Positions 1 to 64,000 of a stretch of 64,000 nt of DNA are shown here, in pieces. How positions within the stretch are numbered: the first letter of the stretch is position 1; the number at the start of each line of letters is the position of its first letter. The stretch covers positions 33,756 to 97,755 of the forward strand of contig JAUIIO010000007.1 of assembly GCA_030431715.1 (NCBI GenBank). Direction: 5' to 3'. The stretch comes from a bacterium (GTDB lineage: Bacteria > Bdellovibrionota_C > UBA2361 > RFPC01). Position numbers and translations under genes: made by a program. The notes under the pieces were generated by a model that saw nothing but the letters and a program-made list of their open reading frames with translations, was not told where the DNA came from and did not search any database.

Positions 1-272
1 GAAAGTTAGATCCTACCTGTCTGTGCTTAGGTAACACACTGAAAATAGGTAGATTTATCTTGTTGGCGACAGGTAAAAATACCCGCCATATCTAGTATCG
101 ACTTAAATGAAAAATGCATTACAAACTGGCGCGCTTTTTCGTGAAAAATTTAGTGCAGGTTGAGGAGGAATCTCTCTTGAAGTCTATGGTGTAGTACAGG
201 CAGAAGTTCTATTGCGACCCGTACTGTTTACTTAGAATTTCAGTTATATATAATCCGATTTTTAGCAGAAGT

Positions 273-800
273 ATGGCTATGATTACTCAAACAACCCAAC
301 CCCTTGCCAAGCAACGCGACCTGCGGGATGTCACAGTTCGTGAAACCTCTACAAATGGCTTTAGTAAAGTGCATTTTGGAAAGACTCCCGAGGAGTGTTT
401 CGAGGAGGAGCGTCAGGAGGGGATGCCGCGTGTTGCCTCTCATATGTACACACAGGATAGCGAACTCTTTAATATCTTCGCTGAGGCTAAAGATGATGAG
501 AGGCGTATTCGTATAGATCTTCAACACCCAGAGGACCGAGGGCTTCAGATCGCGATTCTGGTTGATGGAATTGGAACAGAGGAGCTCTCTGTCTCTGCGA
601 GTTCTTATTATCTAAGTAGTGATGATGAGTATAATTTATCACATCGATACGATGCTGGTATTCGATGCTACTCATCTGAAGACGCAGCCCGTGCAGTGGA
701 GGGACTGCTACTAAACTCAAATTCGCCTGCCATTAAGCAATACCATGAAGCTATGGTTCAGATTGTAGAGTATGAACTAGAGCATCTCGCTCAGTACTAG
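273..800 (+). CDS. hypothetical acidic protein (175 aa)
   Basis: Intact ORF with protein-like composition. No recognisable motif. Confidence 0.35.
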   Translation: MAMITQTTQPLAKQRDLRDVTVRETSTNGFSKVHFGKTPEECFEEERQEGMPRVASHMYTQDSELFNIFAEAKDDERRIRIDLQHPEDRGLQIAILVDGIGTEELSVSASSYYLSSDDEYNLSHRYDAGIRCYSSEDAARAVEGLLLNSNSPAIKQYHEAMVQIVEYELEHLAQY

Positions 801-825
801 GCAGTCATTATACGTAATAAATCAA

Positions 826-1122
826 TTACTCTGATGGCAGCTGGACAAGAACAAACGGCTGCACAATCGCACATTGAAATTCAAGCGTTGGATCAGAGTT
901 CCAGAGATCAACTTGATCGTCAGAGGGTTTTGATAATGAGCCATCTTCGATCCATGCAGATACGACTGAAGTGTTATCTGCGGCTATTTCATTAGCAACA
1001 GTACGAAGATCGTTCTCTGCTTTAACTAAAATGATCGCGTCTCTTTCAAGGTGTGGACGCAAGACATGCCATGTAACCGGAGCTATCTCAAGTTTTCTAT
1101 CAGAATTATCTGTTGTTGTCAT
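826..1122 (-). CDS. hypothetical protein (98 aa)
   Basis: Intact ORF. No motif recognised. Confidence 0.3.
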   Translation of the reverse strand: MTTTDNSDRKLEIAPVTWHVLRPHLERDAIILVKAENDLRTVANEIAADNTSVVSAWIEDGSLSKPSDDQVDLWNSDPTLEFQCAIVQPFVLVQLPSE

Positions 1123-1217
1123 GGAACTAACCTAACAGAAATATTTTCGACAATAAATGGGACGCTCCCCTTTTTTACGGGGTTTTATTCCTAGTGCGGC
1201 CAGATGAGCTAGTGAGC

Positions 1218-2591
1218 TTAAGCTTCACAGCCCGCGCCAAAGTTGTTTCTCCACACAGAGTAGTCGCTACTCTCGATCCTACCGTCACCGTTTCCATCGG
1301 CTCCAGAGCCTGCTGGACTTACGGTTTGTCCGTAACTTCCTCTCCATGTGCTGTAGTCTGAGCTGTCAACACATCCATCACCGTTGTAATCACCGGGAAT
1401 AGGATCTGGCTTACAACTTATGGCACTCAGGGGCTCATCGAGTAGCCATGAGTAGTAGGTCAGGGCTGGATAAATCTCAGGATCGTAGGTCAGGATTCTT
1501 TTGACGTCACCCTGACGAGTTACGCACTGTACAAGCCAGAATGTTGGATTGGATTGAATGGAGATAGGCTTGTAGAACGCTGCACCTCCGTATTTGAAAT
1601 CGGTATTACAGTATACATCAAGTTCTTCAGGAAGTGGGGTGTCATTGCCCGATGTCGCCGGGAGCACAATTGGTCCTCCGGCGCTGAAGTAATACGAAGA
1701 GGAATTACTTTCTTCACAACCTTTCAGAACAATTGCTCCAGTATTGTTTTCAGCTGAGTTGTGAAGCGCAAGATAGCTATCTTCGTAGTAAAAATTCTCG
1801 TCAAATTTCATCCAATCAATATCATCAGCTGCTGGATGAACACGTCTGCCAACGATATTTGCTAGTAGCGTTAATTCTACACCACTTGTGTTTCCAGTAA
1901 GGTATCGAGAAGGAATTTTCACGTAAAAAGGTACATAAAGAGTATCTCTAGTTGTACCTTGAAGATAAAGTCCTCTTTTAATAAATTCGAAACCAGCTGG
2001 AATGTCATCTTCCTGTCTTCCATTTGAATATCCTGCATCCGTTAGGTCGTATGCATTGGTATTTTCAGAAGGAAGCGTGCCGACTGTCATCTGCCCTGTA
2101 TTGAAACGTGCAGAGACTCCAATAGTTGAAAACTCACTACCAGCGCTTACCGACTGGTGGATCAATGTAGAGATGGAAAGAGTAAGATCTCTAAGCGCGG
2201 CGTAAGCTCCGTTTGTACTACTAAATGCGGTCTCGAAGCCGTAGTTTGCTGGCGAAGTCTGAAACTTTCCGTCTACGAGAGGAGATAAGTCAGCATCAGG
2301 AGCCATGTTACCACTCTCCTCAAGTACAATGTCCGAACCTAAAATTTTAACCCCCTCCTCAGTAACATCTACATATATGTGACCGGAGAGACCTACGATA
2401 TCGCTATCTGGGGTTTGTGCGTCAAAGTAGCCATTAAAATGGCTTAAGCTGAGAGCAGCTTGAAGTTGAGAAAGGTCTTCATCCACTTCAAATCGGTAGA
2501 TTTCCGCGAAAGCACTTTCTGTCAGCAGGAAACTAATAGTTAGTATGGTGGATACGAGTAGGGCACAATAAAATTTCATACGAACTCCCAA
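1218..2591 (-). CDS. signal-peptide protein with two C-terminal dockerin-like repeats
   Basis: N-terminal signal peptide MKFYCALLVSTILTISFLLTESAFA. C-terminal DYNGDGCVDSSDYSTWRGSYG and GNGDGRIESSDYSVWRNNFG match the dockerin type I / DGxVDxxDYxxWRxNFG calcium-binding pattern. Confidence 0.6.
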   Translation of the reverse strand: MGVRMKFYCALLVSTILTISFLLTESAFAEIYRFEVDEDLSQLQAALSLSHFNGYFDAQTPDSDIVGLSGHIYVDVTEEGVKILGSDIVLEESGNMAPDADLSPLVDGKFQTSPANYGFETAFSSTNGAYAALRDLTLSISTLIHQSVSAGSEFSTIGVSARFNTGQMTVGTLPSENTNAYDLTDAGYSNGRQEDDIPAGFEFIKRGLYLQGTTRDTLYVPFYVKIPSRYLTGNTSGVELTLLANIVGRRVHPAADDIDWMKFDENFYYEDSYLALHNSAENNTGAIVLKGCEESNSSSYYFSAGGPIVLPATSGNDTPLPEELDVYCNTDFKYGGAAFYKPISIQSNPTFWLVQCVTRQGDVKRILTYDPEIYPALTYYSWLLDEPLSAISCKPDPIPGDYNGDGCVDSSDYSTWRGSYGQTVSPAGSGADGNGDGRIESSDYSVWRNNFGAGCEA

Positions 2592-3050
2592 TCATTTCTG
2601 AGCTGTCGTAATGCAAGATATGTACCTAGCTGAGAAACCTTCCCTGTGGCGTATGTACCTGAATGGCTCATTTGCTTGTCATGTCTCATAGTTGGAACCC
2701 GGGGCAGGACTGGTCCCGGTCGAAACTGGAAGAGAAAAGGGAGTGCTCGTATCCTAGGTTAGTATCAGCACTTCCGTAAAGATGCTGTGAGTAGTATGAA
2801 AAATGGAACTCTTGTTGAGCTATCCGGTCTTGGGCATATGCCACCGTTTGAAAATTACGAAAAATTCTCGGAGGTTTTTACCCAAAGTAAAAATGGTTTT
2901 GGGTCCTGTACGAGTTCCTTACGGCCTTGTCTCCTCTTTCTCTACGAAATTTTTTGAGTACCTACATCTTACATTGCTTTTATCGAGCCTCGTTTTCATG
3001 GAGCGTTTTTTGCATCTACATCAGTAGAGAAATATTATTGAGGAGGCAGT

Positions 3051-4298
3051 ATGAGAAGTTTCAGCAGAAAACTTGCCCTATTACTTACGTCACTTTTGTT
3101 TTTACCACTTGCAGTGAGCGCGCAAAACACAGACACGTACTACTGTGACGCGAATGTTTCAGGTTATCAAACCACAGATCAGTTGCAGGTCATAATTGAT
3201 CGAGCGCTTGATAGTAATAATGACAATGTTAAAACCATTTGTTTCGCTCAGGGGACAAATATCACTTTTGGCACAAATCAGCTTGTCTTAAAGGGAAGCG
3301 TAGAATTGGTTGGGCCAGAAGGAACGTATGTCTACTTTGGAAATACGAACACCGAGTATAAGTCACTTATTAAAGTTGATAAGGGAGGAGTACTCTCAGT
3401 CAGGAACCTGTTGCTCTTTACCATGAAAAAGAGCAGTAGCCTCATCCAAGTTACTGAAGGTGCAAAACTCAAAGAGGTTACTCGTACGATATTTTACCTG
3501 ATGGGGAGCTTTTCTACAGGAATTATTGCGGAACAGCCCGATGATAGTAAATACACTACGGACATCGAGAGTATCAATGAGAGTTACTTCTATCTCTATA
3601 GCGGGATATATTCACAAGAAGCTTATGAACCCCGGGCTTCAGCGATTAGTTTGCGTAATGCGAATGTAGACGAGATCCGTAATGTTCAATACTACTCTAC
3701 TCAAAACTTTGACAAGCTTATCAATGCACGTAGTTCGGTTATTAATTCTATCACAGATTTAAATGTTATCGGCAATCGTGCTGAAGTGAATCTCTATAAA
3801 GAGAGTACTATTTTTAGAATAGAGGATGTTACTGGTAATATATATGGAAAGTATGGAAAGTTTTTATTTCTAAAGGATACTTCTAAGCTGGGTAGCTTGA
3901 GGAATGTGAATGTAACGTTAAGAGGCGACTATACGGGACTTATTACAGTATTTGATCAAGCAAGGATCGATCTTGTTGAAAACCTTGATATCGATGCCAT
4001 GAAAGAGACAACATATGGTGATGCACTCTACCTTTACGGCGGTGGTTCCGTTGGAACAATTAATAATGTAACCTATAAAGGAACCATGAGGTTTGCCTAT
4101 ATTGTAAAAGGTGGACACATCGGACAGTTCGGAAATTTCCATCTTGAGCTTGATGGAAGCGGAGATCTGATACGTTTTATAAACGAAGAGTCTTCGATTG
4201 ATTTGCTCTACAATGGAGTACTCCTTGCACTGCATGGTGCCACTATCAATGGTCGCGACCAAGTGAAGAAAGAGGTGAAAGTCTCTCACGAGCTCTAG
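3051..4298 (+). CDS. signal-peptide hypothetical protein (415 aa), possibly beta-helical
   Basis: Signal peptide MRSFSRKLALLLTSLLFLPLAVSAQN. Repetitive N/G/T-rich beta-strand-like segments. Followed by a strong intrinsic terminator. Confidence 0.5.
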   Translation: MRSFSRKLALLLTSLLFLPLAVSAQNTDTYYCDANVSGYQTTDQLQVIIDRALDSNNDNVKTICFAQGTNITFGTNQLVLKGSVELVGPEGTYVYFGNTNTEYKSLIKVDKGGVLSVRNLLLFTMKKSSSLIQVTEGAKLKEVTRTIFYLMGSFSTGIIAEQPDDSKYTTDIESINESYFYLYSGIYSQEAYEPRASAISLRNANVDEIRNVQYYSTQNFDKLINARSSVINSITDLNVIGNRAEVNLYKESTIFRIEDVTGNIYGKYGKFLFLKDTSKLGSLRNVNVTLRGDYTGLITVFDQARIDLVENLDIDAMKETTYGDALYLYGGGSVGTINNVTYKGTMRFAYIVKGGHIGQFGNFHLELDGSGDLIRFINEESSIDLLYNGVLLALHGATINGRDQVKKEVKVSHEL

Positions 4299-4316
4299 TG
4301 TAGTGCCTGACTTATT

Positions 4317-4363
4317 AATGGGGACGCTGTGTATTAAATGTAATCGCAGCGTCCCCATTTTTG
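4317..4363 (+). terminator. rho-independent terminator downstream of the 3051..4298 CDS
   Basis: Perfect 12-bp stem ATGGGGACGCTG...CAGCGTCCCCAT immediately followed by TTTTTGT. Confidence 0.65.
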
Positions 4364-4478
4364 TAATATGCTGAAAGTATTTGGGAATTTTGGTGAAAAA
4401 GGGGATCGTCCCTTTTGTTTGGACTGGGGTGGGGTGGCGCGGTATATTCTTGGTATGTGGATGTGTTTTGTTCTTTGA

Positions 4479-4484
4479 AGGAGG
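4479..4484 (+). promoter_or_regulatory. Shine-Dalgarno AGGAGG, 5 nt upstream of the ATG at 4489
   Basis: Sequence gaAGGAGGggctATG. The same AAGGAGGGGCTA context precedes the pirin start at 12250. Confidence 0.5.
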
Positions 4485-4488
4485 GGCT

Positions 4489-5016
4489 ATGGCGGCGGAT
4501 AGAGTAGAGTGTGGTGCTTGTGGTGGAATGCAGGTTGGACCGGAGGTAAAGCCGCCCGAGAGTTTTGAGGCTCTTTCTTCTACTCCTCTGACTCCTCTTG
4601 CACATTCTTTAAATGTTTACGATGAGTTTGAATTAACTCCAGATAAGATCGCTACACTTCAACGAAAAGATCCCGGTGTCGGGGTTGTCCTTGGTGAAGA
4701 TGGACAGTGGAGTAGGGAAGATGGTGCTCCAGTTGAGTTTAAAAGTGGGGATATTATTTTCTGTGTCGCTAGTCCTGATAAGGAGATGGTCGCAACTCTT
4801 TATCATTCTCTTTCTCGAGCCGCTACTGAATATGCTCGGAGCCTGACTCTCGTTGATGAAGCTGTTTGTCGCTACTCTCCTTCTGAAGAAGCAAACTCTC
4901 CTCTACTTTGTGTATCTCATGATATGTTTTCAGTAGGATTTCGTCCTGATCGGATGTCGTCTGATGATCTGCGTTGCTTGCTCGCTGAGTGTCCTTTTGT
5001 GATGCACTCATCATAG
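4489..5016 (+). CDS. hypothetical protein (176 aa from the SD-preceded ATG)
   Basis: The track ORF 4381..5016 is in the same frame. The ATG at 4489 has a canonical AGGAGG ribosome-binding site, so it is the more likely start. Confidence 0.4.
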   Translation: MAADRVECGACGGMQVGPEVKPPESFEALSSTPLTPLAHSLNVYDEFELTPDKIATLQRKDPGVGVVLGEDGQWSREDGAPVEFKSGDIIFCVASPDKEMVATLYHSLSRAATEYARSLTLVDEAVCRYSPSEEANSPLLCVSHDMFSVGFRPDRMSSDDLRCLLAECPFVMHSS

Positions 5017-5053
5017 CGGCTCCCCGCTTTATCTTCTGCTGTGAAGAGCGCGG

Positions 5054-6787
5054 CTAGACACGCTTCCCTGATCTTACTTCGTCAGCTTGCAGGTACCTGA
5101 TCTTTGTTATGCTCGTTGTGGGGTCATGAAAAAGACCGACTCGAGGAATGTTCAGAAGGCTACTTGCCGCATAGTGGGCATCTGAGTCTTGGAAAGTTCC
5201 TTGGAGGTCAACAAGAAGCTGATCCTCAATGAGAACGCCGTTGTCGCGTAATGCGATGGTAAAGGTGCTGCCAAAGAAAGGATCTTCTCTATTGAGATCT
5301 CTAAGCGCGGTTACTATTGAATGAGCGGTCTTTACGTTTAGCTCGTGGTCTATCGGCCAGTAGTTAAAGCAGCTCTCATCTAGATTCCACGCGGCTTCTG
5401 TTACAGGGCGTCCACTATCTTGATCGTAAATCTTAAATGCAGGGACTACAACTGCGAGAGTGTTTCCTGTTTGCATGGATTGGTAGCCAACTGAGATGAT
5501 CCCTGTTCGCAAGCGCCCAGACTTTATGTTCTGTTCGGAGCAGGCCTGATTTGCAATGTCGTTCATGCTTTCTAGTGTGTGTTCAAGGAACTGTAGGCGA
5601 TCGATGTTATAGAGATCGGATAGTGTTTGATAAGGTTCGGAGTAAGCGCAGACGTAATCGACATTATGGTCGGCTCTTAAGCGTGAAACTTGATTTCTAA
5701 CGTTATTACTTCTCAGTCCTTCTTCGTCAGTTTCAAAATGGAGTGCGGAGGCTGAGGGTACCCAGTGGTCTTCCTCGGTACTGAGGATGTTGTATTCCCC
5801 TCCATGATCAACGATATTTGTAAGTATCTGATACTTGTTTGAAACTACATCTCTTGGCTCAGATGACATCGTAATTCGAGCATTTTGTCCCAATTCAAAT
5901 GCTTCGATGTCGATATCGTGATCCGCGTTTGGTTCTTGAGAGTGTATAAAGATCTCATTTGCCTCAGGAATATCCGCTACCCATGAATCCAGACCTGATA
6001 ATATTTCTCTTACGCGTTGCCTTCCAATGTCAGTCTCGAGCAGATCGCTCAGGAGCATTATTCTATACGGCGTAGTGCGTTCCGGGATTTCTCGCTGAAG
6101 GAGAGTGTAGTTCGTCCCAGGAGTAGTAAATACGTTTCTCTCTCTGCGGCGGAGCTTTTCTCTACTTGATGTGGTCGTGTCGACGCCTTCAAAATCCACG
6201 CGTAAAATCGCTCTTATAACTAGCGTGTCTGGTTCGTCTGCTAAAATCTCTGCGGACCCTCCGTAGGGGCTGAGGAAGGCATGCAGTCGATTTACGGAGA
6301 CATTAATTCCATCAGGTTCGCTAAGAACTGACTCCTTCAGTTCTTCAGGAACACAGGCACGTACAGAAAGCTCACCTGTAGCCTCAAGCTGTATAGTGAG
6401 TTCATCGAGAGAGCTTGAGAATAAGGATAAAATTTCAGCAGAACGCGAATCAGCGAAAGATCTGTCTCCGATTCGTCCAAAGAGATCGTCGTCACGACCA
6501 AATACGCTTGCCATTTTTTCTTCTACATTACTTGTAAGTTCCTTACAGCTATGGAGCAAATTTCCAATTGCCAGCGTTAAGTCAGTCTCCGGAATGTGCG
6601 CTCGTGGGCTTCTTGTTTCAGGGAGTTCCATTTTATGAAACTGACTCTGATAAAGCCTAGCGAGCGTAGTATTCAGATCGGTGCACAAGGCATCTGAATG
6701 CTTAGAAAGATTAGCAAAGTAGTCTCTTAAGCTATCGTCGTTTTGAAGGAGTGAATTTCGAAGCTGATTCGTATGTGTGCATTTCAT
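5054..6787 (-). CDS. large hypothetical protein (about 578 aa; start uncertain)
   Basis: Long intact ORF (track 5054..6949). Its first ~55 codons overlap the upstream 203-aa ORF in another frame and look non-protein-like, so an internal Met at 6787 or 6631 is the likelier start. No known domain recognised. Confidence 0.4.
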   Translation of the reverse strand: MKCTHTNQLRNSLLQNDDSLRDYFANLSKHSDALCTDLNTTLARLYQSQFHKMELPETRSPRAHIPETDLTLAIGNLLHSCKELTSNVEEKMASVFGRDDDLFGRIGDRSFADSRSAEILSLFSSSLDELTIQLEATGELSVRACVPEELKESVLSEPDGINVSVNRLHAFLSPYGGSAEILADEPDTLVIRAILRVDFEGVDTTTSSREKLRRRERNVFTTPGTNYTLLQREIPERTTPYRIMLLSDLLETDIGRQRVREILSGLDSWVADIPEANEIFIHSQEPNADHDIDIEAFELGQNARITMSSEPRDVVSNKYQILTNIVDHGGEYNILSTEEDHWVPSASALHFETDEEGLRSNNVRNQVSRLRADHNVDYVCAYSEPYQTLSDLYNIDRLQFLEHTLESMNDIANQACSEQNIKSGRLRTGIISVGYQSMQTGNTLAVVVPAFKIYDQDSGRPVTEAAWNLDESCFNYWPIDHELNVKTAHSIVTALRDLNREDPFFGSTFTIALRDNGVLIEDQLLVDLQGTFQDSDAHYAASSLLNIPRVGLFHDPTTSITKIRYLQADEVRSGKRV

Positions 6788-7343
6788 CACGTAACACCGT
6801 CTCTGGGGATTTAGCGTCTTTACTGAGCTCATCAAGCACTTTCCGCGCTGGAAGCGCCCCTTTGCCGGCGGATGCGTATACCGATTCGAGCTGAGATTGT
6901 AAGAGTTGTTCTGCGAGAACTTCAACGGCGTTGCATACTTGCAAATCATGATCGTGAGAATCGCAGGTAAATTCGTATAAGGAATGAAGGAGAGGAATGA
7001 GCTCTTTCTCTACTATAGAAGCTGTCTCAGCCTCTGATTCAGCATGCTGTAACTTCTCACGAATGCGATCCCCTTGTTGAAGTATTTGTCGGTATCCTGC
7101 TCTTAGCTCTTTTTCTTTTTGAAGAAGCTCTGGAGAGTTTGCAGCCTCTTGCCACAACTGATCCGCGGTATATCTCGTGCCGAATTGGTTGAGGGCAAGA
7201 AGCTGGTGTGTAATGTCTTGCTCGCCTGTTGATGTAAATCTCCTAGCAAGTTCGAGATGCAACGCCTGCTTTGAAATCTCAAGCGATCTTGATTTCTCCT
7301 GAGCTTCAGGTCTGTTCGCTGAGTGTTGAGTTGATGGTTGCAT
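6732..7343 (-). CDS. hypothetical coiled-coil protein (203 aa)
   Basis: Intact ORF with helical, E/Q/L-rich composition. Directly upstream of the 5054..6787 gene in the same orientation. Confidence 0.35.
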   Translation of the reverse strand: MQPSTQHSANRPEAQEKSRSLEISKQALHLELARRFTSTGEQDITHQLLALNQFGTRYTADQLWQEAANSPELLQKEKELRAGYRQILQQGDRIREKLQHAESEAETASIVEKELIPLLHSLYEFTCDSHDHDLQVCNAVEVLAEQLLQSQLESVYASAGKGALPARKVLDELSKDAKSPETVLRDEMHTYESASKFTPSKRR

Positions 7344-7457
7344 GCTACTCCTCTATGCCGTGATGATATAAAAGACCACAGGAGTCTAACAGTGTTATGA
7401 AAGCGAATCAAACTTGATAATTGCCTGATTTTATTGATATGAGCTGAGCATTCCTAT

Positions 7458-7880
7458 TCAGGATGCTTGAGAGTGTTCACAGATATAGCTGTCCGCTGGG
7501 CGGTGTCTTACGTAGTGGTTTACAGGTCTCTTTCTTGGAACATATCTCCTACTTTGAGCAATTGGTTGTGCTGGTGCGGGTGAAAGTCTCCTTCTTATTT
7601 GATGACGAAAAATAAGACAGAGGGTAACCGTTAGGCATATGCAGTTTGCTAGCGTAGAGTAAAAAAGCATACTTGCTACGCCGTGAATCATGTTCTGAAC
7701 AAGTGCATAAATGAAACTAAGAAGACCAGAGATTGACCAGATGACCCACGCCGAAACTGAAATTTCGACAGAAGAGGTCTGTAAGAGTGCTATCCAGTGC
7801 GGAATATAAGCACACAAAGATAGGATAATAGTTACTGTCTGACAGACATCGCCAAGTATGAGCACATGGTGTAGCTCCAT
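7458..7880 (-). CDS. small multi-pass membrane protein, possibly PQ-loop/SemiSWEET-like
   Basis: Three predicted transmembrane helices. YIPHWIALLQTSSVEISVSAWVIWSISG resembles the PQ-loop signature. Basic C-terminal tail. Confidence 0.35.
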   Translation of the reverse strand: MELHHVLILGDVCQTVTIILSLCAYIPHWIALLQTSSVEISVSAWVIWSISGLLSFIYALVQNMIHGVASMLFYSTLANCICLTVTLCLIFRHQIRRRLSPAPAQPIAQSRRYVPRKRPVNHYVRHRPADSYICEHSQAS

Positions 7881-7980
7881 AAAACCTCCTTAACTCTAAC
7901 TTTAAAAAGAACACTTTCTCTTGCCATCCATTTTACTGGATTCACAGTGCTAAGATAGAAATTGGAATAGAGATTCAGAG

Positions 7981-9231
7981 CTATTGACTAGAGCTTCCGG
8001 GTCTCAGTCTTCTTTGAATAGGGGAAGTACGCTGAGGTTTGGTTGTTTGTGAGTTTCCTGTTTTGTGCTGGTAGAGCGCTTCCATAGTCTCAGTGGAGAA
8101 GGTATTATTTTTGACCTTTCCGTCTGGAGCGAGGGCAAGAAGCGATTCTGCAAAGACTTGTTTTTCTTTGTTACTCATCCTTCCACTTACTCTATCAAGC
8201 AAACCATTTACTTGATCGCGAGGATTAAGGAATTCTTTTACAATTTTATCGTAGGTCTGCTGTGAGTACTCAGAAACTTCTATTGAGGAAACAAGATGCA
8301 CGGCTTGGGCTTGTGGGCTAAGATTTCTAACACGAGCAACCTCAAAAAGTGCGATATCATCGAGATAATTCCCTTGAGTTCGATCGTCTTGTATAGAATG
8401 TTGATCGAGTGGGCTCTGAAATCCTCTTGGCTTTGCAATTATGGTTTCGCTGACCGTAATTTCTTGTCCCGTGAAGAATGCTTTCCCGCGTTCTACGGCA
8501 GTAAACATCTGTCCGAGAAGTGCTACGGGATCGCCGGGATGTTGAAAGTTAACACTTTTAATTGGTGCATTGGTTACATTGTAAGGACTTCCTAGTCGTT
8601 GCACTTCAAATCTTTCTTCAAAGAAATGATCAAGTTTTTGTTGGAATAGCTCTTGTTGCTCAGGTTGGAGGGAATCTCTATAGGCGAGAAGTTCATGCTC
8701 AAACACTTCTAAGGATCTTTTAAGGATTAAGTTCCCCTGGCTGTATCCGCAGACCCATGTTTTGCTCTCTTCGTTTTCCAGTTCGGTAAAGAGCATTTCC
8801 ACCCCGAGGCCTCCTGCTTCTTGCTCTACGTTAAACTCAGGGCCATCTGTGAATGCAGCAATCACACCGTGCGCGAGTCCCTTCATAAAACTTTCTTCTT
8901 TGTTATTGGGGATAACAATGACTTCTCTTCCTTTAGCATTGGCGAGTTCACAGGCTGTTACATAAATCTTTTCTTGCTCCATCTGCATGCCGTTTATGAA
9001 ATAGACTTTTTCATTTGCCGGAGCGTTAACAGCACGAACGCCGTCATCAGGTTGTACAGAGTACATTTGATGTGGATCGAGAGGATAGGGAAGGTCTTTA
9101 GGCAGCGTGTTTTGGATAGCAGAGTTTTCAAGTGCTGAGCTAAGAGCCGAGGAAGGCGCTAGAGCTTGCTCTCTTAAGTCTTCTCCCCTTAGAGAAGCGC
9201 TCATGTTCTCAAAAACATCAGGATTCGCCAT
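7981..9231 (-). CDS. hypothetical protein with GxSxG serine-hydrolase-like motif (416 aa)
   Basis: VCGYSQGN nucleophile-elbow motif lies after a beta-strand-like VYFINGM segment. No signal peptide. Otherwise unrecognised. Confidence 0.4.
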   Translation of the reverse strand: MANPDVFENMSASLRGEDLREQALAPSSALSSALENSAIQNTLPKDLPYPLDPHQMYSVQPDDGVRAVNAPANEKVYFINGMQMEQEKIYVTACELANAKGREVIVIPNNKEESFMKGLAHGVIAAFTDGPEFNVEQEAGGLGVEMLFTELENEESKTWVCGYSQGNLILKRSLEVFEHELLAYRDSLQPEQQELFQQKLDHFFEERFEVQRLGSPYNVTNAPIKSVNFQHPGDPVALLGQMFTAVERGKAFFTGQEITVSETIIAKPRGFQSPLDQHSIQDDRTQGNYLDDIALFEVARVRNLSPQAQAVHLVSSIEVSEYSQQTYDKIVKEFLNPRDQVNGLLDRVSGRMSNKEKQVFAESLLALAPDGKVKNNTFSTETMEALYQHKTGNSQTTKPQRTSPIQRRLRPGSSSQ

Positions 9232-9382
9232 AGTAAACCAGTATAAAATAACCTGCAGTGGTGTTATGCCGTACTACCGGCTCCTCGATACTTTACAGTG
9301 AGTACGAGAAATTCTTAGTGCCATAGAGTCCTGTGCATATTCTTGCGTATCCACAGGGGAGAAAACAGGCTAGGCTTTTTAT

Positions 9383-9694
9383 GTGAAGAAGAGACAAAAA
9401 TACTTACTTATGTTTTGCATTGCTATGGCTGGTGGTTGGCTTCTGACAGAGCTGGTCTCTATCTATAAGAGCCCTGATAGTGGACTTTTTAGAGAACGAA
9501 ACTGCAGTAACTTTGTGCTTCATGTCGCGGCTATCATGAAGAAATACGATAGTCCGCACCCTATTAACCGTACTGGCAGTTTAGAGGAGCTCCGTAGACT
9601 CTGCTCTTCCCCTCCACTTACGAAAGAGCAAATTGATTGCAGTATGAAATCAGACGATCTTGATGAGATTCAGCATTGTATACGTAGGCGGTGA
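9383..9694 (+). CDS. small Cys-containing protein with N-terminal signal/anchor (103 aa)
   Basis: N-terminal hydrophobic segment LLMFCIAMAGGWLLTELVSI. Confidence 0.35.
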   Translation: MKKRQKYLLMFCIAMAGGWLLTELVSIYKSPDSGLFRERNCSNFVLHVAAIMKKYDSPHPINRTGSLEELRRLCSSPPLTKEQIDCSMKSDDLDEIQHCIRRR

Positions 9695-9699
9695 TGAGA

Positions 9700-11265
9700 T
9701 TACTTTGAATCTCTGGAAGAGAATTCTTGGATAAATGAAGTAACTGCTTTTGAGAACTCTTTATCGGTATAGTTTCGCTTTTTTTGTTCTCGTCGATGGT
9801 GCGATACCACGCTTTCTTTACGGAGTGAATGAATCATTCCGAGATTTGAAAGACATGCTCCAATAATTGAAAATCTTTCGTTTGGAGAGATGCGTTTATC
9901 GATCTCTTCGAGATTCTTGTATAAGAGTGCCTTATTATCAACATGAATAATATCACCGTTGTCATCGAGTGCATTTTTTAGCGTATATTTATGTTTCTCG
10001 GGAGATGGGCAGGCAAGATCGGCATAGAGGAGACCTGATTCCAGATCGCACTGTCCAAGATCGAGAACAAGAGAACCATCGGCTTCAAGATCGTATCGTA
10101 GAGTGAAAGTTTCTTGCTGATTGTCATATGGCGACACTATAAAAGAGATACGTGCCTGTTTGTTTGTCCCCCCTGTATCACGCGCGAATACGCTCACGCG
10201 AGGTGTTAGCTTACGTCGTTCACCATCCCAGTTTTCAGGAGCGGATCCTTCACATATGGCTTTTGCCATTTCTTTATGAATGTCTGTCATGGTGGATAGA
10301 AATGTGAAGATTTCAATTGCATGCAGATAAGTCGGGACCATCAGTGATGAAGCTTTCAGGTTCTCTCCTTTAAGCTCTGGCAAGAATTCATCCATGATAG
10401 GAAACGTATTTTTCTCTATGACACTTACTATTCTTTCTCTGGAGACTCTTCTATTTGGATATTCTGGCCAGTAGTAAAGACCGGGAATGGTATTTGGATA
10501 ACGACTGTAACAGCCTACCAGTGCGCTCATATATGCAGAAGCCTCAGTTACGAGGCGATCGCTCTCGTCGACAAATGACATGAGAAGCGTTCTTGCTGGT
10601 ACTCTACGCTTTTTAAAATGTGCGTTAAGCGCTGTTTTAAATTCTGTAATAGCATCAAATGCCTGACCAGCATGAAGCCTAAAAGACGCGTAGAGTCCTT
10701 GTAAGTTTACTCCTTGCTCTCTGTGTCCGGTAACGAGTTCACTCTCCGGGTCAGTGATGTTATACGCAGTATGTAAAACATTGTACGCGACAATAGGATC
10801 CGTTCGGACAAGATTTACGAGCAATCGTTCTTCCTCAGAGTCACGCATTTGGACCTGTTCCTTAAAGACTTCGTCCAGAGTCTTATCGCCCGTAGCAAGT
10901 GAGGTAATGAGGGTAAGCTTTACGTAATCAAATGCAAAATCTACTGCCTGCTCACACCAATAGTGATGTTGCTCAGGGGTGATGCCTGCTTCCTCAGCAT
11001 TGGTAAGATTCTTGTCGTAAAGTTCAGCTGAAAGCTCGCGGCGCTCCTGTCTTGTCAGCCCAAATTCATGATTACCATTAAACTCTGAAGTATAGGGTTT
11101 TCGAGTTTCTCCGATCTCAACAACACGCTCATGTAAAGCGAGGCTAAGCGATTTTAAGTACTCTTTTGCCAGTACAATCTTTTCTATATTACGTAAGGTT
11201 CTTTTATCTGTGGGATCCTCATTCTCATGAGAGGAGGTATGTTTGTTAGATAGATTTTGATGCAT
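9700..11265 (-). CDS. hypothetical protein (521 aa)
   Basis: Long intact ORF. Translationally coupled to the downstream 278-aa ORF, with a stop-to-start gap of 2 nt. Confidence 0.45.
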   Translation of the reverse strand: MHQNLSNKHTSSHENEDPTDKRTLRNIEKIVLAKEYLKSLSLALHERVVEIGETRKPYTSEFNGNHEFGLTRQERRELSAELYDKNLTNAEEAGITPEQHHYWCEQAVDFAFDYVKLTLITSLATGDKTLDEVFKEQVQMRDSEEERLLVNLVRTDPIVAYNVLHTAYNITDPESELVTGHREQGVNLQGLYASFRLHAGQAFDAITEFKTALNAHFKKRRVPARTLLMSFVDESDRLVTEASAYMSALVGCYSRYPNTIPGLYYWPEYPNRRVSRERIVSVIEKNTFPIMDEFLPELKGENLKASSLMVPTYLHAIEIFTFLSTMTDIHKEMAKAICEGSAPENWDGERRKLTPRVSVFARDTGGTNKQARISFIVSPYDNQQETFTLRYDLEADGSLVLDLGQCDLESGLLYADLACPSPEKHKYTLKNALDDNGDIIHVDNKALLYKNLEEIDKRISPNERFSIIGACLSNLGMIHSLRKESVVSHHRREQKKRNYTDKEFSKAVTSFIQEFSSRDSK

Positions 11266-11267
11266 AG

Positions 11268-12104
11268 CTAGAACTTGATTTCTCTTCTATACATCGCTTC
11301 CTGATATTTTTCTGAGAGCGTGTAAGTAACGTGAGGTGTTGCTGAAGGTGAGAGCATAAGGCTTGGCCCATCAGAATTGAGTGGAAATCTCGCCTGAAAT
11401 TGTCCCTGTGGCCCCTTGCCATGAAAAGTGAGGAGCTGAGAAGAAGAGCCTTTTTCTATATCGATTTCGTAACCGGTTTGTAAGCTGTATTGGTCAGAGG
11501 AGAATTTTCCGGAAATCTTTGCACGGTTGCTCTGAAGTGAAGTTGTAACATTAAGCTCGTTTGTAAGTGCATCAAAAGTTGAGAAAAACTTAGAGTCCTT
11601 GAGAGTATCGTCCGGCATAAAAGACTGGTGTGCTGCGAGCTCTCTCCATAAATTTTTAAGGTCTCCGCGGATAGTATAGCCCTGATCGTTATATTGAAAG
11701 GTAACTTCCTTGATTCGTACTTGTACTGCTGGATTTTCTAGTTGTACTCCGTTAAATATTGCCTCGCGGTTTAAAACGAGACTAGCGCCAATATCCTCGT
11801 TACCTGCGGCTAGACCAATTCGATCCTTGTGAAATCCAACCCCAACGTTCTCTCCCCACGCAACTGCTCCTACTTCATCCTGACTAAAGAATGAGGACAC
11901 AGCTTTGTCATTGTCACGTACTCCAGCGAAAAAATCCCCACGTGCGGTGGCGCCGAATCCTGCACCTATATTTTCGCGGTAAAGATCAACGCGGTTCGCA
12001 TTTCCGCTAGCTCCTTCATTTTTTGTGGCAAGTCGATCGCCCAGACCCGAAGGAGAGCCGAGCTCTTTGCTCACAAATTTGATGTCGGATTCAATTTCAT
12101 TCAT
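11268..12104 (-). CDS. hypothetical Gly-rich protein ending in a C-terminal Phe (278 aa)
   Basis: Gly/Ala-rich beta-like N-terminal half. The terminal ...YRREIKF is reminiscent of an outer-membrane beta-barrel signature, but no signal peptide is seen. Confidence 0.4.
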   Translation of the reverse strand: MNEIESDIKFVSKELGSPSGLGDRLATKNEGASGNANRVDLYRENIGAGFGATARGDFFAGVRDNDKAVSSFFSQDEVGAVAWGENVGVGFHKDRIGLAAGNEDIGASLVLNREAIFNGVQLENPAVQVRIKEVTFQYNDQGYTIRGDLKNLWRELAAHQSFMPDDTLKDSKFFSTFDALTNELNVTTSLQSNRAKISGKFSSDQYSLQTGYEIDIEKGSSSQLLTFHGKGPQGQFQARFPLNSDGPSLMLSPSATPHVTYTLSEKYQEAMYRREIKF

Positions 12105-12237
12105 ATCTCTGTTATGAGCCGTATCGGCTCATTGTGTTGTTCTGCTGCGAAGTATGGGGTTGTAATTTAGATAATCGTGATTATCTACATGATATAACTA
12201 ATAAAAATAAACCCCAGCACCCTTTGGTGCGCATTTA

Positions 12238-12243
12238 AGGAGG
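12238..12243 (+). promoter_or_regulatory. Shine-Dalgarno AGGAGG for pirin
   Basis: Sequence ttAAGGAGGggctagATG. Confidence 0.5.
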
Positions 12244-12249
12244 GGCTAG

Positions 12250-12954
12250 ATGATTGAAATAAGAAAGAGCGAAGATCGGGGCCATGTTGACCATGGCTGG
12301 CTAAAAGCTAGACATACATTTTCATTTGCGTCTTACCACGATCCAAAGCATGTGAGATATCGAGTTTTGCGAGTAATGAATGAAGATACGGTTGCCCCGG
12401 CAAGAGGCTTTGGTACTCATCCACACGATAATATGGAGATCGTTACCTGCGTGCTATCAGGTGAGCTTGAACACAAAGATAGTATGGGCAATGGTGAAGT
12501 ACTTAAAGCAGGTGAGTTCCAAGTGATGACTGCTGGTAGTGGTATCACTCATAGTGAGTTTAATCCTTCACCAGATAATGAAACGCATCTCTATCAGATT
12601 TGGCTTTTCCCAGATGAGAAAGACCTGACTCCTCACTATGAGCAGAAGGCGTTTCCAGATGAGGGTGAAAATAGAAAGCTTCAACTTGTGGCGGCTAAGG
12701 GGCATGAGCAAGAGGGAGCCTTGCCAATACATCAAGATGTCATGCTTTACTTGAGTAATCTTAAGGCAGGAGAGGAGATTTCGTTGCCTCTTGAATCCGC
12801 ACGATATGGTTGGCTCCAACTGCTAAGTGGATCAGTCACGATCGAAGAAAGCCATAGCCTAAAGGCTGGTGATGGTGCTTCTCTTAGTGAAGTAGCTCGT
12901 CCGGTTGTTAAAGCAGCGGAAGATAGCAGGTTTCTATTCTTCGATCTTCCCTAG
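12250..12954 (+). CDS. pirin-family protein (bicupin; YhhW/quercetinase-like)
   Basis: N-terminal cupin signature HPHDNMEIVTCVLSGELEHKDSMGNGEVLKAGEFQVMTAGSGITHSE. Typical ~230-aa length. Confidence 0.9.
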   Translation: MIEIRKSEDRGHVDHGWLKARHTFSFASYHDPKHVRYRVLRVMNEDTVAPARGFGTHPHDNMEIVTCVLSGELEHKDSMGNGEVLKAGEFQVMTAGSGITHSEFNPSPDNETHLYQIWLFPDEKDLTPHYEQKAFPDEGENRKLQLVAAKGHEQEGALPIHQDVMLYLSNLKAGEEISLPLESARYGWLQLLSGSVTIEESHSLKAGDGASLSEVARPVVKAAEDSRFLFFDLP

Positions 12955-12964
12955 TGCCATTCTA

Positions 12965-13381
12965 CTAGCGGGTTCGACAACCGAGCCCGCGTGGCATACG
13001 CATGTCTTTGCAGCCGTGCTTCCGATCTTTTTTTGAGCAACTTCCCGGCTTCCAACCTGAGGGACATCTTTCAGGGGCAGGCCTGCTTGTATGTTGCTCT
13101 TTGTGGCTGTGGTGCTGTGCTCTTTCACGCTCACGTTCTAGACGATCTCTTTCTATCGCGAGATCGCGTCTTTCTTGTTCAAGGCGTTCTCGCTCTCTCT
13201 CGCGGTAGTACCGATCTCTATCGTAGTCACGATTTGAATATGTCGGGCGGTACCTTCCGTCGTCATAGTATCTACCGTTAGAGTCGTACCTACCATAATC
13301 GTTGTTCGTGCAAGCTGAGAAAATAAAAGCAAGAGTTAGAAAAAATGTCAGAGAGAGGATTCGGCTCATGTCGCGCTCCAT
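12965..13381 (-). CDS. signal-peptide low-complexity R/D/E/Y-rich protein (138 aa)
   Basis: Signal peptide MSRILSLTFFLTLAFIFSAC (lipobox-like Cys). Followed by YDSNGRYYDDGRYRPTYSNRDYDRDRYYRERERERLEQERRDLAIERDRLERERERA. Confidence 0.5.
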   Translation of the reverse strand: MERDMSRILSLTFFLTLAFIFSACTNNDYGRYDSNGRYYDDGRYRPTYSNRDYDRDRYYRERERERLEQERRDLAIERDRLERERERAQHHSHKEQHTSRPAPERCPSGWKPGSCSKKDRKHGCKDMRMPRGLGCRTR

Positions 13382-13470
13382 TGTTATAACTGCAAAGTAG
13401 TGTAATCGACCGCGTCAGAAAGAAAAAGGAAAAATTCAGATTCTTTCTGGTAAGGTGAGAATGATGAAAC

Positions 13471-14349
13471 TTAGCTCTTAATGAATCCCTGCGTCGAAAT
13501 AGGAATTTTGGGAATCAGGCCACCGAACGCCGGAATAGTTATTCCCAATTGGTCTAATCCTTGACGCAGCTTCTCATAGGTTGAGGGCGCGTTTTTCTGC
13601 ATCGTAGTTAGAAAATAAGGGTTATTTTCTAAGTCCTCTCGAGTAACTTGTAAAAAGTCCCGTATGAGGTAAGGCGAGGAGCTGTTTGGAAAGTTGTTGT
13701 TCGCTTCTCTGGGAGGGCCAAAAACATTGAAGTTCATATCTAAGACGGACCGAATTCCATTTGGAAGATCCGGCTTCCATGTGTCAAGATAGGGGAGATT
13801 AAAGCGTCTAGCGAGCTTATATCTCGCATATCCCTCATCTGCGGTATAGGCAGATAAGTGACACTCTTCGATAAGGAATTTTGAAACCTTATCGTAAAGG
13901 GTGGTACCAAATCCTGAGATTTGAAAAAAGTCCTCAGGGCAGAGCTCGTGTAAGTCTCTTACGGTTTTAACACCAATCTCTTCAAGCCCATCAACTACCT
14001 CTATCCCGATATATGACTCTGCAACGAGAGCAAGTGGCTCTTTCTTTATCTCTTCAGTGAATACAAGAGGTATGGAAGCATTTGATGTGTCTTTTGATTC
14101 TTCAACTCTTAGCGCAACTCTTGCAATTGCCCTATCGCAGGGTGTGTTCGGTGTATCCACGTTCTCAGTGATGTGCGCATTACGATTGGCCCTGTAGAGC
14201 TGCAGACCTAAGAGCTCATATTCCTTATCATGTACCATTGAATCAAATACTTGCTTGTCCGTGATAGGAAGTACGCTTTCTGCGCTACGATTTTCCCCTT
14301 CGTCATTTGACCTACTTGTCGTTGAAACGCTACTCGCCATGTTATTCAT
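13471..14349 (-). CDS. hypothetical protein (292 aa), possible helix-hairpin-helix segments
   Basis: Intact ORF. IGVKTVRDLHELCPEDFFQISGFG is HhH-like. Function unknown. Confidence 0.4.
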   Translation of the reverse strand: MNNMASSVSTTSRSNDEGENRSAESVLPITDKQVFDSMVHDKEYELLGLQLYRANRNAHITENVDTPNTPCDRAIARVALRVEESKDTSNASIPLVFTEEIKKEPLALVAESYIGIEVVDGLEEIGVKTVRDLHELCPEDFFQISGFGTTLYDKVSKFLIEECHLSAYTADEGYARYKLARRFNLPYLDTWKPDLPNGIRSVLDMNFNVFGPPREANNNFPNSSSPYLIRDFLQVTREDLENNPYFLTTMQKNAPSTYEKLRQGLDQLGITIPAFGGLIPKIPISTQGFIKS

Positions 14350-14478
14350 ATGAGACTACTTTAATGATACAGAAGATAAACAGTATGGAGATTTAGCTGT
14401 TTAAGCAAGAATAACGAAGCGAAAACTTTGGGGTATGTCTGTAATTTATTCTAACGTTCAGAATTTACAGAGTTCCCC

Positions 14479-15441
14479 TCATCTTGGAAGAGGAGTCATC
14501 GGTAGGCCTTGAAGCAGAGCAGACTCCTTAAGCCGTGACACGATCGTTTCAAGAAGTGCTGGTCCATCAACATCAAGAGGACTGTCGTGCGAAAGCTTGT
14601 CGTGCATCTGAAGTGATGAACCGTAGTACCCGTGCCGCTCCATATGCAATTTCATCTGTTCAAGGTCGCGAGATGAAATAATCCGATCATTTGTTGATCC
14701 AAAGATGAACATAGGAATATCTACTTTTTGGGGGGACACTTTAGCCGGGAATATCGCCTCTCTAACCGCGAGGCTAGATTCAGATGAGATGTATTGATCG
14801 CAAAATTCCTGAGCCGTCATAGAAGCTAATCGTGAGTCGTTCTCAGAATCACTTGAAAAGAACAGGGAAAGAGTCCTTTCCGGAGCTGATTGAAAGAATT
14901 GTTTGATATTCTTTCTAAGAAGTAGAGCATACGGAAAGGTCAGAGGAGTTGCGCGGTGATTGGTACGCATGTCCTGAAATGTTGCTTGTGTAGCTGAATA
15001 AAGGACACCGTTATGAGGAACAGGATTTACCAAGACGACACTCGAGACCGTATCGGGCAGTTGGCCACTATGTAAGAGGTCGTAGAGTATTCTTCCTCCC
15101 ATAGAATGACCTATACAAACTATATTGCGAGCTTGCTCGGTAACCTTTTCCAGCGTAGCGAGCACATCCTCTTTATAGTCCTGTATGGATAATTGATTAA
15201 GCTCTCTAAGAGATGTTATGGGCGTTGAATTTCCATGGCCTCTGTAGCTTAGTGCCGCAGAGCGAATGCCATCATTTAGGGCAAGCTGGGTACTCCACTC
15301 ATCGAAAAAATTGGCTTGATGAGCTACTCCGTGGCAAAAGAGAATAAAAGTATCAGAGAGGATCTTATCTGGAAGGCAGGCCTCTCGAAACTCTAGTCCG
15401 TTATCATGTGTAATATGTGTTTGATCTGAAACAGTAGCCAT
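14479..15441 (-). CDS. alpha/beta-fold hydrolase
   Basis: GHSMGG nucleophile elbow (IGHSMGGRILYDLL), preceded by an FCHGV... oxyanion region. Confidence 0.7.
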   Translation of the reverse strand: MATVSDQTHITHDNGLEFREACLPDKILSDTFILFCHGVAHQANFFDEWSTQLALNDGIRSAALSYRGHGNSTPITSLRELNQLSIQDYKEDVLATLEKVTEQARNIVCIGHSMGGRILYDLLHSGQLPDTVSSVVLVNPVPHNGVLYSATQATFQDMRTNHRATPLTFPYALLLRKNIKQFFQSAPERTLSLFFSSDSENDSRLASMTAQEFCDQYISSESSLAVREAIFPAKVSPQKVDIPMFIFGSTNDRIISSRDLEQMKLHMERHGYYGSSLQMHDKLSHDSPLDVDGPALLETIVSRLKESALLQGLPMTPLPR

Positions 15442-15496
15442 CGAAAAACGGAGCGCTCTAAAGTTTTACTGAGATTAGTACTGTTAGATTTTAGAA

Positions 15497-16657
15497 TCAA
15501 TCAATAATTCCATCTGTGTACTTGCGAATGAATGCAAGATTGTCTGGAGAGGTTATGTTTGCCCATCTTGAGATGTCAGAGCGTTCATAGCCGGGTAGTG
15601 CACAATTATAAGCGTCACCATTTGATACTATCCCCGCCAGTACCCACTGCGAATCGCGCCATACTGCGAGTGGTCCGCCGGAGTCTCCGTAGCAGGTATT
15701 TCCTTTTGTAATATCTTGTGAGTTATATACAACATCAATCCCGTCGTCCTCTACTCTCGTTAGGGTGTTTTGTGTCCCTCGTAGCTGGCGATACTGATAT
15801 GTTTCACTCGCTCCGAATCCAGCAAATACAGCAGATTCACCTCTTTGAAGATCGTTTTGAGTAAGTATCTGAATGATATTTGTTTGAATGCTATCCTCTA
15901 AGTAGAGGATAGCTATATCGTTTTCTTCGCCATTTCTATATTTGGGGTGCATGACACAACCTGAGACCGCTCTCCTGATTCCAGTACCATTGGTTACAGA
16001 AAGCTGTTCACATGAGATACCTTCCACACAGTGGGCTGCTGTGAGAATGACCTTTTCAGCAATTACGTTCCCTGTACAGTATTGATTGCCACGAAAGTCT
16101 ATTGGAACAATCGGAGTATCATTGAAATTACATACTGCACCATTAACGATACGGAGATGACCATTTTTAGTATACCTAGGGTCTTCTTGAGCGCTGTAGG
16201 CGGTTGTACCAAATGCTTCACAGACATCTGAGAAGAGCGGGTTGTTGTAACCATAGTCTTCATATCGACACGAGGACTCTTGATACGATTGGCAACGGCG
16301 AATTCCTTTCTGTACTTTTCGTAAAATACTGGCATCCGATATTGTGCGTAGCACTATGCTTCGATGACCTTTGCGTCTGGCTCTTGAGCGTTCGCGCTGA
16401 ACCTTTCGGAACTCATTCTTTGTAGATCTCTTGGCTCTTCGAAATGTAGTGCTTTCCTGCAAACTATCAACAAGCTCTCCTCTGCATCCGTTAGAACTTT
16501 TATATTGACGACAAGAGTACATGAGCCCTTCGGGACCGTAGGGTATATATGGTACTTGTGATAAGACGGGCTGCGAGAAAATAAATTGCGCTAGTATTGT
16601 AGCGCTCAAAAGAAGAATACCGGCGTTCTTAAACATAGAGAGTGGCCTCAGTAGCAA
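15497..16657 (-). CDS. trypsin-like serine protease with signal peptide (peptidase S1 family)
   Basis: Signal peptide. Catalytic His motif LTAAHCV and catalytic Ser motif GDSGGPL. Long pro-region with a polybasic RRKGHR segment. Confidence 0.85.
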   Translation of the reverse strand: MLLRPLSMFKNAGILLLSATILAQFIFSQPVLSQVPYIPYGPEGLMYSCRQYKSSNGCRGELVDSLQESTTFRRAKRSTKNEFRKVQRERSRARRKGHRSIVLRTISDASILRKVQKGIRRCQSYQESSCRYEDYGYNNPLFSDVCEAFGTTAYSAQEDPRYTKNGHLRIVNGAVCNFNDTPIVPIDFRGNQYCTGNVIAEKVILTAAHCVEGISCEQLSVTNGTGIRRAVSGCVMHPKYRNGEENDIAILYLEDSIQTNIIQILTQNDLQRGESAVFAGFGASETYQYRQLRGTQNTLTRVEDDGIDVVYNSQDITKGNTCYGDSGGPLAVWRDSQWVLAGIVSNGDAYNCALPGYERSDISRWANITSPDNLAFIRKYTDGIID

Positions 16658-16958
16658 ATAAGTAAATTAAGAAAACCGGAGGAAAAGGGATGTAAAAACG
16701 GTAGGAGAATCTCCAACCCATTATTCTACCGTGAGCATAGAGCTAAGCAATTAAAAGATAGATCAGGGCTTTCTGCCGCCACAGAGATATCGATTAAGCC
16801 TTTGTAATCAAATGTTAAAATGGTTACTCGAACTGTGGTTCCCTAGACGGATTCGCCTTTTATAAGATCTGGCTCCTAAATTGCATAATCCTAATATTGA
16901 GAAGCAAAGAAAGTTTGTAGCTAAGAATTTTTCGTAGTCGCCCAAAGGAGCCTTAACT

Positions 16959-17147
16959 ATGCATATTGCCCTTATTGAATCAGCCGAGAAGACACACGCA
17001 ATAAACATGGTCCAGAAGTTCGCCAGTTCTTTTCTTACTGGCTTTCTCTCTGCGCTTACCCTTGGGAGCCTTGTCTCTGTTCCAGACTATGGATTTTTGG
17101 GTGGATTGGTTCAGGAATTCGCCGCATACATATACGCGACACTTTAA
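16959..17147 (+). CDS. small hydrophobic protein (62 aa)
   Basis: AAAGGAG SD 7 nt upstream of the ATG. Followed by a stem-loop terminator. One hydrophobic segment. Confidence 0.3.
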   Translation: MHIALIESAEKTHAINMVQKFASSFLTGFLSALTLGSLVSVPDYGFLGGLVQEFAAYIYATL

Positions 17148-17167
17148 GTACTGACGTGGAGTGGTTG

Positions 17168-17204
17168 GGCAGAGACGTCCTTGTCTCTGCCGCATATTGT
17201 TTTG
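17168..17204. terminator. stem-loop terminator between convergent genes
   Basis: Stem GGCAGAGAC / GTCTCTGCC with a 6-nt loop (gtcctt), followed by a T-rich run gcatattgttttg. Confidence 0.45.
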
Positions 17205-17212
17205 AAATAACC

Positions 17213-17713
17213 TTATTGTAGCGGTATTTTGTCAAAGCGGAACTCTGCCGTGCGAAAGTCGCCGCCTCGTGGCCGCCCCTTGTAGTGGAGTCGGGCTGAG
17301 ACGTGTTGGAGCTCGTTGACGCCGGGCTTTGTGCCGTACACGTCTAATCTTACGAGCCACTTTCGTTCATCGTAGCGAGACTTTCGCCACTCGGTTTTGA
17401 ACCTGCCCTTTATTGGCCACAATTCACTTAGACCGTAAACGAGCTCAAGGCTTGGATTCAAGGCGCTCACCGGAAAGCCTCGTTCCGGAACAACTTCAAA
17501 GTAGAGTGTGACCATAGTGGGTACAACCGGATCTCGTTTTGCTCTAACAAATCTTAGAGAAAGTTGCTCACGGCGCTTTACAGCACGGCTTGAGACAGCT
17601 TGCGGATCGGTTAATGTAGGGCTACTTGATCTCTTTGCTGCATCCGATCTCTCAGCGCAAACAAAGAGAGAGAGAAACACCGCGAGAGTCGCTGTGACTT
17701 CCTTACCAAACAT
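17213..17713 (-). CDS. signal-peptide basic hypothetical protein (166 aa)
   Basis: Signal peptide MFGKEVTATLAVFLSLFVCAERSDA. SD AGGAGG upstream. Confidence 0.4.
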   Translation of the reverse strand: MFGKEVTATLAVFLSLFVCAERSDAAKRSSSPTLTDPQAVSSRAVKRREQLSLRFVRAKRDPVVPTMVTLYFEVVPERGFPVSALNPSLELVYGLSELWPIKGRFKTEWRKSRYDERKWLVRLDVYGTKPGVNELQHVSARLHYKGRPRGGDFRTAEFRFDKIPLQ

Positions 17714-17792
17714 GTCAAACCTCCTGAAAGGACCTGTAGAAAAAACGGGTCCTCACTATACCTATCGCTTAAGAATATTCAAATAGCTTGCT

Positions 17793-18167
17793 TTATTTTT
17801 TTAGCGGAGGTCTGCCGAAACGAGTTCGATACGTATTTACTTTATCTAAGATGGAATCAGTAAGTATATAAGATAGTGCTTTCTTCTTGCCAGGAAGGGA
17901 TGTTAGCAATATGCCTAGAGCAATCGTAAGTAGCCCCTGACCGGGGATAAAGAGCATAATAATTCCTGCAAGTAGGATAACTCCTCCAAGTAAGTTTGTG
18001 AAAAGTGTTAAAAAAACCTTCCATGCAAGTGAGCGTTGTCGTTGGTCTGATTTTTCATCTGTTTCGCACAGGTAATCCTCGGGGAGTAGCAGAAGGGCAA
18101 GCGGTGGAAGGAGTAGCGTAATAATGAATAAACCGGCAGTGAGCGCGGCGAGCTGTGTCTCGTTCAT
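17793..18167 (-). CDS. small membrane protein, PGPGW-like (YbhN-position partner of cls)
   Basis: Two to three transmembrane helices with an IPGQGLLTIALGILLTSLPGKKK motif. Stop/start overlaps the cls gene. Confidence 0.4.
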   Translation of the reverse strand: MNETQLAALTAGLFIITLLLPPLALLLLPEDYLCETDEKSDQRQRSLAWKVFLTLFTNLLGGVILLAGIIMLFIPGQGLLTIALGILLTSLPGKKKALSYILTDSILDKVNTYRTRFGRPPLKK

Positions 18168-19621
18168 TAGAGTACTGGAGAAAAAAGCCTAGCTACCTGT
18201 TGTGGAATCATTTTTAGATAAGGAGTCTGAAGAAGATGCTCTGATATCTCGTGCGACTTCTTTTTTTCACCTTTAAATATCTCTTGAAGCTCTAGAACTT
18301 TTCTCTCGTTGGCTATAAAGACACTCTCTTCAAAATTTAGGTGAAGGGAACGATTATCGAGGTTGGCACTTCCCACAGAAGCAAAATCATCATCAACGAT
18401 AATAAGCTTTTGGTGAATAAAACCTAGCGAATATTCAAAGATGCGAGCGCCAGACTGAGCGAGCTCTCGTGCTGAAGCCCTCGTTGCGAGGTGTGCTATT
18501 CGAAGGTCTGTTGTCTCTGGAATGATAAGTTGTACATCTATACCTCGAAGTGCTGCCAGCTGAAGAGTGGACATAATAACATCATCGGGAGTGAAGTAGG
18601 GGGTTGTGAGCCAGAGTCTTTTTTTCGCAATACGTATTAAGTTCATGAGATAGAGTGAGCAGTTATCGATCTCATCAATAGGGCCTGTTGCCAGAGGAAG
18701 AAGTGATATGTCTTCATCGTGAATTTGTGATTCCCACTTAAAATCAGGCAGGGAGTCTGCCCCCCAGTACCAATCCTGTGCCAATGTACGCTGAATCGGG
18801 ATAACAGCTGGTCCCTGTATGATAATGCTTAAATCTTGCAGGAAGCCACACTGAGAATCGCCCGTTCGATAGTTATCTCCGAGATTGTGGCCTCCAATAG
18901 AAGCCCATGCTCCATCAACGACCATGAGCTTTCGGTGATTTCTAAAATTAAGACGAAATCTATTGGTAAGTCCTCTATTCGTACAAAACTCATTTATTTC
19001 TACACCTGCCTCCCTGAGTTCTTCAAGATAGCTATGAGAAAGATTCATGCTTCCTACCTGATCGTACATCAGATAGACGCGTACTCCTTCTGCTGCTTTT
19101 TCTATAAGACGTTTTTTAAGCTCTTTGCCAGTTTCGTCCTCATATATGATATAAAAGTGTATAAGAATGTAGTCTTTTGCTTCACTGATCTTTTGAAAAA
19201 ATTTCTCAAAAAACTCTTCTCCGTCGGGATGTATCGTGAGGGTGTTCCCGTGCGTCAGTGGCCAATCAGCAATTTTTTCTAAGAATTGAAGGTCAAAGAC
19301 ATATTCCTCCGGTATTTCATTTTGTGAGCTTCTTATAGCATCAAGCGTACTCCGAGTGAGATCGGTAAATGCGTTTCTGGAATTACTTATCTTTCCTTTG
19401 TAACTCTTAAATTTTCTTGGACCAAAAGCCCAGTACGCGGGAAGAGCAAAGTAGGGGAAAAGGGTAAGAGTGATTGCCCAGGCTACTGCTCCTTGAGCAG
19501 ACCGCTGATGCATGGTCGCATCAATTGCGTGTAGTACTCCTACTATATGTATTATTGGTATAAAGAGTGTAGTCCAGAGCCAGCCAGGCCAGCTAATGGT
19601 GGTAGCAATCCCTTCAATCAT
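18167..19621 (-). CDS. cls: cardiolipin synthase (phospholipase D family, two HKD motifs)
   Basis: N-terminal transmembrane helices. HKD motifs HRKLMVVDG and HQKLIIVDD...GSANLDNRS. Confidence 0.9.
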   Translation of the reverse strand: MIEGIATTISWPGWLWTTLFIPIIHIVGVLHAIDATMHQRSAQGAVAWAITLTLFPYFALPAYWAFGPRKFKSYKGKISNSRNAFTDLTRSTLDAIRSSQNEIPEEYVFDLQFLEKIADWPLTHGNTLTIHPDGEEFFEKFFQKISEAKDYILIHFYIIYEDETGKELKKRLIEKAAEGVRVYLMYDQVGSMNLSHSYLEELREAGVEINEFCTNRGLTNRFRLNFRNHRKLMVVDGAWASIGGHNLGDNYRTGDSQCGFLQDLSIIIQGPAVIPIQRTLAQDWYWGADSLPDFKWESQIHDEDISLLPLATGPIDEIDNCSLYLMNLIRIAKKRLWLTTPYFTPDDVIMSTLQLAALRGIDVQLIIPETTDLRIAHLATRASARELAQSGARIFEYSLGFIHQKLIIVDDDFASVGSANLDNRSLHLNFEESVFIANERKVLELQEIFKGEKKKSHEISEHLLQTPYLKMIPQQVARLFSPVL

Positions 19622-20456
19622 TTCTAGCTATCCTTGCAACAACAGGTGCATGATCGGAGAGATCTGCAGGCCCGTGCTCATACGTAACGAAATCAAATGT
19701 ATCAGATATGAGTATCCAATCCCAGCGTCTTCGAGGGTAACGAAAGGTGTGAAGTGCTTGATCTGTCGGTTTATATGCTTTGAGGTGGAGAGATTTTGAA
19801 AGAGCGGCAACAGCAGAACGCTTCTCTTGCCAGTGCGAGTTAAAGTCTCCAAGGAGAAGAAGAGGGCGGTTTCTTTTTTTAATTTCTGCGATGAGCTGAG
19901 CTAACTGGCGTTCACGCTTTCTTCTACTTAGAAAATCAAGATGGAGTGATACGACGTCAAATGTAAAGTTGTTTGAGCCAGGCCAGAGGCACTCTGCGAG
20001 GACGAAGCCTTTTCTTGGCAGAGCATCAATTGCAGAGAAGGTTCGGGCGAAAGGTTTCTGCAGAGAGAGTGCTGAGAGTATGCCAGTACCGTAACGTAAT
20101 CGCTTAAATGACATGTGTTCACCCACAGCAGAGTGAGTCATAGCGGGGGAATGCTCCGCTAGATATGAGGCTTGCTCAAAATTACCATTCCAAAAAGAAC
20201 GAATATCAATTTCTTGTAAACAAGCAATATCAACGGATTGCTCTGTGAGAAAGTGGGCGATTCTTTTTAAGTTCCTCTTGATGATTTTCTCCTTGAGAAA
20301 TATCTGGTGTGCCGCAAGTCCTCTTCCGTGTGCGATATTGAAAGAGCAGAGTGTAAGGGACTCCGCTTCAGAGAACGAAGAAGAGAGAATAGAGCGGTAT
20401 GATTTTGTGCTGACATTACATTTTTTTGTCATAGAAGGACAGGAAGGCTTTATCAT
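19614..20456 (-). CDS. endonuclease/exonuclease/phosphatase (EEP) family protein (YbhP-like)
   Basis: DIACLQEID, LLLGDFNS and SDHAPVVARI catalytic motifs. Overlaps the cls start, as in the E. coli ybhP-clsB arrangement. Confidence 0.8.
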   Translation of the reverse strand: MIKPSCPSMTKKCNVSTKSYRSILSSSFSEAESLTLCSFNIAHGRGLAAHQIFLKEKIIKRNLKRIAHFLTEQSVDIACLQEIDIRSFWNGNFEQASYLAEHSPAMTHSAVGEHMSFKRLRYGTGILSALSLQKPFARTFSAIDALPRKGFVLAECLWPGSNNFTFDVVSLHLDFLSRRKRERQLAQLIAEIKKRNRPLLLLGDFNSHWQEKRSAVAALSKSLHLKAYKPTDQALHTFRYPRRRWDWILISDTFDFVTYEHGPADLSDHAPVVARIARND

Positions 20457-20534
20457 TATTGTGACGAGAGATGTAGCTGTATTATGTAGTATTTGAGCTC
20501 AGTATCAAGTGCCGCGCAGGTAGCGTTGAAGTAT

Positions 20535-21629
20535 TTAGGAGGTTTTGTGTAAATATGTGGAGACAAAGCGACTGAGAGCTTCGTCACGTTCTCTCACGTA
20601 GCTTGCGGATCGCTCGAAGGCCATTTTGGAGAGCTGTTCGTAACTATTAAGAGCTTGCTCTATGCCCATTTCAAGAGCCTGAATATCTTTTTGCCTAATG
20701 TCAGTAAAACTCTCCGGTCTGGGCAGGAGAATACCGCTTTGCCCGAGATTTTCTTTAATACCTCCAACATCATGGGCGATAACGGGGCGTCCCATAGCTG
20801 ATGCTTCTTGAATAACTCGTGGAAAGTTGTCCTCACAGAGAGAAGGAACCAGAACAAGACGTGATGCGTCGTAAAGGTCCGTAACGTCAGTAGAGAATTG
20901 TCCGAGCGTGATATTCTTACAGGACTGAAGGCGTGCTTTCCAGTCTCTGTAATCTGCACCAGCTCCGCTGGCGATAAGAAACTGTAAATCACTTCTCTTT
21001 TTTGCCAGCTCGTAAACCAGTCCAACTCCTTTGTGGGAGTATGGATGCATGAGGAGAATGGAATCACCGGGAGTCTTTCTAGCAGAGTGAAAGCGTTCTA
21101 TATCAATCATCTCAACAAAATGTTCGGGGGAGAAATGATGCACTCGCTCATAAGCGTTCTGAAGAAAACGTGTTGCAACAAGCACGGTATGAGGCTGGTT
21201 AAAGAAGGGGGCATGCTCAGTCAGAGGGGCGTTGTTTTCTGCCTGGAAGTAAGAATTCTCAGAAAGGAAGTGAAGTATCTTGCTCTGCTGTTCTTTGAGG
21301 GCAAGGCGTAGCTCATAGTCGCGTTCATCCAGAAACAGGATCTCCGTGTTGTGTGCAAGTTCTCGGAGCGATTCACTGTTTCGGTTTGAAATAGGAACGA
21401 TTTCAACAGGAACTCCTTTGAAATGATAGGTGAGTTCTGGTGATAGAGTGATGTTAAGATTTTCAAGGAGTTTCTTGATGCCCGGGATATGATCTTGCGG
21501 GACGGCACAGCGGAAACGTAAAGTCATATTGTGCTTTTTCTGAAGAAGTAAGGCTCTATCAAACATACTGAGGTCAGCGCCGGTATATGGTGCAATGAGC
21601 TGAGATCGAAGAAAAAAGAGCGAATTCAT
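20535..21629 (-). CDS. glycosyltransferase family 4 (GT-B fold)
   Basis: C-terminal EDNFPRVIQEASAMGRPVIAHDVGGIKENL matches the GT1/GT4 E-x7-E region. Confidence 0.8.
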   Translation of the reverse strand: MNSLFFLRSQLIAPYTGADLSMFDRALLLQKKHNMTLRFRCAVPQDHIPGIKKLLENLNITLSPELTYHFKGVPVEIVPISNRNSESLRELAHNTEILFLDERDYELRLALKEQQSKILHFLSENSYFQAENNAPLTEHAPFFNQPHTVLVATRFLQNAYERVHHFSPEHFVEMIDIERFHSARKTPGDSILLMHPYSHKGVGLVYELAKKRSDLQFLIASGAGADYRDWKARLQSCKNITLGQFSTDVTDLYDASRLVLVPSLCEDNFPRVIQEASAMGRPVIAHDVGGIKENLGQSGILLPRPESFTDIRQKDIQALEMGIEQALNSYEQLSKMAFERSASYVRERDEALSRFVSTYLHKTS

Positions 21630-21659
21630 AGTGTACGATATTTACTGCTAGGAGATCCT

Positions 21660-23471
21660 TTGATACATCGTCCGCAAGAGCTGAACAATCAAACTGGCAG
21701 CCTGATTTCAATTATAGTCCCGTATTATAATCACGAGAAATATATTGTTGAAACCTTAAAGAGTGTTGCAGGTCAGAGTGTGCTTCCACGAGAGGTTGTT
21801 CTTGTTGATGATGGGAGTGACAGGCCACTTGAATTTGAGGCTTTGCAGAAGCTTCTGCCGATTCCTCTTCTCCTTGAAAGACAGAGCAACGCAGGGCTCT
21901 CATGTGCAAGGAACCGGGCGATTGAGCTCAGCCAAGGAGCATATATCCTTCCACTGGATTCTGATGATGTGCTTGATTCAAAGGCAATTGAGACATTTCT
22001 CTCTGCTGAACTTGATTCCGATACTGTCTATTTTGGAAATTTTCAGATGTTTGGGGAGAGTTCAGAACTCATTTGTGGTGCGTTAGACTTTGATCCCAGA
22101 AAAATTCCGCATCGAAACATCATTCCCTATGCGTCACTCTACTCAAAAGCCCTGTGGGAGAGTATTGGAAAGTATGACGAAACGATGCGTGAAGGGTATG
22201 AGGATTGGGAGTTCTGGATCAGGGCGTATGTGCAAAAAAAACACTTTCAACCGATTGCCTGTACGATATTGCACTATCGGGTAAGAGCAGAATCAATGCT
22301 CGCTGGATCACGGCGTTCTCACGCGAGGCTTGTTTTAGATTTTAGAAAACGTTATCCGGAAGTGTATCCTCCGACGCGGAAGTTTCTTGAGGTTGTTACT
22401 GGTATGGATCCCGGTGGGCTGTTTGTCTGCCATAATGGAAAATTTTTCTTTCCTCTCGTATCGAAAAATAGCACTACTTTTTTAAAGTCACTTGTATATC
22501 AATTAGATTATCCGGGTGAACCTGCCCCGGAGGATCTCCATGAATTCTTCGGGCAGACTATTCCTTCTCAGCATCGTGTATCTATCGATCAGGGAGCGGT
22601 ACTTGAGCAAATGGGATATACAGGGTTTTGTGTGAAAAGTGATCCTATTGAAAGACTTTGTTCACTCTATGATAATCAGATAAATCCTCAGAATAAGGCG
22701 ATATTTGAGCATTTTTACTTCTATCATTTAGATCTTCAGGGGGCTCCACTCCCGGTGTTTCTGGCTTGGGTTCTGTACGAGACCTCGAAAGCGAATGTGC
22801 TGCATCAAGATGAGCATGTTCGTCGTCAGTGGATCTCAGAGTCAATTCTTGGAGTACATACTGAGGTTCAGATCTCAGTTCTTAATGCATTCCTCTCAGA
22901 ACTTCTTCCGGGCATATCATTACCAGAGAAACGTAATGCCTCAAAATCGATACATACAAACTTCCAGAAGAGTGAACTTGATCTTGTGGAAGCAATTTAC
23001 GAAATGGACTTTCTGCTAGGTCAGGTTATCGCTCCTCCAATATCAGACGTCGTCTTGTGCGGAGAAGAGTCTCATCTATCAGAGGATTTTCGTCGCAGGG
23101 CAAGTTACTATGGGATCAAAAACTTCTTTCTTGTCTCTCCCACATCGAATTGTTTCATGACGGAAGCGAAGAAGATCTGTCCGCATTCCGAGGGAGGCCT
23201 CCTGCTGATTAATCAAGATGTGATCTCTGTTCTTTCGTGGAAGAGGATGCTTCAAGAGATACATGAATGCAAAGATGTTGAATTGATGATGTTGTCAGAA
23301 GCACCGAACATCGCACTCTCTGTCAGAGGAGAGGTATGGAACCGATCTGAAGTAGTAGAGCTAAAAAACGCTTGGGATAATAAAGCTCTTCATGCTTTTC
23401 CGGCGTTTGTTCCCCGAGAATCCCCACTTAAGACTCTGCAACACTACTGGGAGTCGAGGGGCCTGCGTTGA
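21660..23471 (+). CDS. glycosyltransferase family 2 with a long C-terminal extension (603 aa)
   Basis: ISIIVPYYNHEKYI...VLVDDGSDRP...LPLDSDDVL (GT-A fold, DxD) in the N-terminal 250 aa. The C-terminal ~350 aa are unrecognised. Confidence 0.8.
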   Translation: MIHRPQELNNQTGSLISIIVPYYNHEKYIVETLKSVAGQSVLPREVVLVDDGSDRPLEFEALQKLLPIPLLLERQSNAGLSCARNRAIELSQGAYILPLDSDDVLDSKAIETFLSAELDSDTVYFGNFQMFGESSELICGALDFDPRKIPHRNIIPYASLYSKALWESIGKYDETMREGYEDWEFWIRAYVQKKHFQPIACTILHYRVRAESMLAGSRRSHARLVLDFRKRYPEVYPPTRKFLEVVTGMDPGGLFVCHNGKFFFPLVSKNSTTFLKSLVYQLDYPGEPAPEDLHEFFGQTIPSQHRVSIDQGAVLEQMGYTGFCVKSDPIERLCSLYDNQINPQNKAIFEHFYFYHLDLQGAPLPVFLAWVLYETSKANVLHQDEHVRRQWISESILGVHTEVQISVLNAFLSELLPGISLPEKRNASKSIHTNFQKSELDLVEAIYEMDFLLGQVIAPPISDVVLCGEESHLSEDFRRRASYYGIKNFFLVSPTSNCFMTEAKKICPHSEGGLLLINQDVISVLSWKRMLQEIHECKDVELMMLSEAPNIALSVRGEVWNRSEVVELKNAWDNKALHAFPAFVPRESPLKTLQHYWESRGLR

Positions 23472-23660
23472 CCATTCGAATGCATATTTTAGAGGTGAAA
23501 TGGCCTAATTTCTAAGAAAGTTTCGTATTTTAGTTAGAGAGATCTGAGGAAAAGGCCCTATTTCTCATACCTTTGTCGAATAAGATCGATAATTTACTTG
23601 AAGGTTTGAGTACTTCACTGGTGTGGATTCATACTTTCGATATCGAACAGGGATGTTGTT

Positions 23661-25522
23661 GTGGCAGTAACAGTAGGATCGAACATAGCCTCTCTTCGGG
23701 CACAGAGACAGCTCAATCGCAGCTCGAACTCTCTTTCAAGTGTGTTTGAACGCCTTTCTTCCGGACAACGAATTAACAGAGCATCTGATGACGCGGCAGG
23801 TCTTGCCATCTCTGAATCACTTAACGTGGATCGAAAAGTTTATACGCAGGGAATGCGCAATCTCAATGATGGGATATCTCTGCTAAACATCGCTGATTCA
23901 GCAATTGCGGAACTTTCGAGTATCGTCATACGAATACAAGAGCTAGCAGAGCAGGCGGCCAATGGCTCACTTTCTCACACCCAACGAGACTCTCTTGATA
24001 GTGAAGCGCAGCAATTAAAAGATGAGTACTTCCGTATCTCACGTTCTACTGATTTTAATAATTTAAATCTCTTTGACGGATCAATTGAACAAGGTGTTCG
24101 GATTCAAGGAGGATATGGCATAGATGGCTCAATCTCCTCTTCGCTTGGTGGAGCGATGGGGGATGGAACGCTACAGGCCACTAATACACTTTCCCGTGGT
24201 AATGGTGGAGGAGAATCAGAGCTAAGAGACATTGATGGTGATGGGGTGCTTGATCTCATCGCTACGGGCTACGCTTATAGCACAGGTACAAATGGAACCA
24301 TCACCGTTTCACTGGGTAATGGTGATGGGACGTTTGGTGCAATGGAACGTTTGGCTCGAATGTTCCCACTGGCGCAAGTGCGTCTCTTTCCATCGCTGAC
24401 CTTAACAACGACGGAAAGCTCGATGTTGCTACAAGCTACTTCGGTGATGTCTCAATCTTACTTGGAAATGGAGACGGAACCTTCGGAGCAGAGCTAACGA
24501 TAAGCACTCCAGCAACTCAAGATCTGTCACTCGCAGATCTTAATAGTGATGGTTTTGTAGATCTAACGGTAGCAGAACGAACAACAGGCAATGTGATTAC
24601 ATTTCTTGGTAATGGAGATGGCACATTTCAAAGTGGCCAAACATTCTCAGCTACCGGAGGCTCCTCTGGCCTTGCCCTTGATGACATAGATGGTGACGGT
24701 GTCATAGATATTGTAGCTGTTAGTAACGAAGTAACTACGCTTCTCGGGAATGGTGATGGCACATTTCAAAGTGCGATTACGTATGCTACTGGTACAGGAT
24801 CTCAAGAGGTAACCATCGGTGATTTGAACAATGATGGTATACTGGATATAGCCACTGCCAACTTTTCAAGTGATGATGTTAGCGTACTTCTTGGTAACGG
24901 TGACGGATCGTTTCAAAGTGCCGTGACTTACGCTGCCGGCAACGGTGCATACGACATTCTGTTTGAAGATATGAATAGTGATGGAACTCTAGATATCCTT
25001 ACCAAGAATTCACTGGATAATTCTATTACGATATTACTTGGAGGTGGTGATGGAACATTCGAAAGTGCCGTATCATATGCGGCGCCCGGTGTGCATGGCT
25101 ACTCAGTTACAAGTGGGGATGTAAATAACGATGGCGTCATTGATATTGTCGCTGGGACTGCTTACAATCATAATGTATTGCTGGGAAATACTCGTGTAGG
25201 TATTGCACCCATTTTAGATTTTTCCCTTTCTACACAGGCTGACGCCCTTCAGGCCCTTGCTCCGTTAAGCCGCAAACTTGACTCGCTTTCTGCCCAGAGA
25301 GGTGTCATTGGAGCGTTTGAGTCACGACTTGCCTCTGCATTGAACACATTGCAGGCTACTAGTGAAAATTACGCTCTGGCTGAATCTAGGATTCGAGATG
25401 CTGATATCGCATTTGAATCCTCTCAGCTCACACGACTAAATATCTTGCAACAGGCCGGAGCGGCAGTGCTCGGGCAGGCAAATCAGCAGCCTGATATTGC
25501 CCTTCAACTACTGACATCATAG
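23661..25522 (+). pseudogene. fliC: flagellin with FG-GAP/VCBS beta-propeller-like central domain, interrupted by a +2 frameshift near 24335-24355 (or sequencing error)
   Basis: GTG start. N-terminal flagellin D0/D1 region (IASLRAQRQLNRSSNSLSSVFERLSSGQRINRASDDAAGLAISE...LNIADSAIAELSSIVIRIQELAEQAANGS) in ORF 23661..24497. C-terminal flagellin domain (SRLASALNTLQATSENYALAESRIRDADIAFESSQLTRLNILQQAGAAVLGQANQQPDIALQLL) in ORF 24593..25522. About eight D(L/I)NNDGxxDI...LLGNGDGTF repeats continue across the break in the +2 frame. Confidence 0.8.
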
Positions 25523-25526
25523 TCTC

Positions 25527-26051
25527 TTATGATAGGGCTTGGAGCTGGATTCTTTCGTGTTCAGGCCGCTCGTGTGTTGTCGTATCGCTTGTCGAAAATA
25601 CAGATAAGTAATCTGTAAGTGAATGGAGTAATCCTTTATCTGTGCACCAATATTCCGCCGTAACTACCTCTACTCGTATTGCAGAGAGGTGTGGATCTTT
25701 GACGGTATCGGGTATCCATTGACTCGCTGTCTTTGTCACAACCTGCTCTAGATTTTCTTGGTCAGTAACTATCTGTGCTTTGCCTGATAGTGAAATATAA
25801 ATTCCCTTGCTCCGGTCGGAATAAGATAGGTTCACACCAGTGTTTTGTATAATCTCTGTATTTAGTGTGCTTTCAACACGGTCCGCAAACCAGATGAAGT
25901 TCGGTTCTTCAATTGCCTGTGTCATCATGGGGCGAGATCGCAATAGTCCATTATTACTTTGGGTGACAAGCATTGCTACATTAATCTCCCAGATGTCTTT
26001 CCAGAGTGTTTGAATGAAATTAGATGCGTTTACGTTTTGTGCTTTATTCAT
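25527..26051 (-). CDS. general stress protein 26 / pyridoxamine 5'-phosphate oxidase-like FMN-binding split-barrel protein
   Basis: About 170 aa with LRSRPMMTQ...PNFIWFADRVESTL...AEYW pattern typical of the COG3871 family. Confidence 0.55.
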   Translation of the reverse strand: MNKAQNVNASNFIQTLWKDIWEINVAMLVTQSNNGLLRSRPMMTQAIEEPNFIWFADRVESTLNTEIIQNTGVNLSYSDRSKGIYISLSGKAQIVTDQENLEQVVTKTASQWIPDTVKDPHLSAIRVEVVTAEYWCTDKGLLHSLTDYLSVFSTSDTTTHERPEHERIQLQALS

Positions 26052-26135
26052 GGTCGTCCTTTACGTTTCTACATATGTTAGGACGTGCGAGAGGAGCCGG
26101 ACATGATCTGGATCAGGCCTGAGGCGGCTTGTGCA

Positions 26136-27059
26136 TTAATTTTGAATTTTACTACTCTGATAGGCGGTATAGGCCTTTTGTTGTTCCTGCCAGTAGTCTT
26201 CTGTGTTTCCTAGTACTCTTGCTAGGGCTTTCGAAATATCAGGATTCAGATCTGTTTTCGCATCAAGGATACTTTGCAGTTCCTCCTCTTCGAGTTGAAG
26301 CTTCGCAGCGACATTATCAACTGTAAGATTTCGTTTTTTCATTACCCTAGCGAGAATAACTCCTGGATGTTCAGCCGCTTTGACAGCTTTCGAGCGTGAG
26401 CTTTTCTTGAGTTGGGAAGCGTCCATAGTCTTAAGCTTTGCGAGCACTTCAGTGATCAAGAGATACTCGTACTTTTCAGGAGATACCTTTTCAAGTGCCG
26501 ATCGGAGCACGGGGGATATATTTCGCATAAGTACAATCGATGGCCCTGCCCCACGTCCTTTTGTTTTGTGGAGTTGAGCAGCAGCGTCATCTATCGCCTC
26601 CAGCGCTTCCTTTAGCATCATCTGAGAAGCTATATAGTTCTTTTGCTCTTCGTTTTTCTCTGAGGTTTTGTCTGAAGTAATTGCTGTTAGAATCGTTCTC
26701 AAACTATCTACATTATAAGGCTCTTTAAGAAAATGGGTAACACCTGAGAGATAGAATTCAGAGATATACAACGACTCATCATTTTTCGCTTTAATGAGAA
26801 ATACGGTGTTCGCTGCGAGGTTTGGATAAGATTCATTGAGATACTTGAGAAACTTCAGTATGTCTTCGCGCTTACTACTTGAGCGAATGAAAACGGCATC
26901 AAGTTTTGGTTTATTTTGAAGCTTTTCTTTTGCGTCTTTAAAATTCAGTGCGTAATGTAGCTCCGACTTTAGTACGAGTTGATTCATAACCTCTTTTAAC
27001 CGAAGTCGTGTCTTGGAATCAGTTTCGATAATGAGGGATTCTAACTTACGTATAATCAT
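26136..27059 (-). CDS. regulator with N-terminal receiver-like domain and C-terminal HTH (XRE/Cro-C1 type)
   Basis: C-terminal HPGVILARVMKKRNLTVDNVAAKLQLEEEELQSILDAKTDLNPDISKALARVLG is HTH_XRE-like. N-terminal ~120 aa has a CheY-like alternating beta/alpha pattern with a conserved Asp (KLDAVFI). Confidence 0.5.
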   Translation of the reverse strand: MIIRKLESLIIETDSKTRLRLKEVMNQLVLKSELHYALNFKDAKEKLQNKPKLDAVFIRSSSKREDILKFLKYLNESYPNLAANTVFLIKAKNDESLYISEFYLSGVTHFLKEPYNVDSLRTILTAITSDKTSEKNEEQKNYIASQMMLKEALEAIDDAAAQLHKTKGRGAGPSIVLMRNISPVLRSALEKVSPEKYEYLLITEVLAKLKTMDASQLKKSSRSKAVKAAEHPGVILARVMKKRNLTVDNVAAKLQLEEEELQSILDAKTDLNPDISKALARVLGNTEDYWQEQQKAYTAYQSSKIQN

Positions 27060-27119
27060 GAAAATACATTTACTCTATCGGCAGAATGTGCAGAAAAGTG
27101 TAATTGTTGCTCGTAGAGC

Positions 27120-27575
27120 TTATTTCCCAAGAGCTTGAAGAATGCTAGTCGGATCGTATCCTCTGACAATGGTTGACCCGATCTTTGTGATTGGCACTCC
27201 ACCTCCTCCCCACTGGGTATGAAGCATCCTACCTTTCCTATCAGTTTTGATGTCGTACCTCGTATATGAGATATCGTTTTTTTCAAAGAGTCTTTCAACG
27301 GCCGTACAATATGGACACCCTTGCATTACAAGCACTACTGGTTTTTGAACGCGTGTGACCTTGCGCGGGTTATAGTTCGGATCGGGATGAGACGAAATGA
27401 GCGGTAATTGTGCCGGGGATTTTATTCTGCTTCGGTACCGCTGCGGAACCTGTTCAAGGCTGGTGACGTAGTGCTTCTGGCCGTATGAGTCAGTGTAGGT
27501 ATATACCTCGGCTGATACCGTGTTTGTAATACCAGATAGAAGCAGAAGGCAGATGAGAAAAAGTCCCTGTTGCAT
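27120..27575 (-). CDS. exported glutaredoxin-like thioredoxin-fold protein (CPYC)
   Basis: Signal peptide/anchor from the internal Met (MQQGLFLICLLLLSGITNTVSA). VVLVMQGCPYCTAVERLF...GGGGVPITKIG matches the glutaredoxin active site and GG motif. Confidence 0.65.
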   Translation of the reverse strand: MQQGLFLICLLLLSGITNTVSAEVYTYTDSYGQKHYVTSLEQVPQRYRSRIKSPAQLPLISSHPDPNYNPRKVTRVQKPVVLVMQGCPYCTAVERLFEKNDISYTRYDIKTDRKGRMLHTQWGGGGVPITKIGSTIVRGYDPTSILQALGK

Positions 27576-27779
27576 AAGAGTTAGATGTCGGAACCGTGGA
27601 AAAATAACTAAAGAATGGCAGAAAAAGTATCGAGAGGTAACCATATGGTTTTACAGCCTAAATTATTTTAGTTGATCGAAAAACCTGTTTTTTCATCTTA
27701 TTTGTACACAGGCTGAAGCAAGTAAGAGGGGATCTCAGATAGTGAGATAGGTGGTAGTGTTTTTTTAGTAAGGTTTTAC

Positions 27780-28391
27780 ATGCTCAAAGCCAGATTTCAT
27801 AAGAACTCTGATAGAGGCGCTGCCCTTGTAGAGACAGCTCTCGTTATTCCTGTGCTCGTATTGCTGCTGATTGGTGTTTACTACATCAATGCCAGAATGC
27901 ATGCTCACGGGCTCATTACAAATATTGCCCAAGAAGGATCCCGATTTCTCGCAAGGCGTGCCAGTCTTGGCGCGAATCCTCGTCGATCACAGATTTTCAT
28001 GCTGACAGATGATCCTAATACAACGGCGGATGAGACAGCTCTTGTGCCGCTTAATGTGCTTGGTAATCACGCTGCTGGTCATCAATATATGCGCAGGTTA
28101 CTAGTAGCAATGAATACTCGTGATTCAACTTTTCGAATTACACAGATACAAATTGAGACAGAGTTAATTACAGACATAAGCTCGACCTCTAACCCGAGTG
28201 GGAGTGGTTCTACAGCTGGTGAAGAGACAGATAGAATTCAGGCTATTATTCGTGCAACGATGGAGCCAGATGGTCTTTTCCCGGAAACAATGCTTGCGCC
28301 GATAGGACTCTCACCACTTACGGTCGCAGTTACTTCAAATCATCCTTATCTTTTTAGAGCTCAAAACGTAGGGGCAAATAATGGTAGCTAA
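27780..28391 (+). CDS. TadE-like pseudopilin (Flp-pilus minor pilin)
   Basis: N-terminal RGAALVETALVIPVLVLLLIGVYY is the TadE-like signature. Confidence 0.7.
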   Translation: MLKARFHKNSDRGAALVETALVIPVLVLLLIGVYYINARMHAHGLITNIAQEGSRFLARRASLGANPRRSQIFMLTDDPNTTADETALVPLNVLGNHAAGHQYMRRLLVAMNTRDSTFRITQIQIETELITDISSTSNPSGSGSTAGEETDRIQAIIRATMEPDGLFPETMLAPIGLSPLTVAVTSNHPYLFRAQNVGANNGS

Positions 28392-30183
28392 ATGGTTTAA
28401 GAAAGAAGCAGGTGCAACACTTGTTGAAGCAACACTGGTTGCTGGTTTACTCATTTCATTTGCTTTTGGAATACTCGAATTTGGAAGGTATTACTACTAT
28501 AAGGCAACTCTTCTTCGTGCGGCCAATAACGGCCTTGAGCTTTCTATACGTCACGCTGACATCCTAATCGATTCTACTGAAATTGATATGGATAAGACGA
28601 CTTCTGATAACAGTGCACCAGCCGAGCGCTTGAAGGCTGTCATTGATGAGATTGAGAGACGTGTGCTCACGCAAATAGACCTCGAAAGAGATTTGGTAGG
28701 CGCTGCGACTACAAGAGTAGCTGTGAATCAGAATATTACTACAAATTACAGCAATGCCAGTGCAACAGGAGAGCCACCGCTCTACGATCTCCCACCAAGT
28801 CGGGTACTGGTAATACGTCCTGGCGATCGTGGCAGGTATCTTGATCCGGCAACTAATACTGTCATTGAAGTGGTTCATCCTACGTATCCCGAGAGACAGA
28901 ACGGGGATGATTTTTTAAATATACTTCAAGAGCATCCTATTCTTATTGAGATCAATGCTCGTATGGCTTCTGTTATTCCACTTTTTCCTAATATTCCTAT
29001 CCGAGTTCAGGCAGTCGGTATCCCAGAAATCATTACACGTGGTATTCAAGGTGTTCCAGCGGAGCAAGAGCTTATAGATCCTTTTTGTGGAGACAACGTC
29101 TATCATAGCACTTTAGAGACTTGTGACATCGTTGATGGCGTATCTATGGGGGTAGATCCCGGTCACTTTTGTACAACGAGTTGCGAGCAGGAGCCGCTTT
29201 GTGGAAATGGTATTGTTGATGACGGAGAGGACTGTGATGGATGGCTCGTGCGAGAGGGATTGGATGATCTTGAAGAGGGCCTCAGAGAATGCGGTGGTGA
29301 TTGCAAAATTCGAGAGATTGAGCCGTGTGGTAATGGAAGGTGGGAGAAGGATGAACCGTTTTATGAAGAGTGTGATGCTTCTGCGAGTGAATCACTAACG
29401 AGAAATGTTGATGAGTACCTCTGTGTACAGTGTAAATGGTATGACATTACAGAGTGTCTATTTGGGAGTAATAGGATATCTGAGCCTTGCCTTGATCAGA
29501 ATATCCCAGCTGGATTTGAATGTATAAATTGTGTGCTCTGTGAGTGTGATAAAGATCCTGAAACAGGAGCAGAAGATTGTTCAAACTGTAAGGCTGGTAA
29601 GTGTGGTAACGGCATTAAAGAAGCGGGAGAGCAGTGTGATCGCTTTGATGGTACCAGTGACTCTTCTGAGTTCTGTAACGATTGCCGACTGGTAAAAGCA
29701 CTCTGTGGAAATAAAATTCGAGAAGAGCTTCCCGGCAGGTTCGATGGAGACCCACCATATATAGAAAAATGCGATATCGGAGCTCCAAATAATCCTGATA
29801 TTCCAGCCTCACACGTTTGCAGCGAGAATTGCACCATAGCATCCTTATGTCATAACAATAAGGTTGATAATGTAACCGCGCAATTCCCGGGCGATACAGA
29901 CTATTCTGAGGAGTGCGATGGGAATGCTGTTATTCCAGAAAAAGCTGACTTGCTTGCTCAAGACGATCACGAGTGCCGTGATTGTGCCGTACTCCCTCGT
30001 TGTGGAAATGGCCGAATTGATAAGGTGGGAAGTCATGTTGAAGAATGTGATGGATCAACGGGCGCGCCAGAAGGTGGGTACTGTGATGATGAGTGTAAGA
30101 AGAAGTGTAACATTGTTGCTGGGGTAGAAGGTACTCTTGATGATAGTGGGAGGTTTTGTGTTAGTAATGATATTGAATCTTAA
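28381..30183 (+). CDS. TadE-like pseudopilin fused to a Cys-rich repeat domain (Myxococcus cysteine-rich repeat type)
   Basis: N-terminal EAGATLVEATLVAGLLISFAFGILEF (TadE-like). C-terminal half carries at least six CGNGxxDxGExCD repeats (CGNGIVDDGEDCDG, CGNGRWEKDEPFYEECD, CGNGIKEAGEQCD, CGNKIREE...EKCD, CGNGRIDKVGSHVEECDG). Confidence 0.7.
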   Translation: MVAKWFKKEAGATLVEATLVAGLLISFAFGILEFGRYYYYKATLLRAANNGLELSIRHADILIDSTEIDMDKTTSDNSAPAERLKAVIDEIERRVLTQIDLERDLVGAATTRVAVNQNITTNYSNASATGEPPLYDLPPSRVLVIRPGDRGRYLDPATNTVIEVVHPTYPERQNGDDFLNILQEHPILIEINARMASVIPLFPNIPIRVQAVGIPEIITRGIQGVPAEQELIDPFCGDNVYHSTLETCDIVDGVSMGVDPGHFCTTSCEQEPLCGNGIVDDGEDCDGWLVREGLDDLEEGLRECGGDCKIREIEPCGNGRWEKDEPFYEECDASASESLTRNVDEYLCVQCKWYDITECLFGSNRISEPCLDQNIPAGFECINCVLCECDKDPETGAEDCSNCKAGKCGNGIKEAGEQCDRFDGTSDSSEFCNDCRLVKALCGNKIREELPGRFDGDPPYIEKCDIGAPNNPDIPASHVCSENCTIASLCHNNKVDNVTAQFPGDTDYSEECDGNAVIPEKADLLAQDDHECRDCAVLPRCGNGRIDKVGSHVEECDGSTGAPEGGYCDDECKKKCNIVAGVEGTLDDSGRFCVSNDIES

Positions 30184-32338
30184 GAAAAAGTTATCACACT
30201 TTCAGTGTGAAAGAGGTATGGCCCTTGCTTTTTTTGCGGTGAGTGCTCTTGTGATCATTGGCATGGTAGGCTTAGCCATTGATACGTATTTTGCGACAAC
30301 TTCTCGTACGCAGTACCAGTCTGCCGCAGATGCTGCCGCATATGCGGCTGTTGAAGGTTTCTATGATGCTTATGACCCATCAGATGGGGACTACCAAAAT
30401 GCTATGCAAAAAGGTATCTCTATGGCTCAAACTCGGGCTCAAGCGATACTTCAGCAAAATATGATTCGTCTTGTATCGAGTAGTAATATTAAGAACGCAT
30501 CAGCTCAAAACAATGTAAGCACCTCAGGAGGAACCAATGGAAGCCTTCAACCCGGTTTCTGGGTAGCCTCTGACTCATCTACAGCGCCTTGTTCGCCAGC
30601 ACCTTGCTTTTCCCCTTTAGATCTTGCGAGTGGAGATGAAGAAGTCCCAAATGCGTTTCGAGTAAATATTAATATTAGTGAACAGTCCCCCATCAGGACG
30701 TTCTTTATGGGAATACTTGGAGTCAATAACTACCGGCTAAGCGCAAGGGCGGTTGCAACCTCAGTCCCTCGTAGAGGCGCTTTTCTTATTGATTTGTCCC
30801 CATCTATTCATGGGACAACGCATAATAGTAGTGGCAGTGGAGCAATACAACAAACGCTTTATGCATATCCATTAAAGAATACGTGCAGTGCTTCTGACCG
30901 TGGACAGCCTATAGCCAGCGTTGATGAAATTTACGATCGTTCTGGAGATTCTGCCACTGGAGTAATCATCTCAGATGCCAGTAATCCCATTAAGATCTTT
31001 GACAATCTGTATAACGATACAAGTAGCGATCCTGAACCTGGAATGGATAGGATTCCCGGAATTTCATACAAATCAGATTTTCGTAAGGTTCCAATTTCAA
31101 CTCCTGAAACTGATTTCGATGGAACCACCATCAATAAATGCTTTGCCGTCGATGTCATGCGACAACCAGAGCCTATGAGTACTGTCTTACTCGGTGTTAA
31201 CACCGCACTTAATAACTTTGCGAATCGCTCAGTAAGAGGGGATCGTATTGGAGTATATGGGTTTGATGATTATGATGAATTTCTATCGATACGTTCCACA
31301 GTAGATGATGGCGGAGTTCCAAGTCTTATTAGCCCTGATATTGGTAGTAGTAGCTTTAAAAATATTACGGATGCAACGAAATCACCATTCACGCAGGGGG
31401 CTCTCGGATCACACGTCAATACCTTCCTCTTCCCGCAGTTTTTTAGCAATCTCAGTACAGGTGAAATTTATCCCAAGCCGGTGAATACAAATCTGAAAGC
31501 TGCTCTCGTTGAAGCACGGCGTATATTGGAAGAAGAGCCGGGTATGAGCAGCAGTGACAGCTTTGTTGTTGTATTTAGTGATGGTCGTAGTAACTGTATG
31601 AATGGCAGCTGTAATGCGCCGAGTAAGCAATTTACCAAAGGCGGTATCGATGATGCTGTTAATTATGTCTTATCTGAAGACTGGGGAGACGTTAATCTGC
31701 ACTTCGTTTTGGCCGGAAAAAATAGCATGCCTCATACCATTTTACAGGGTGGGCTAGATGAAGATGGTGACGGAAAAGCCGATACCTGTCTTGATGATTT
31801 TACTTCAAGAAACATTAAGGCTGCTTATCCTGGTGACCAGTATAAAGATTTCCGTGCTCGGTACAATTTTGTAAATGGTGATGCCAATCAAATAAGTGGG
31901 TATGGGAAAGTTCCAACTCGAATACTTTATCCCAGTAAGATTTATGATGCAGCAGTCGCCACCAGTGGCTTCTGGGTTCCACTACGTCCACCGTGTGTTG
32001 AGGGGACAAACCTTCTTGAGCGCATCGACAATCCTACTCCAGGTTCATATGCGGGAGCGTTTCACCGCGCCTGTAAGCAGCTAGGAGACGGGGAGAATCT
32101 CTCATTTAACAAGCGTGGGACACTGCCATCAGCATTACAGAATATACTCTATAAGAGCGATCTTGATGCCGGAGTGAGGGTTAATAACAGTTTTCCTAAT
32201 AGCTTGATTGGTCAGCACGGCAGGCTCTACTGCGACCCATACGGAAGAGATTTGGATACTCAGGTTCAGGAATTCATTAACCAGCTCATGAGACAAAACC
32301 CAATTCGGCTGGTAGCTAGCAGTTCAGATGGGCTATAA
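30167..32338 (+). CDS. TadG-like pseudopilin with von Willebrand factor A (MIDAS) domain
   Basis: From ATG 30167: MILNLKKKLSHFQCERGMALAFFAVSALVIIGMVGLAIDTYFA (TadE/G-like N-terminus). AFLIDLSPSIHGT matches the DxSxS MIDAS motif. Confidence 0.65.
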   Translation: MILNLKKKLSHFQCERGMALAFFAVSALVIIGMVGLAIDTYFATTSRTQYQSAADAAAYAAVEGFYDAYDPSDGDYQNAMQKGISMAQTRAQAILQQNMIRLVSSSNIKNASAQNNVSTSGGTNGSLQPGFWVASDSSTAPCSPAPCFSPLDLASGDEEVPNAFRVNINISEQSPIRTFFMGILGVNNYRLSARAVATSVPRRGAFLIDLSPSIHGTTHNSSGSGAIQQTLYAYPLKNTCSASDRGQPIASVDEIYDRSGDSATGVIISDASNPIKIFDNLYNDTSSDPEPGMDRIPGISYKSDFRKVPISTPETDFDGTTINKCFAVDVMRQPEPMSTVLLGVNTALNNFANRSVRGDRIGVYGFDDYDEFLSIRSTVDDGGVPSLISPDIGSSSFKNITDATKSPFTQGALGSHVNTFLFPQFFSNLSTGEIYPKPVNTNLKAALVEARRILEEEPGMSSSDSFVVVFSDGRSNCMNGSCNAPSKQFTKGGIDDAVNYVLSEDWGDVNLHFVLAGKNSMPHTILQGGLDEDGDGKADTCLDDFTSRNIKAAYPGDQYKDFRARYNFVNGDANQISGYGKVPTRILYPSKIYDAAVATSGFWVPLRPPCVEGTNLLERIDNPTPGSYAGAFHRACKQLGDGENLSFNKRGTLPSALQNILYKSDLDAGVRVNNSFPNSLIGQHGRLYCDPYGRDLDTQVQEFINQLMRQNPIRLVASSSDGL

Positions 32339-32465
32339 AATCTGTTTTATTACCGTAGCTTAGGCGGAGTATCTCATTTTTTCTGCGGTTGTAATCTATT
32401 GCTTAAGCATTGTTCCACTACTGACGACTTAACCCTTAGGGAATAAGAAGTATCGGGAGGATGTT

Positions 32466-34667
32466 GTGGATCCCACGAAGTTAGTTGTTCGTTCGCTTGT
32501 CGATCTTGGCGAGCTTGAGAATATGCCGTCTGATGAGGCAATTTACTCTCAGTCATGTGGTGCTGTTCGCACCTTAGCAGATCTTGGACTTATTGATGAA
32601 CAGAAAGCGCTTAAGGCGCTTAGTGCAAAGCTCTACGTTGACTACGTTGATCTAGACAGACTTCCAGAGGGAAAAAGGTTAGAGCCGCAGCACTTTGAAG
32701 AACTAAATCGGGAAGTTCTCGCGCGTTATAAGCTTTTTCCACTTTGGAAAGAGAAAGAGAGCTATGTTGTAGCTACTGCCAATCCGTTTGATATGGAAGG
32801 TATTAACCTTCTTGAATTTGCCTTGGGGAAAAGGGTTCAGATCGTTTTGGCAGAGGAATCAAAGATTCAAAGTAGCCTTACAGAGTATTTTCCAGATGAT
32901 ATTTCACAATTTGATATCCTTAGCGATCTTGAGAGCGAAGACTACGTTGAAATTCTGGGAAAAAATAGCGCAACAGAGTCAGATGATATTAATGCCAGTG
33001 AAATTGATGCGCCACCGATTGTAAGGCTCGCGAATAAGATTATCGCTGATGCCTATGACAAGCGAGCAAGTGATATACATATTGAGCCTGGCCAAGATAA
33101 GATTGAGATTCGCTTCCGCATCGATGGGGTAATGCATAATTTCCTCGAAATACCGAAACGACTTCAGCCATATCTCCTTTCTCGTATTAAGCTTATTGCT
33201 GGCATGGATATCGCCGAAAAGCGAAAACCTCAAGATGGCCGGCTAAGAGTGCGGGTAAATCAAGTCCCGATCGATATGCGAGCCTCAAGTGTGCCAACAG
33301 CATTTGGAGAAAAGATGGTGCTGCGGATACTTCGATCAGACGCAGCGAAGGTCACTTTTAGTGAACTCGGGGTTTCTCCTCCAATAGAGAAAAAGCTTAA
33401 TAGTGCTTTAGACAAAAGAGGAAAACTTTTTCTCGTTACTGGTCCAACCGGTTCTGGTAAGACCACGATGCTCTATACGTTCTTAAACTATCTTCGAGAT
33501 GGAAAAACAAATATCCAGACGGTAGAAGATCCAATTGAATATCGCGTGCCCGGAATTAGCCAGATTCAGGTTAATAATGCCACGGGAGTTACATTTGCCA
33601 GCGCCCTGCGTTCTGTACTGCGTCAGGATCCAGATATTATTCTAATTGGTGAAATACGGGATGAAGAGACGGCATGTATCGCTTTACAAGCTGCTCAGAC
33701 CGGACATCTAGTCATATCGACTCTCCATACAAACGACGCGCCAAGTGCTGTGACGCGGCTTATGAACCTTGGTGTGGATCCGTTTCTTCTTGGCTCGAGC
33801 TTGGAAGGGGTTCTCGCACAAAGACTCATTCGCAAAACGTGTGTTGAATGTCAGCGACCTCTGACTGACATGCAGCTTGCTAAATACGGAGCATATATAG
33901 AGCATTATTCAATTGACCCGGCAACTCTCTATGCGGGTACGGGGTGTGAGGAATGTCACTACTCTGGCTACATGGGGCGGACAGGGCTCTATAGTTACCT
34001 GCAGGTTGATGGCAGGATAGAGGAGTGCATATACCGATCTGCTCCGACCTCGGAAATTGTTCATACGGCTTTACAAAGAGATTATACCGATCTTCACTTC
34101 GCAGCAATTGAGGCGGTTAAGAGTGGCATTACCACGTTTGATGAGGTGAAGGCATATCTGGTGCTACCTGAGATTACTGAAGTTGCTCATGTGGCTTCTC
34201 AGCTAAAAGAGGTTCAGGCTGTGGAGGAGGTGCATGAGCAGGAGGAAGAGCAGGTGCAGGAGGAAGAGCAGGAGCCTGCGCGAAATGATGGTATTGAGAA
34301 AACTAAGGTTTTACTTGTTGAGGATGACGAGGATACGCGGAGTGTTCTTTCGCTTCTCTTGCAGCGAGAGATGTACGAGGTTATTGAAGCTGAGAACGGA
34401 GCAGAGGGGCTACAGAAGGTCTATGAGCATAACCCCGGAGTGGTCATCTGTGATATGATGATGCCTGTAATGGATGGTAAAGAGTTTTTAAAGAAGATGC
34501 ATTCTCGCAAAGAAACAAAAAGTATCCCTGTTGTTTTCCTTACAGCAATTGATTCGGAAGAAAATGAGCTCGAACTCCTTGAGCTTGGTGCGCAGGATTT
34601 TGTCAGCAAGACTACCTCATCGAGCATTATGTTGACTCGTATCCGTAATATTTTAGAGCGACAGTAG
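32466..34667 (+). CDS. type II secretion / type IV pilus ATPase (GspE/PilB family) with C-terminal CheY-like receiver domain
   Basis: GTG start after a GGGAGG SD. T2SSE_N-like N-terminal domain. Walker A GPTGSGKTT, Asp box, His box. Tetracysteine CVECQ...CEECHYSG. C-terminal KVLLVEDDEDTRSVLSLLLQ...ICDMMMPVMDG...PVVFLTA receiver domain. Confidence 0.85.
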   Translation: MDPTKLVVRSLVDLGELENMPSDEAIYSQSCGAVRTLADLGLIDEQKALKALSAKLYVDYVDLDRLPEGKRLEPQHFEELNREVLARYKLFPLWKEKESYVVATANPFDMEGINLLEFALGKRVQIVLAEESKIQSSLTEYFPDDISQFDILSDLESEDYVEILGKNSATESDDINASEIDAPPIVRLANKIIADAYDKRASDIHIEPGQDKIEIRFRIDGVMHNFLEIPKRLQPYLLSRIKLIAGMDIAEKRKPQDGRLRVRVNQVPIDMRASSVPTAFGEKMVLRILRSDAAKVTFSELGVSPPIEKKLNSALDKRGKLFLVTGPTGSGKTTMLYTFLNYLRDGKTNIQTVEDPIEYRVPGISQIQVNNATGVTFASALRSVLRQDPDIILIGEIRDEETACIALQAAQTGHLVISTLHTNDAPSAVTRLMNLGVDPFLLGSSLEGVLAQRLIRKTCVECQRPLTDMQLAKYGAYIEHYSIDPATLYAGTGCEECHYSGYMGRTGLYSYLQVDGRIEECIYRSAPTSEIVHTALQRDYTDLHFAAIEAVKSGITTFDEVKAYLVLPEITEVAHVASQLKEVQAVEEVHEQEEEQVQEEEQEPARNDGIEKTKVLLVEDDEDTRSVLSLLLQREMYEVIEAENGAEGLQKVYEHNPGVVICDMMMPVMDGKEFLKKMHSRKETKSIPVVFLTAIDSEENELELLELGAQDFVSKTTSSSIMLTRIRNILERQ

Positions 34668-34716
34668 CTTGACCACTATTATTTGGACATCGTCTTAAGA
34701 CAGAGCTATAGTCTCT

Positions 34717-36600
34717 GTGGAAGTGATTATGTTCGATAAGAGGTCTGAAGTTCCTGTACCTGATGAAGCTGGCGATAGTCCTGTTAGAGATAGTCACGCC
34801 CTGAATATTCCTACACAACACTCCTATTTATCACCTCTTAGCTCATCACCACTTGGAAGCGTTACTCTGGCTACAGCGCTCCTGCTCTTTGGAAATGGGG
34901 ACGGTGCATCTGCGCAGAATGTTGATAGGAATATGGACAACGCTCCCGGCCCAACGCCTGAGGAGGTCTTCCTAGCTGATGTTAAGACTGTTTCAGAGTA
35001 CTTAACCGATCTCGATGCCTCACGTTACAATGTTAGGGAACACGCACAGGAAGAGCTCACATTTCACACTCCGTGGAGCACGGAGGAACTTAAAGCACTT
35101 TTACGTTCTTCCGTTAGCGATTCTCTTGAGGTGCGAGCAAGAGTGTCAGAGATCCTGACTGAGATAGAAGAAGGGGAACTTCCTAGTACCTTTATTGATT
35201 TTCTAGAGAGTCGTACAGCGAAGCCAAGAGCGAGAGAGCTGGAGCTTTCTCTGGTTGAACCAGTTGTTTCTAAGCTGGCCCTTCTTTATGGCCGGGCGAC
35301 CTTTCAAACAAGAGAAGAGAAGCTTTTTGTACATTTCGCTTCGCCGGGGAAACAGGCAGATTCTTTTTACAGAATGTATAGTGCCGGATTCTTCGAGGAT
35401 CCGAAAAAAGAGCGCTCCAGTGAAGAGCGAGCGCTCCGTGCTATGAGATCTATCTCTCAGCTCCGTAGTGATGCCGATTTCTTTTTAAAGAACCTGAGTC
35501 GTCTGGAAGAAGCCGGGATACGTATTGAGATTCATGACAATGAATTAAGAAAGCCCACCTATTATATACAGGACTTCTTAATCTTGACTGCCAGCGGCAT
35601 CGCAAATAGTCGTGATGAAGAGTATCAACAAACTTGTAATGATCTACTTCAGGTTTTATCCATTACCGCGGATCGTCTTTCGAGTAGTTCCGATACGGAG
35701 ACTGATCCTGAAGCTATCACAAAGACTGTGAACTCAAGGGCAAGGGCACTAAATGATGTCCTTGGAAAGTTTCGAGAGTGTTTCTCTGACCGCTCAGATG
35801 AAGAGGTGGTAAACTTTAAAAAAGCGTTTATTCATTTTGCAGAGCTCTGTGACCTCGATAGGGAGGAGGGCCTTCTCGCCCTGTTTTCGAAGCTCTCTGA
35901 TACGAACGAAGAATCCTTTGAGTTGGGGACTCAACGAATGTGGGTCGTGTATCACTCTGCAAATCTTACGCTCTTACCTGAAACAAGAAATGCAAAAGCG
36001 ACCAAGCCTGTACTGGAAGATCTCAAGGAGGCATTTGAGACTGGATCAGAGACCCGTGGGATAGGCTATGTTTCACTTCTGAAGAGATACGATAAGGCTG
36101 TACGCGAAGGGCTTACTCTTGATGACCCCTACACGTCAAAACTGCTAAATGCGATTCATGTCCAAACAGCCGCGGGACGTCTTCATTTTATCGATTTGAG
36201 TCGTGATGTGCTTGATGCCCTTACGGTAACAAGTGCTTTTATGGTTGAGGAAAATAGCCCGGCATTTCCTGCAGAGCTCTATGATACGTTTATTCGTCAG
36301 CTCAATTCGAGCTCGCCAGAGAATGCAAATAATACGCATACGACGATTGAACTCCATAAACGTGTTTTAACGGAGCTTTCAACTCTCCCAATCCCTTGCT
36401 CGGATCAATCCGTGCAGCATTTTGCAGCTATTGCTGCAGATGCGGCTTGTGGAAACCATGCTCAGGAGCAGTTAAACTACCTGAGGTCGCTTCTTACTGA
36501 ATGGAGTCGCGATGCGAGTGAGGAAAAAGATCTCTCTCAACTGAGAAAGCGCTTACAGGATTTTGAGCTGGTTCCTTTTAACCAGCGCTTAAAGAATTAA
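34717..36600 (+). CDS. hypothetical protein (627 aa), possible N-terminal signal after an acidic leader
   Basis: Intact ORF 50 nt downstream of the ATPase gene. No recognisable domain. Helical repeat-like composition. Confidence 0.45.
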   Translation: MEVIMFDKRSEVPVPDEAGDSPVRDSHALNIPTQHSYLSPLSSSPLGSVTLATALLLFGNGDGASAQNVDRNMDNAPGPTPEEVFLADVKTVSEYLTDLDASRYNVREHAQEELTFHTPWSTEELKALLRSSVSDSLEVRARVSEILTEIEEGELPSTFIDFLESRTAKPRARELELSLVEPVVSKLALLYGRATFQTREEKLFVHFASPGKQADSFYRMYSAGFFEDPKKERSSEERALRAMRSISQLRSDADFFLKNLSRLEEAGIRIEIHDNELRKPTYYIQDFLILTASGIANSRDEEYQQTCNDLLQVLSITADRLSSSSDTETDPEAITKTVNSRARALNDVLGKFRECFSDRSDEEVVNFKKAFIHFAELCDLDREEGLLALFSKLSDTNEESFELGTQRMWVVYHSANLTLLPETRNAKATKPVLEDLKEAFETGSETRGIGYVSLLKRYDKAVREGLTLDDPYTSKLLNAIHVQTAAGRLHFIDLSRDVLDALTVTSAFMVEENSPAFPAELYDTFIRQLNSSSPENANNTHTTIELHKRVLTELSTLPIPCSDQSVQHFAAIAADAACGNHAQEQLNYLRSLLTEWSRDASEEKDLSQLRKRLQDFELVPFNQRLKN

Positions 36601-36925
36601 AATCATGGCCTACAATCTGCTAGTCTGATCGGCAGAAATGCAAGAATGACAGATTTGGCCAAGCTTGCCTTTGTCCGTGCAATTGCTTGGCTTTATTCAA
36701 GAAAGTCTGCTTCCCTTGCTCATTTTCCTAGAGAGGGCCAGCAAGGATTCGGATCGTTCACCAAATATACTTAACTTTTTTGGAAACTAAATCACGGATA
36801 TAACGATAAGTTTCATAAGTATTTAAGTATAAAGGGCTGATTCTGAGCTTCTCGGAGAACCTGTTGGTACTGCTTACAAAGTGGACAAGGATTGTGAGAT
36901 GCTTATAAGATAGAGGCTTCCTTGT

Positions 36926-45548: not shown

Positions 45549-47186
45549 TTACCTCAGGGGGTTATTTGTACGGTGGATGAGTTTTTCTATTCGTTTGAGA
45601 ATAAGCTTTTTCTTTGTGCCTTTTGAGCAGTAGTCATCGGCTCCAGCTGCGAGCAAATTGTACTCAGTATCTTCATCGTTAATGGCTGTGAGCATGAGTA
45701 CGGGAAGGTGAGTTCCTTTCGGTGAATTTCGTAGCTCTTTTACGAAATCTTCACCGTTCATGACGGGCATCATGAGATCACATACTATGAGATTTGTAGA
45801 GTCGTTCTTTAGCGCATGTAGAGCCTCTTTTCCATTTGTCGCAGTTTGAATTTCATATCCTTCCTTCTCAAGGACCATGGTAAGAATATCGAGCTGATCC
45901 TGATTGTCTTCAACTAAAAGAATTTTTGGTTTTACTGCCTTCGCTTTTGTTTCCTTAAAGAAGTACTCGTTGTCCAAGTTTTCAAGTTGTTCGCGTAGTT
46001 CAGCTTCAATAGGATTTTCTATATCTTGTCTTCCGGATCGATGAATAGCGGCGGCAAGAAATCCACTGCTAATACGTTTTACGGCCCCTAGAACCTCCTC
46101 GAAAGTTGTTACCTTTTGTTCAACCTTGGTGAGGCCATCTTCTAGCAGACTGCGTGCACCAGAGCGTGATGCAAGTTCAGATATCTGCGCAGCACTAGCA
46201 CCGTGCTCAAGGAGTTTATGAAGTTCAGGATTTATCTCAAGAGCACTTTGGAGATCTATCCAGCCCTGATACGCGCTGTGCTCACACACCTCACAACCTC
46301 TTCCAACCATATATTCGAAGTCTGAATCTGGTTGTAGTATTGGTGGTAGCGTTGTAATGAACTCACTTGAGATAGGTGTTCTTTTGGAGCATTTCTTACA
46401 AGATTGCCTTACAGAGCGACTCATAAATGAGGCAACAAGTAAGTTATAGAATCTCTTAATCGCTTCTTTCTCGTCTCGAAAGAGATTCCCCGTTTGCAAT
46501 ATAGCCTCAACAGAATCATCGCTATCGACGCCGAGAAGTATCAGGGATTCTTCTGCAAGTTCAAGTACTCGGGTGAGGTCTTGTGCTGTGCGAGCTTTAT
46601 AGCAGATTCGAGCATCGGGCCGGAGTGAATAGCACGTACGCAAAGCATCTTTTCCTGGCGTTCGTTCTCTATCAAAGTTACAGAGCACGATACCTTTTGG
46701 AGCAGCAATGATCTGTCCCAGTACGTTTGTATTATACTCAGCCTGTTGTTTTTGGAGGGTTTGAAGATCCGATTTTTCAGTTCTGATATCTTTAAAGAGG
46801 AGAACAGCCTCTTTGGTGTTCATCCGCTTCTGTCTCTCAACGGTGCAGCAAGCATAGGTATTAGCTTTGAGTTTCATGCGCAGCGTTTTGGGAAGAGAAG
46901 CGCTGGTCGCTCTGGTGTTGAGAGTTGTAGGTTCCGCAATTGTCTTTAGCTCAACGGAAGTTAGAATACTCTTCCAAAATGCCTGTGAGCAGGCGAACTC
47001 GCGTGAACTTAACTTCTCTCCTTTAAAGAATGTGAGGTGAAGAGCCTTTTCTTCCTTAAGGCTTAACTCTAATTTTGTTGCTTCTCCGCGGGTGGCCTCT
47101 TCTATGATGCGTGGGAGAAATTGCGAGATAGCGGTGCTCTCGATAGTGAGACTGCCTGAGCTCTGATTGTTTGTATTCGTATCCAT
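45549..47186 (-). CDS. degenerate GspE/PilB-like domain (Walker A lost) fused to C-terminal receiver domain; paralogue of 32466..34667
   Basis: The C-terminal tetracysteine region CKKCSKR...CEVCEHSAYQGW and helices TTFEEVL are retained. The Walker A position reads NFDRERTPGKDALRT. The C-terminal receiver ILLVEDNQDQLDILTMVL...VCDLMMPVMNGEDF...PVLMLTA is highly similar to the receiver of the 733-aa ATPase. Confidence 0.7.
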   Translation of the reverse strand: MDTNTNNQSSGSLTIESTAISQFLPRIIEEATRGEATKLELSLKEEKALHLTFFKGEKLSSREFACSQAFWKSILTSVELKTIAEPTTLNTRATSASLPKTLRMKLKANTYACCTVERQKRMNTKEAVLLFKDIRTEKSDLQTLQKQQAEYNTNVLGQIIAAPKGIVLCNFDRERTPGKDALRTCYSLRPDARICYKARTAQDLTRVLELAEESLILLGVDSDDSVEAILQTGNLFRDEKEAIKRFYNLLVASFMSRSVRQSCKKCSKRTPISSEFITTLPPILQPDSDFEYMVGRGCEVCEHSAYQGWIDLQSALEINPELHKLLEHGASAAQISELASRSGARSLLEDGLTKVEQKVTTFEEVLGAVKRISSGFLAAAIHRSGRQDIENPIEAELREQLENLDNEYFFKETKAKAVKPKILLVEDNQDQLDILTMVLEKEGYEIQTATNGKEALHALKNDSTNLIVCDLMMPVMNGEDFVKELRNSPKGTHLPVLMLTAINDEDTEYNLLAAGADDYCSKGTKKKLILKRIEKLIHRTNNPLR

Positions 47187-47300
47187 TTTTTAAAACGCTT
47201 TTCCCCGGCATCCGTATTGGTAGTACCTTAGATCTTAGATGCGTACTTCTGCGGAGGCGTTCCAGAGAAGGTTCGAAAAAAAACAAATGCAATTAGAGGG

Positions 47301-47972
47301 TTAGGGGGAGAGGCGGGATTTCGTCCAGCTCTCTTTGCTCGTTTTCTTGTACAGGATGCGGTCGTGAAGTCGATTTAAGCGAAGCTGCCAGAACTCTATC
47401 TCAATGGGCTTTATCCTGTAGCCTGTCCAGTAATCAGGCCGGGGTATGGGTTGTTGCGCGAACTTTTCTTCGTACTCAATAACTTTATCTTCAAGCTCTT
47501 TTCTTGAGTGTAGCGTTGTGCTCTGTTCTGAAGCCCATGCTCCAATTTGACTTCGGCGTGGACGAGAGGAGAAGTACTGGTCAGCAGTAGAGTTGTCTAC
47601 GAATTCTACGTCCCCCTTTATCCGTACCTGACGCTGAGAGACGCTCCAATAAAAAGTGATAGAGGCTTTTGGGTGAGCTGAGAGGGCTGCTCCTTTTTGG
47701 GATTGAGTATTGGAGTAGAATACAAAACCTTCCTTGCTCCACTCTTTTAAGAGCACAATGCGTCCCTCCGGGTAATCATCTGTGCCGGTAGTCGAAAGAC
47801 ACATAGCATTAGGAAATTCACCGGAAAGTGATTTCTTCGCTTGGTTATACCACTGCTCAAATACCACAAATGGATCGGCATGAAGCGATTTTTGAGATAA
47901 TGGCTGGCGAAACCAGAGCGTTGGATGGGTGAGGAAAAAAAGAAGTTCGCGTGAAGTTGAAAAACGAGCCAT
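47301..47972 (-). CDS. pdxH: pyridoxamine 5'-phosphate oxidase
   Basis: FVFYSNTQSQKGAALSAHPKASITFYW...RPDYWTGYRIKPIEIEFWQ. Confidence 0.9.
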   Translation of the reverse strand: MARFSTSRELLFFLTHPTLWFRQPLSQKSLHADPFVVFEQWYNQAKKSLSGEFPNAMCLSTTGTDDYPEGRIVLLKEWSKEGFVFYSNTQSQKGAALSAHPKASITFYWSVSQRQVRIKGDVEFVDNSTADQYFSSRPRRSQIGAWASEQSTTLHSRKELEDKVIEYEEKFAQQPIPRPDYWTGYRIKPIEIEFWQLRLNRLHDRILYKKTSKESWTKSRLSP

Positions 47973-48023
47973 GGGTTGTTCTCTGTACCTGCTGCGTTCA
48001 TGTACGGTGAAACAGGAATCTTT

Positions 48024-48866
48024 TTACAGATGATAACGTAGAGAAGATGCTCTGCCCAGCCAATATGTACATATACCGACTAGATAGAGAGGAACCTGCG
48101 CTTGGGATGGGGTTTGGGCAATTAAAGTTAGATGACGCTTTGCATGCTGGAAGCAAAGATATAGAGCTTGTGCCTTACTGATGCCCCTCGTCAGCATGAA
48201 AGCTGTTACATAGGATGGTATGGAGTATTTACGGTCGTAATCAGAATCGAGAATGTCATCATACATTTGAATCAAGTACCCAAGGTGGAGCAAGCTAAAA
48301 ATATCTTCTTCAAGGGGAGTACGGCTTTTCTCTGTCGAGGTATTTAGGGAATCTACTGGGAGGGCGAACAGTTGACAGATGGCGTCAAAGATAGCTCTGG
48401 TTTCTCTTTCCCGCGCGGACAAGATCTCATTTGAATCAGTGAGTTTTTTATTCTGAGATTGCGATTTTATGATTCGTCGATAGCTGGGCAGTATTTGTAA
48501 GAGTCTTTTGCGAGAGCGCATTCTTACCCGTAGTGAAATATAGTGGTCATAATCAAAGCTTTTTCCGTCATAGTAACGATTTAGAAGTGAAGCGAAATCA
48601 GTGAAGAGAGCCGCGTCATTTCTTGCCCCGTTTGAAAGTGAGATGCCATGGAGTAAGGCGATGTAGTCAAAGGCAGAAATAAGTCCCGTTCTTAGAGGGG
48701 TAGCCGGGGATTGGGTGAAAAAGAAGCGTACATTTCGTAGCGTAAGTATGAAAGCGTATAGAGCGCGAACTGATTTTTGTATCATTCTTGTCTTGGGGGT
48801 CGGTATTTGACTACTATAGCTTTGGATGTGCTTGATTACCAGTAGCATCACCCTCAGATGCCCCAA
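48024..48866 (-). CDS. hypothetical protein (280 aa), weak isoprenoid-synthase-like Asp-rich motif
   Basis: YLIQMYDDILDSDYD resembles a DDxxD-type motif, but the match is weak and helical. Confidence 0.3.
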   Translation of the reverse strand: MGHLRVMLLVIKHIQSYSSQIPTPKTRMIQKSVRALYAFILTLRNVRFFFTQSPATPLRTGLISAFDYIALLHGISLSNGARNDAALFTDFASLLNRYYDGKSFDYDHYISLRVRMRSRKRLLQILPSYRRIIKSQSQNKKLTDSNEILSARERETRAIFDAICQLFALPVDSLNTSTEKSRTPLEEDIFSLLHLGYLIQMYDDILDSDYDRKYSIPSYVTAFMLTRGISKAQALYLCFQHAKRHLTLIAQTPSQAQVPLYLVGICTYWLGRASSLRYHL

Positions 48867-48879
48867 TTTGTAAGAGCTT

Positions 48880-49815
48880 ATGGCAGAGAATGTTCAGGAG
48901 ATTAAAGATCGCGCGATGACGCTTTCCTTGCTAGTCGCAATCTTTATGATTGTGGGGAAGTTTCTAGCATACTGGCTCTCTGGGAGTACCGCAGTTCTCT
49001 CAGATGCTCTTGAATCATTGGTGCATATCGTGGCTACTGGCTTTAGTGCTTATTGCGTTCGTTTTGCCTCTCGTCCTCCAGATGAGTCACATCTTTTTGG
49101 CCACGGTAAAATTGTGACCTTATCTATTGGCATAGAGGGTGGATTAATTTTTGTTACAGCATTATACATTGCAGTCAAAGCTTTGATGGCGATGTATTTC
49201 GGACCTGATTTACATGAATTAGGAATTGCTCTCTTTCTGACCGGTGCTTTTGGGGTGATTAACTTATTCCTCGGTACCTACCTTGTGAAGACCGGAAGAC
49301 GACTCAACGCACCAGCTATTATTGCTAATGGGAAACATGTTCTTACAGATATGTGGACAAGTGTTGTAGTTGTGGGAGGTCTTTTCCTTGTTTGGGTTTC
49401 GGGCGTTAGTCTTCTAGATCCCATTGCAGCTCTCCTTGCTGCAGCATGGATCTTGTACTCAGCTATGAAGATTTTAAAAGATGCAATTCAGGAGATGATG
49501 GATGAAGCGCAACCTGAAGATACAGAACGCTTAGTTACCCTCCTCGATTCTCTTGTAAGTAAAGGTGAGATCCATGAATACCACCAGCTAAGGCACCGAA
49601 GGATAAATGGGGAGCTTTCCATAGAGATTCATCTGCTTTTCCCAGATAATGACTCTGTTTTTGATGCGCACCATGAGGCGACCCATGTTGAACAGGTGCT
49701 CAAAGAGAGCTTTGGTCAGAATACACGAATCTTAACACATATAGAGCCACTTACGCACAGTGAAGCTCACCCTGAGGAATTTGAAGAGGGGATCGATCCG
49801 CTCTCTCAGCTTTGA
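48880..49815 (+). CDS. cation diffusion facilitator (CDF) family metal efflux transporter
   Basis: Six transmembrane helices. ALESLVHIVATG...HLFGHGKI signature. C-terminal cytoplasmic domain. Confidence 0.85.
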   Translation: MAENVQEIKDRAMTLSLLVAIFMIVGKFLAYWLSGSTAVLSDALESLVHIVATGFSAYCVRFASRPPDESHLFGHGKIVTLSIGIEGGLIFVTALYIAVKALMAMYFGPDLHELGIALFLTGAFGVINLFLGTYLVKTGRRLNAPAIIANGKHVLTDMWTSVVVVGGLFLVWVSGVSLLDPIAALLAAAWILYSAMKILKDAIQEMMDEAQPEDTERLVTLLDSLVSKGEIHEYHQLRHRRINGELSIEIHLLFPDNDSVFDAHHEATHVEQVLKESFGQNTRILTHIEPLTHSEAHPEEFEEGIDPLSQL

Positions 49816-50915
49816 GGATGTTGTTCGGATCCAAGAATATCAGTGATCATTTTCGTGGTCTCAGGAAAGTTCAGTGGCCATGAAAAACAGTGAAGCCCCT
49901 TCTGGCCTGTAGCGCTCGTTAGAGTCTTGTTGCAGTGTGGCGATGAGATGATAACTGGCGAAGTGGGATCTATGCTTTGAAACTTTGGGAACCACTCTAG
50001 AATATTTTCACAGTCACTTTTTCCGTACAGAAAAATCAGTGCGATCTTATCAGATTGCTGAGCGTACCAGTCGTATGCAAGCTCAAAACTTGCAAATGAA
50101 GTTATATTGATCTCCGCTTGCTGTAAGAAAGGACTGAGAGAGGAGTGAAGGCTTTCATCTGGATCAACAAGAAGTATATTCGCGTTTTCACTGATAATAG
50201 TGGTCTCTGGCTTTCTTGTAAGGAGTGAGACAAGAGGAAAGTCTAGGGAGAAAGAGCTTCCGATTCCTTCCTTAGAAGTAATGTGAAGAGTGGCATCGTG
50301 ACTCTCGAGTATTTTGCGAACATTTGTGAGTCCTTGGCCTCTTATGAGCCCGGTGCCTTTGGTTGAGTAAGCGCCTTTGTCGATTTTAAATAGGGTCTCC
50401 TCGCTCATGCCACAGCCTGTATCTGTAATCACGAGCTCCGCTCGGTTTTCTTCCTCGTGACTTGAGAGTTCTAGCGTTATCTTGCCAGATTCAGATATTG
50501 CTTGCTCAGCATTTACAAGAAGATTTAAAATTACACGTTTAAGCTGCACGCTATTTGCGTTGACACATATGCCAGCCTCTAGCTTAAAGTGAAGCGATAC
50601 CTCTTTTCTTAGACTTTCCTTAAAGAACTGACAGGCTTCTTCAGTTATTGCGCTGAGGTTTACAAGCTTCTGATTTAGTCCACGAGTAGTATCATAGAGC
50701 TGTTTTACGAGTTCACTTGCATCACTTATGCCACTCAGTAGGAGCTTGAGTCTCTTGTAATTACTTGAGCTCTTCTCAGTGTTGCGCAGGAGTGATTGAA
50801 GCGCACCGGTACAGCTCATAAGAGAATTGTTAATGTCGTGAGCGAGTGAGCGTATGCGGGAAGATTCCTCCCTATCGCACTCATTGGTGCTCCCCTGCGG
50901 GTCTGCTTTTTTCAT
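49806..50915 (-). CDS. cytoplasmic hybrid histidine kinase (HisKA + HATPase_c + degenerate C-terminal receiver-like domain)
   Basis: H-box SLAHDINNSLMS. N box and G boxes (VITDTGCGMSEE, GTGLIRGQGL). No transmembrane or sensor domain. C-terminal ILLVDPDESL... receiver-like region. Confidence 0.7.
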   Translation of the reverse strand: MKKADPQGSTNECDREESSRIRSLAHDINNSLMSCTGALQSLLRNTEKSSSNYKRLKLLLSGISDASELVKQLYDTTRGLNQKLVNLSAITEEACQFFKESLRKEVSLHFKLEAGICVNANSVQLKRVILNLLVNAEQAISESGKITLELSSHEEENRAELVITDTGCGMSEETLFKIDKGAYSTKGTGLIRGQGLTNVRKILESHDATLHITSKEGIGSSFSLDFPLVSLLTRKPETTIISENANILLVDPDESLHSSLSPFLQQAEINITSFASFELAYDWYAQQSDKIALIFLYGKSDCENILEWFPKFQSIDPTSPVIISSPHCNKTLTSATGQKGLHCFSWPLNFPETTKMITDILGSEQHPQS

Positions 50916-51010
50916 AACTCCTTAGCGCGACTATGTACTGCTGCGCACCCTGTCTTCGTCTGGAGATATAATCGCCTGATTGTAATGAAAGGTTAATTAT
51001 CTGAGGTCAA

Positions 51011-51775
51011 TTATCTGACAAAAACGTACTCATCCTCAGCAGAAAGCGAGGGGACATAGGAGTATCCATTGACATTGAAGTCAATTAACTGCTTGGGATC
51101 TTTAGCTTTATTTACTATGGCCCAATTTGCCATTTCTCCGCGGGCTTGTTTGGCAAAGAGAGCCACTGTTTTAAGAGCTTTCCCCTTTTTCTCTTTAAAT
51201 ACGATATCGATTACAGGAGCTGTGAGCGCATCTTTATTGAGCGCCTTAGAATACTCCTGTGAGGCGAGATTAATAAGAACCTTTGATTTTGATTCCCTAA
51301 TATCTTTATTCAGGCAGCTCGTGGCAGCCTCGGTCCAGAACTCATAAAGATTTTTTGAGCTAGCGACTTTGAGTTTGGTTTTCATTTCAAGTCGGTAAGG
51401 TTGTATTCTGTCTAGAGGGCGCAATATGCCGTAAAGACCAGAGAGTATTCTTAGATGTTTTTGAGCATACTCAAAGTCGCGCTTTTTGTACTGTTCTAGG
51501 TGAAATCCTTGATATACATCTCCTCGAAAGCTGAGCAGAGCTTGGCGAGAGTTTGATTTCGTTAGGCTCTTTGAAAAAGCTTGGTAACGCTCATAGTTGA
51601 GCTCTGCGAGTTTCTTGCTTACTGAAAGTGTCTTTGCGAGATTGGTACTGGACTGCTTCTTAAGAATATCTACGATCTGTAGTGATTGCTTAAAGAGCAC
51701 TGGTTTTGTCGATTCGTCATAGGAGAGCTCGTCTTCAAAATCCTGAGTCTTTGATGGTGAGAGTAAAAAAATCAT
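51011..51775 (-). CDS. yaaA: peroxide stress protein YaaA (UPF0246/DUF328)
   Basis: N-terminus MIFLLSPSKTQDFE matches YaaA (MLILISPAKTLDY). Start placed at the internal Met at 51775. Confidence 0.85.
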   Translation of the reverse strand: MIFLLSPSKTQDFEDELSYDESTKPVLFKQSLQIVDILKKQSSTNLAKTLSVSKKLAELNYERYQAFSKSLTKSNSRQALLSFRGDVYQGFHLEQYKKRDFEYAQKHLRILSGLYGILRPLDRIQPYRLEMKTKLKVASSKNLYEFWTEAATSCLNKDIRESKSKVLINLASQEYSKALNKDALTAPVIDIVFKEKKGKALKTVALFAKQARGEMANWAIVNKAKDPKQLIDFNVNGYSYVPSLSAEDEYVFVR

Positions 51776-51779
51776 GAAG

Positions 51780-52856
51780 CTATCCTCCCTGACGAACAAA
51801 CTTTCTTACGTAAGTATTATGTTCTTTGAGCGTTTTTGAAAAGTGATGCTTACGAGTTTGAATGTCTTCAACAACATAGTACATATACCCCATGTCTGTC
51901 GGTTGCAGAACGGCCTTAAGTGATGCCTTTGAGGGAGAGCAGATAGGAGAGGGCGGAAGGCCTGGGTGAATCCTCGTGTTATATGGGTTCCCCTTATCCT
52001 TTAGATGTTTACGTCGTATATTGCCATCAAAGTCTTGGATTCCGTATATGAGTGAAGCATCAATGGCCAGTGGTATGCCACGCTTTAATCGTCTCCATAT
52101 GACTTCTGATACGGCGCCGCGCTCATCAGGTCTTCCTGTTTCTCGTTCGATGAGCGAGGCAAAAGTCACCGCATCGTGGAGAGAGAGTTCTTTTTCACTA
52201 ATATCGGTGAGGTAGTCTTTTGGTAGTTCTTTCCAGAAGGTGCGCACCATTTTTTTAATTACCTCACGTGCCTCTGGTAGAACGATAAAATTATAGGTTG
52301 CTGGATAAAGAAATCCTTCGAGGCTGGTTGATGGTACTCTGAGTGCCTTTAGGAAATCCTTGTCTGTATTGAGCCGATGAAACTCCTCTTCCGATGTAAT
52401 GTTATCCGCAAGAAGTCGCTCCCTTACCTGTGCGACCGTATATCCCTCCGGGACAGTGAGTGAGTAAACAACGGGTTGGTAGATTTCCCCTTTTATAATG
52501 GTTGTAGCCACGTCTCTAGGAGAAAGAGGGGAGTGAAAGAGGTAACGACCGGCCTGAAAGTTTCGATAGTTTGAAAACAGGCGAACCCAATATTCAAAGA
52601 ACAGGGCATTTGATACAAGCTGTTGATCTTCAAAGATATGACTCAGCTGTTTAAGGGTAACGCCCCGAGGAACACGGATGTCTATAGGCTGCGTCAGTTC
52701 AATCGTGCTTGTTCCCCATGCCTTTAGGTATTTGTACGAAAAGGTCGCGGTAGCTGCAGTTACCAGAAGACCAAAGAATAGGAGAAGAAAAAATGTACGA
52801 CCAGCTCTCATCGCCTCGACATGCTTGCATGAGCTACAAAGAAACTCAATGTGCAA
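51780..52856 (-). CDS. mltG: endolytic murein transglycosylase MltG (YceG family)
   Basis: N-terminal transmembrane helix. YceG-like domain with RIHPGLPPSPICSPS and MYYVVED motifs. Confidence 0.85.
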   Translation of the reverse strand: MHIEFLCSSCKHVEAMRAGRTFFLLLFFGLLVTAATATFSYKYLKAWGTSTIELTQPIDIRVPRGVTLKQLSHIFEDQQLVSNALFFEYWVRLFSNYRNFQAGRYLFHSPLSPRDVATTIIKGEIYQPVVYSLTVPEGYTVAQVRERLLADNITSEEEFHRLNTDKDFLKALRVPSTSLEGFLYPATYNFIVLPEAREVIKKMVRTFWKELPKDYLTDISEKELSLHDAVTFASLIERETGRPDERGAVSEVIWRRLKRGIPLAIDASLIYGIQDFDGNIRRKHLKDKGNPYNTRIHPGLPPSPICSPSKASLKAVLQPTDMGYMYYVVEDIQTRKHHFSKTLKEHNTYVRKFVRQGG

Positions 52857-52883
52857 AATGCTCTGATTAATGCTAAGTAGTAG

Positions 52884-53549
52884 TTGGGGAGTGATATTGT
52901 GGAAGAAAGTCCATTTCGAAGAACCATTACTGCTTTAAATGACTCGGGAGAACCTTACGTTATCGTTGGGGGCTTTGCTGTCGTGATGCACGGGGTGAGC
53001 CGATTCACCCCTGATATGAATATTATTGTGCCTTTTGAGCAGGGGAGTATTGAACGGATCTGCTCTACACTGGAGTCTCACCACTTTATTCCCTTTGGCT
53101 CGGTGACAAGGGAGCAGTTTCAGAACCCCTCTGAAAGGGAAAATCTAATTGAGAAGGGGCATTGGTTCTATACCTTTGTCGATGAGCAAGCCCCGACATT
53201 TCGCATCGATCTCTTCTTGCAGCATCCGATCCCGTTTGTAGAGTTACGCGATGAGGCGATGGATGTGTCCTTTCATGAAGGGGGTACGAAAGTTTGTAGT
53301 TTTGATCATCTTATGAAACTTAAGAGATTGGCGGATCGGGGGCAGGATAAAGTCGATGTTGAGAATCTTGAGATCGTTGAAGTGATTAAGAAGTTTGAAG
53401 GGGATGCCGAAAAAATACGTAACAATCTCCCTGCATCGGCACACGATCGAGTCGAGGACCTCATCTCCTTCTGTGCCTTATCGCCTGATAAGAAAGCCGA
53501 TTGGCTTCTTGATATGCTCACAGAAATTGGGAAATTCTGCATCGTTTAG
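52884..53549 (+). CDS. hypothetical protein, possible nucleotidyltransferase-fold (221 aa)
   Basis: PYVIVGGFAVVMHGVSRFTPDMNII resembles a nucleotidyltransferase-fold core. Weak. Confidence 0.35.
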   Translation: MGSDIVEESPFRRTITALNDSGEPYVIVGGFAVVMHGVSRFTPDMNIIVPFEQGSIERICSTLESHHFIPFGSVTREQFQNPSERENLIEKGHWFYTFVDEQAPTFRIDLFLQHPIPFVELRDEAMDVSFHEGGTKVCSFDHLMKLKRLADRGQDKVDVENLEIVEVIKKFEGDAEKIRNNLPASAHDRVEDLISFCALSPDKKADWLLDMLTEIGKFCIV

Positions 53550-53624
53550 CCCCAGTCTTTCTTTCTGAGAGATATTCAATTATAGTACGTTAGGAATTTT
53601 CCCTGTATTTTCGTATTCCTATCA

Positions 53625-54668
53625 ATGAAGCAAAATATCATTTTAGTTCTTTTCGGTTTAGTACTTGGATTGGCGGCTGTCGGAGTTTCGTATCCACTGC
53701 TTATGTCTTATATCCAATCGGTTCCGGAAGGGGCCTCTTTTGAATCTGTTGAAGATTTTCAGCGAGCGATGCTTCAGCGAGATGATCGGGATAGACAAGA
53801 AGGGGAGAATGTTAGTCTGCGAACGATTATCACTCCACATCCTGATGAGCAGGTCATGTATGATCTCCTGCCCGATCAACAGGTGCTCTTTCAAAACGTT
53901 CCTGTGCGTATAAATAGTTGTGGCATGAGGGGCCCTGAGGTCGACGTATCACGGCCAGACAAGACTTATAGAATTGCATTCCTAGGAGACTCCTTCACTT
54001 TTGGCTGGGGGGTAAATGAGGATGAGGCATTTCCTGAGGTGACAGCAAAGATTTTGCAGAAGAAGTTTCCGAATATTCATGTTGAAGCCTTAAACTTTGG
54101 CGTGCCAGGATATTCCACCTTTCAAGAGGTGGCGCTCTTTAAGGACAAAGCGCTTGATTTTAAGCCTGATGCCGTTGTGGTCTATTTCGTTCAGAATGAT
54201 TTTGGATTGCCATTCTTTATTAAGAACGTGCACCAGCCCGGAAGTGTTGTGACGAGCAGAGAGTTCTCCAAATCTGCGTGGGCTCGAGATGATAGCAAGA
54301 TAGAGGAGCAGGAGCATGAGCTTAATTCATGGCTTAATCCGAACAATGCGTTATTGTCTCTTGCCAAGCTCTTACGTAAAAATGGTATCGATCTCTATGT
54401 CGCGATGAATCCGCACCCGAGTTGGAAAAAGGATTTTAAGCGTCTAAAAAAAGCGCGTAAGAATAACTGGATAACATTTATTGGAATGCGGGGAAATTTT
54501 TTACGTATAATGAAAGCACGTGGCATCAAAGCAGATCAGCTGTCTCTTGCTCATGATCCTCACCCAAGTCCAGTCAAGCATCGTATTCTTGCCGATATAC
54601 TTGCATCAGAGCTCTTTCCATCTGTTGATACCTTTAATAATTCTGTTGCTCACTTAAGTCGTAGTTGA
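53625..54668 (+). CDS. SGNH/GDSL-family hydrolase with N-terminal anchor
   Basis: Block I YRIAFLGDSFTFGWGV with the nucleophile Ser. N-terminal transmembrane helix. Confidence 0.7.
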   Translation: MKQNIILVLFGLVLGLAAVGVSYPLLMSYIQSVPEGASFESVEDFQRAMLQRDDRDRQEGENVSLRTIITPHPDEQVMYDLLPDQQVLFQNVPVRINSCGMRGPEVDVSRPDKTYRIAFLGDSFTFGWGVNEDEAFPEVTAKILQKKFPNIHVEALNFGVPGYSTFQEVALFKDKALDFKPDAVVVYFVQNDFGLPFFIKNVHQPGSVVTSREFSKSAWARDDSKIEEQEHELNSWLNPNNALLSLAKLLRKNGIDLYVAMNPHPSWKKDFKRLKKARKNNWITFIGMRGNFLRIMKARGIKADQLSLAHDPHPSPVKHRILADILASELFPSVDTFNNSVAHLSRS

Positions 54669-54674
54669 GGAATC

Positions 54675-64000: not shown

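Follow-up and report, generated by a model that had tools for sequence, protein, structure and literature searches.

Among described proteins, the alpha/beta-hydrolase carboxylesterases and lipases come closest to the one enzyme-like protein of the locus studied here. They include the hydrolase domain of Burkholderia Obc1 (5ikz), a carboxylesterase of Pseudomonas fluorescens (1auo), and the hormone-sensitive-lipase-like esterases. Cutinases, which are secreted, disulfide-bonded proteins of ~200 aa, carry the motif G-Y-S-Q-G, as do the mycobacteriophage LysB esterases. The type VI secretion lipase effectors Tle1-Tle4, which belong to the GxSxG class, were reportedly described by Russell et al. 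in 2013. Besides, taxonomically restricted gene clusters occur in poorly sampled phyla. The present locus is a block of eight ORFs at positions 4489-12104 of a 64,000-nt window (the whole stretch of bacterial DNA that was analyzed). It shares with such clusters a native composition, a lack of detected homologues, singleton protein clusters, and other family-less ORFs all over the window, and differs from them only in how densely large, acidic, signal-peptide-less proteins are packed.

The protein of 416 aa encoded at 7981-9231 (minus strand) is predicted, from its alignment and structure model, to be a serine hydrolase of the alpha/beta-hydrolase fold with a conserved triad. An isolated GxSxG motif had been pointed out in it earlier. 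This motif, VCGYSQGN (8731-8754, minus strand), is the nucleophile elbow of a Ser-Asp-His hydrolase by both alignment and model. Ser164 (codon 8740-8742) sits between a strand (residues 158-163) and a helix (166-186) in the model. S164 and Q165 are invariant in all 16 sequences of our family alignment (A1), and G166 is kept in at least 90% of them. Asp234 (codon 8530-8532, minus strand; motif HPGDPV), the proposed catalytic acid, follows strand 225-230 and is likewise invariant. His278 (codon 8398-8400, minus strand; motif DQHSI), the proposed catalytic base, lies in a loop behind strand 262-266 and is kept in at least 90% of the alignment, the sole exception being a truncated member (P0020). 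The triad thus runs in the order nucleophile, acid, histidine, each residue after a successive strand, and all three residues align in a distant family member, P0024, His278 with the histidine of that protein. The overall fold of the model resembles those of solved alpha/beta hydrolases.

By analogy with these enzymes, the most likely predicted substrate class of the 416-aa protein is that of an esterase or lipase. Ser164, in an elbow of the form [GA]-[YH]-S-Q-G, would be the nucleophile toward an ester (or thioester/amide) bond, with His278 acting as base and Asp234 as acid. The oxyanion hole could be formed by the backbone around G81-M82 in the motif F-I-N-G-M, and the two helices inserted behind the nucleophile may form a lid.

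The layout of the protein sets it apart from the known esterases. Residues 1-43 are modeled with low confidence and are followed by the catalytic core with its two-helix insertion, a C-terminal helical region of ~100 residues, and a conserved basic tail, R-R-x-R-P-G-S. The N-terminal 50 to 70 residues are unconserved across the family. The variable N-terminus, the insertion, the C-terminal helices, and the tail are all additions relative to the esterases named above, to none of which, nor to any other PDB chain or Pfam family, does the protein show a detectable sequence relation, even when the family profile is used. The window protein itself matches no Pfam family at an E value of 1 or below. 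Marginal matches of other family members are confined to the same superfamily (DUF900, PE-PPE, Cutinase, and Palm_thioest); those to Cutinase (PF01083, E 0.16) and PE-PPE (PF08237, E 0.048) come from one of the 16 members each and do not reach the curated threshold of these models. In contrast to the cutinases, the window protein has 416 residues, two cysteines, and no signal peptide by a hydropathy heuristic, and most members of its family carry A-Y-S-Q-G in place of G-Y-S-Q-G.

The family is very rare and lacks a Pfam model. Sixteen relatives were found, giving 17 representatives among 1.84 billion, and a metagenome scan with a hydrolase sub-alignment found nothing. The closest homologue is 45% identical, and an MshEN-T2SSE-receiver ATPase encoded on its contig is 39% identical to that of the window. 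This homologue comes from run SRR28385528, and one of 42% identity from run SRR28370423. Six distinct genomic contexts were seen for the homologues that were looked up. In none of the five that were tested does a homologue of another block gene stand beside the hydrolase gene, and a comparison of the neighbors with all window ORFs (phmmer --max) gave nothing under an E value of 0.05. Therefore, the block does not represent a conserved module. The genes adjoining the homologues all differ and are mostly convergent, and no conserved immunity-like partner was found next to the hydrolase gene in the six contexts. Thus, a previously family-less protein can now be placed, as a predicted Ser-Asp-His alpha/beta hydrolase. 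Its family, with a distinct layout and an active site open to testing, could be described as a new one. The practical gain is modest.

The remainder of the block is described less easily. The earlier note had seen eight consecutive ORFs without recognizable family, mostly on the minus strand, whose large members lack a signal peptide, and this description was borne out. Searches of Pfam, NCBIfam, PHROGs, and PADLOC gave no match for any of them, and six of the eight lie on the minus strand with short gaps between them. The large proteins are hydrophilic (pI 4.7 to 5.8) and show no hydrophobic segment in a 19-residue Kyte-Doolittle scan, which is a heuristic and not a signal-peptide predictor. 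The absence of signal peptides and membrane segments does not extend to the two smallest products. A basic 140-aa protein (7458-7880, minus strand) has three hydrophobic segments in the hydropathy scan, and a 103-aa ORF (9383-9694, plus strand; 94 aa from the ATG at 9410) has one N-terminal hydrophobic anchor. The clustering of several large, acidic, signal-peptide-less proteins is not explained by calling them just orphans.

The probable transcription units are a pair encoding proteins of 278 aa (11268-12104, minus strand) and 521 aa (9700-11265, minus strand), the hydrolase gene perhaps together with that of the 140-aa membrane protein, and a pair encoding proteins of 203 aa (6732-7343, minus strand) and 577 aa (5054-6787, minus strand). 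Two opposite-strand ORFs, the 103-aa ORF and an acidic 175-aa ORF (4489-5016, plus strand) that is convergent with the 577-aa gene, would stand apart from these. The block had been said to end at a housekeeping pirin gene. Such a gene is indeed present at 12250-12954 on the plus strand (Pfam Pirin, E 7.8e-34; Pirin_C_2, E 3.8e-21), but the limits of the block are arbitrary because ORFs without a Pfam match lie on either side, at 273-800 and 3051-4298 upstream and at 13471-14349 downstream (the small ORF at 12965-13381 was left out of the Pfam scan). Over the whole window, about one-third of the ORFs of at least 150 aa are without a Pfam match. By a rough estimate, family-less runs as long as this one are no more than moderately unusual.

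The block ORFs are real, native protein-coding genes. Codon scoring found the annotated frame to be the best of six in all eight, with a smaller margin for the 103-aa ORF than for the others. Scores per codon ranged from -3.96 to -4.13 in the block and from -3.94 to -4.07 in 22 Pfam-supported genes of the window. GC content is flat (0.42 to 0.47) over 1-20 kb of the window. A comparison of GC and codon usage with the flanks, which had been proposed earlier as a check, thus showed the block to be indistinguishable from its flanks and from the family-bearing genes of the window. The DNA comes from an uncultured Gram-negative bacterium that is flagellated, bears Tad pili, and has ~44% GC; it was seen in a marine biofloc aquaculture metagenome. 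The only secretion-related genes among the scanned ORFs of the window are Tad-pilus, T2SSE-type ATPase, and flagellin genes. At 90% identity, every protein looked up, pirin included, forms a cluster of its own. The best relatives of the pirin among the matches listed are 57 to 58% identical and come from Planctomycetota metagenome-assembled genomes, which weakly hints at an affinity with that phylum. A pirin-anchored scan of GTDB genomes listed at least 80 unrelated pirin loci, and none of those listed carries block homologues.

Taken as a whole, the locus is probably best explained as a set of genuine, natively composed genes restricted to a sparsely sampled lineage, one of them encoding a hydrolase, and as neither a mobile island nor a conserved module. 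The other seven ORFs would encode lineage-specific or fast-diverging proteins, whose relatives have either not been sampled or diverged beyond the reach of the searches used. In a lineage without close database relatives, runs of large, signal-less, family-less genes are to be expected, and alone they are no evidence for an effector island.

An effector or toxin islet had nevertheless been proposed for this block. According to this proposal, the large signal-less proteins would be substrates of a specialized secretion system, the 416-aa protein would be a lipase or esterase effector, and the small neighbors would be chaperones or immunity proteins. We consider this unlikely, although it is the strongest of the alternatives. 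The lack of a Sec signal in the large proteins, the low-confidence and unconserved N-terminus of the hydrolase, and the gene for a three-TM protein that follows the hydrolase gene are consistent with it. The block proteins also have modestly more S/T/N/Q/P in their N-termini (0.375 versus 0.287; one-sided p = 0.03, in a post hoc comparison). Like the Tle effectors, the 416-aa protein is a predicted serine hydrolase of the GxSxG type that lacks a Sec signal, and its distant relative P0024 (hhalign probability 98.9%) adjoins a type VI secretion cluster with ClpV, TssG, TssF, TssE, Hcp, and TssC. This adjacency is the sole hint of an effector role, and a concrete lead to a possible new class of lipase or esterase effectors.

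Several observations argue against the islet. In contrast to the Tle lipases, the 416-aa protein has no sequence match in the PDB or to any Pfam model, including DUF2235, Lipase_3, and DUF3274, the families associated with Tle1-3. Among the scanned ORFs of the 64-kb window (at least 150 aa), none belongs to a secretion system of type III, IV, or VI, and the hydrolase gene has no conserved adjacent immunity gene. The block contains no trafficking or toxin domain in Pfam and no PADLOC match. As for the hallmarks of polymorphic toxin/immunity sets, Pfam and NCBIfam found no RHS, PAAR, LXG, or filamentous haemagglutinin-like domain in it, and the window has no paralogous or repeated cassettes. Furthermore, only one of the six homologue contexts contains secretion genes, the homologues share no conserved partner gene, and the block has a native composition and no mark of mobility. 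The earlier note had held that synteny across the clade or confident matches to metabolic-enzyme folds would speak against an effector islet. A confident enzyme fold was found for one protein only, the 416-aa hydrolase, and enzymes of the esterase/lipase kind are also used by effectors.

A bolder version of the same idea, which we rate as somewhat less probable again, is that the block encodes cargo of a specialized non-Sec export route in a possibly predatory or surface-attached host. In that case, the 416-aa protein would be the first of a new family of secreted lipase or esterase effectors, its variable N-terminus and conserved basic C-terminal tail would be candidate targeting signals, and 278/521 and 203/577 would represent effector-partner pairs of a kind not seen before. 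The type VI-adjacent distant member P0024 would lend support to this reading.

It is distinctly improbable that the genes form a functional operon around the hydrolase, devoted to lineage-specific ester or lipid metabolism or to envelope remodeling, with the orphans as further enzymes or partners. The common strand of six of the eight genes, the 2-nt spacing of the 278- and 521-aa genes, the overlap or abutment of the 203- and 577-aa genes, and the membrane-protein gene that follows the hydrolase gene after 100 nt are all in keeping with such an arrangement. However, a 468-nt gap containing an opposite-strand ORF parts the 521-aa gene from the hydrolase gene, and no second block protein has an enzyme signature in Pfam or NCBIfam. 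In the contexts tested, moreover, hydrolase homologues are never flanked by homologues of block genes.

The idea of a recently acquired mobile island, or of a degraded prophage or plasmid insertion, draws on the dense run of family-less genes adjoining a housekeeping gene, and is largely refuted. GC content and codon usage match the flanks; no integrase, transposase, tRNA gene, or Rfam element was found, nor any direct or inverted terminal repeats, the repeats present being at chance level. There is also no match to PHROGs or, in PADLOC, to a defense system. With tblastn, seven block proteins had no match in 72,556 plasmid and 50,697 phage records, and the 521- and 278-aa proteins have no relative in IMG/VR. 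That the ORFs are spurious, on non-coding or chimeric sequence, might be argued from the lack of detected homologues for most of them, but is hardly credible and is refuted for the large ones by the clearly best annotated frame everywhere, by open frames of 521 to 577 codons that are improbable by chance at 44% GC, by contigs from two other, independent sequencing runs that are 100% identical to the window DNA, and by the conserved homologues and confident fold of the 416-aa protein.

Returning to the genes of a sparsely sampled lineage, the individual orphans differ in how much could be learned about them. Database searches of various kinds weakly establish the orphan status of the 577-, 278-, 203-, 175-, 140-, and 103-aa ORFs; the full HMMER search and alignment-based structure prediction covered one of the eight proteins. 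PDB sequence searches with seven block proteins and the hydrolase family profile returned chance-level matches only. The 521-aa protein found only itself in a word-indexed search of 5.8 billion clustered proteins, and AlphaFold2 run on the single sequence gave a model too poor to use (pLDDT 38). The 577-aa protein has no family or PDB match and no relative in a pattern scan of JGI metagenomes. For the 203-aa protein, family and PDB searches gave sub-threshold matches only. The 278-aa protein, also without family or PDB match, carries weak repeats of the form E-[ND]-[IV]-G-x-[GS]-[FL] at residues 44, 85, and 103. For the 140-aa protein, three TM segments and an I-P-H-W motif seen by eye had suggested a PQ-loop/SemiSWEET protein; Pfam and PDB sequences did not support this candidate, which was dropped. 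In the hydrolase homologue loci with a listed downstream gene, that gene never encodes a membrane protein.

Gene starts and junctions add some detail. The ATG of the 175-aa ORF at 4489 is preceded by GAAGGAGGG, and a longer form starting from a TTG at 4381 is unlikely. The start of the ORF at 5054 is uncertain, the candidates being 6787 (Logan gene call), 6949 (longest ORF), and 6631; if it starts at 6787, the 203-aa gene overlaps it by 56 nt. The 203-aa ORF has native codon usage and AGAGGAG ahead of its ATG, and a strong AAGGAGG precedes that of the 140-aa ORF. The 103-aa ORF, which lies in the 468-nt gap, is called as a 94-aa gene on the Logan contig. Translational coupling of the 278- and 521-aa genes had been asserted. 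Their 2-nt spacing (TAG-CT-ATG) makes co-transcription likely, but no Shine-Dalgarno sequence is present and the coupling itself may be presumed at most. Upstream of the 278-aa gene, a divergent intergenic region of 145 bp (12105-12249) separates it from pirin and contains a perfect palindrome with an 8-bp stem at 12114-12132, a hairpin that the terminator scan also lists.

The eight consecutive ORFs at window 4489-12104 (the block) are probably vertically inherited genes, restricted to the lineage of a sparsely sampled bacterium and clustered there; one encodes a predicted Ser-Asp-His hydrolase of a novel family and of esterase/lipase type. This is the best-supported account. All eight ORFs listed in an earlier note are present. 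They encode proteins of 175 aa (4489-5016, +), 577 or 631 aa (5054-6787 or 5054-6949, −; the 5054 ORF, with an ambiguous start), 203 aa (6732-7343, −), 140 aa with three membrane segments (7458-7880, −), 416 aa (7981-9231, −), 103 aa with one membrane segment (9383-9694, +), 521 aa (9700-11265, −), and 278 aa (11268-12104, −). The next gene encodes a bona fide pirin (12250-12954; Pfam Pirin, E 8e-34). As that note had stated, no block ORF has a recognizable family: 0/8 match Pfam, NCBIfam, PHROGs or PADLOC, permissive thresholds included. Its claim that the large proteins carry no signal peptide agrees with a hydropathy scan, in which they are devoid of a hydrophobic segment; they are hydrophilic and acidic (pI 4.7-5.8).

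The 175-aa ORF starts at ATG 4489, preceded by a GAAGGAGGG box, and not at the upstream TTG. The 5054 ORF starts at 6787 in the gene call from Logan, the assembled contigs of sequencing runs. Two bases separate the 278-aa stop from the 521-aa start (TAG-CT-ATG), and no Shine-Dalgarno sequence is found there. Co-transcription of the two genes is likely; the translational coupling previously ascribed to them is putative. Between the divergent pirin and 278-aa genes, 10 to 28 nt ahead of the start codon of the latter, lies a perfect palindrome with an 8-bp stem, ATGAGCCGTATCGGCTCAT (12114-12132), a possible operator site or 5′-UTR hairpin. For the 140-aa protein, a motif spotted by eye (…AYIPHWIALLQTSS…) suggested a PQ-loop/SemiSWEET protein; this assignment was rejected, finding no support from Pfam or PDB sequence searches.

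With the 416-aa protein as query, full HMMER searching of 1.84 billion representative proteins retrieved 16 relatives at E ≤ 1e-3. Two of them share 45% and 42% identity with it, and the bulk of the others about 26 to 31%. A 3,120-aa repeat protein among the 16 seems to be a spurious hit and was excluded from the alignment. G81, G101, N109, E136, S164, Q165, and D234 are invariant, and H278 is kept in at least 90% of aligned sequences, the sole exception being a truncated one. Thus, the isolated GxSxG elbow noticed earlier, VCGYSQGN, is the [GA]-[YH]-S-Q-G nucleophile elbow of the family. In the AlphaFold2 model built on this alignment (mean pLDDT 77.3, pTM 0.77, core >90), Ser164 sits between strand 158-163 and helix 166-186, Asp234 after strand 225-230, and His278 after strand 262-266. 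This modeled order is canonical for alpha/beta-hydrolases, and the protein is a serine hydrolase of that fold with a predicted Ser-Asp-His triad. Pfam leaves the family unclassified, giving only marginal single-member matches (DUF900, PE-PPE, Palm_thioest, Cutinase), and no PDB chain matches by sequence, the family profile included. GYSQG is also the classic motif of cutinases and LysB; membership in the cutinase family was rejected, the Pfam match being marginal and confined to a single member. Family-specific features are an unconserved N-terminus of 45 to 70 residues with low model confidence, a two-helix insertion after the nucleophile, and a C-terminal helical region. Furthermore, after a poorly conserved linker, many members end in a basic tail resembling R-R-x-R-P-G-S(-x-x-R) (residues about 400-416 here, DNA about 7984-8034), which may serve as a targeting signal, a membrane-binding element or a processing site. 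The finding is otherwise largely ordinary; its useful product is a new and rare alpha/beta-hydrolase family whose predicted catalytic triad is defined.

A search of 5.8 billion clustered proteins with the 521-aa protein found no entry other than the query itself, and the single-sequence structure model of this protein was unusable (pLDDT 38). The 278-aa protein contains three short, weak repeats. PDB sequence searches with the 577-, 521-, 278-, 203-, 175-, and 140-aa proteins gave chance-level matches only, and metagenome scans with the 577-aa protein and a hydrolase sub-alignment found no relatives. The negatives for these seven ORFs are weaker than those for the hydrolase, since the sensitive whole-database search and alignment-based structure prediction covered the 416-aa protein only.

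Every protein checked forms a singleton cluster at 90% identity, among them pirin and a secreted 415-aa protein encoded upstream. Among the matches listed, the best pirin relatives are 57 to 58% identical and come from Planctomycetota MAGs (GTDB species representatives). About 17 of 48 scanned window ORFs of 150 aa or more have no Pfam match. Such ORFs occur on both flanks of the block (273-800, 3051-4298, 13471-14349) and, at 175 to 648 aa, across the window (the first two, 26136-27059, 34717-36600, 48024-48866, 54675-56621, 60336-61145, and 62525-63526). Therefore, the orphan-rich character is genome-wide and extends beyond the block. By a rough estimate at this background rate, assuming that neighboring genes are independent, six large no-family genes in a row are unusual, yet expected a few times per genome. 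Just past pirin lies a 138-aa lipoprotein-like ORF (12965-13381, −) with a hydrophobic N-terminal segment, then Cys, and an extremely charged RDRY/ERER low-complexity body. The 292-aa ORF beyond it (13471-14349, −) matches nothing in Pfam, PHROG or PADLOC; helix-hairpin-helix-like segments were suggested by eye only.

The earlier reading of the block as an effector/toxin islet is unlikely. Consistent with it are the lack of Sec signals, a hydrolase N-terminus that is variable and modeled with low confidence, a weak, post hoc enrichment of polar residues at block-protein N-termini, and the T6SS beside one distant relative, P0024. This protein, with the elbow AHSQG, aligns to the family with an hhalign probability of 98.9%, Ser, Asp, and His all matched, and by this comparison is a genuine, distant member. 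On a contig of 63% GC (L086, 78-11118), its gene adjoins that of a 473-aa methyltransferase and a core set of T6SS genes (ClpV, TssG, TssF, TssE, ImpE/TagJ, Hcp, TssC). However, among the window ORFs scanned, none belongs to a type III, IV or VI secretion system, and the window shows no trafficking or immunity signature. Its remainder carries genes for ordinary metabolism and for flagellin, Tad-pilus proteins, secreted proteases, and MshEN-T2SSE-receiver ATPases. Nor is any gene partnership conserved.

An operon centered on the hydrolase is quite improbable. The genomic contexts of six family members were compared, and no two are alike. The 45% homologue, whose host is evidently a related organism, adjoins a sigma factor, an arylsulfotransferase, and an MshEN-T2SSE-receiver ATPase; another adjoins a response regulator. 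Others lie among MurJ, PFK, and MlaA genes, among CBS-domain and peptidase genes, or on a short contig with a DUF937-like gene, P0024 being the sixth. Homologues of other block genes were absent from the five contexts tested, and a conserved downstream partner from all six. Thus, the hydrolase is a stand-alone gene that happens to be in the block, and nucleates neither a conserved module nor a toxin-immunity pair.

A mobile island is very improbable. GC is flat (0.42-0.47) across the first 20 kb, and the GC and codon-usage comparison proposed in the earlier note found that the block resembles the rest of the window, with no deviation. Under a codon model trained on 22 Pfam-supported window genes, block ORFs score −3.96 to −4.13 per codon and reference genes −3.94 to −4.07. 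The window contains no tRNA genes, Rfam elements or paralogues of block proteins, and repeats around the block do not exceed chance level. Seven block proteins had no tblastn match in 72,556 plasmid or 50,697 phage records, and an IMG/VR scan found no relatives of the 521-aa or 278-aa proteins. Independently assembled contigs from two other runs, one of them SRR24442557, a biofloc aquaculture metagenome (PMC10582022), match the window at 100% identity over stretches of 5.3 kb and 2.6 kb. These observations, together with the annotated frame being the best of six in every block ORF, make recent horizontal acquisition and prophage debris unlikely, and render spurious ORFs scarcely credible.

Elsewhere in the window, a pilus/secretion ATPase (32466-34667, +; 733 aa) is fused to a C-terminal response-regulator receiver (MshEN + T2SSE + Response_reg). 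The architecture recurs, 39% identical, at 5397-7619 of L083, the contig with the closest hydrolase homologue; in a second, shorter window protein (45549-47186, −), a receiver accompanies a partial T2SSE domain. PF01704-type uridylyltransferases are mostly eukaryotic; one such UTP-glucose-1-phosphate uridylyltransferase (40230-41660, +; E 1e-122) is directly followed by an NTP_transferase-type sugar nucleotidyltransferase (41672-42559, +). A flagellin gene carrying a sizeable FG-GAP insert (23661-25522, +) is split over two ORFs, the first with Flagellin_N and one FG-GAP repeat, the second with FG-GAP repeats (four matched stretches) and Flagellin_C. Read upstream, the second frame has no stop as far as at least 24401, and it overlaps the last part of the first ORF, which ends at 24497. 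This indicates a frameshift, whether from an assembly error or because the gene is a real pseudogene.

Follow-up and report, generated by a model that had tools for sequence, protein, structure and literature searches.

A TadE/TadF-like minor pilin with a cysteine-rich repeat tail in a recurrent three-gene cassette

Organization of the locus

The window (the whole 64-kb stretch of DNA that was analyzed) contains three overlapping genes on the plus strand, with a divergent gene upstream and an ATPase gene downstream. The features of the locus are the following.

27120..27644, minus strand: glutaredoxin/thioredoxin-fold protein with a CPYC motif and an apparent signal peptide (Pfam Glutaredoxin, E=2e-6), divergent from the cassette
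27780..28391, plus strand: cassette gene 1, short TadE-type minor pilin of 203 aa, leader ...SDRG/AALVE
28381..30183, plus strand: focal gene, encoding a modular TadE/TadF-like minor pilin (600 aa, pI 4.3)
28381..28413, plus strand: leader peptide MVAKWFKKEAG, with predicted cleavage after G11 and Glu16 as +5 of the mature protein
28414..29076, plus strand: pseudopilin core (residues 12-232), modeled as a hydrophobic alpha-1N helix, one further helix, and a sheet of five strands
29086..29454, plus strand: Cys-rich repeats 1-3 (residues 236-358), 4 Cys each, scoring 20.4, 14.5, and 9.2 bits with a custom repeat profile
29455..29601, plus strand: irregular knot of eight Cys (residues 359-407) between repeats 3 and 4, custom profile score -8.7, not a canonical unit
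29602..30105, plus strand: Cys-rich repeats 4-7 (residues 408-575), 4 Cys each, custom profile scores 23.1, 8.1, 5.4, and 13.7 bits
30106..30180, plus strand: C-terminal 25 residues with the last Cys pair
30137..32338, plus strand: cassette gene 3, large TadG-like minor pilin of ~720 aa, overlapping the end of the focal gene
32466..34667, plus strand: PilB/GspE-type ATPase with MshEN and C-terminal receiver domains (T2SSE 423 bits, MshEN, Response_reg)

The focal open reading frame is real and has exactly the boundaries that the sequence-only reading had assigned to it; a Shine-Dalgarno-like GGGG element is located 6-9 nt 5' of its ATG. The gene shares 11 nt with cassette gene 1, and the likely start of cassette gene 3 is the ATG at 30167, which yields the N-terminus MILNLKKKLSHFQCERG/MALAFF. 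The overlap of all three genes, whose products are 203, 600, and ~720 aa long, suggests translational coupling.

The product of cassette gene 1 matches the Pfam TadE family (E=9.3e-6; 26.1 bits, cut-off 22.9), and its orthologs occupy the same position in five related loci (L002, L005, L007, L008, and L010). The product of cassette gene 3 matches the Pfam families Tad (PF13400) and Tad_C (PF09977), at 30.4 and 27.9 bits, respectively. It contains a conserved, MIDAS-like DxSxS motif (FLIDLSPS), and residues D218, S220, and S222 are invariant across the TadG-like alignments; Pfam gave no VWA match in this protein, and its sole match in PDB was a weak one to the TRAP vWA domain (E=0.29). The TadG-like protein has no Glu at +5. 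Judged by these sequence features, the order of a short TadE-like protein, the focal pilin, and a large TadG-like protein appears to match that of tadE, tadF, and tadG. The focal gene most likely occupies the central position in a conserved "pilus tip" cassette of three genes, of a type lately reported from predatory bacteria.

The genomic setting of the cassette is not that of a tad locus with flp, tadV, rcpCAB, and tadZABCD, as the tadE-like and tadG-like genes are the only such neighbors of the focal gene in the window. A Pfam analysis of most of the larger ORFs revealed no flp, tadV/cpaA, cpaF/tadA, tadBC, or rcpA/cpaC gene in the 64 kb, and the whole window contains only two class III motifs, those of cassette gene 1 and the focal gene. 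The only neighboring type IV filament gene encodes the PilB/GspE-type ATPase, which is not of the Tad type; in NCBIfam it comes closest to PilB and GspE but scores under the equivalog cut-off of each. This gene lies 128 nt past the cassette in the same orientation, and neither a platform (PilC/GspF) nor a secretin gene was found near the cassette. In three related loci (L008, L009, and L010) the ATPase gene is absent after the cassette, and its attribution to the cassette is uncertain.

The divergent upstream gene could encode a periplasmic thiol-disulfide oxidoreductase. Its link to the cassette is speculative; as a candidate for a cassette-dedicated disulfide enzyme it was set aside, since no equivalent is present upstream of the cassette at L002, the one related locus checked.

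Pseudopilin domain

Pfam TadE (PF07811) covers residues 11-51 of the focal protein at E=6.6e-9; the score of 36.2 bits exceeds the cut-off of 22.9. The N-terminus (MVAKWFKKEAG/ATLVEATLVAGLLISFAFGIL) has all features of a class III signal: (i) a short basic leader, (ii) Gly at -1, (iii) Glu at +5, and (iv) a hydrophobic helix. Among 26 homologs of the focal protein, G11 of the prepilin-peptidase motif G11/ATLVE16 (G/ATLVEA) is nearly invariant and E16 is invariant. Thus, the proposal of a TadE-type class III N-terminus instead of a Sec signal peptide is borne out by the above-threshold Pfam match and by the conservation of Gly-1 and Glu+5 (the latter invariant or nearly so), and the motif of a prepilin-peptidase cleavage site, which the same reading had suggested checking for, is present. 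From this motif we infer that the pilin is cleaved after G11.

The sequence-only reading had described this region as a signal fused to a repeat array. The cysteine-rich repetitive C-terminal part was correctly recognized, but the N-terminal part is a whole pseudopilin: residues 1-235 constitute a complete conserved pseudopilin domain, more than a bare signal peptide. About 45 homologs align across these residues, and E16, P147, G148, and P186 are invariant in the 225-residue core that they share. The core of the focal protein lacks cysteines entirely and contains the conserved motifs LRPGD (145-149), HPT (166-168), HPxxxE (185-190), and PLFP (200-203). An AF2 model computed from the single sequence was unusable (pLDDT 37), and we used instead a model based on a 44-sequence alignment. 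The latter shows a long helix at the N-terminus together with a head of the alpha/beta type, with pLDDT of ~90 for most of residues 10-222 and a dip at 108-128.

Cysteine-rich tail

The tail comprises residues 236-600, that is, 365 aa where ~400 aa had been estimated, and the protein contains 38 cysteines, all within residues 236-593, instead of the 50 or more claimed. In addition to seven 4-Cys units of the form CG[ND]G...E.CD...C..C, the tail contains an 8-Cys knot and, at its end, a pair of Cys. The seven profile-positive units begin near residues 236, 274, 316, 408, 442, 490, and 541; they are irregular, span 34-51 residues, and are longer than units of the TIGR02232 type, with long insertions in units 5 and 6. 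At the place of the 8-Cys knot, an irregular Cys-rich segment is also found in the closest clade. The pattern CGNGxxDxGExCD, six or more copies of which had been reported, occurs literally in one unit only (residue 274); a relaxed pattern, CG[ND][GNK]...E.CD, recovers six units and the custom profile seven. In the AF2 model, pLDDT is ~70-77 for most of repeats 1-3 and falls below 50 past repeat 3, where the model is poor.

TIGR02232, the "cysteine-rich acidic repeat" formerly named Myxococcus cysteine-rich repeat, was considered together with Pfam DUF4215. Neither was reported in the whole-protein NCBIfam and Pfam scans of the focal protein. Sub-threshold matches came only from isolated units, the best of which score 16.1 (unit 4) and 16.0 bits against the TIGR02232 cut-off of 20.8; DUF4215 reaches 14.6 bits against its cut-off of 27. 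The custom repeat profile, built from the repeats of seven proteins that pass the TIGR02232 cut-off, scores 46.3 bits with the whole focal protein. For 200 composition-preserving shuffles of the tail, the same profile gives a mean of -18.6 (sd 10.6) and a maximum of 4.1; thus, the repeats are beyond chance. The phmmer matches of the tail have E values from 2e-12 to 4e-5, and seven of the nine matched non-pilin proteins that were tested pass the TIGR02232 cut-off. The focal protein fails the refutation test that the sequence-only reading had set, as it stays under the curated cut-offs; a relationship of the tail repeats to the TIGR02232/DUF4215 type is nevertheless supported by the phmmer matches and the custom profile.

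The focal tail shares with TIGR02232/DUF4215 arrays the tandem arrangement of acidic 4-Cys units (CG[DN]G-x(4-6)-E-x-CD ... C-x(2-3)-C), seven of which are present, as well as significant similarity to proteins above the TIGR02232 cut-off. It differs from them in its scores under both curated cut-offs and in the interruption of the array by the 8-Cys knot. The notion that the repeat is typical of myxobacteria and their relatives proved too narrow, as the tail matches include LPXTG-anchored proteins and DUF4215 has been reported in diatoms. No report of a repeat of the TIGR02232 type fused to a pilin was found in the literature.

Related proteins and loci

The pilin family of ~45 proteins was found by an exhaustive search of representative proteins. 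A word-indexed protein search with the focal protein returned only the query itself, and profile searches with two of our alignments (A2 and A6) brought up next to no sequences. Among genome and metagenome contigs, the pilin alignment (A3) recovered no loci; the TadG-like alignment (A6) yielded three genome loci and no metagenome loci.

Nearly all family members have a C-terminal Cys-rich tail, often located behind a Pro/Thr/Ser linker, and the length and type of the tail differ across the family. All nine fused homologs that were tested exceed the Pfam cut-off for TadE. The number of cysteines is even in 40 of the 42 Cys-containing tails (p=2e-10).

Relatives of the cassette come from Bdellovibrionales and Deltaproteobacteria MAGs, which is the sole hint at a dependence on a Kil/Tad machine and at a part in contact-dependent predation. 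The order of short TadE, TadE with a tail, and TadG-like protein was observed in the window (L001) and in L002, the P0006 JGI contig, L007, L008, L010, and L011. On three contigs that are cut short (L003, L004, and L005), the covered parts conform to this order, and it recurs in every related locus complete enough for judging. As in the window, these loci are free-standing cassettes and are not embedded in tad loci. L008 carries two copies of the cassette in tandem, and one Bdellovibrionales MAG encodes three cassettes on two contigs. The occurrence of several cassettes in Bdellovibrionales-like MAGs, together with the variable C-terminal module, fits interchangeable tips of differing specificity.

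Comparison with known systems

Canonical TadE and TadF are proteins of ~190 aa encoded inside the flp-tadV-rcpCAB-tadZABCDEFG operon. Like TadE and TadF of Aggregatibacter actinomycetemcomitans, the focal protein has a Pfam TadE domain and a G/xxxxE motif for processing, and its gene is located directly upstream of a tadG-like gene. It differs from them in its length of 600 aa and the grafted repeat array, and no further tad genes accompany its cassette within the 64 kb.

The closest parallel is the Kil (Tad-like) pilus of Myxococcus xanthus, which uses KilL/KilM/KilN "Tip" minor-pilin complexes (Herrou et al. 2025, PMC12075869). In these disulfide-rich heterotrimeric tips, the TadE/F/G homologs are KilM (short), KilL (with an extended C-terminus), and KilN (large), and three of the four Kil tip cassettes are located away from the kil machinery cluster; Tip-like complexes have also been reported in Bdellovibrio and Bradymonas (PMC12075869). 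The cassettes described here share with Kil tips (i) the three-gene TadE/F/G composition of a short, a C-terminally extended, and a large pilin, (ii) many predicted disulfides and variable exposed modules, and (iii) several cassettes per genome, encoded apart from the machinery. They differ in that the genes follow the order short-extended-large (E-F-G), whereas in the Myxococcus locus numbering KilN stands between KilM and KilL (e.g., Mxan_0354/0355/0356), and in that the extension of the focal protein is a 365-residue tandem TIGR02232-like array, which is unreported in PMC12075869. The focal cassette is unlikely to be a member of the Tip1-4 families by sequence, because the Tip1-4 HMMs match only Myxococcota (PMC12075869).

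A further parallel is provided by the modular type IV pilins of Streptococcus sanguinis, PilB with a vWA module and PilC with a lectin module (PMC8179133, PMC9934059). In these pilins, too, a class III signal and a pilin module are joined to a C-terminally grafted module, which in their case is displayed on the pilus. They belong to the type IVa pili of a monoderm and have defined vWA and lectin folds, in contrast to the Tad-type focal protein with its disulfide-rich array.

Proposed function and alternative explanations

The likeliest role of the focal protein is that of a modular tip pilin presenting an adhesion or recognition stalk, both the location and the function being those we infer for it. 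More specifically, it is probably a modular TadE/TadF-type minor pilin of a self-contained tip cassette that displays a disulfide-rich array at the pilus tip.

The following sequence of events may be proposed. The focal protein would enter the inner membrane via its class III signal, the motif of which is present in its sequence, and a prepilin peptidase of the TadV/CpaA type would cut it after Gly11. In the periplasm, the 38 tail cysteines would form 19 disulfides, as suggested by the prevalence of even numbers of cysteines among family members. If the KilL/M/N Tip and TadEFG are taken as a guide, the alpha-1N helix may bundle with the helices of both neighboring gene products, and the resulting heterotrimer would prime the assembly of a Flp/Tad-type (Kil-like) pilus and remain at its tip. 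The seven TIGR02232-like units, an acidic array stapled by disulfides, would be exposed at or beside the tip and may act as a rigid protease-resistant stalk or as a recognition surface for substrate or prey; the C-terminal module would be the variable, exchangeable part of the pilin family.

The sequence-only reading had also suggested a pilus-tip adhesin. This suggestion fits the conserved cassette of TadE, TadE-Cys, and TadG-like proteins and the Kil "Tip" complexes (PMC12075869), but the focal protein need not be the principal adhesin, because the distal end of the tip in the published models is KilN/TadG and not KilL (PMC12075869). The other suggestion of the sequence-only reading, a cargo delivered by the pilus, was rejected as unsupported: the array and the pilin core belong to one covalent chain, in which neither a cleavage nor a docking feature can be made out.

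A broader scheme, which we regard as rather doubtful, is that Bdellovibrionota-like bacteria maintain a repertoire of free-standing TadE/TadF*/TadG cassettes in which the TadF-like pilin, beyond the TadG-like protein alone, is a hypervariable determinant of specificity. By the exchange of modules (TIGR02232-type arrays, 6-Cys repeats, or small knots carried by Pro/Thr linkers), a pilus used for predation or adhesion would be directed to other prey or surfaces, and the window cassette may be coupled to a phosphorylation- and c-di-GMP-responsive PilB-type motor instead of a Tad ATPase.

Three other explanations were weighed against the role of a tip pilin. In the first, the focal protein is a pseudopilin of another type IV filament or of a secretion-type pseudopilus that is driven by the adjacent PilB/GspE-like ATPase, and the array is located in a piston or short fiber, periplasmic or at the surface, rather than at the tip of a long Tad pilus. 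The class of this ATPase, its proximity to the cassette on the same strand with no convincing terminator in the 128-nt gap, and the absence of Tad machinery from the window all point in this direction. However, the adjacency is not kept in L008 (with its two cassettes), L009, or L010, neither a platform nor a secretin gene is nearby, and PF07811, PF13400, and PF09977 are both named and described for Tad/Flp pilus proteins; we consider this explanation unlikely.

In the second, the focal protein is an unprocessed bitopic inner-membrane protein whose TadE-like helix is a signal-anchor tethering a periplasmic disulfide-rich domain, with no filament involved. A plain anchor gives no obvious reason for the conservation of Gly-1 and Glu+5 or for a conserved, putatively pilin-like head of 200 residues, and the strict synteny of three pilin genes favors a shared assembly. 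Even with the lack of peptidase and machinery genes in the window and of Glu at +5 in the TadG-like neighbor counted in its favor, this explanation is quite improbable.

The third, a Sec-secreted or surface Cys-rich adhesin with an ordinary signal peptide and a chance likeness to TadE, accords with the secretion or anchoring of many TIGR02232-repeat proteins (e.g., the LPXTG proteins P0010 and P0011), but is effectively refuted by the TadE matches of the focal protein and its nine fused homologs and by the conservation of the family, given that G/ATLVE, with its Glu at +5, leads straight into the hydrophobic stretch and the adjoining 200 residues are homologous to ~45 pseudopilins.

Significance

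Tad pili have long been regarded as simple adhesive fibers. In 2025, interchangeable minor-pilin tips were shown to set the prey range of the Myxococcus Kil pilus (PMC12075869), and our finding is an incremental extension of that discovery, neither a new principle nor a new kind of system. The focal locus and its ~45 relatives point to a Kil-type tip logic beyond the Myxococcota, which differs in two respects: it is the TadF-like subunit that carries the exchangeable module, and this module can be a long array of the widespread TIGR02232/DUF4215 repeat. If the array is displayed at the pilus tip, this would be the first functional context for the TIGR02232/DUF4215 repeat, and domain swaps between cassettes would offer a tractable handle on target choice by predatory or adhesive pili.

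Cysteine-rich tail of the focal pilin

The focal gene is an uninterrupted open reading frame whose coordinates were exact as first read from the sequence. All 38 cysteines of its product are located within residues 236-593, in a strongly acidic tail (pI 4.1; 81 Asp+Glu versus 30 Lys+Arg), and are fully accounted for by three kinds of elements.

28381..30183 (+), focal gene, 600 aa
residues 236-273, 274-315, 316-358, 408-441, 442-489, 490-540 and 541-575, seven units of four cysteines each
residues 359-407, irregular knot of eight cysteines
after the seven units and the knot, a final cysteine pair

The sequence-only reading had described a cysteine-rich repetitive tail, and this part stands, but its counts were too high: 50 or more cysteines had been claimed instead of 38, and six or more CGNGxxDxGExCD repeats, a pattern that occurs literally in one unit and in six units if relaxed to CG[ND][GNK]...E.CD. 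The observation was confirmed in part, and the interpretation attached to it was likewise supported in part.

Conserved pseudopilin core

Residues 11-51 match the Pfam TadE family (PF07811) with 36.2 bits (cut-off 22.9, E=6.6e-9). When 1.84 billion representatives were searched exhaustively by phmmer with the focal protein as query, 62 proteins were retrieved at E<=1e-3, of which about 45 align to query residues 1-235 and not to the tail. These homologues have in common (i) the class III motif G/[AS]TxVE[FA] followed by a hydrophobic helix, (ii) the motifs LRPG[DE], HPT and HPxxVE, and (iii) a conserved proline. In a 26-sequence alignment, E16, P147, G148 and P186 are invariant, and G11, R36, R146, H166, P167 and P200 are nearly so. 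Since residues 1-235 form a conserved pseudopilin with a class III motif, shared by these homologues and matched by TadE, a Sec signal peptide was ruled out, and the TadE-type N-terminus proposed earlier was borne out.

AlphaFold2 was uninformative from the single sequence (pLDDT 37); with a 44-sequence alignment, it modeled most of residues 10-222 at pLDDT of about 90, with a dip at 108-128; the modeled fold comprises two helices, a long one at residues 4-57 and another at 78-100, and a five-stranded sheet. In the tail of the same model, repeats 1-3 reached about 70-77 and the remainder stayed below 50. Foldseek found no solved structure matching at E<=1e-3, and the family profile had no match among PDB sequences. 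A pseudopilin N-terminus fused to a repeat array, as first described, is too narrow a description: the focal protein is a full minor pilin carrying a C-terminal module.

Repeat class of the tail

Curated profile scans reported no match to TIGR02232 or DUF4215 in either the whole focal protein or the isolated tail. Scored alone, the best single units reached 16.1 and 16.0 bits against TIGR02232 (cut-off 20.8) and 14.6 bits against DUF4215 (cut-off 27), so that the suggested assignment to these families missed the curated cut-offs. The non-pilin phmmer matches are long cysteine-repeat proteins, and seven of the nine examined score above the TIGR02232 cut-off, the highest at 207 bits. From 52 distinct units of these seven proteins we built a custom repeat profile with the consensus CGDGIVDAGEQCDGTDGVGSGQTCSADCKLE. 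The focal protein scored 46.3 bits with seven positive units, compared with a mean of -18.6 and a maximum of 4.1 for 200 shuffles of the tail; this comparison is partly circular, as the source proteins were retrieved with the focal protein as query, whereas their TIGR02232 membership is independent of it. The proposed kinship of the repeats with the TIGR02232 type is therefore upheld by homology. Because the curated models fail while homology and the custom profile are positive, the tail units are classified, on sequence grounds, as divergent, irregular members of a TIGR02232-like repeat class.

Exchangeable tails across the family

A tail follows the pilin core in nearly all family members, often behind a Pro/Thr/Ser-rich linker, and contains from 2 to 92 cysteines. 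The cysteine count is even in 40 of the 42 cysteine-containing tails (binomial p=2e-10), as expected if all tail cysteines are paired in disulfides in an oxidising compartment. The members of the closest clade (P0002, P0003, P0004 and P0006; 540-579 aa, 33-36% identity) have the same layout as the focal protein. In another homologue, P0009 (779 aa), the tail has 92 cysteines, arranged in canonical CGDG...EECD units, some other members have small knots as tails, and a member from locus L011 (443 aa) has a different tail with a 6-Cys repeat. The family has a modular, exchangeable C-terminus, and the focal protein is one of its long-tailed members.

Gene cassette and its genomic context

Three adjacent genes form the cassette, with the focal gene in the middle; an ATPase gene follows:

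27780..28391, short TadE-type pilin, 203 aa, leader ...DRG/AALVE; overlaps the focal gene by 11 nt
30137..32338 (+), TadG-like protein; overlaps the focal gene end
32466..34667 (+), PilB/GspE-class ATPase with N-terminal MshEN and C-terminal receiver domains, 128 nt downstream of the cassette

The third gene is considered TadG-like because it matches Pfam Tad and Tad_C. Aligned TadG-like proteins of related loci share an invariant, MIDAS-like D218-x-S220-x-S222 and a conserved SDG-type motif. A vWA fold is possible but unproven, since Pfam detects no VWA domain in this protein and its sole match among PDB sequences, the vWA domain of TRAP, is weak (E=0.29). The NCBI call of this protein (P0066, 706 aa) appears to begin at Met28 (MALAFF...), which would leave out a leader peptide ahead of the conserved Gly26.

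The order short TadE, TadE with tail, TadG-like is kept in every related locus complete enough to judge.

Cassettes in related loci
L002, full order; contig end cuts the third gene
L003, short contig with genes two and three
JGI contig of P0006, full order
L004, all three positions filled; first gene without a Pfam TadE match, third cut by contig end
L005/L006, full order; contig end cuts the third gene
L007, full order
L008, 5259..13330, two tandem cassettes
L010, 988..9350, one cassette in standard order and a second TadE/TadE/TadG-like trio with a 187-aa TadE gene in the middle
L011, 7775..11674, full order

L010 and L011 belong to a single 'Bdellovibrionales bacterium' MAG, so that this MAG carries three or more cassettes on these two contigs; a third genome match, L009, comes from a 'Deltaproteobacteria bacterium' MAG. 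The middle-pilin tails differ by cassette in L008, L010 and L011, being CGDG-type repeats, Cys-free and proline-rich, or a 6-Cys repeat.

The ATPase at 32466..34667 reaches neither the PilB nor the GspE equivalog cut-off. With its two regulatory inputs it is an unusually built motor, and it adjoins Tad-type minor pilins. A second receiver-domain protein, encoded at 45549..47186 (-), has a match confined to the last quarter of the T2SSE ATPase profile (positions 275-369); it may be a degenerate regulator of ATPase origin, related to the gene at 32466.

According to the main rival explanation, the cassette works with this adjoining PilB-type ATPase and not with a Tad machine. The window has no flp-like gene (class III motifs were only two in all six frames), Pfam scans of most of its larger ORFs detected no Tad platform, secretin, ATPase or peptidase, and no Tad machinery lies beside the cassette in any informative locus. 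A PilB/GspE-type ATPase does not adjoin the cassette in L008, L009 or L010. We consider this explanation improbable.

Other genes of the window include:

1218..2591 (-), dockerin-containing protein, listed with the secreted hydrolases
15497..16657 (-), trypsin-like protease, a secreted hydrolase
23661..25522 (+), flagellin gene split in two ORFs
26136..27059 (-), 307 aa, without a Pfam match, between the flagellin region and the cassette
27120..27644 (-), CPYC-motif protein of the glutaredoxin/thioredoxin fold, apparently with a Sec signal peptide, transcribed divergently from the cassette
36926..40039 (+), secreted-looking protein of 1037 aa; reprolysin-like (M12B) metallopeptidase domain, C-terminal tail highly basic

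The first flagellin ORF contains Flagellin_N and the beginning of the FG-GAP part, and the second contains four FG-GAP_3 repeats and Flagellin_C. Three-frame reading gives a single continuous gene with a frameshift near 24340. Its product would be a flagellin with FG-GAP repeats inserted in the variable region, and the gene has either become a pseudogene or been misassembled; an independent Logan assembly has the same two ORFs. By eye, the C-terminal region of the 307-aa protein resembles an XRE/HigA-type helix-turn-helix. The CPYC protein might act in the periplasm as a disulfide oxidoreductase on the 38-Cys pilin; it has no equivalent upstream of the cassette in L002. The secreted hydrolases would suit a predatory or a degradative way of life.

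Comparison with Tad/Kil pilus tips

The Kil (Tad-like) pilus of Myxococcus carries four interchangeable heterotrimeric 'Tips' of KilM, KilL and KilN, which are TadE, TadF and TadG homologues rich in predicted disulfides (Herrou et al. 2025, PMC12075869). Of the three, KilM is short and a bona fide pilin, the KilL proteins are extended at the C-terminus, and the large KilN forms the Tip extremity by its C-terminal domain; three of the four Tip cassettes lie outside the kil clusters. The same study found Tip-like complexes in Bdellovibrio and Bradymonas by structural similarity and predicted similar tips for TadEFG of pathogens. The window cassette fits this scheme part for part, as a short, an extended and a large pilin. 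It differs in that (i) its order is E-F-G, whereas in Myxococcus, judging by locus numbers, the gene for the large KilN lies between those for KilM and KilL, (ii) its TadF/KilL-like subunit bears a long TIGR02232-like array, and (iii) the Tip1-4 HMMs of PMC12075869 are confined to Myxococcota, so that sequence membership of the window proteins in Tip1-4 is unlikely. The 'modular pilin' concept is established for PilB and PilC of S. sanguinis (PMC8179133, PMC9934059). A full-text search for literature naming TIGR02232, DUF4215 or PF13948 retrieved one paper, on a diatom adhesive-trail protein, and this paper makes no connection between the repeat and pilins.

The best-supported reading is that of a tip pilin, in five steps: (i) the focal protein would insert in the membrane via its class III signal, (ii) a Tad-type prepilin peptidase would cut it after G11, (iii) the 19 disulfides of its tail would form oxidatively in the periplasm, (iv) with the two neighbouring gene products it would build a priming and tip complex, and (v) the acidic, disulfide-stapled array would be displayed at or next to the pilus tip, possibly as a stalk or a recognition surface. 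The class III motif, the conserved domain, the homology of the repeats, the synteny, the multiple cassettes and the even cysteine counts are observations, while cleavage, complex formation, position at the tip and binding are inferred. The alternative role of pilus-delivered cargo, also put forward by the sequence-only reading, found no support.

The focal protein is a new domain-architecture variant of the recently described Tad/Kil tip minor pilins. The cassette reveals no new principle; it carries the 'adaptable tip' idea over to Bdellovibrionales-like lineages and offers the TIGR02232/DUF4215 repeat a possible functional setting.

Follow-up and report, generated by a model that had tools for sequence, protein, structure and literature searches.

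A PilB-like motor ATPase fused to a receiver domain

The gene at positions 32466-34667 of the window, by which we mean the whole 64,000-nucleotide stretch of DNA analysed here, codes for a PilB-like motor in which an MshEN domain, a T2SSE domain and a C-terminal receiver (Response_reg, or REC) follow one another in one protein, an identification that we make with high confidence. Its likeliest function, which we judge to be probable, is to drive pilus extension under a gate that operates in cis, through phosphorylation of the receiver; the motor itself is predicted from its sequence to be a catalytically competent, hexamer-type, PilB-like ATPase of the type IVa pilus extension type. Phosphorylation-dependent control of the motor is the most reasonable reading of a protein that combines an intact ATPase core with a receiver that carries all phosphorylation residues and is under selection like the motor's; receiver phosphorylation, the direction and mode of regulation and the type IV pilus as the machine served are what we infer from this combination. 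Coordinates of the features discussed are collected in Table 1.

Table 1. Positions, counted from the first letter of the window, of features in the fused ATPase gene and in nearby genes.
Feature	Position	Strand	Basis or detail
Shine-Dalgarno-like GGGAGGA	32455..32461	+	4 nt before GTG start; from sequence
Whole gene, coding for a 733-aa fusion of MshEN, T2SSE and Response_reg (PilB-like ATPase, receiver at the C-terminus)	32466..34667	+	ORF, Pfam, NCBIfam
N-terminal four-helix unit, aa 1-56, MshEN_N-like, without c-di-GMP motifs	32466..32633	+	AF2; motif test 0/106
MshEN match, aa 68-146: alpha/beta N1 (MshEN_C-type) subdomain	32667..32903	+	PF05157, 54.3 bits
Flexible linker 1 between N1 and N2, aa 147-180	32904..33005	+	pLDDT <60; family conservation 0.26
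T2SSE core, aa 181-562: N2, RecA-like ATPase domain and zinc-binding C-terminal subdomain	33006..34151	+	PF00437
Walker A GPTGSGKT, aa 326-333	33441..33464	+	G326, P327, T328, G329, G331, K332 invariant (106/106)
Asp box EDPIE, aa 354-358	33525..33539	+	E354, P356, E358 invariant (106 relatives)
Walker B DPDIILIGE, aa 388-396, catalytic Glu396	33627..33653	+	D388, P389, D390, G395, E396 invariant (106 relatives)
His box TGHLVISTLHTN, aa 412-423	33699..33734	+	T412, G413, H414, V416, H421 invariant (106 relatives)
Tetracysteine zinc site CVEC...CEEC, aa 459-497	33840..33956	+	C459, C462, C494, C497 in 106/106
Disordered tether, aa 566-611	34161..34298	+	pLDDT, family alignment
Acidic run HEQEEEQVQEEEQEP within tether	34233-34277	+	
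Receiver (REC) domain, aa 612-733	34299..34664	+	PF00072, 95.7 bits; AF2
Acidic pair E619/D620	34320-34325	+	Receiver active site
Phospho-acceptor D663 (ICDMMMPVMDG)	34452-34454	+	Receiver active site
T693 (FLTA)	34542-34544	+	Receiver active site
Switch aromatic F712	34599-34601	+	Receiver
K715	34608-34610	+	Receiver active site
TadE-, TadE- and TadG-like pseudopilin genes	27780-28391, 28381-30183, 30137-32338	+	Pfam TadE, Tad, Tad_C
Paralog, 545-aa catalytically dead 'pseudo-ATPase'	45549..47186	-	Pfam partial T2SSE + Response_reg; BLASTP E 8e-38
Paralog zinc C-terminal subdomain	46089-46421	-	Kept
Paralog canonical receiver	45588-45923	-	Asp470 at 45777-45779
Histidine kinase, soluble, with H-box, HATPase_c and a degenerate tail resembling a receiver	49806..50915	-	Pfam HisKA (weak) + HATPase_c

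The fusion is a single open reading frame conserved across a family

Pfam matches to MshEN (aa 68-146; 54.3 bits against a cutoff of 23.1), T2SSE (aa 181-562; 423 bits, E 9e-127) and Response_reg (aa 615-726; 95.7 bits, E 2.5e-27) all fall in the one 733-residue ORF, bearing out the T2SSE plus Response_reg architecture that an earlier note on this DNA had proposed, and the AF2 model of the whole fusion has a pLDDT of 90. The reading frame runs from a GTG start to a TAG stop, and its start at 32466 is supported by the N-terminal pattern 'MDP..L(V/I)..L', which is common to the closest homologs (P0002 and P0003).

A protein identical to the product of 32466-34667 is present in public data (P0001), the single ORF recurs unchanged in an independent assembly, and more than 100 clusters from different samples, at 40-58% identity, carry the same MshEN-T2SSE-Response_reg architecture. 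A missed stop codon or frameshift joining two genes, the alternative that the earlier note had itself raised, is excluded by the recurrence of the single-ORF architecture in these >100 independent clusters, and the fusion is real; an assembly artefact was rejected on the same observations. We give almost no credence to the broader proposal that the fusion is an artefact of assembly or frameshifting or that the receiver is decayed and functionless: a pseudo-receiver does occur in one subclade, but all REC active-site residues are present here and conserved family-wide, and the artefact is contradicted by the independent assembly and the homologous clusters.

An exhaustive profile search found a C-terminal receiver in 128 of the best 150 representatives (50% identity). 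In a tree of 185 sequences the fused family is monophyletic and forms its own clade apart from 79 PilB-like proteins, an arbitrary sample from the genome collection that served as control and outgroup; all residue conservation figures given here rest on 106 family members. Homologs at 43-53% identity are named Bdellovibrionota-like, and the family is widespread in uncultured Bdellovibrionota/Oligoflexia-like bacteria, as far as these homolog names indicate its hosts.

The motor core resembles PilB

The intact ATPase core described in the earlier note was recovered in full, with the Walker A and B motifs, the Asp and His boxes and the CxxC...CxxC site all located and their key residues invariant in 106/106 family members; these matches, like those to the receiver motifs, far exceed what chance would give. 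Genuine membership of the PilB/GspE superfamily and an intact catalytic core are thus both supported. The top-scoring NCBIfam model was that of PilB (TIGR02538; 536.1 bits, aligned over aa 28-563, missing its cutoff of 675.65), and the GspE model (TIGR02533) scored 511.8 bits, missing its cutoff of 630.25, with an alignment that begins at aa 84. As its scores lie under the equivalog cutoffs of both PilB and GspE, the fused ATPase is not an orthodox PilB. The best sequence matches in the PDB were Geobacter PilB (5zfr, E 4e-118) and Myxococcus PilB, and a Foldseek search with the AF2 core gave TM scores of 0.92-0.93 and RMSD values of 2.2-2.7 A to PilB/PilF structures (5tsg, 5tsh, 5oiu); the modelled core fold is nearest to those of Geobacter PilB and Thermus PilF. 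TadA/CpaF was absent from the 25 families listed as matches, and the top NCBIfam and PDB matches were PilB, GspE and PilF.

A type II secretion (GspE-like) motor, or the ATPase of some other non-pilus fibre, in which phosphorylation would gate protein secretion, strikes us as improbable. The closeness of the GspE score to the PilB score (512 and 536 bits, both under cutoff), the strong matches to GspE/EpsE structures and the many secreted hydrolases encoded in the window would fit such a motor, but in alignments with PilB, PilF and proteins of the MshE type the match takes in the helical unit and the N1 subdomain and begins at about residue 10-40, whereas with GspE it begins only at residue 84-131, and PilB and PilF top both the structural and the sequence matches. 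No gsp genes were found near the fused ATPase, and two independent fusions, described below, adjoin prepilin-type genes, although T2SS pseudopilins share the prepilin motif.

The N-terminal domain lacks the c-di-GMP motif

Both parts of an MshEN domain are present, the MshEN_N helical subdomain as four predicted helices (aa 3-13, 23-27, 33-39 and 45-56; pLDDT about 90-97) and the MshEN_C subdomain as the PF05157 match, which aligns as N1 with Geobacter PilB residues 95-181. The published c-di-GMP motif consists of two tandem 24-residue repeats, RLGxx(L/V/I)(L/V/I)xxG(L/V/I)(L/V/I)xxxxLxxxLxxQ, with a five-residue spacer (PMC5013675), and we searched for it both in this strict form and in the relaxed PHI-BLAST form. 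Neither form occurs in any of the 106 family members, whereas the identical regular expression recovered the relaxed motif in 22 of the 79 PilB-like outgroup proteins, in nine of them twice. The Gly at motif position 3 is found in 0/106 in both registers, R, K, P or N at position 1 in 22/106 for motif I and 3/106 for motif II, and the spacer has two residues as against five. The N-terminal domain is therefore predicted from its sequence not to bind c-di-GMP, and the suggestion in the earlier note of an MshEN-like c-di-GMP sensor is not supported, the stretch quoted for it being only the MshEN_N-like helical unit. A Pfam 'MshEN' match must accordingly not be taken as c-di-GMP binding.

The receiver is conserved and hangs on a variable tether

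The PF00072 match covers profile positions 1-110 of 111, and the AF2 model of the receiver shows a (beta-alpha)5 fold of five strands alternating with five helices (pLDDT 91-98). Each residue of the phosphorylation site is retained in nearly all of the 106 family members: E/D at position 619 in 106, D620 in 104, D663 in 99, T693 in 105, F712 in 104 and K715 in 99. The earlier note had recognised a receiver with the acceptor context ICDMMMPVMDG and the conserved T and K, and these now resolve to D663, T693 and K715; the acceptor Asp, whose absence from an alignment the note had named as fatal to its reading, is present in 99/106 relatives. Column conservation in the family alignment is 0.59 in the receiver and 0.62 in the ATPase, against 0.13 in the linker; by this measure of sequence, purifying selection acts on the receiver as strongly as it does on the motor.

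The tether between motor and receiver has a pLDDT below 50 at aa 575-607, and across the family the linker before the receiver varies from 15 to 104 residues (median 34; conservation, as above, 0.13). The acidic linker of the earlier note is seen in this protein, as the run HEQEEEQVQEEEQEP at aa 590-604; it is not a feature of the family, in which the linker is unconserved and has an average composition of 13% acidic against 11% basic residues. So variable and unconserved a tether argues against a fixed docking geometry. In a six-member monophyletic subclade the receiver carries D663G and K715R while receiver and ATPase motifs are still kept, so that at least some of what the receiver does may not depend on phosphorylation.

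These features bear on the proposal that the receiver serves chiefly for localisation or docking, its phosphorylation or just its surface directing the protein to the cell pole or to a partner, in the manner of polar PilG or PixG, and leaving the intrinsic ATPase activity unchanged, which we regard as a serious but unlikely alternative. A long, variable, unconserved tether fits a 'fishing line' that reaches partners better than a fixed intramolecular contact; the receiver is retained in the subclade that lost the acceptor Asp; and two residues, a Glu in alpha4 (E701) and an Arg in alpha5 (R725), are invariant or nearly so across the family and a catalytically dead paralog alike, suggesting a conserved surface for contact with other proteins. 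Localisation, moreover, is largely how PixG~P and PilG~P act (PMC11181946; 10.64898/2026.09.03.749161). Gene context shows no partner, however, and DrdR exemplifies REC domains that can raise PilB ATPase activity directly (PMC13507683). The docking and allosteric-gate models are compatible, not mutually exclusive.

Independent fusions and gene neighbourhood

Fusions of an ATPase of this kind to a receiver have arisen independently in L008, L009 and L016, with Omnitrophota, a Deltaproteobacteria MAG and Frankiaceae represented, and these separate origins are evidence for a functional link between REC signalling and PilB-like motors. Next to the Omnitrophota fusion lie a pilin gene and a histidine kinase with a PAS domain; the fused gene of L009 has a prepilin-type gene alongside and a PAS-HisKA-HATPase_c kinase 3 nt downstream, and in L008 a gene of the prepilin type lies about 850 nt from the fused one. 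We found no description of an ATPase-REC fusion in open-access full texts, a body of literature that may miss some.

The fused ATPase gene studied here is an orphan. The 64-kb window contains no pilT, pilC/gspF, pilMNOPQ or pilin genes, and none lies within 10 kb in seven relatives (contigs of 24-896 kb), where the neighbours are unrelated housekeeping genes; given this isolation, context does not settle the choice between pilus and secretion. Neither in the window nor in any of the seven relatives does a kinase adjoin the fused ATPase. The window's sole kinase, at 49806-50915, lies 15 kb away, and nothing but this proximity makes it a candidate phosphodonor. In L088 a hybrid kinase occupies the syntenic position.

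The trio of TadE/TadE/TadG-like genes directly upstream is co-directional with the ATPase gene and ends 127 nt before it. This gap holds no convincing sigma-70 promoter or terminator, all terminator matches being weak, and the promoter scan returned fewer promoter-like sites than shuffled sequence. That the ATPase drives a fibre of these giant pseudopilins, as a hybrid Tad-like module, is nevertheless very improbable. The co-directional arrangement across so short a gap would suit such a module, as would one relative (P0021) with a Tad locus about 7.5 kb upstream of its fused ATPase; but TadE/TadG-like genes are absent beside the fused ATPase in 7/7 relatives, Tad systems have their own TadA/CpaF ATPase, which is separately present on the P0021 contig, and the fused protein is of the PilB/GspE type.

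Relation to known motors and a proposed mechanism

How the type IV pilus motor receives chemosensory and two-component signals is a matter of continuing debate, notably as to the interface and mechanism through which free CheY-like proteins (PilG, PixG, DrdR), reported to bind or stimulate PilB, act on it. A natural, widespread and recurrent REC-PilB fusion offers 'Rosetta-stone' evidence for direct communication from receiver to motor, and the single polypeptide is a convenient system for structural and biochemical work. The protein shares the N1-N2-ATPase-zinc layout of the PilB/PilF proteins of Geobacter metallireducens and G. sulfurreducens (5TSG/5TSH/5ZFR/6OLJ), Myxococcus xanthus and Thermus, with 42-45% identity in the core, the full set of catalytic motifs and the tetracysteine site; unlike PilB, it adds a C-terminal receiver on a disordered tether, and its gene stands apart from pilT, pilC and pilMNOPQ. 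Like Vibrio cholerae MshE (PMC5013675), it has a signal-input domain built into an extension motor, but here the input domain is a phospho-receiver and sits at the other terminus, and the c-di-GMP motifs are absent.

Receivers that act on pilus motors in trans provide the closest functional parallels. Phosphorylated PixG of Synechocystis binds PilB1 (PMC11181946), PilG~P has been proposed to recruit or activate PilB in P. aeruginosa (bioRxiv 10.64898/2026.09.03.749161), and DrdR of Xanthomonas, a REC-only protein, binds both PilB and PilT and stimulates the ATPase activity of each (PMC13507683). As in PixG/PixE, PilG/PilH and DrdR, the receiver of the fused ATPase would signal directly to a pilus extension ATPase; those are separate proteins, whereas the fused receiver, known from sequence, sits in cis at a ratio of 1:1 per motor subunit. 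PixG, further, has a PATAN domain as its output, and the fused ATPase is without linked chemosensory genes.

In enhancer-binding proteins of the NtrC/DctD type, a REC domain acts in cis to control how a ring-forming P-loop ATPase assembles or works. Those ATPases are AAA+ proteins with an N-terminal REC and transcription as their output, whereas the present ATPase is of the PilB/GspE type, its REC is C-terminal and its output would be fibre assembly.

Predatory Bdellovibrionota need type IV pili for prey invasion, and in such organisms the fused motor could couple a sensed signal to pilus deployment. Bd2402 of Bdellovibrio bacteriovorus, from the same phylum-level group, likewise joins a receiver to a PilB-derived module, consisting of REC and MshEN_N, and binds c-di-GMP (supplement of PMC5013675); it has no ATPase domain and a well-conserved c-di-GMP site, whereas the fused protein has the ATPase and lacks the site. 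Of the MshEN proteins listed there for strain HD100 (Bd1509, Bd1596 and Bd2402), none is an ATPase-REC fusion (PMC5013675 supplement).

In the cis-gated motor model that we favour, a flexible tether some 45 residues long joins each motor subunit to its receiver, and Asp663 would be phosphorylated by a histidine kinase or CheA whose gene lies elsewhere. The switch residues Thr693, Phe712 and Lys715 would then alter the contacts of the alpha4-beta5-alpha5 face with the motor ring, neighbouring receivers or the pilus platform, and hexamer assembly, ATP turnover or engagement with the machine, and hence pilus extension, would be turned on or off.

A catalytically dead paralog in the same window

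Eleven kilobases from the fused ATPase gene lies the paralog in which Walker A is missing and Walker B and the His box are replaced, and which retains the zinc subdomain and a canonical receiver (Table 1). Profile alignment (hhalign) places its residues 180-541 onto residues 379-733 of the fused ATPase (E 2e-54). Its structure model, built on a four-sequence alignment, has a pLDDT of 57; the N-terminal helix-3-strand-helix order resembles that of N2, but the sequences of the two show no significant similarity (z = 0.8 and -0.4).

Active motor and dead paralog might together form a two-part, motor-embedded signalling pair with the paralog as a built-in antagonist, a proposal that we put forward as a doubtful one. 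The paralog could act as a phosphate sink in competition for the kinase, like PilH or PixH, or it could poison the motor ring by pairing with it or inserting itself there through the C-terminal and REC surfaces that both proteins share. If true, the pair would give switch-like, phosphorylation-controlled pilus extension without a free CheY-like protein.

Elsewhere, the hydrolases for which the window codes include a reprolysin-like protease, a trypsin and lipases, all of them secreted.

Results and Discussion

We assign the target with high confidence as a PilB-like ATPase carrying a C-terminal receiver (Table), two domains that are each textbook but whose combined architecture is uncharacterised. 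Full-text searches of open-access papers turned up no account of a receiver joined to a PilB/GspE-type ATPase; the architecture is already visible in automated annotation, for example as JGI 'PilB-like protein/CheY-like'. The ATPase motifs reported in an earlier note (Walker A, Asp box, Walker B, His box and CVEC...CEEC) were all recovered in place, as were the receiver motifs ICDMMMPVMDG, FLTA and VSK and the acidic linker run. The sequence GGGAGGA, resembling a Shine-Dalgarno element, ends 4 nt ahead of the GTG, and the start is credible because the N-terminus (MDPTKLV...) is common to the two closest homologs (MDPARLL... and MDPIKAL...).

Table. Features of the target, its surroundings and independently fused loci
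Feature	Position	Strand	Details
TadE-like gene	27780-28391	+	203 aa
TadE-like gene	28381-30183	+	600 aa
TadG-like gene	30137-32338	+	733 aa
Target gene	32466-34667	+	733 aa; GTG start (ORF listing)
Gene without family match	34717-36600		627 aa; 49 nt downstream of target
Paralog	45549-47186	-	545 aa; partial T2SSE (C-terminal subdomain only), full receiver
Soluble histidine kinase	49806-50915	-	H-box (SLAHDINNSL), HATPase_c
Target, four N-terminal helices	aa 3-56		AlphaFold2
Target, MshEN	aa 68-146		Pfam, 54.3 bits, far above curated cutoff
Target, alpha/beta N1 unit	aa 74-141		AlphaFold2
Target, floppy linker	aa 146-176		AlphaFold2
Target, T2SSE	aa 181-562		Pfam, 423 bits, E 9e-127, far above curated cutoff
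Target, N2 domain and RecA-like core with zinc subdomain	aa 184-564		AlphaFold2
Target, disordered segment after short helix	aa 575-607		AlphaFold2, pLDDT <50
Target, textbook (beta-alpha)5 receiver	aa 614-732		AlphaFold2, pLDDT 91-98
Target, Response_reg	aa 615-726		Pfam, 95.7 bits, E 2.5e-27, profile positions 1-110 of 111, far above cutoff
Acidic pair	E/D619		106/106
Acidic pair	D620		104/106
Phospho-acceptor	D663		99/106
Switch Thr	T693		105/106
Equivalent of CheY Tyr106	F712		104/106
Active-site Lys	K715		99/106, Arg in 7
L008, Deltaproteobacteria MAG	135-3852 (locus)		734 aa; C-terminal receiver, outside main clade
L009, Omnitrophota	6724-15015 (locus)		962 aa; C-terminal receiver, outside main clade
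L016, Frankiaceae	3836-6136 (locus)		712 aa; C-terminal receiver, outside main clade

The AlphaFold2 model, built from a 105-sequence alignment (mean pLDDT 90.1), matched Thermus PilF and Geobacter PilB best in a Foldseek search of the PDB (target-normalised TM 0.92-0.93, RMSD 2.2-2.7 A, 42-45% identity), followed by GspE/EpsE and then BfpD, PilT and DotB. In PDB sequence searches the Geobacter PilB match had an E-value of about 1e-118, Myxococcus PilB aligned from residue 31, and GspE alignments began only at residue 131-171. A GspE-like secretion ATPase is therefore the less likely reading, as PilF/PilB ranks above GspE in both searches and also among NCBIfam models, where PilB (TIGR02538) scored 536 bits over aa 28-563 and GspE 512 bits from aa 84. 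Since the best model is PilB, yet neither score reaches its equivalog cutoff (675.65 for PilB, 630.25 for GspE), we describe the architecture as PilB-like rather than as an orthodox PilB or GspE.

A missed stop codon as the origin of the fusion is excluded by three observations. The Logan assembly of run SRR24442557, which is independent, encodes an identical protein (P0001) with the same neighbours. Among 5.8 billion clustered proteins, the search retrieved over 100 clusters (680-780 aa, 40-58% identity), nearly all annotated MshEN+T2SSE+Response_reg and the few named ones belonging to Bdellovibrionales, Bdellovibrionota, Oligoflexia or 'Deltaproteobacteria' MAGs. Finally, 1.84 billion representatives (50% identity) were searched exhaustively with a HMMER profile; of the best 150 matches, in a list that still continued at 664 bits, 128 have a receiver C-terminal of Walker A. 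The family has also been elaborated: P0249 carries three tandem receivers after the ATPase, and other members (P0320, P0326, P0331, P0351 and P0352, with P0354 also among the elaborated architectures) combine a double zinc ribbon (DZR), placed between motor and receiver, with unannotated C-terminal tails of up to about 750 residues, giving proteins of about 1,500 aa.

When 185 ATPase cores (385 columns) were placed in a neighbour-joining tree, the 106 fused proteins grouped in a single clade that took in no other sequence. The outgroup was an arbitrary set of PilB-like loci, spanning many phyla, among the matches listed in a genome-collection scan. Three of its members carry C-terminal receivers outside this clade (L008, L009 and L016), and the ATPase-receiver fusion therefore arose repeatedly; in a fourth, from Rubrobacter (L087, 1724-4999; 1,091 aa), the receiver lies N-terminal of the ATPase. 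The Omnitrophota gene follows a gene with a prepilin N-methylation motif, a PAS-PAS-HisKA-HATPase_c histidine kinase starts 3 nt past its stop and an additional receiver gene lies further downstream. In the Deltaproteobacteria locus, about 850 nt separate the fused gene from a prepilin-type gene upstream of it. These cases support the inference that ordinary histidine kinases supply the ATPase-fused receivers and that receiver-fused motors serve pilin-type fibres.

Across the 106-sequence alignment of the fused family, the catalytic residues are invariant: Walker A G, P, T, G, G and K; Asp box E354, P356 and E358; Walker B D388, P389, D390, G395 and E396; His box T412, G413, H414 and H421; and all four zinc-site cysteines. 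The acceptor Asp, whose absence would have told against a working receiver, is present in the target, whose receiver carries every residue expected of a phosphorylatable one. Averaged over columns, conservation reaches 0.59 in the receiver and 0.62 in the ATPase domain, so selection on the receiver is as strong as on the motor, and falls to 0.13 in the linker between them. Across the family this tether is 15-104 residues long (median 34), with 13% acidic and 11% basic residues; the acidic run is peculiar to the target rather than shared family-wide. In one monophyletic six-member subclade (P0058, P0059, P0081, P0083, P0084 and P0085, one an Oligoflexia protein), the coupled changes D663G and K715R stand beside intact ATPase motifs; there, unlike in the target, the receiver has turned pseudo-receiver.

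PilB-type ATPases are hexamers that engage the PilC platform, and receivers respond to Asp phosphorylation with a conformational switch via Thr and an aromatic residue, usually with the alpha4-beta5-alpha5 face as output. Among separately encoded regulators, PixG binds PilB1 only when phosphorylated (PMC11181946), a proposed role of PilG~P is recruiting and activating PilB (bioRxiv 10.64898/2026.09.03.749161), and the receiver-only DrdR binds PilB and PilT and raises the ATPase activity of both (PMC13507683). By analogy, the most economical reading is that the fused family internalised such a regulator. A kinase encoded elsewhere would phosphorylate Asp663, altering receiver-motor, receiver-receiver or receiver-platform contacts that may in turn gate ring assembly, ATP turnover or machine engagement. 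We lean modestly towards such phospho-gating of the target motor. Its chief rival, with which it is compatible, casts the receiver as a module for localisation or docking, in keeping with the long, unconserved tether and the subclade without the acceptor Asp. The target offers a natural single-chain model for communication between receiver and pilus motor, which is its main value together with an unexpected dead paralog.

This paralog is related to the target (BLASTP E 8e-38; profile-profile alignment of residues 180-541 with target 379-733, E 2e-54). It lacks Walker A, has lost the Walker B Glu (RPDARICYK) and the His box (EESLILLGVDSDD), and retains the four cysteines and the receiver Asp, Thr and Lys; it is, to judge from these motifs, a 'pseudo-ATPase-REC'. 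Two receiver positions, an alpha4 Glu (E701 in the target, E508 in the paralog) and an alpha5 Arg (R725 and R532, respectively), vary little or not at all in either family. Its N-terminal half aligned with the target N2 region no better than shuffled controls (model pLDDT 57). Only three relatives were found (35-42% identity), of which P0127 comes from the same sample as the fused ATPase P0010 and shares the gene order of the window (UDPGP, NTP-transferase, ABC-F, PNPOx, paralog, FtsJ ... cation efflux, hybrid histidine kinase, YceG). The synteny is conserved in L088. The kinase in the window has a 125-aa tail with a receiver-like start (NILLVDPDE) and no acceptor Asp; at the syntenic position L088 encodes a hybrid kinase (HATPase_c + Response_reg; 17072-18673).

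The earlier note had also raised the possibility of an MshEN-type c-di-GMP sensor, which the sequence does not support. MshEN co-occurs with REC among other domains, and the Bdellovibrio example Bd2402 combines REC with MshEN_N but, unlike the target, has no ATPase (Wang et al., PMC5013675). Run as regular expressions, neither the strict motif nor its relaxed form, [RKPN]hGxxhhxx[GAS]hhxxxxhxxxhxx[QNKRYWST] (Wang et al., PMC5013675), matched any of the 106 fused-family members. In the best registers (Gly10 at G15 and G41), position 1 was R/K/P/N in 22/106 and 3/106, and the essential position-3 Gly was absent throughout both (0/106), with a spacer of 2 residues. As a positive control, the relaxed motif occurred in 22 of the 79 PilB-like proteins that represent other phyla (two copies in nine, the strict form in four), and the canonical Bdellovibrio PilB (Bd1509), which starts LKIGETLVKQGLLKPDQLALAMEEQ (PMC5013675 supplement), fits it as well. 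Canonical c-di-GMP binding by the target N-terminus, which retains the MshEN scaffold, is therefore not supported.

The fused ATPase is a stand-alone gene. Three co-directional Tad-like genes end 127 nt ahead of it, encoding unusually large pseudopilins, and no Tad ATPase, TadB/C or secretin accompanies them in the window. That the target powers a Tad fibre is less likely: these neighbours are not conserved in seven relatives, and the one of the seven with a complete Tad locus, 7.5 kb from its fused ATPase, has its own TadA. The seven genes (contigs of 24-896 kb) sit among unrelated housekeeping genes, for example those for glutamine synthetase, topoisomerase, QueG, aconitase and the flagellar hook. 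Among annotated large ORFs of the whole 64 kb we found no PilC/GspF, PilT, PilM-Q, prepilin peptidase or chemosensory genes, and gene context in the window and the seven relatives points to neither a machine nor a kinase. The best sigma-70-like promoter match of the region (34684-34712, +; TGGACA, 17 nt, TATAGT; 10/12) falls in the 49-nt gap between the stop codon of the target and the 627-aa gene downstream, and the 627-aa gene may therefore have its own promoter.

Elsewhere in the window, a flagellin whose interior carries an FG-GAP repeat (beta-propeller-like) insertion (23661-25522, +) is split by a frameshift near 24335-24350 into ORF1 (23661-24497; Flagellin_N and FG-GAP) and a second frame open over 24326-25522 (four FG-GAP_3 repeats and Flagellin_C). 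The Logan assembly shows the same split, which could stem from pseudogenisation, an error in sequencing or programmed frameshifting. Several probable secreted hydrolases and adhesion-type proteins (36926-40039, 15497-16657, 53625-54668 and 1218-2591), comprising a 1,037-aa reprolysin-like metalloprotease, a trypsin-like protease, a GDSL lipase and a dockerin-containing protein, together with many large ORFs without a Pfam match, would fit a predatory Bdellovibrionota-like genome.

Follow-up and report, generated by a model that had tools for sequence, protein, structure and literature searches.

A conserved family of response regulators with a degenerate PilB/GspE-like output domain in Bdellovibrionota-like bacteria

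The window, that is, the whole stretch of 64,000 nucleotides analysed here, carries on its minus strand a gene (45549..47186, stop codon included) for a 545-residue response regulator whose PilB/GspE-like output domain is dead, as delineated from the list of open reading frames, Pfam and an AF2 model. The reading frame opens with ATG and competes with no other frame of at least 80 codons. The gene pdxH, named as a flank in the preliminary description of the locus, lies upstream. Just downstream of the stop codon, between it and a tlyA-like gene, a repeat search finds, in inverted orientation, a pair of GC-rich intergenic repeats (45409-45433 and 45522-45546, together spanning 45409..45546 and assigned to neither strand). 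The same description had named a palindromic repeat element beside the gene; a repeat is indeed present, but it consists of two inverted copies 88 nt apart, with a unit of 19-25 nt and 25-nt arms that are 88% complementary. Its motif occurs four times in the window, against 0.01 expected. We treat this pair as context only, with no demonstrated tie to the function of the protein. An Rfam search of the window returned zero matches, and a promoter and terminator scan gave nothing exceeding the shuffled background. On the plus strand, 32466..34667 encodes an active paralogue, a 733-residue PilB-type ATPase with MshEN, a full T2SSE domain and a C-terminal receiver (REC), according to Pfam and TIGR02538. 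It has an intact GPTGSGKT, scores 423 bits for T2SSE in Pfam and 536 bits against TIGR02538, below the equivalog cut-off of that model, and is located downstream of TadE/TadG-like genes.

Pfam recognizes two domains in the 545-residue protein: Response_reg (PF00072) at residues 422-533 (92.3 bits, E 2.8e-26; cut-off 30.2) and T2SSE (PF00437) at residues 256-366 (36.8 bits, E 2.3e-9; cut-off 24.9), the latter corresponding to profile positions 275-369 of 370 and hence to the last quarter of the profile only. MshEN gives no Pfam match, and the protein begins at the N2 domain. PilB/GspE models (TIGR02538, TIGR02533) are absent among the 25 NCBIfam matches listed, NCBIfam offers no specific model, and relatives reach 57-61 bits against the PilB/GspE NCBIfam models, whose cut-offs are 630-850. 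The AF2 model (pLDDT 90.5, pTM 0.78) aligns by Foldseek over ~400 columns with PilB (5zfr and 5tsh), PilF (5oiu) and GspE (4pht), at E values of 1e-17 to 7e-20. Comparison with real ATPases by hhalign yields a probability of 99.9% (E 3.8e-33, 345 columns) and pairs residues 16-376 with residues 181-572 of the 32466..34667 ATPase; BLASTP between these two proteins gives 28% identity over 355 columns (E 4e-32). By Foldseek and hhalign, the folds of the N2 domain and of the RecA-like C-terminal domain (CTD) are kept, with one helix and one strand missing from the core, and the order of secondary structures in the AF2 model is that of the PilB CTD minus this helix and strand. The output domain thus descends from a PilB/GspE-type assembly ATPase. 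The protein had been described beforehand as a degenerate paralogue of a receiver-fused GspE-type ATPase, with chance similarity of its N-terminal region as one possible objection; the hhalign and Foldseek matches bear out the former, and the N-terminal region is truly homologous to N2 and core.

From the N-terminus, and all on the minus strand, the protein comprises an N2-like domain (residues 16-140, 46767..47141; hhalign and Foldseek), whose fold is kept and whose sequence is very divergent, followed by the remnant of a RecA-like ATPase core (residues 141-262, 46401..46766; hhalign, AF2 secondary structure and HMMER against the PDB). The CM subdomain, with its predicted zinc site, occupies residues 263-317 (46236..46400; translation and family conservation), and the C-terminal helices of the CTD, which bear a G-x-RSLLEDG-x-x-K motif, residues 318-370 (46077..46235; family conservation and alignment). 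A linker at residues 371-420 (45927..46076), predicted from AF2 secondary structure and pLDDT to form two helices followed by a low-confidence stretch, leads to the receiver at residues 421-540 (45567..45926; Pfam and family conservation).

The former Walker A position, GIVLCNFDRERTPGKDA, lies at residues 165-181 (46644..46694, minus strand; translation and hhalign columns). Profile-profile alignment by hhalign sets GIVLCNFDRERTPGK opposite KLFLVTGPTGSGK, which confirms both the loss of Walker A and the place at which it had been noticed at the outset. On re-inspection an intact P-loop is absent: the aligned position reads NFDRERTPGKD and does not conform to GxxxxGK[ST], the first Gly and the Ser/Thr being lost. 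A 'GK' is left at this position in the 545-residue protein only; its close homologues have unrelated residues there. The extent of the damage had been underestimated, however, since N1/MshEN is missing as a whole and the Asp box, the Walker B Glu, the His box and the N2 arginines have disappeared too. In the alignment by hhalign, 45 columns containing the Asp-box strand and the helix after the P-loop are deleted. The Walker B strand reads LRPDARICYKART, as opposed to LRQDPDIILIGEIRD in the paralogue 32466..34667, and its catalytic Glu is lost, the GEIRD of ATPases corresponding to YKART. On the His-box strand (ESLILLGVDSDDS here, GHLVISTLHTNDA in the paralogue) both His are replaced. The paralogue's arginines R216/R218 in N2 become T/F, and its invariant N2 residues S202/D203/H205/P208/R216/R218/G221 become T/K/E/L/T/F/E. 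A BLASTP alignment had suggested LILLGVDSDD as Walker B; this assignment was rejected, as HMMER against the PDB sets the segment on the His-box strand of PilF, and hhalign and the order of secondary structures agree on the His box. The lost motifs (Asp box, Walker B Glu, His box and N2 arginines) are reported to be completely or highly conserved across PilT-like ATPases (PMC5424180). Every catalytic element of the protein, from Walker A through the Asp box, the Walker B Glu and the His box to the N2 arginines, has been lost. We infer that it is probably unable to bind or hydrolyse ATP and would act purely through protein-protein contacts.

The remaining modules are preserved. A zinc-finger module had been reported as retained, and the tetracysteine C263-x2-C266-x31-C298-x2-C301 is indeed present, with the x31 spacing between Cys pairs found in the paralogue (C459/C462/C494/C497). 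None of the four Cys varies among 85 family members, and zinc binding by this subdomain is predicted. The subdomain also bears the family-specific motifs LP (P281), Y292 and GRGC. In the C-terminal helices, G-x-RSLLEDG-x-x-K is near-invariant in the family and aligns to GMRxLxxDGxxK of real ATPases. The receiver, likewise expected to be intact, contains all the residues of phospho-acceptance: the acidic pocket E426/D427, the acceptor D470, T500 and K522, invariant or nearly so in the family. The predicted phospho-acceptor Asp470, within the motif VCDLMMP, is encoded by the codon at 45777..45779 (minus strand; translation) and is conserved in at least 90% of the 85 members. Foldseek superimposes this domain on receiver structures with TM scores of at least 0.9. 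The usual Lys-Pro after beta-5 is Lys-Gly in the 545-residue protein. By these features, 45549..47186 encodes an orphan two-component response regulator with an intact receiver.

The true size of the family emerged from an exhaustive profile search, which gave 53 matches at E<=1e-30 and ~100 full-length clusters at 50% identity, all with the same architecture; a word-index search with the whole protein had given three close homologues only, and a word-index search with a 24-sequence N-terminal profile drew in little but real ATPases and gave no useful names. REC is present in 85/85 aligned members, and in 78/85 the only T2SSE match is C-terminal. The canonical GPTGSGK[ST] P-loop occurs in none of the family-sized matches of the profile search; a looser P-loop pattern gives three stray matches, all away from the P-loop position. 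Scans of genome collections added little, the first giving no member and the second, dominated by generic receivers, two full members and one truncated; a metagenome scan, also dominated by generic receivers, gave one partial member. In their sources (Bdellovibrionales, Deltaproteobacteria and similar MAGs) members are named 'response regulator', 'CheY-like' or 'hypothetical' only, and our literature search found no description of a dead PilB/GspE-like core combined with a receiver. This is a conserved but unnamed family of ~100 clusters at 50% identity, whose hosts are Bdellovibrionota-like bacteria by the source names available.

The receiver links this family to active motors. A large clade of PilB-REC ATPases homologous to 32466..34667 is found in Bdellovibrionales/Oligoflexia MAGs, and an HMM of the family receivers scores these at a median of 125 bits, against 111 bits or less for the best generic receivers, which are exceeded by 85/112 PilB-REC receivers. 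The nearest outside neighbour of a family receiver is a PilB-REC receiver in 35/35 cases (29/35 in the reverse direction), and the Pro of the Lys-Pro motif is found in neither the family (0/79) nor the PilB-REC clade (0/103), as opposed to 63/76 generic receivers. By sequence comparison, family receivers thus come closest to the receivers carried by PilB ATPases from the same phylum; one such ATPase is encoded 12.5 kb from 45549..47186. The two receivers of the window had been called highly similar; they are related, with 40% identity and 67% positives without gaps over 121 residues, but that wording was too strong, and their alpha-1 helices differ (DQLDILTMVLEKE vs DTRSVLSLLLQRE). Neighbour-joining on the receiver alone groups the family with the PilB-REC clade weakly (bootstrap 17/200). 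The CTD HMM, in a ranking biased by the way the sets were gathered, places the family no higher against PilB-REC than against other PilB/GspE. We infer that a PilB-REC ATPase was duplicated and that this gave rise to the family. Because MshEN is absent and the core is dead, it is a derived sister family of the PilB-REC clade and not a member of it. One sequence, P0226, looks like an intermediate, since it still has MshEN together with an already dead core.

Selection has acted very unevenly along the protein. In the dead family, mean pairwise identity is 16% in N2 and 19% in the core, as opposed to 37% in the CM subdomain, 31% in the C-terminal helices and 50% in REC; the poorly conserved linker stands at 15%. 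The corresponding values for the active PilB-REC clade are 53%, 66%, 36%, 34% and 47%. N2 and core are therefore relaxed in the dead family, whereas the zinc module, the C-terminal helices and the receiver are under the same constraint as in active enzymes. Some complete family genes have no N2 at all (L005, 389 residues, and P0154). The motifs LP, GRGC, RSLLEDG and DDYC are conserved in the family and absent from real ATPases.

The family and PilB-REC co-occur in this window, where TadE/TadG-like and PilB-REC genes lie 11-19 kb from 45549..47186. Across 10 loci from other sources, no PilB-like gene was found within 8-10 kb of the family gene, or within the contig where this was shorter (three contigs are below 6 kb). 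In the six longer loci, and only in these (L002 and L165-L168, with the partly annotated L005 and L006), the called neighbours also include no pilus or secretion genes; they are housekeeping genes. Recurrent neighbours are TamA/TamB-like genes (L005, L006, L167), TatA (L165, L168) and LipA/E2 (L166, L167), and pdxH with tlyA adjoins the family gene both in the window and in L002. Such differing neighbours look like eroding synteny and not like an operon.

Because selection matches that on active enzymes nowhere but in the zinc module, the C-terminal helices and the receiver, we propose that the protein is a decoy or adaptor, a binding module switched by phosphorylation. We regard this as the best reading overall and give it a probability of about one half. 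Its most likely mechanism, which we advance more tentatively, is that the zinc/C-terminal module would alternate with the phosphorylation state of Asp470, occupying a docking partner of PilB-REC in one state and freeing it in the other. The active PilB-REC motor would normally dock this partner through the same surface; it might be a shared regulator or belong to a type IV pilus, Tad or T2SS-like machine. On this view the protein would tune the motor by competition, as a decoy or adaptor, and would not be a subunit of the motor ring. Defective EpsE variants that are dominant-negative over the wild type (PMC5061722) provide a precedent for interference. The constraint on the zinc/C-terminal region could, however, reflect folding stability and not a partner surface. 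It is doubtful that we are looking at the first natural pseudo-ATPase regulator in the PilT/GspE superfamily, a phospho-switched decoy whose zinc and C-terminal module would vie with PilB-REC for a docking site in a type IV pilus or Tad-like system.

The dead protomer might instead join PilB-REC in mixed hexamers, an idea raised in the preliminary description, and throttle the motor according to the phosphorylation of its receiver. Long forms, including the 545-residue protein, do keep the N2 and CTD folds, PilB hexamers are held together mainly by the packing of N2 against the neighbouring CTD (PMC5424180), inactive EpsE variants are dominant-negative (PMC5061722), and the window itself encodes an active paralogue. 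Yet N2 and core, which build the hexamer, show the weakest constraint (16-19% identity, at the level of the linker, vs 53-66% in active PilB-REC), and complete genes dispense with N2 altogether; moreover, rings assemble and take up their conformation through a nucleotide-dependent closure, which could not occur here. Because of this weak conservation and of the N2-less genes, a mixed hexamer is less likely than the phospho-switched binding module or decoy, and we consider it quite unlikely. The housekeeping neighbours and lack of nearby pilus genes in other loci, together with motifs that real ATPases lack, would be expected if the dead scaffold, and especially its zinc/C-terminal subdomain, bound a target unrelated to pili or secretion, making the protein a response regulator for another process. 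We hold such repurposing to be unlikely: the recurrent neighbours differ between loci in the manner of eroding synteny, and the constraint on the zinc/C-terminal region equals that of active ATPases, as expected if ancestral contacts were kept.

The decoy or adaptor reading must also be set against a role for the receiver on its own, in which it would compete with the PilB-REC receiver for the same histidine kinase as a phosphate sink, the dead domain being ballast or serving localisation. The receiver is the most conserved part of the protein, at 50% pairwise identity, and is the closest relative of PilB-REC receivers. The alpha-1 helix, however, largely sets partner specificity in response regulators, and it is precisely this helix that differs between the two window proteins; nor would a pure sink need four invariant Cys and RSLLEDG across ~100 clusters, which makes this role very unlikely. 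Finally, the 'GK' left at the Walker A position might be taken as the mark of a decaying pseudogene or of a still-active ATPase with an unusual P-loop. Both readings were rejected and retain a negligible probability: the frame is intact, the model confident and the architecture shared by ~100 diverged clusters, while all catalytic motifs are absent, 45 core residues are deleted and GK is lost even in the closest homologues.

Type IV pili, Tad pili and type II secretion all run on PilB/GspE-type motors, whose on/off control is only partly understood. The decoy reading has parallels in other signalling proteins: degenerate GGDEF/EAL proteins such as FimX, and TadZ/CpaE, in which a pseudo-receiver is joined to a ParA-like ATPase, and some such signalling-coupled binding proteins control pilus machines. 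The analogy would lie in pairing a signalling domain with one of enzymatic origin that acts through binding and not catalysis; folds and ancestry are different, and TadZ keeps its ATPase and degenerates its receiver, the reverse of the situation here. One of the closest known architectures is that of the receiver-fused PilB ATPases (MshEN+T2SSE+REC, ~720 residues) of Bdellovibrionales, Oligoflexia and 'Deltaproteobacteria' MAGs, with which the protein shares the CTD-linker-REC order, the x31 spacing, the closest receivers, the loss of Lys-Pro and the phylum; these enzymes keep MshEN, all catalytic motifs and a core that is their best-conserved part (66% identity), whereas the core of the dead family is fast-evolving. 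PilB, GspE (EpsE) and PilF (5tsh, 5zfr, 5oiu, 4pht; PF00437) resemble the protein in their N2 and CTD folds, and share with it the C-terminal helices and the tetracysteine CM subdomain, which is a feature of assembly, not retraction, ATPases (PMC5061722); the protein differs in lacking the catalytic motifs, N1/MshEN and one helix and strand, and in its added C-terminal receiver. In the archaellum, the FlaI/ArlI motor ATPase has FlaH/ArlH as its partner (PMC6011876 for FlaI-FlaH). FlaH/ArlH is RecA/KaiC-like and binds ATP. The likeness, at best one of arrangement, is that of a non-motor RecA-family protein beside a hexameric motor of the PilT/GspE superfamily; FlaH/ArlH belongs to a different RecA lineage, is not a paralogue of its motor and still binds ATP; it lacks a zinc module and is no response regulator. 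The dominant-negative EpsE mutants (PMC5061722) show a defective GspE-type protein blocking the machine beside the wild type, but they are laboratory zinc-module mutants of a complete ATPase, whereas the 545-residue protein keeps the zinc module and loses the core.

The role of the zinc module in active enzymes remains unclear (PMC5061722). Its retention in the dead family, with that of the C-terminal helices and the receiver, points to a regulatory or docking surface of the motor, and the family offers a natural separation-of-function variant with which to probe this role. It also adds an unrecognised type of output domain to the repertoire of response regulators. If the decoy reading is true, it would constitute a two-component switch for pilus extension in Bdellovibrio-like, often predatory bacteria.

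As to the input of such a switch, a soluble HisKA + HATPase_c kinase encoded in the window at 49806..50915 (minus strand; Pfam and synteny) is a weak candidate for the cognate kinase of 45549..47186. The CDF-kinase-YceG synteny near the family gene is kept in one other genome, L002, where the orthologue of the kinase (17072..18673) shares 26% identity with it (E 4e-37); the remaining 8 loci have no kinase close to the family gene.

The gene of the dead protein, the PilB/GspE-like pseudo-ATPase with a receiver, lies at 45549..47186 (-); it starts with ATG, encodes 545 aa and is overlapped by no ORF of at least 80 aa. Pfam assigns residues 422-533 to a receiver domain (92.3 bits) and residues 256-366 to T2SSE (GspE/PilB), the latter through the last quarter of the profile only (positions 275-369 of 370). 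Its paralogue in the window is a complete PilB-type ATPase (32466..34667, +), in which MshEN and a full T2SSE domain (423 bits), containing GPTGSGKT, are followed by a receiver at the C-terminus. The pairwise alignment of the two, proposed in the preliminary description, gives 28% identity over 355 columns (BLASTP, E 4e-32), and the receivers compared alone are 40% identical, without gaps. A profile of 24 members of the dead family, with receivers cut off, matches a profile built from 17 real ATPases at 99.9% probability (hhalign, E 3.8e-33, 345 columns), placing residues 16-376 of the dead protein opposite all of N2 and the CTD of the window ATPase (residues 181-572). The AlphaFold2 model, obtained with 85 family sequences as input, is confident (mean pLDDT 90.5, pTM 0.78), and its first ~400 residues match PilB (5zfr, 5tsh), PilF (5oiu) and GspE (4pht, 1p9r) at ~17% identity (Foldseek, E 1e-17 to 7e-20). 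The degenerate GspE-like N-terminus described earlier is borne out by these profile and model comparisons: the N-terminal 400 aa are a degenerate ATPase.

At the Walker A position, GIVLCNFDRERTPGK of the dead protein aligns with KLFLVTGPTGSGK of the window ATPase, exactly as had been noticed; the motif is broken, re-inspection reveals no intact P-loop in the protein, and the leftover GK is not conserved among its closest homologues. A 45-column deletion removes the helix that follows the P-loop together with the Asp-box strand (EDPIEY). The catalytic glutamate is lost since LRPDARICYKART stands opposite the Walker B sequence LRQDPDIILIGEIRD, as are both His-box histidines, because ESLILLGVDSDDS stands opposite GHLVISTLHTNDA. 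BLASTP placed the ESLILLGVDSDDS segment at Walker B; this placement was rejected, as both HMMER against the PDB and the succession of secondary-structure elements in the model favor the His box. N2 residues that are invariant in real ATPases, R216 and R218 among them, are substituted, and the N1/MshEN domain is absent. The dead protein retains four cysteines, with an x31 spacing identical to that of its paralogue, the C-terminal helices with their G-x-RSLLEDG motif and, in the receiver, E426, D427, D470, T500 and K522. These motifs show a receiver with all phospho-acceptor residues joined to a PilB-derived domain that is predicted to be incapable of its ancestors' chemistry. The protein is related to PilB/GspE by fold and ancestry, but it lacks the catalytic features that define this ATPase family and is best classified outside it, as a genuine response regulator with a receiver. 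Pseudoenzyme paralogues are a well-known kind, and so are response regulators whose enzymatic output domains have degenerated.

A word-index search with the dead protein returned three relatives only, at 35-42% identity, whereas an exhaustive search with a receiver-less profile HMM, covering 1.84 billion cluster representatives, gave 53 matches at E<=1e-30 and roughly 100 end-to-end clusters of 500-580 aa. None of these clusters contains the canonical GPTGSGK[ST] P-loop (three carry chance matches to the loose pattern [GA]xxxxGK[ST], off the P-loop position), and all contain two CxxC motifs ~35 residues apart. Pfam detects the receiver in 85/85 aligned members and the T2SSE domain, in its C-terminal part only, in 78/85. 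On these homologues, the dead protein appears as a member of a family and not as a lone pseudogene. Members are named in their sources 'response regulator [Bdellovibrionales bacterium]', 'response regulator [Deltaproteobacteria bacterium]', 'hypothetical protein [bacterium J17]' or 'CheY-like chemotaxis protein', and family genes also occur in two GTDB species representatives, described as MAGs of Bdellovibrionales and Proteobacteria. Neither NCBIfam nor Pfam includes a curated model of the family, and we found no description of the architecture in the full-text papers searched.

The window ATPase belongs to a large clade of PilB-REC proteins (MshEN + T2SSE + REC, ~720 aa) in Bdellovibrionales, Oligoflexia and Deltaproteobacteria MAGs, and descent of the dead family from such an ancestor is well supported by sequence comparison. 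Against an HMM of the dead-family receiver, PilB-REC receivers score a median of 125 bits (maximum 144), as opposed to a median of 79 and at most 111 bits for the best generic receivers, collected among 5.8 billion proteins for their resemblance to the dead protein itself; 85 of the 112 PilB-REC receivers outscore the best generic one. The nearest outside neighbor is a PilB-REC receiver for 35/35 sampled family receivers, and the reverse holds in 29/35. The Lys-Pro that follows beta-5 is near-universal in receiver domains. It is replaced in both groups, mostly by Lys-Thr, the proline being found in 0/79 dead-family and 0/103 PilB-REC receivers vs 63/76 generic ones. Its loss in the PilB-REC clade (P0300-P0419) and in the dead family may alter the beta5-alpha5 switch region, which serves to control output. 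Descent falls short of proof because neighbor-joining on receivers (123 columns) makes each group a clade but unites them with weak bootstrap (17/200), and because the CTD of the dead family gains no score advantage with PilB-REC over other PilB/GspE proteins, in sets gathered in a biased way. The metagenomic protein P0226 (740 aa) carries MshEN, a dead core whose P-loop position reads GVYLVASTSEHARS, and a receiver with GADDFCAK, and is a plausible intermediate between active PilB-REC and the N1-less dead family.

To locate selection, regional mean pairwise identities were compared between 85 family members and 85 PilB-REC proteins whose receivers have diverged to a similar degree. Identity is 16% in the dead family vs 53% in the active clade for N2, 19% vs 66% for the core and 22% vs 64% for the His-box region; it is 37% vs 36% for the zinc module, 31% vs 34% for the C-terminal helices, 15% vs 13% for the linker and 50% vs 47% for the receiver. 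Selection tied to catalysis and ring mechanics has disappeared; that on the zinc module, C-terminal helices and receiver is unchanged. N2 is missing entirely from P0154 (390 aa) and from the 389-aa product of a complete gene in locus L005 (9644..10813), which lies 115 bp from an upstream TamB-like gene on a 112-kb contig.

We infer that the dead protein signals by binding. Our tentatively favored reading, to which we give roughly two chances in five, is a phospho-switched decoy or adaptor that would occupy the partner contacted by the zinc/C-terminal surface in the active PilB-REC motor, because the zinc and C-terminal module and the receiver are the only parts still constrained as in active enzymes, and some members have dropped N2. 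Defective EpsE is dominant-negative, showing that a faulty paralogue can, in principle, interfere (PMC5061722). The mixed hexamer with the active ATPase, suggested in the preliminary description, is possible for the long forms but disfavored, since PilB hexamers are built by N2-to-CTD packing (PMC5424180) and this packing is exactly what selection has released. Alternatively, the protein may have acquired a new target unrelated to pili, as favored by the housekeeping genes that neighbor other members (TatA in loci L165 and L168, LipA/E2 in L166 and L167), or it may act as a phosphate sink. In tblastn of 168 loci, the 10 family-carrying loci from other sources contain no active PilB-like gene, three of these contigs being shorter than 6 kb and revealing little of the surroundings; in the window itself, the PilB-REC gene lies 12.5 kb from the dead-protein gene, behind TadE/TadG-like genes. 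For Bdellovibrio-like bacteria, the dead family is chiefly valuable as a naturally occurring tool for studying how the zinc and C-terminal module in pilus and secretion motors may serve in regulation or docking.

The dead-protein gene is flanked by pdxH (47301..47972, -) and, on the other side, by a TlyA/FtsJ-type methyltransferase gene (44639..45367, -), with an ABC-F gene beyond this stretch; these neighbors recur in locus L002 around a 35%-identical homologue. The palindromic repeat reported beside the gene together with pdxH is indeed present just past the stop codon. It is a REP-like, GC-rich intergenic element of 19-25 nt (consensus about CCTCTCCGCGAACTCCGCG) with four copies in the window (44618-44636, 45409-45433, 45522-45546 and 60314-60332) vs 0.01 expected by chance in a genome of 44-46% GC; the second and third are inverted copies, 88 nt apart, in the gap separating the dead-protein gene from tlyA. 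One large gene, or a pair of genes, matching TamA (Omp85/POTRA) and TamB-like proteins lies within ~2 kb of the family gene in three unrelated loci (L005, 3773..9528; L006, 2750..9128; L167, 376..6177), the pair directly adjoining it in divergent orientation in L005 and L006, which could be residual synteny or hint at a link to outer-membrane biogenesis.

A soluble histidine kinase (49806..50915, -; weak HisKA, HATPase_c) is a weak candidate partner of the dead protein. Its L002 orthologue (17072..18673) is a hybrid kinase, and the CDF transporter-kinase-YceG synteny is common to the window and L002 and was not seen elsewhere. The C-terminal 140 aa of the window kinase align with the receiver of this orthologue and no longer score as a receiver. 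At 27780..40039 (+), a TadE gene and genes for a 600-aa TadE-like and a 733-aa TadG-like protein precede the PilB-REC gene, an unusual mix of a PilB-type ATPase with Tad-type minor pilins; downstream follow a 627-aa protein without any Pfam domain hit and an M12 (reprolysin-like) metalloprotease of 1037 aa. Lastly, 23661..24497 (+; Flagellin_N and an FG-GAP repeat) and 24593..25522 (+; four FG-GAP_3 repeats and Flagellin_C) look like one flagellin divided between two reading frames; they may be a 'giant' flagellin with a beta-propeller insert, broken by a frameshift, or two distinct genes.
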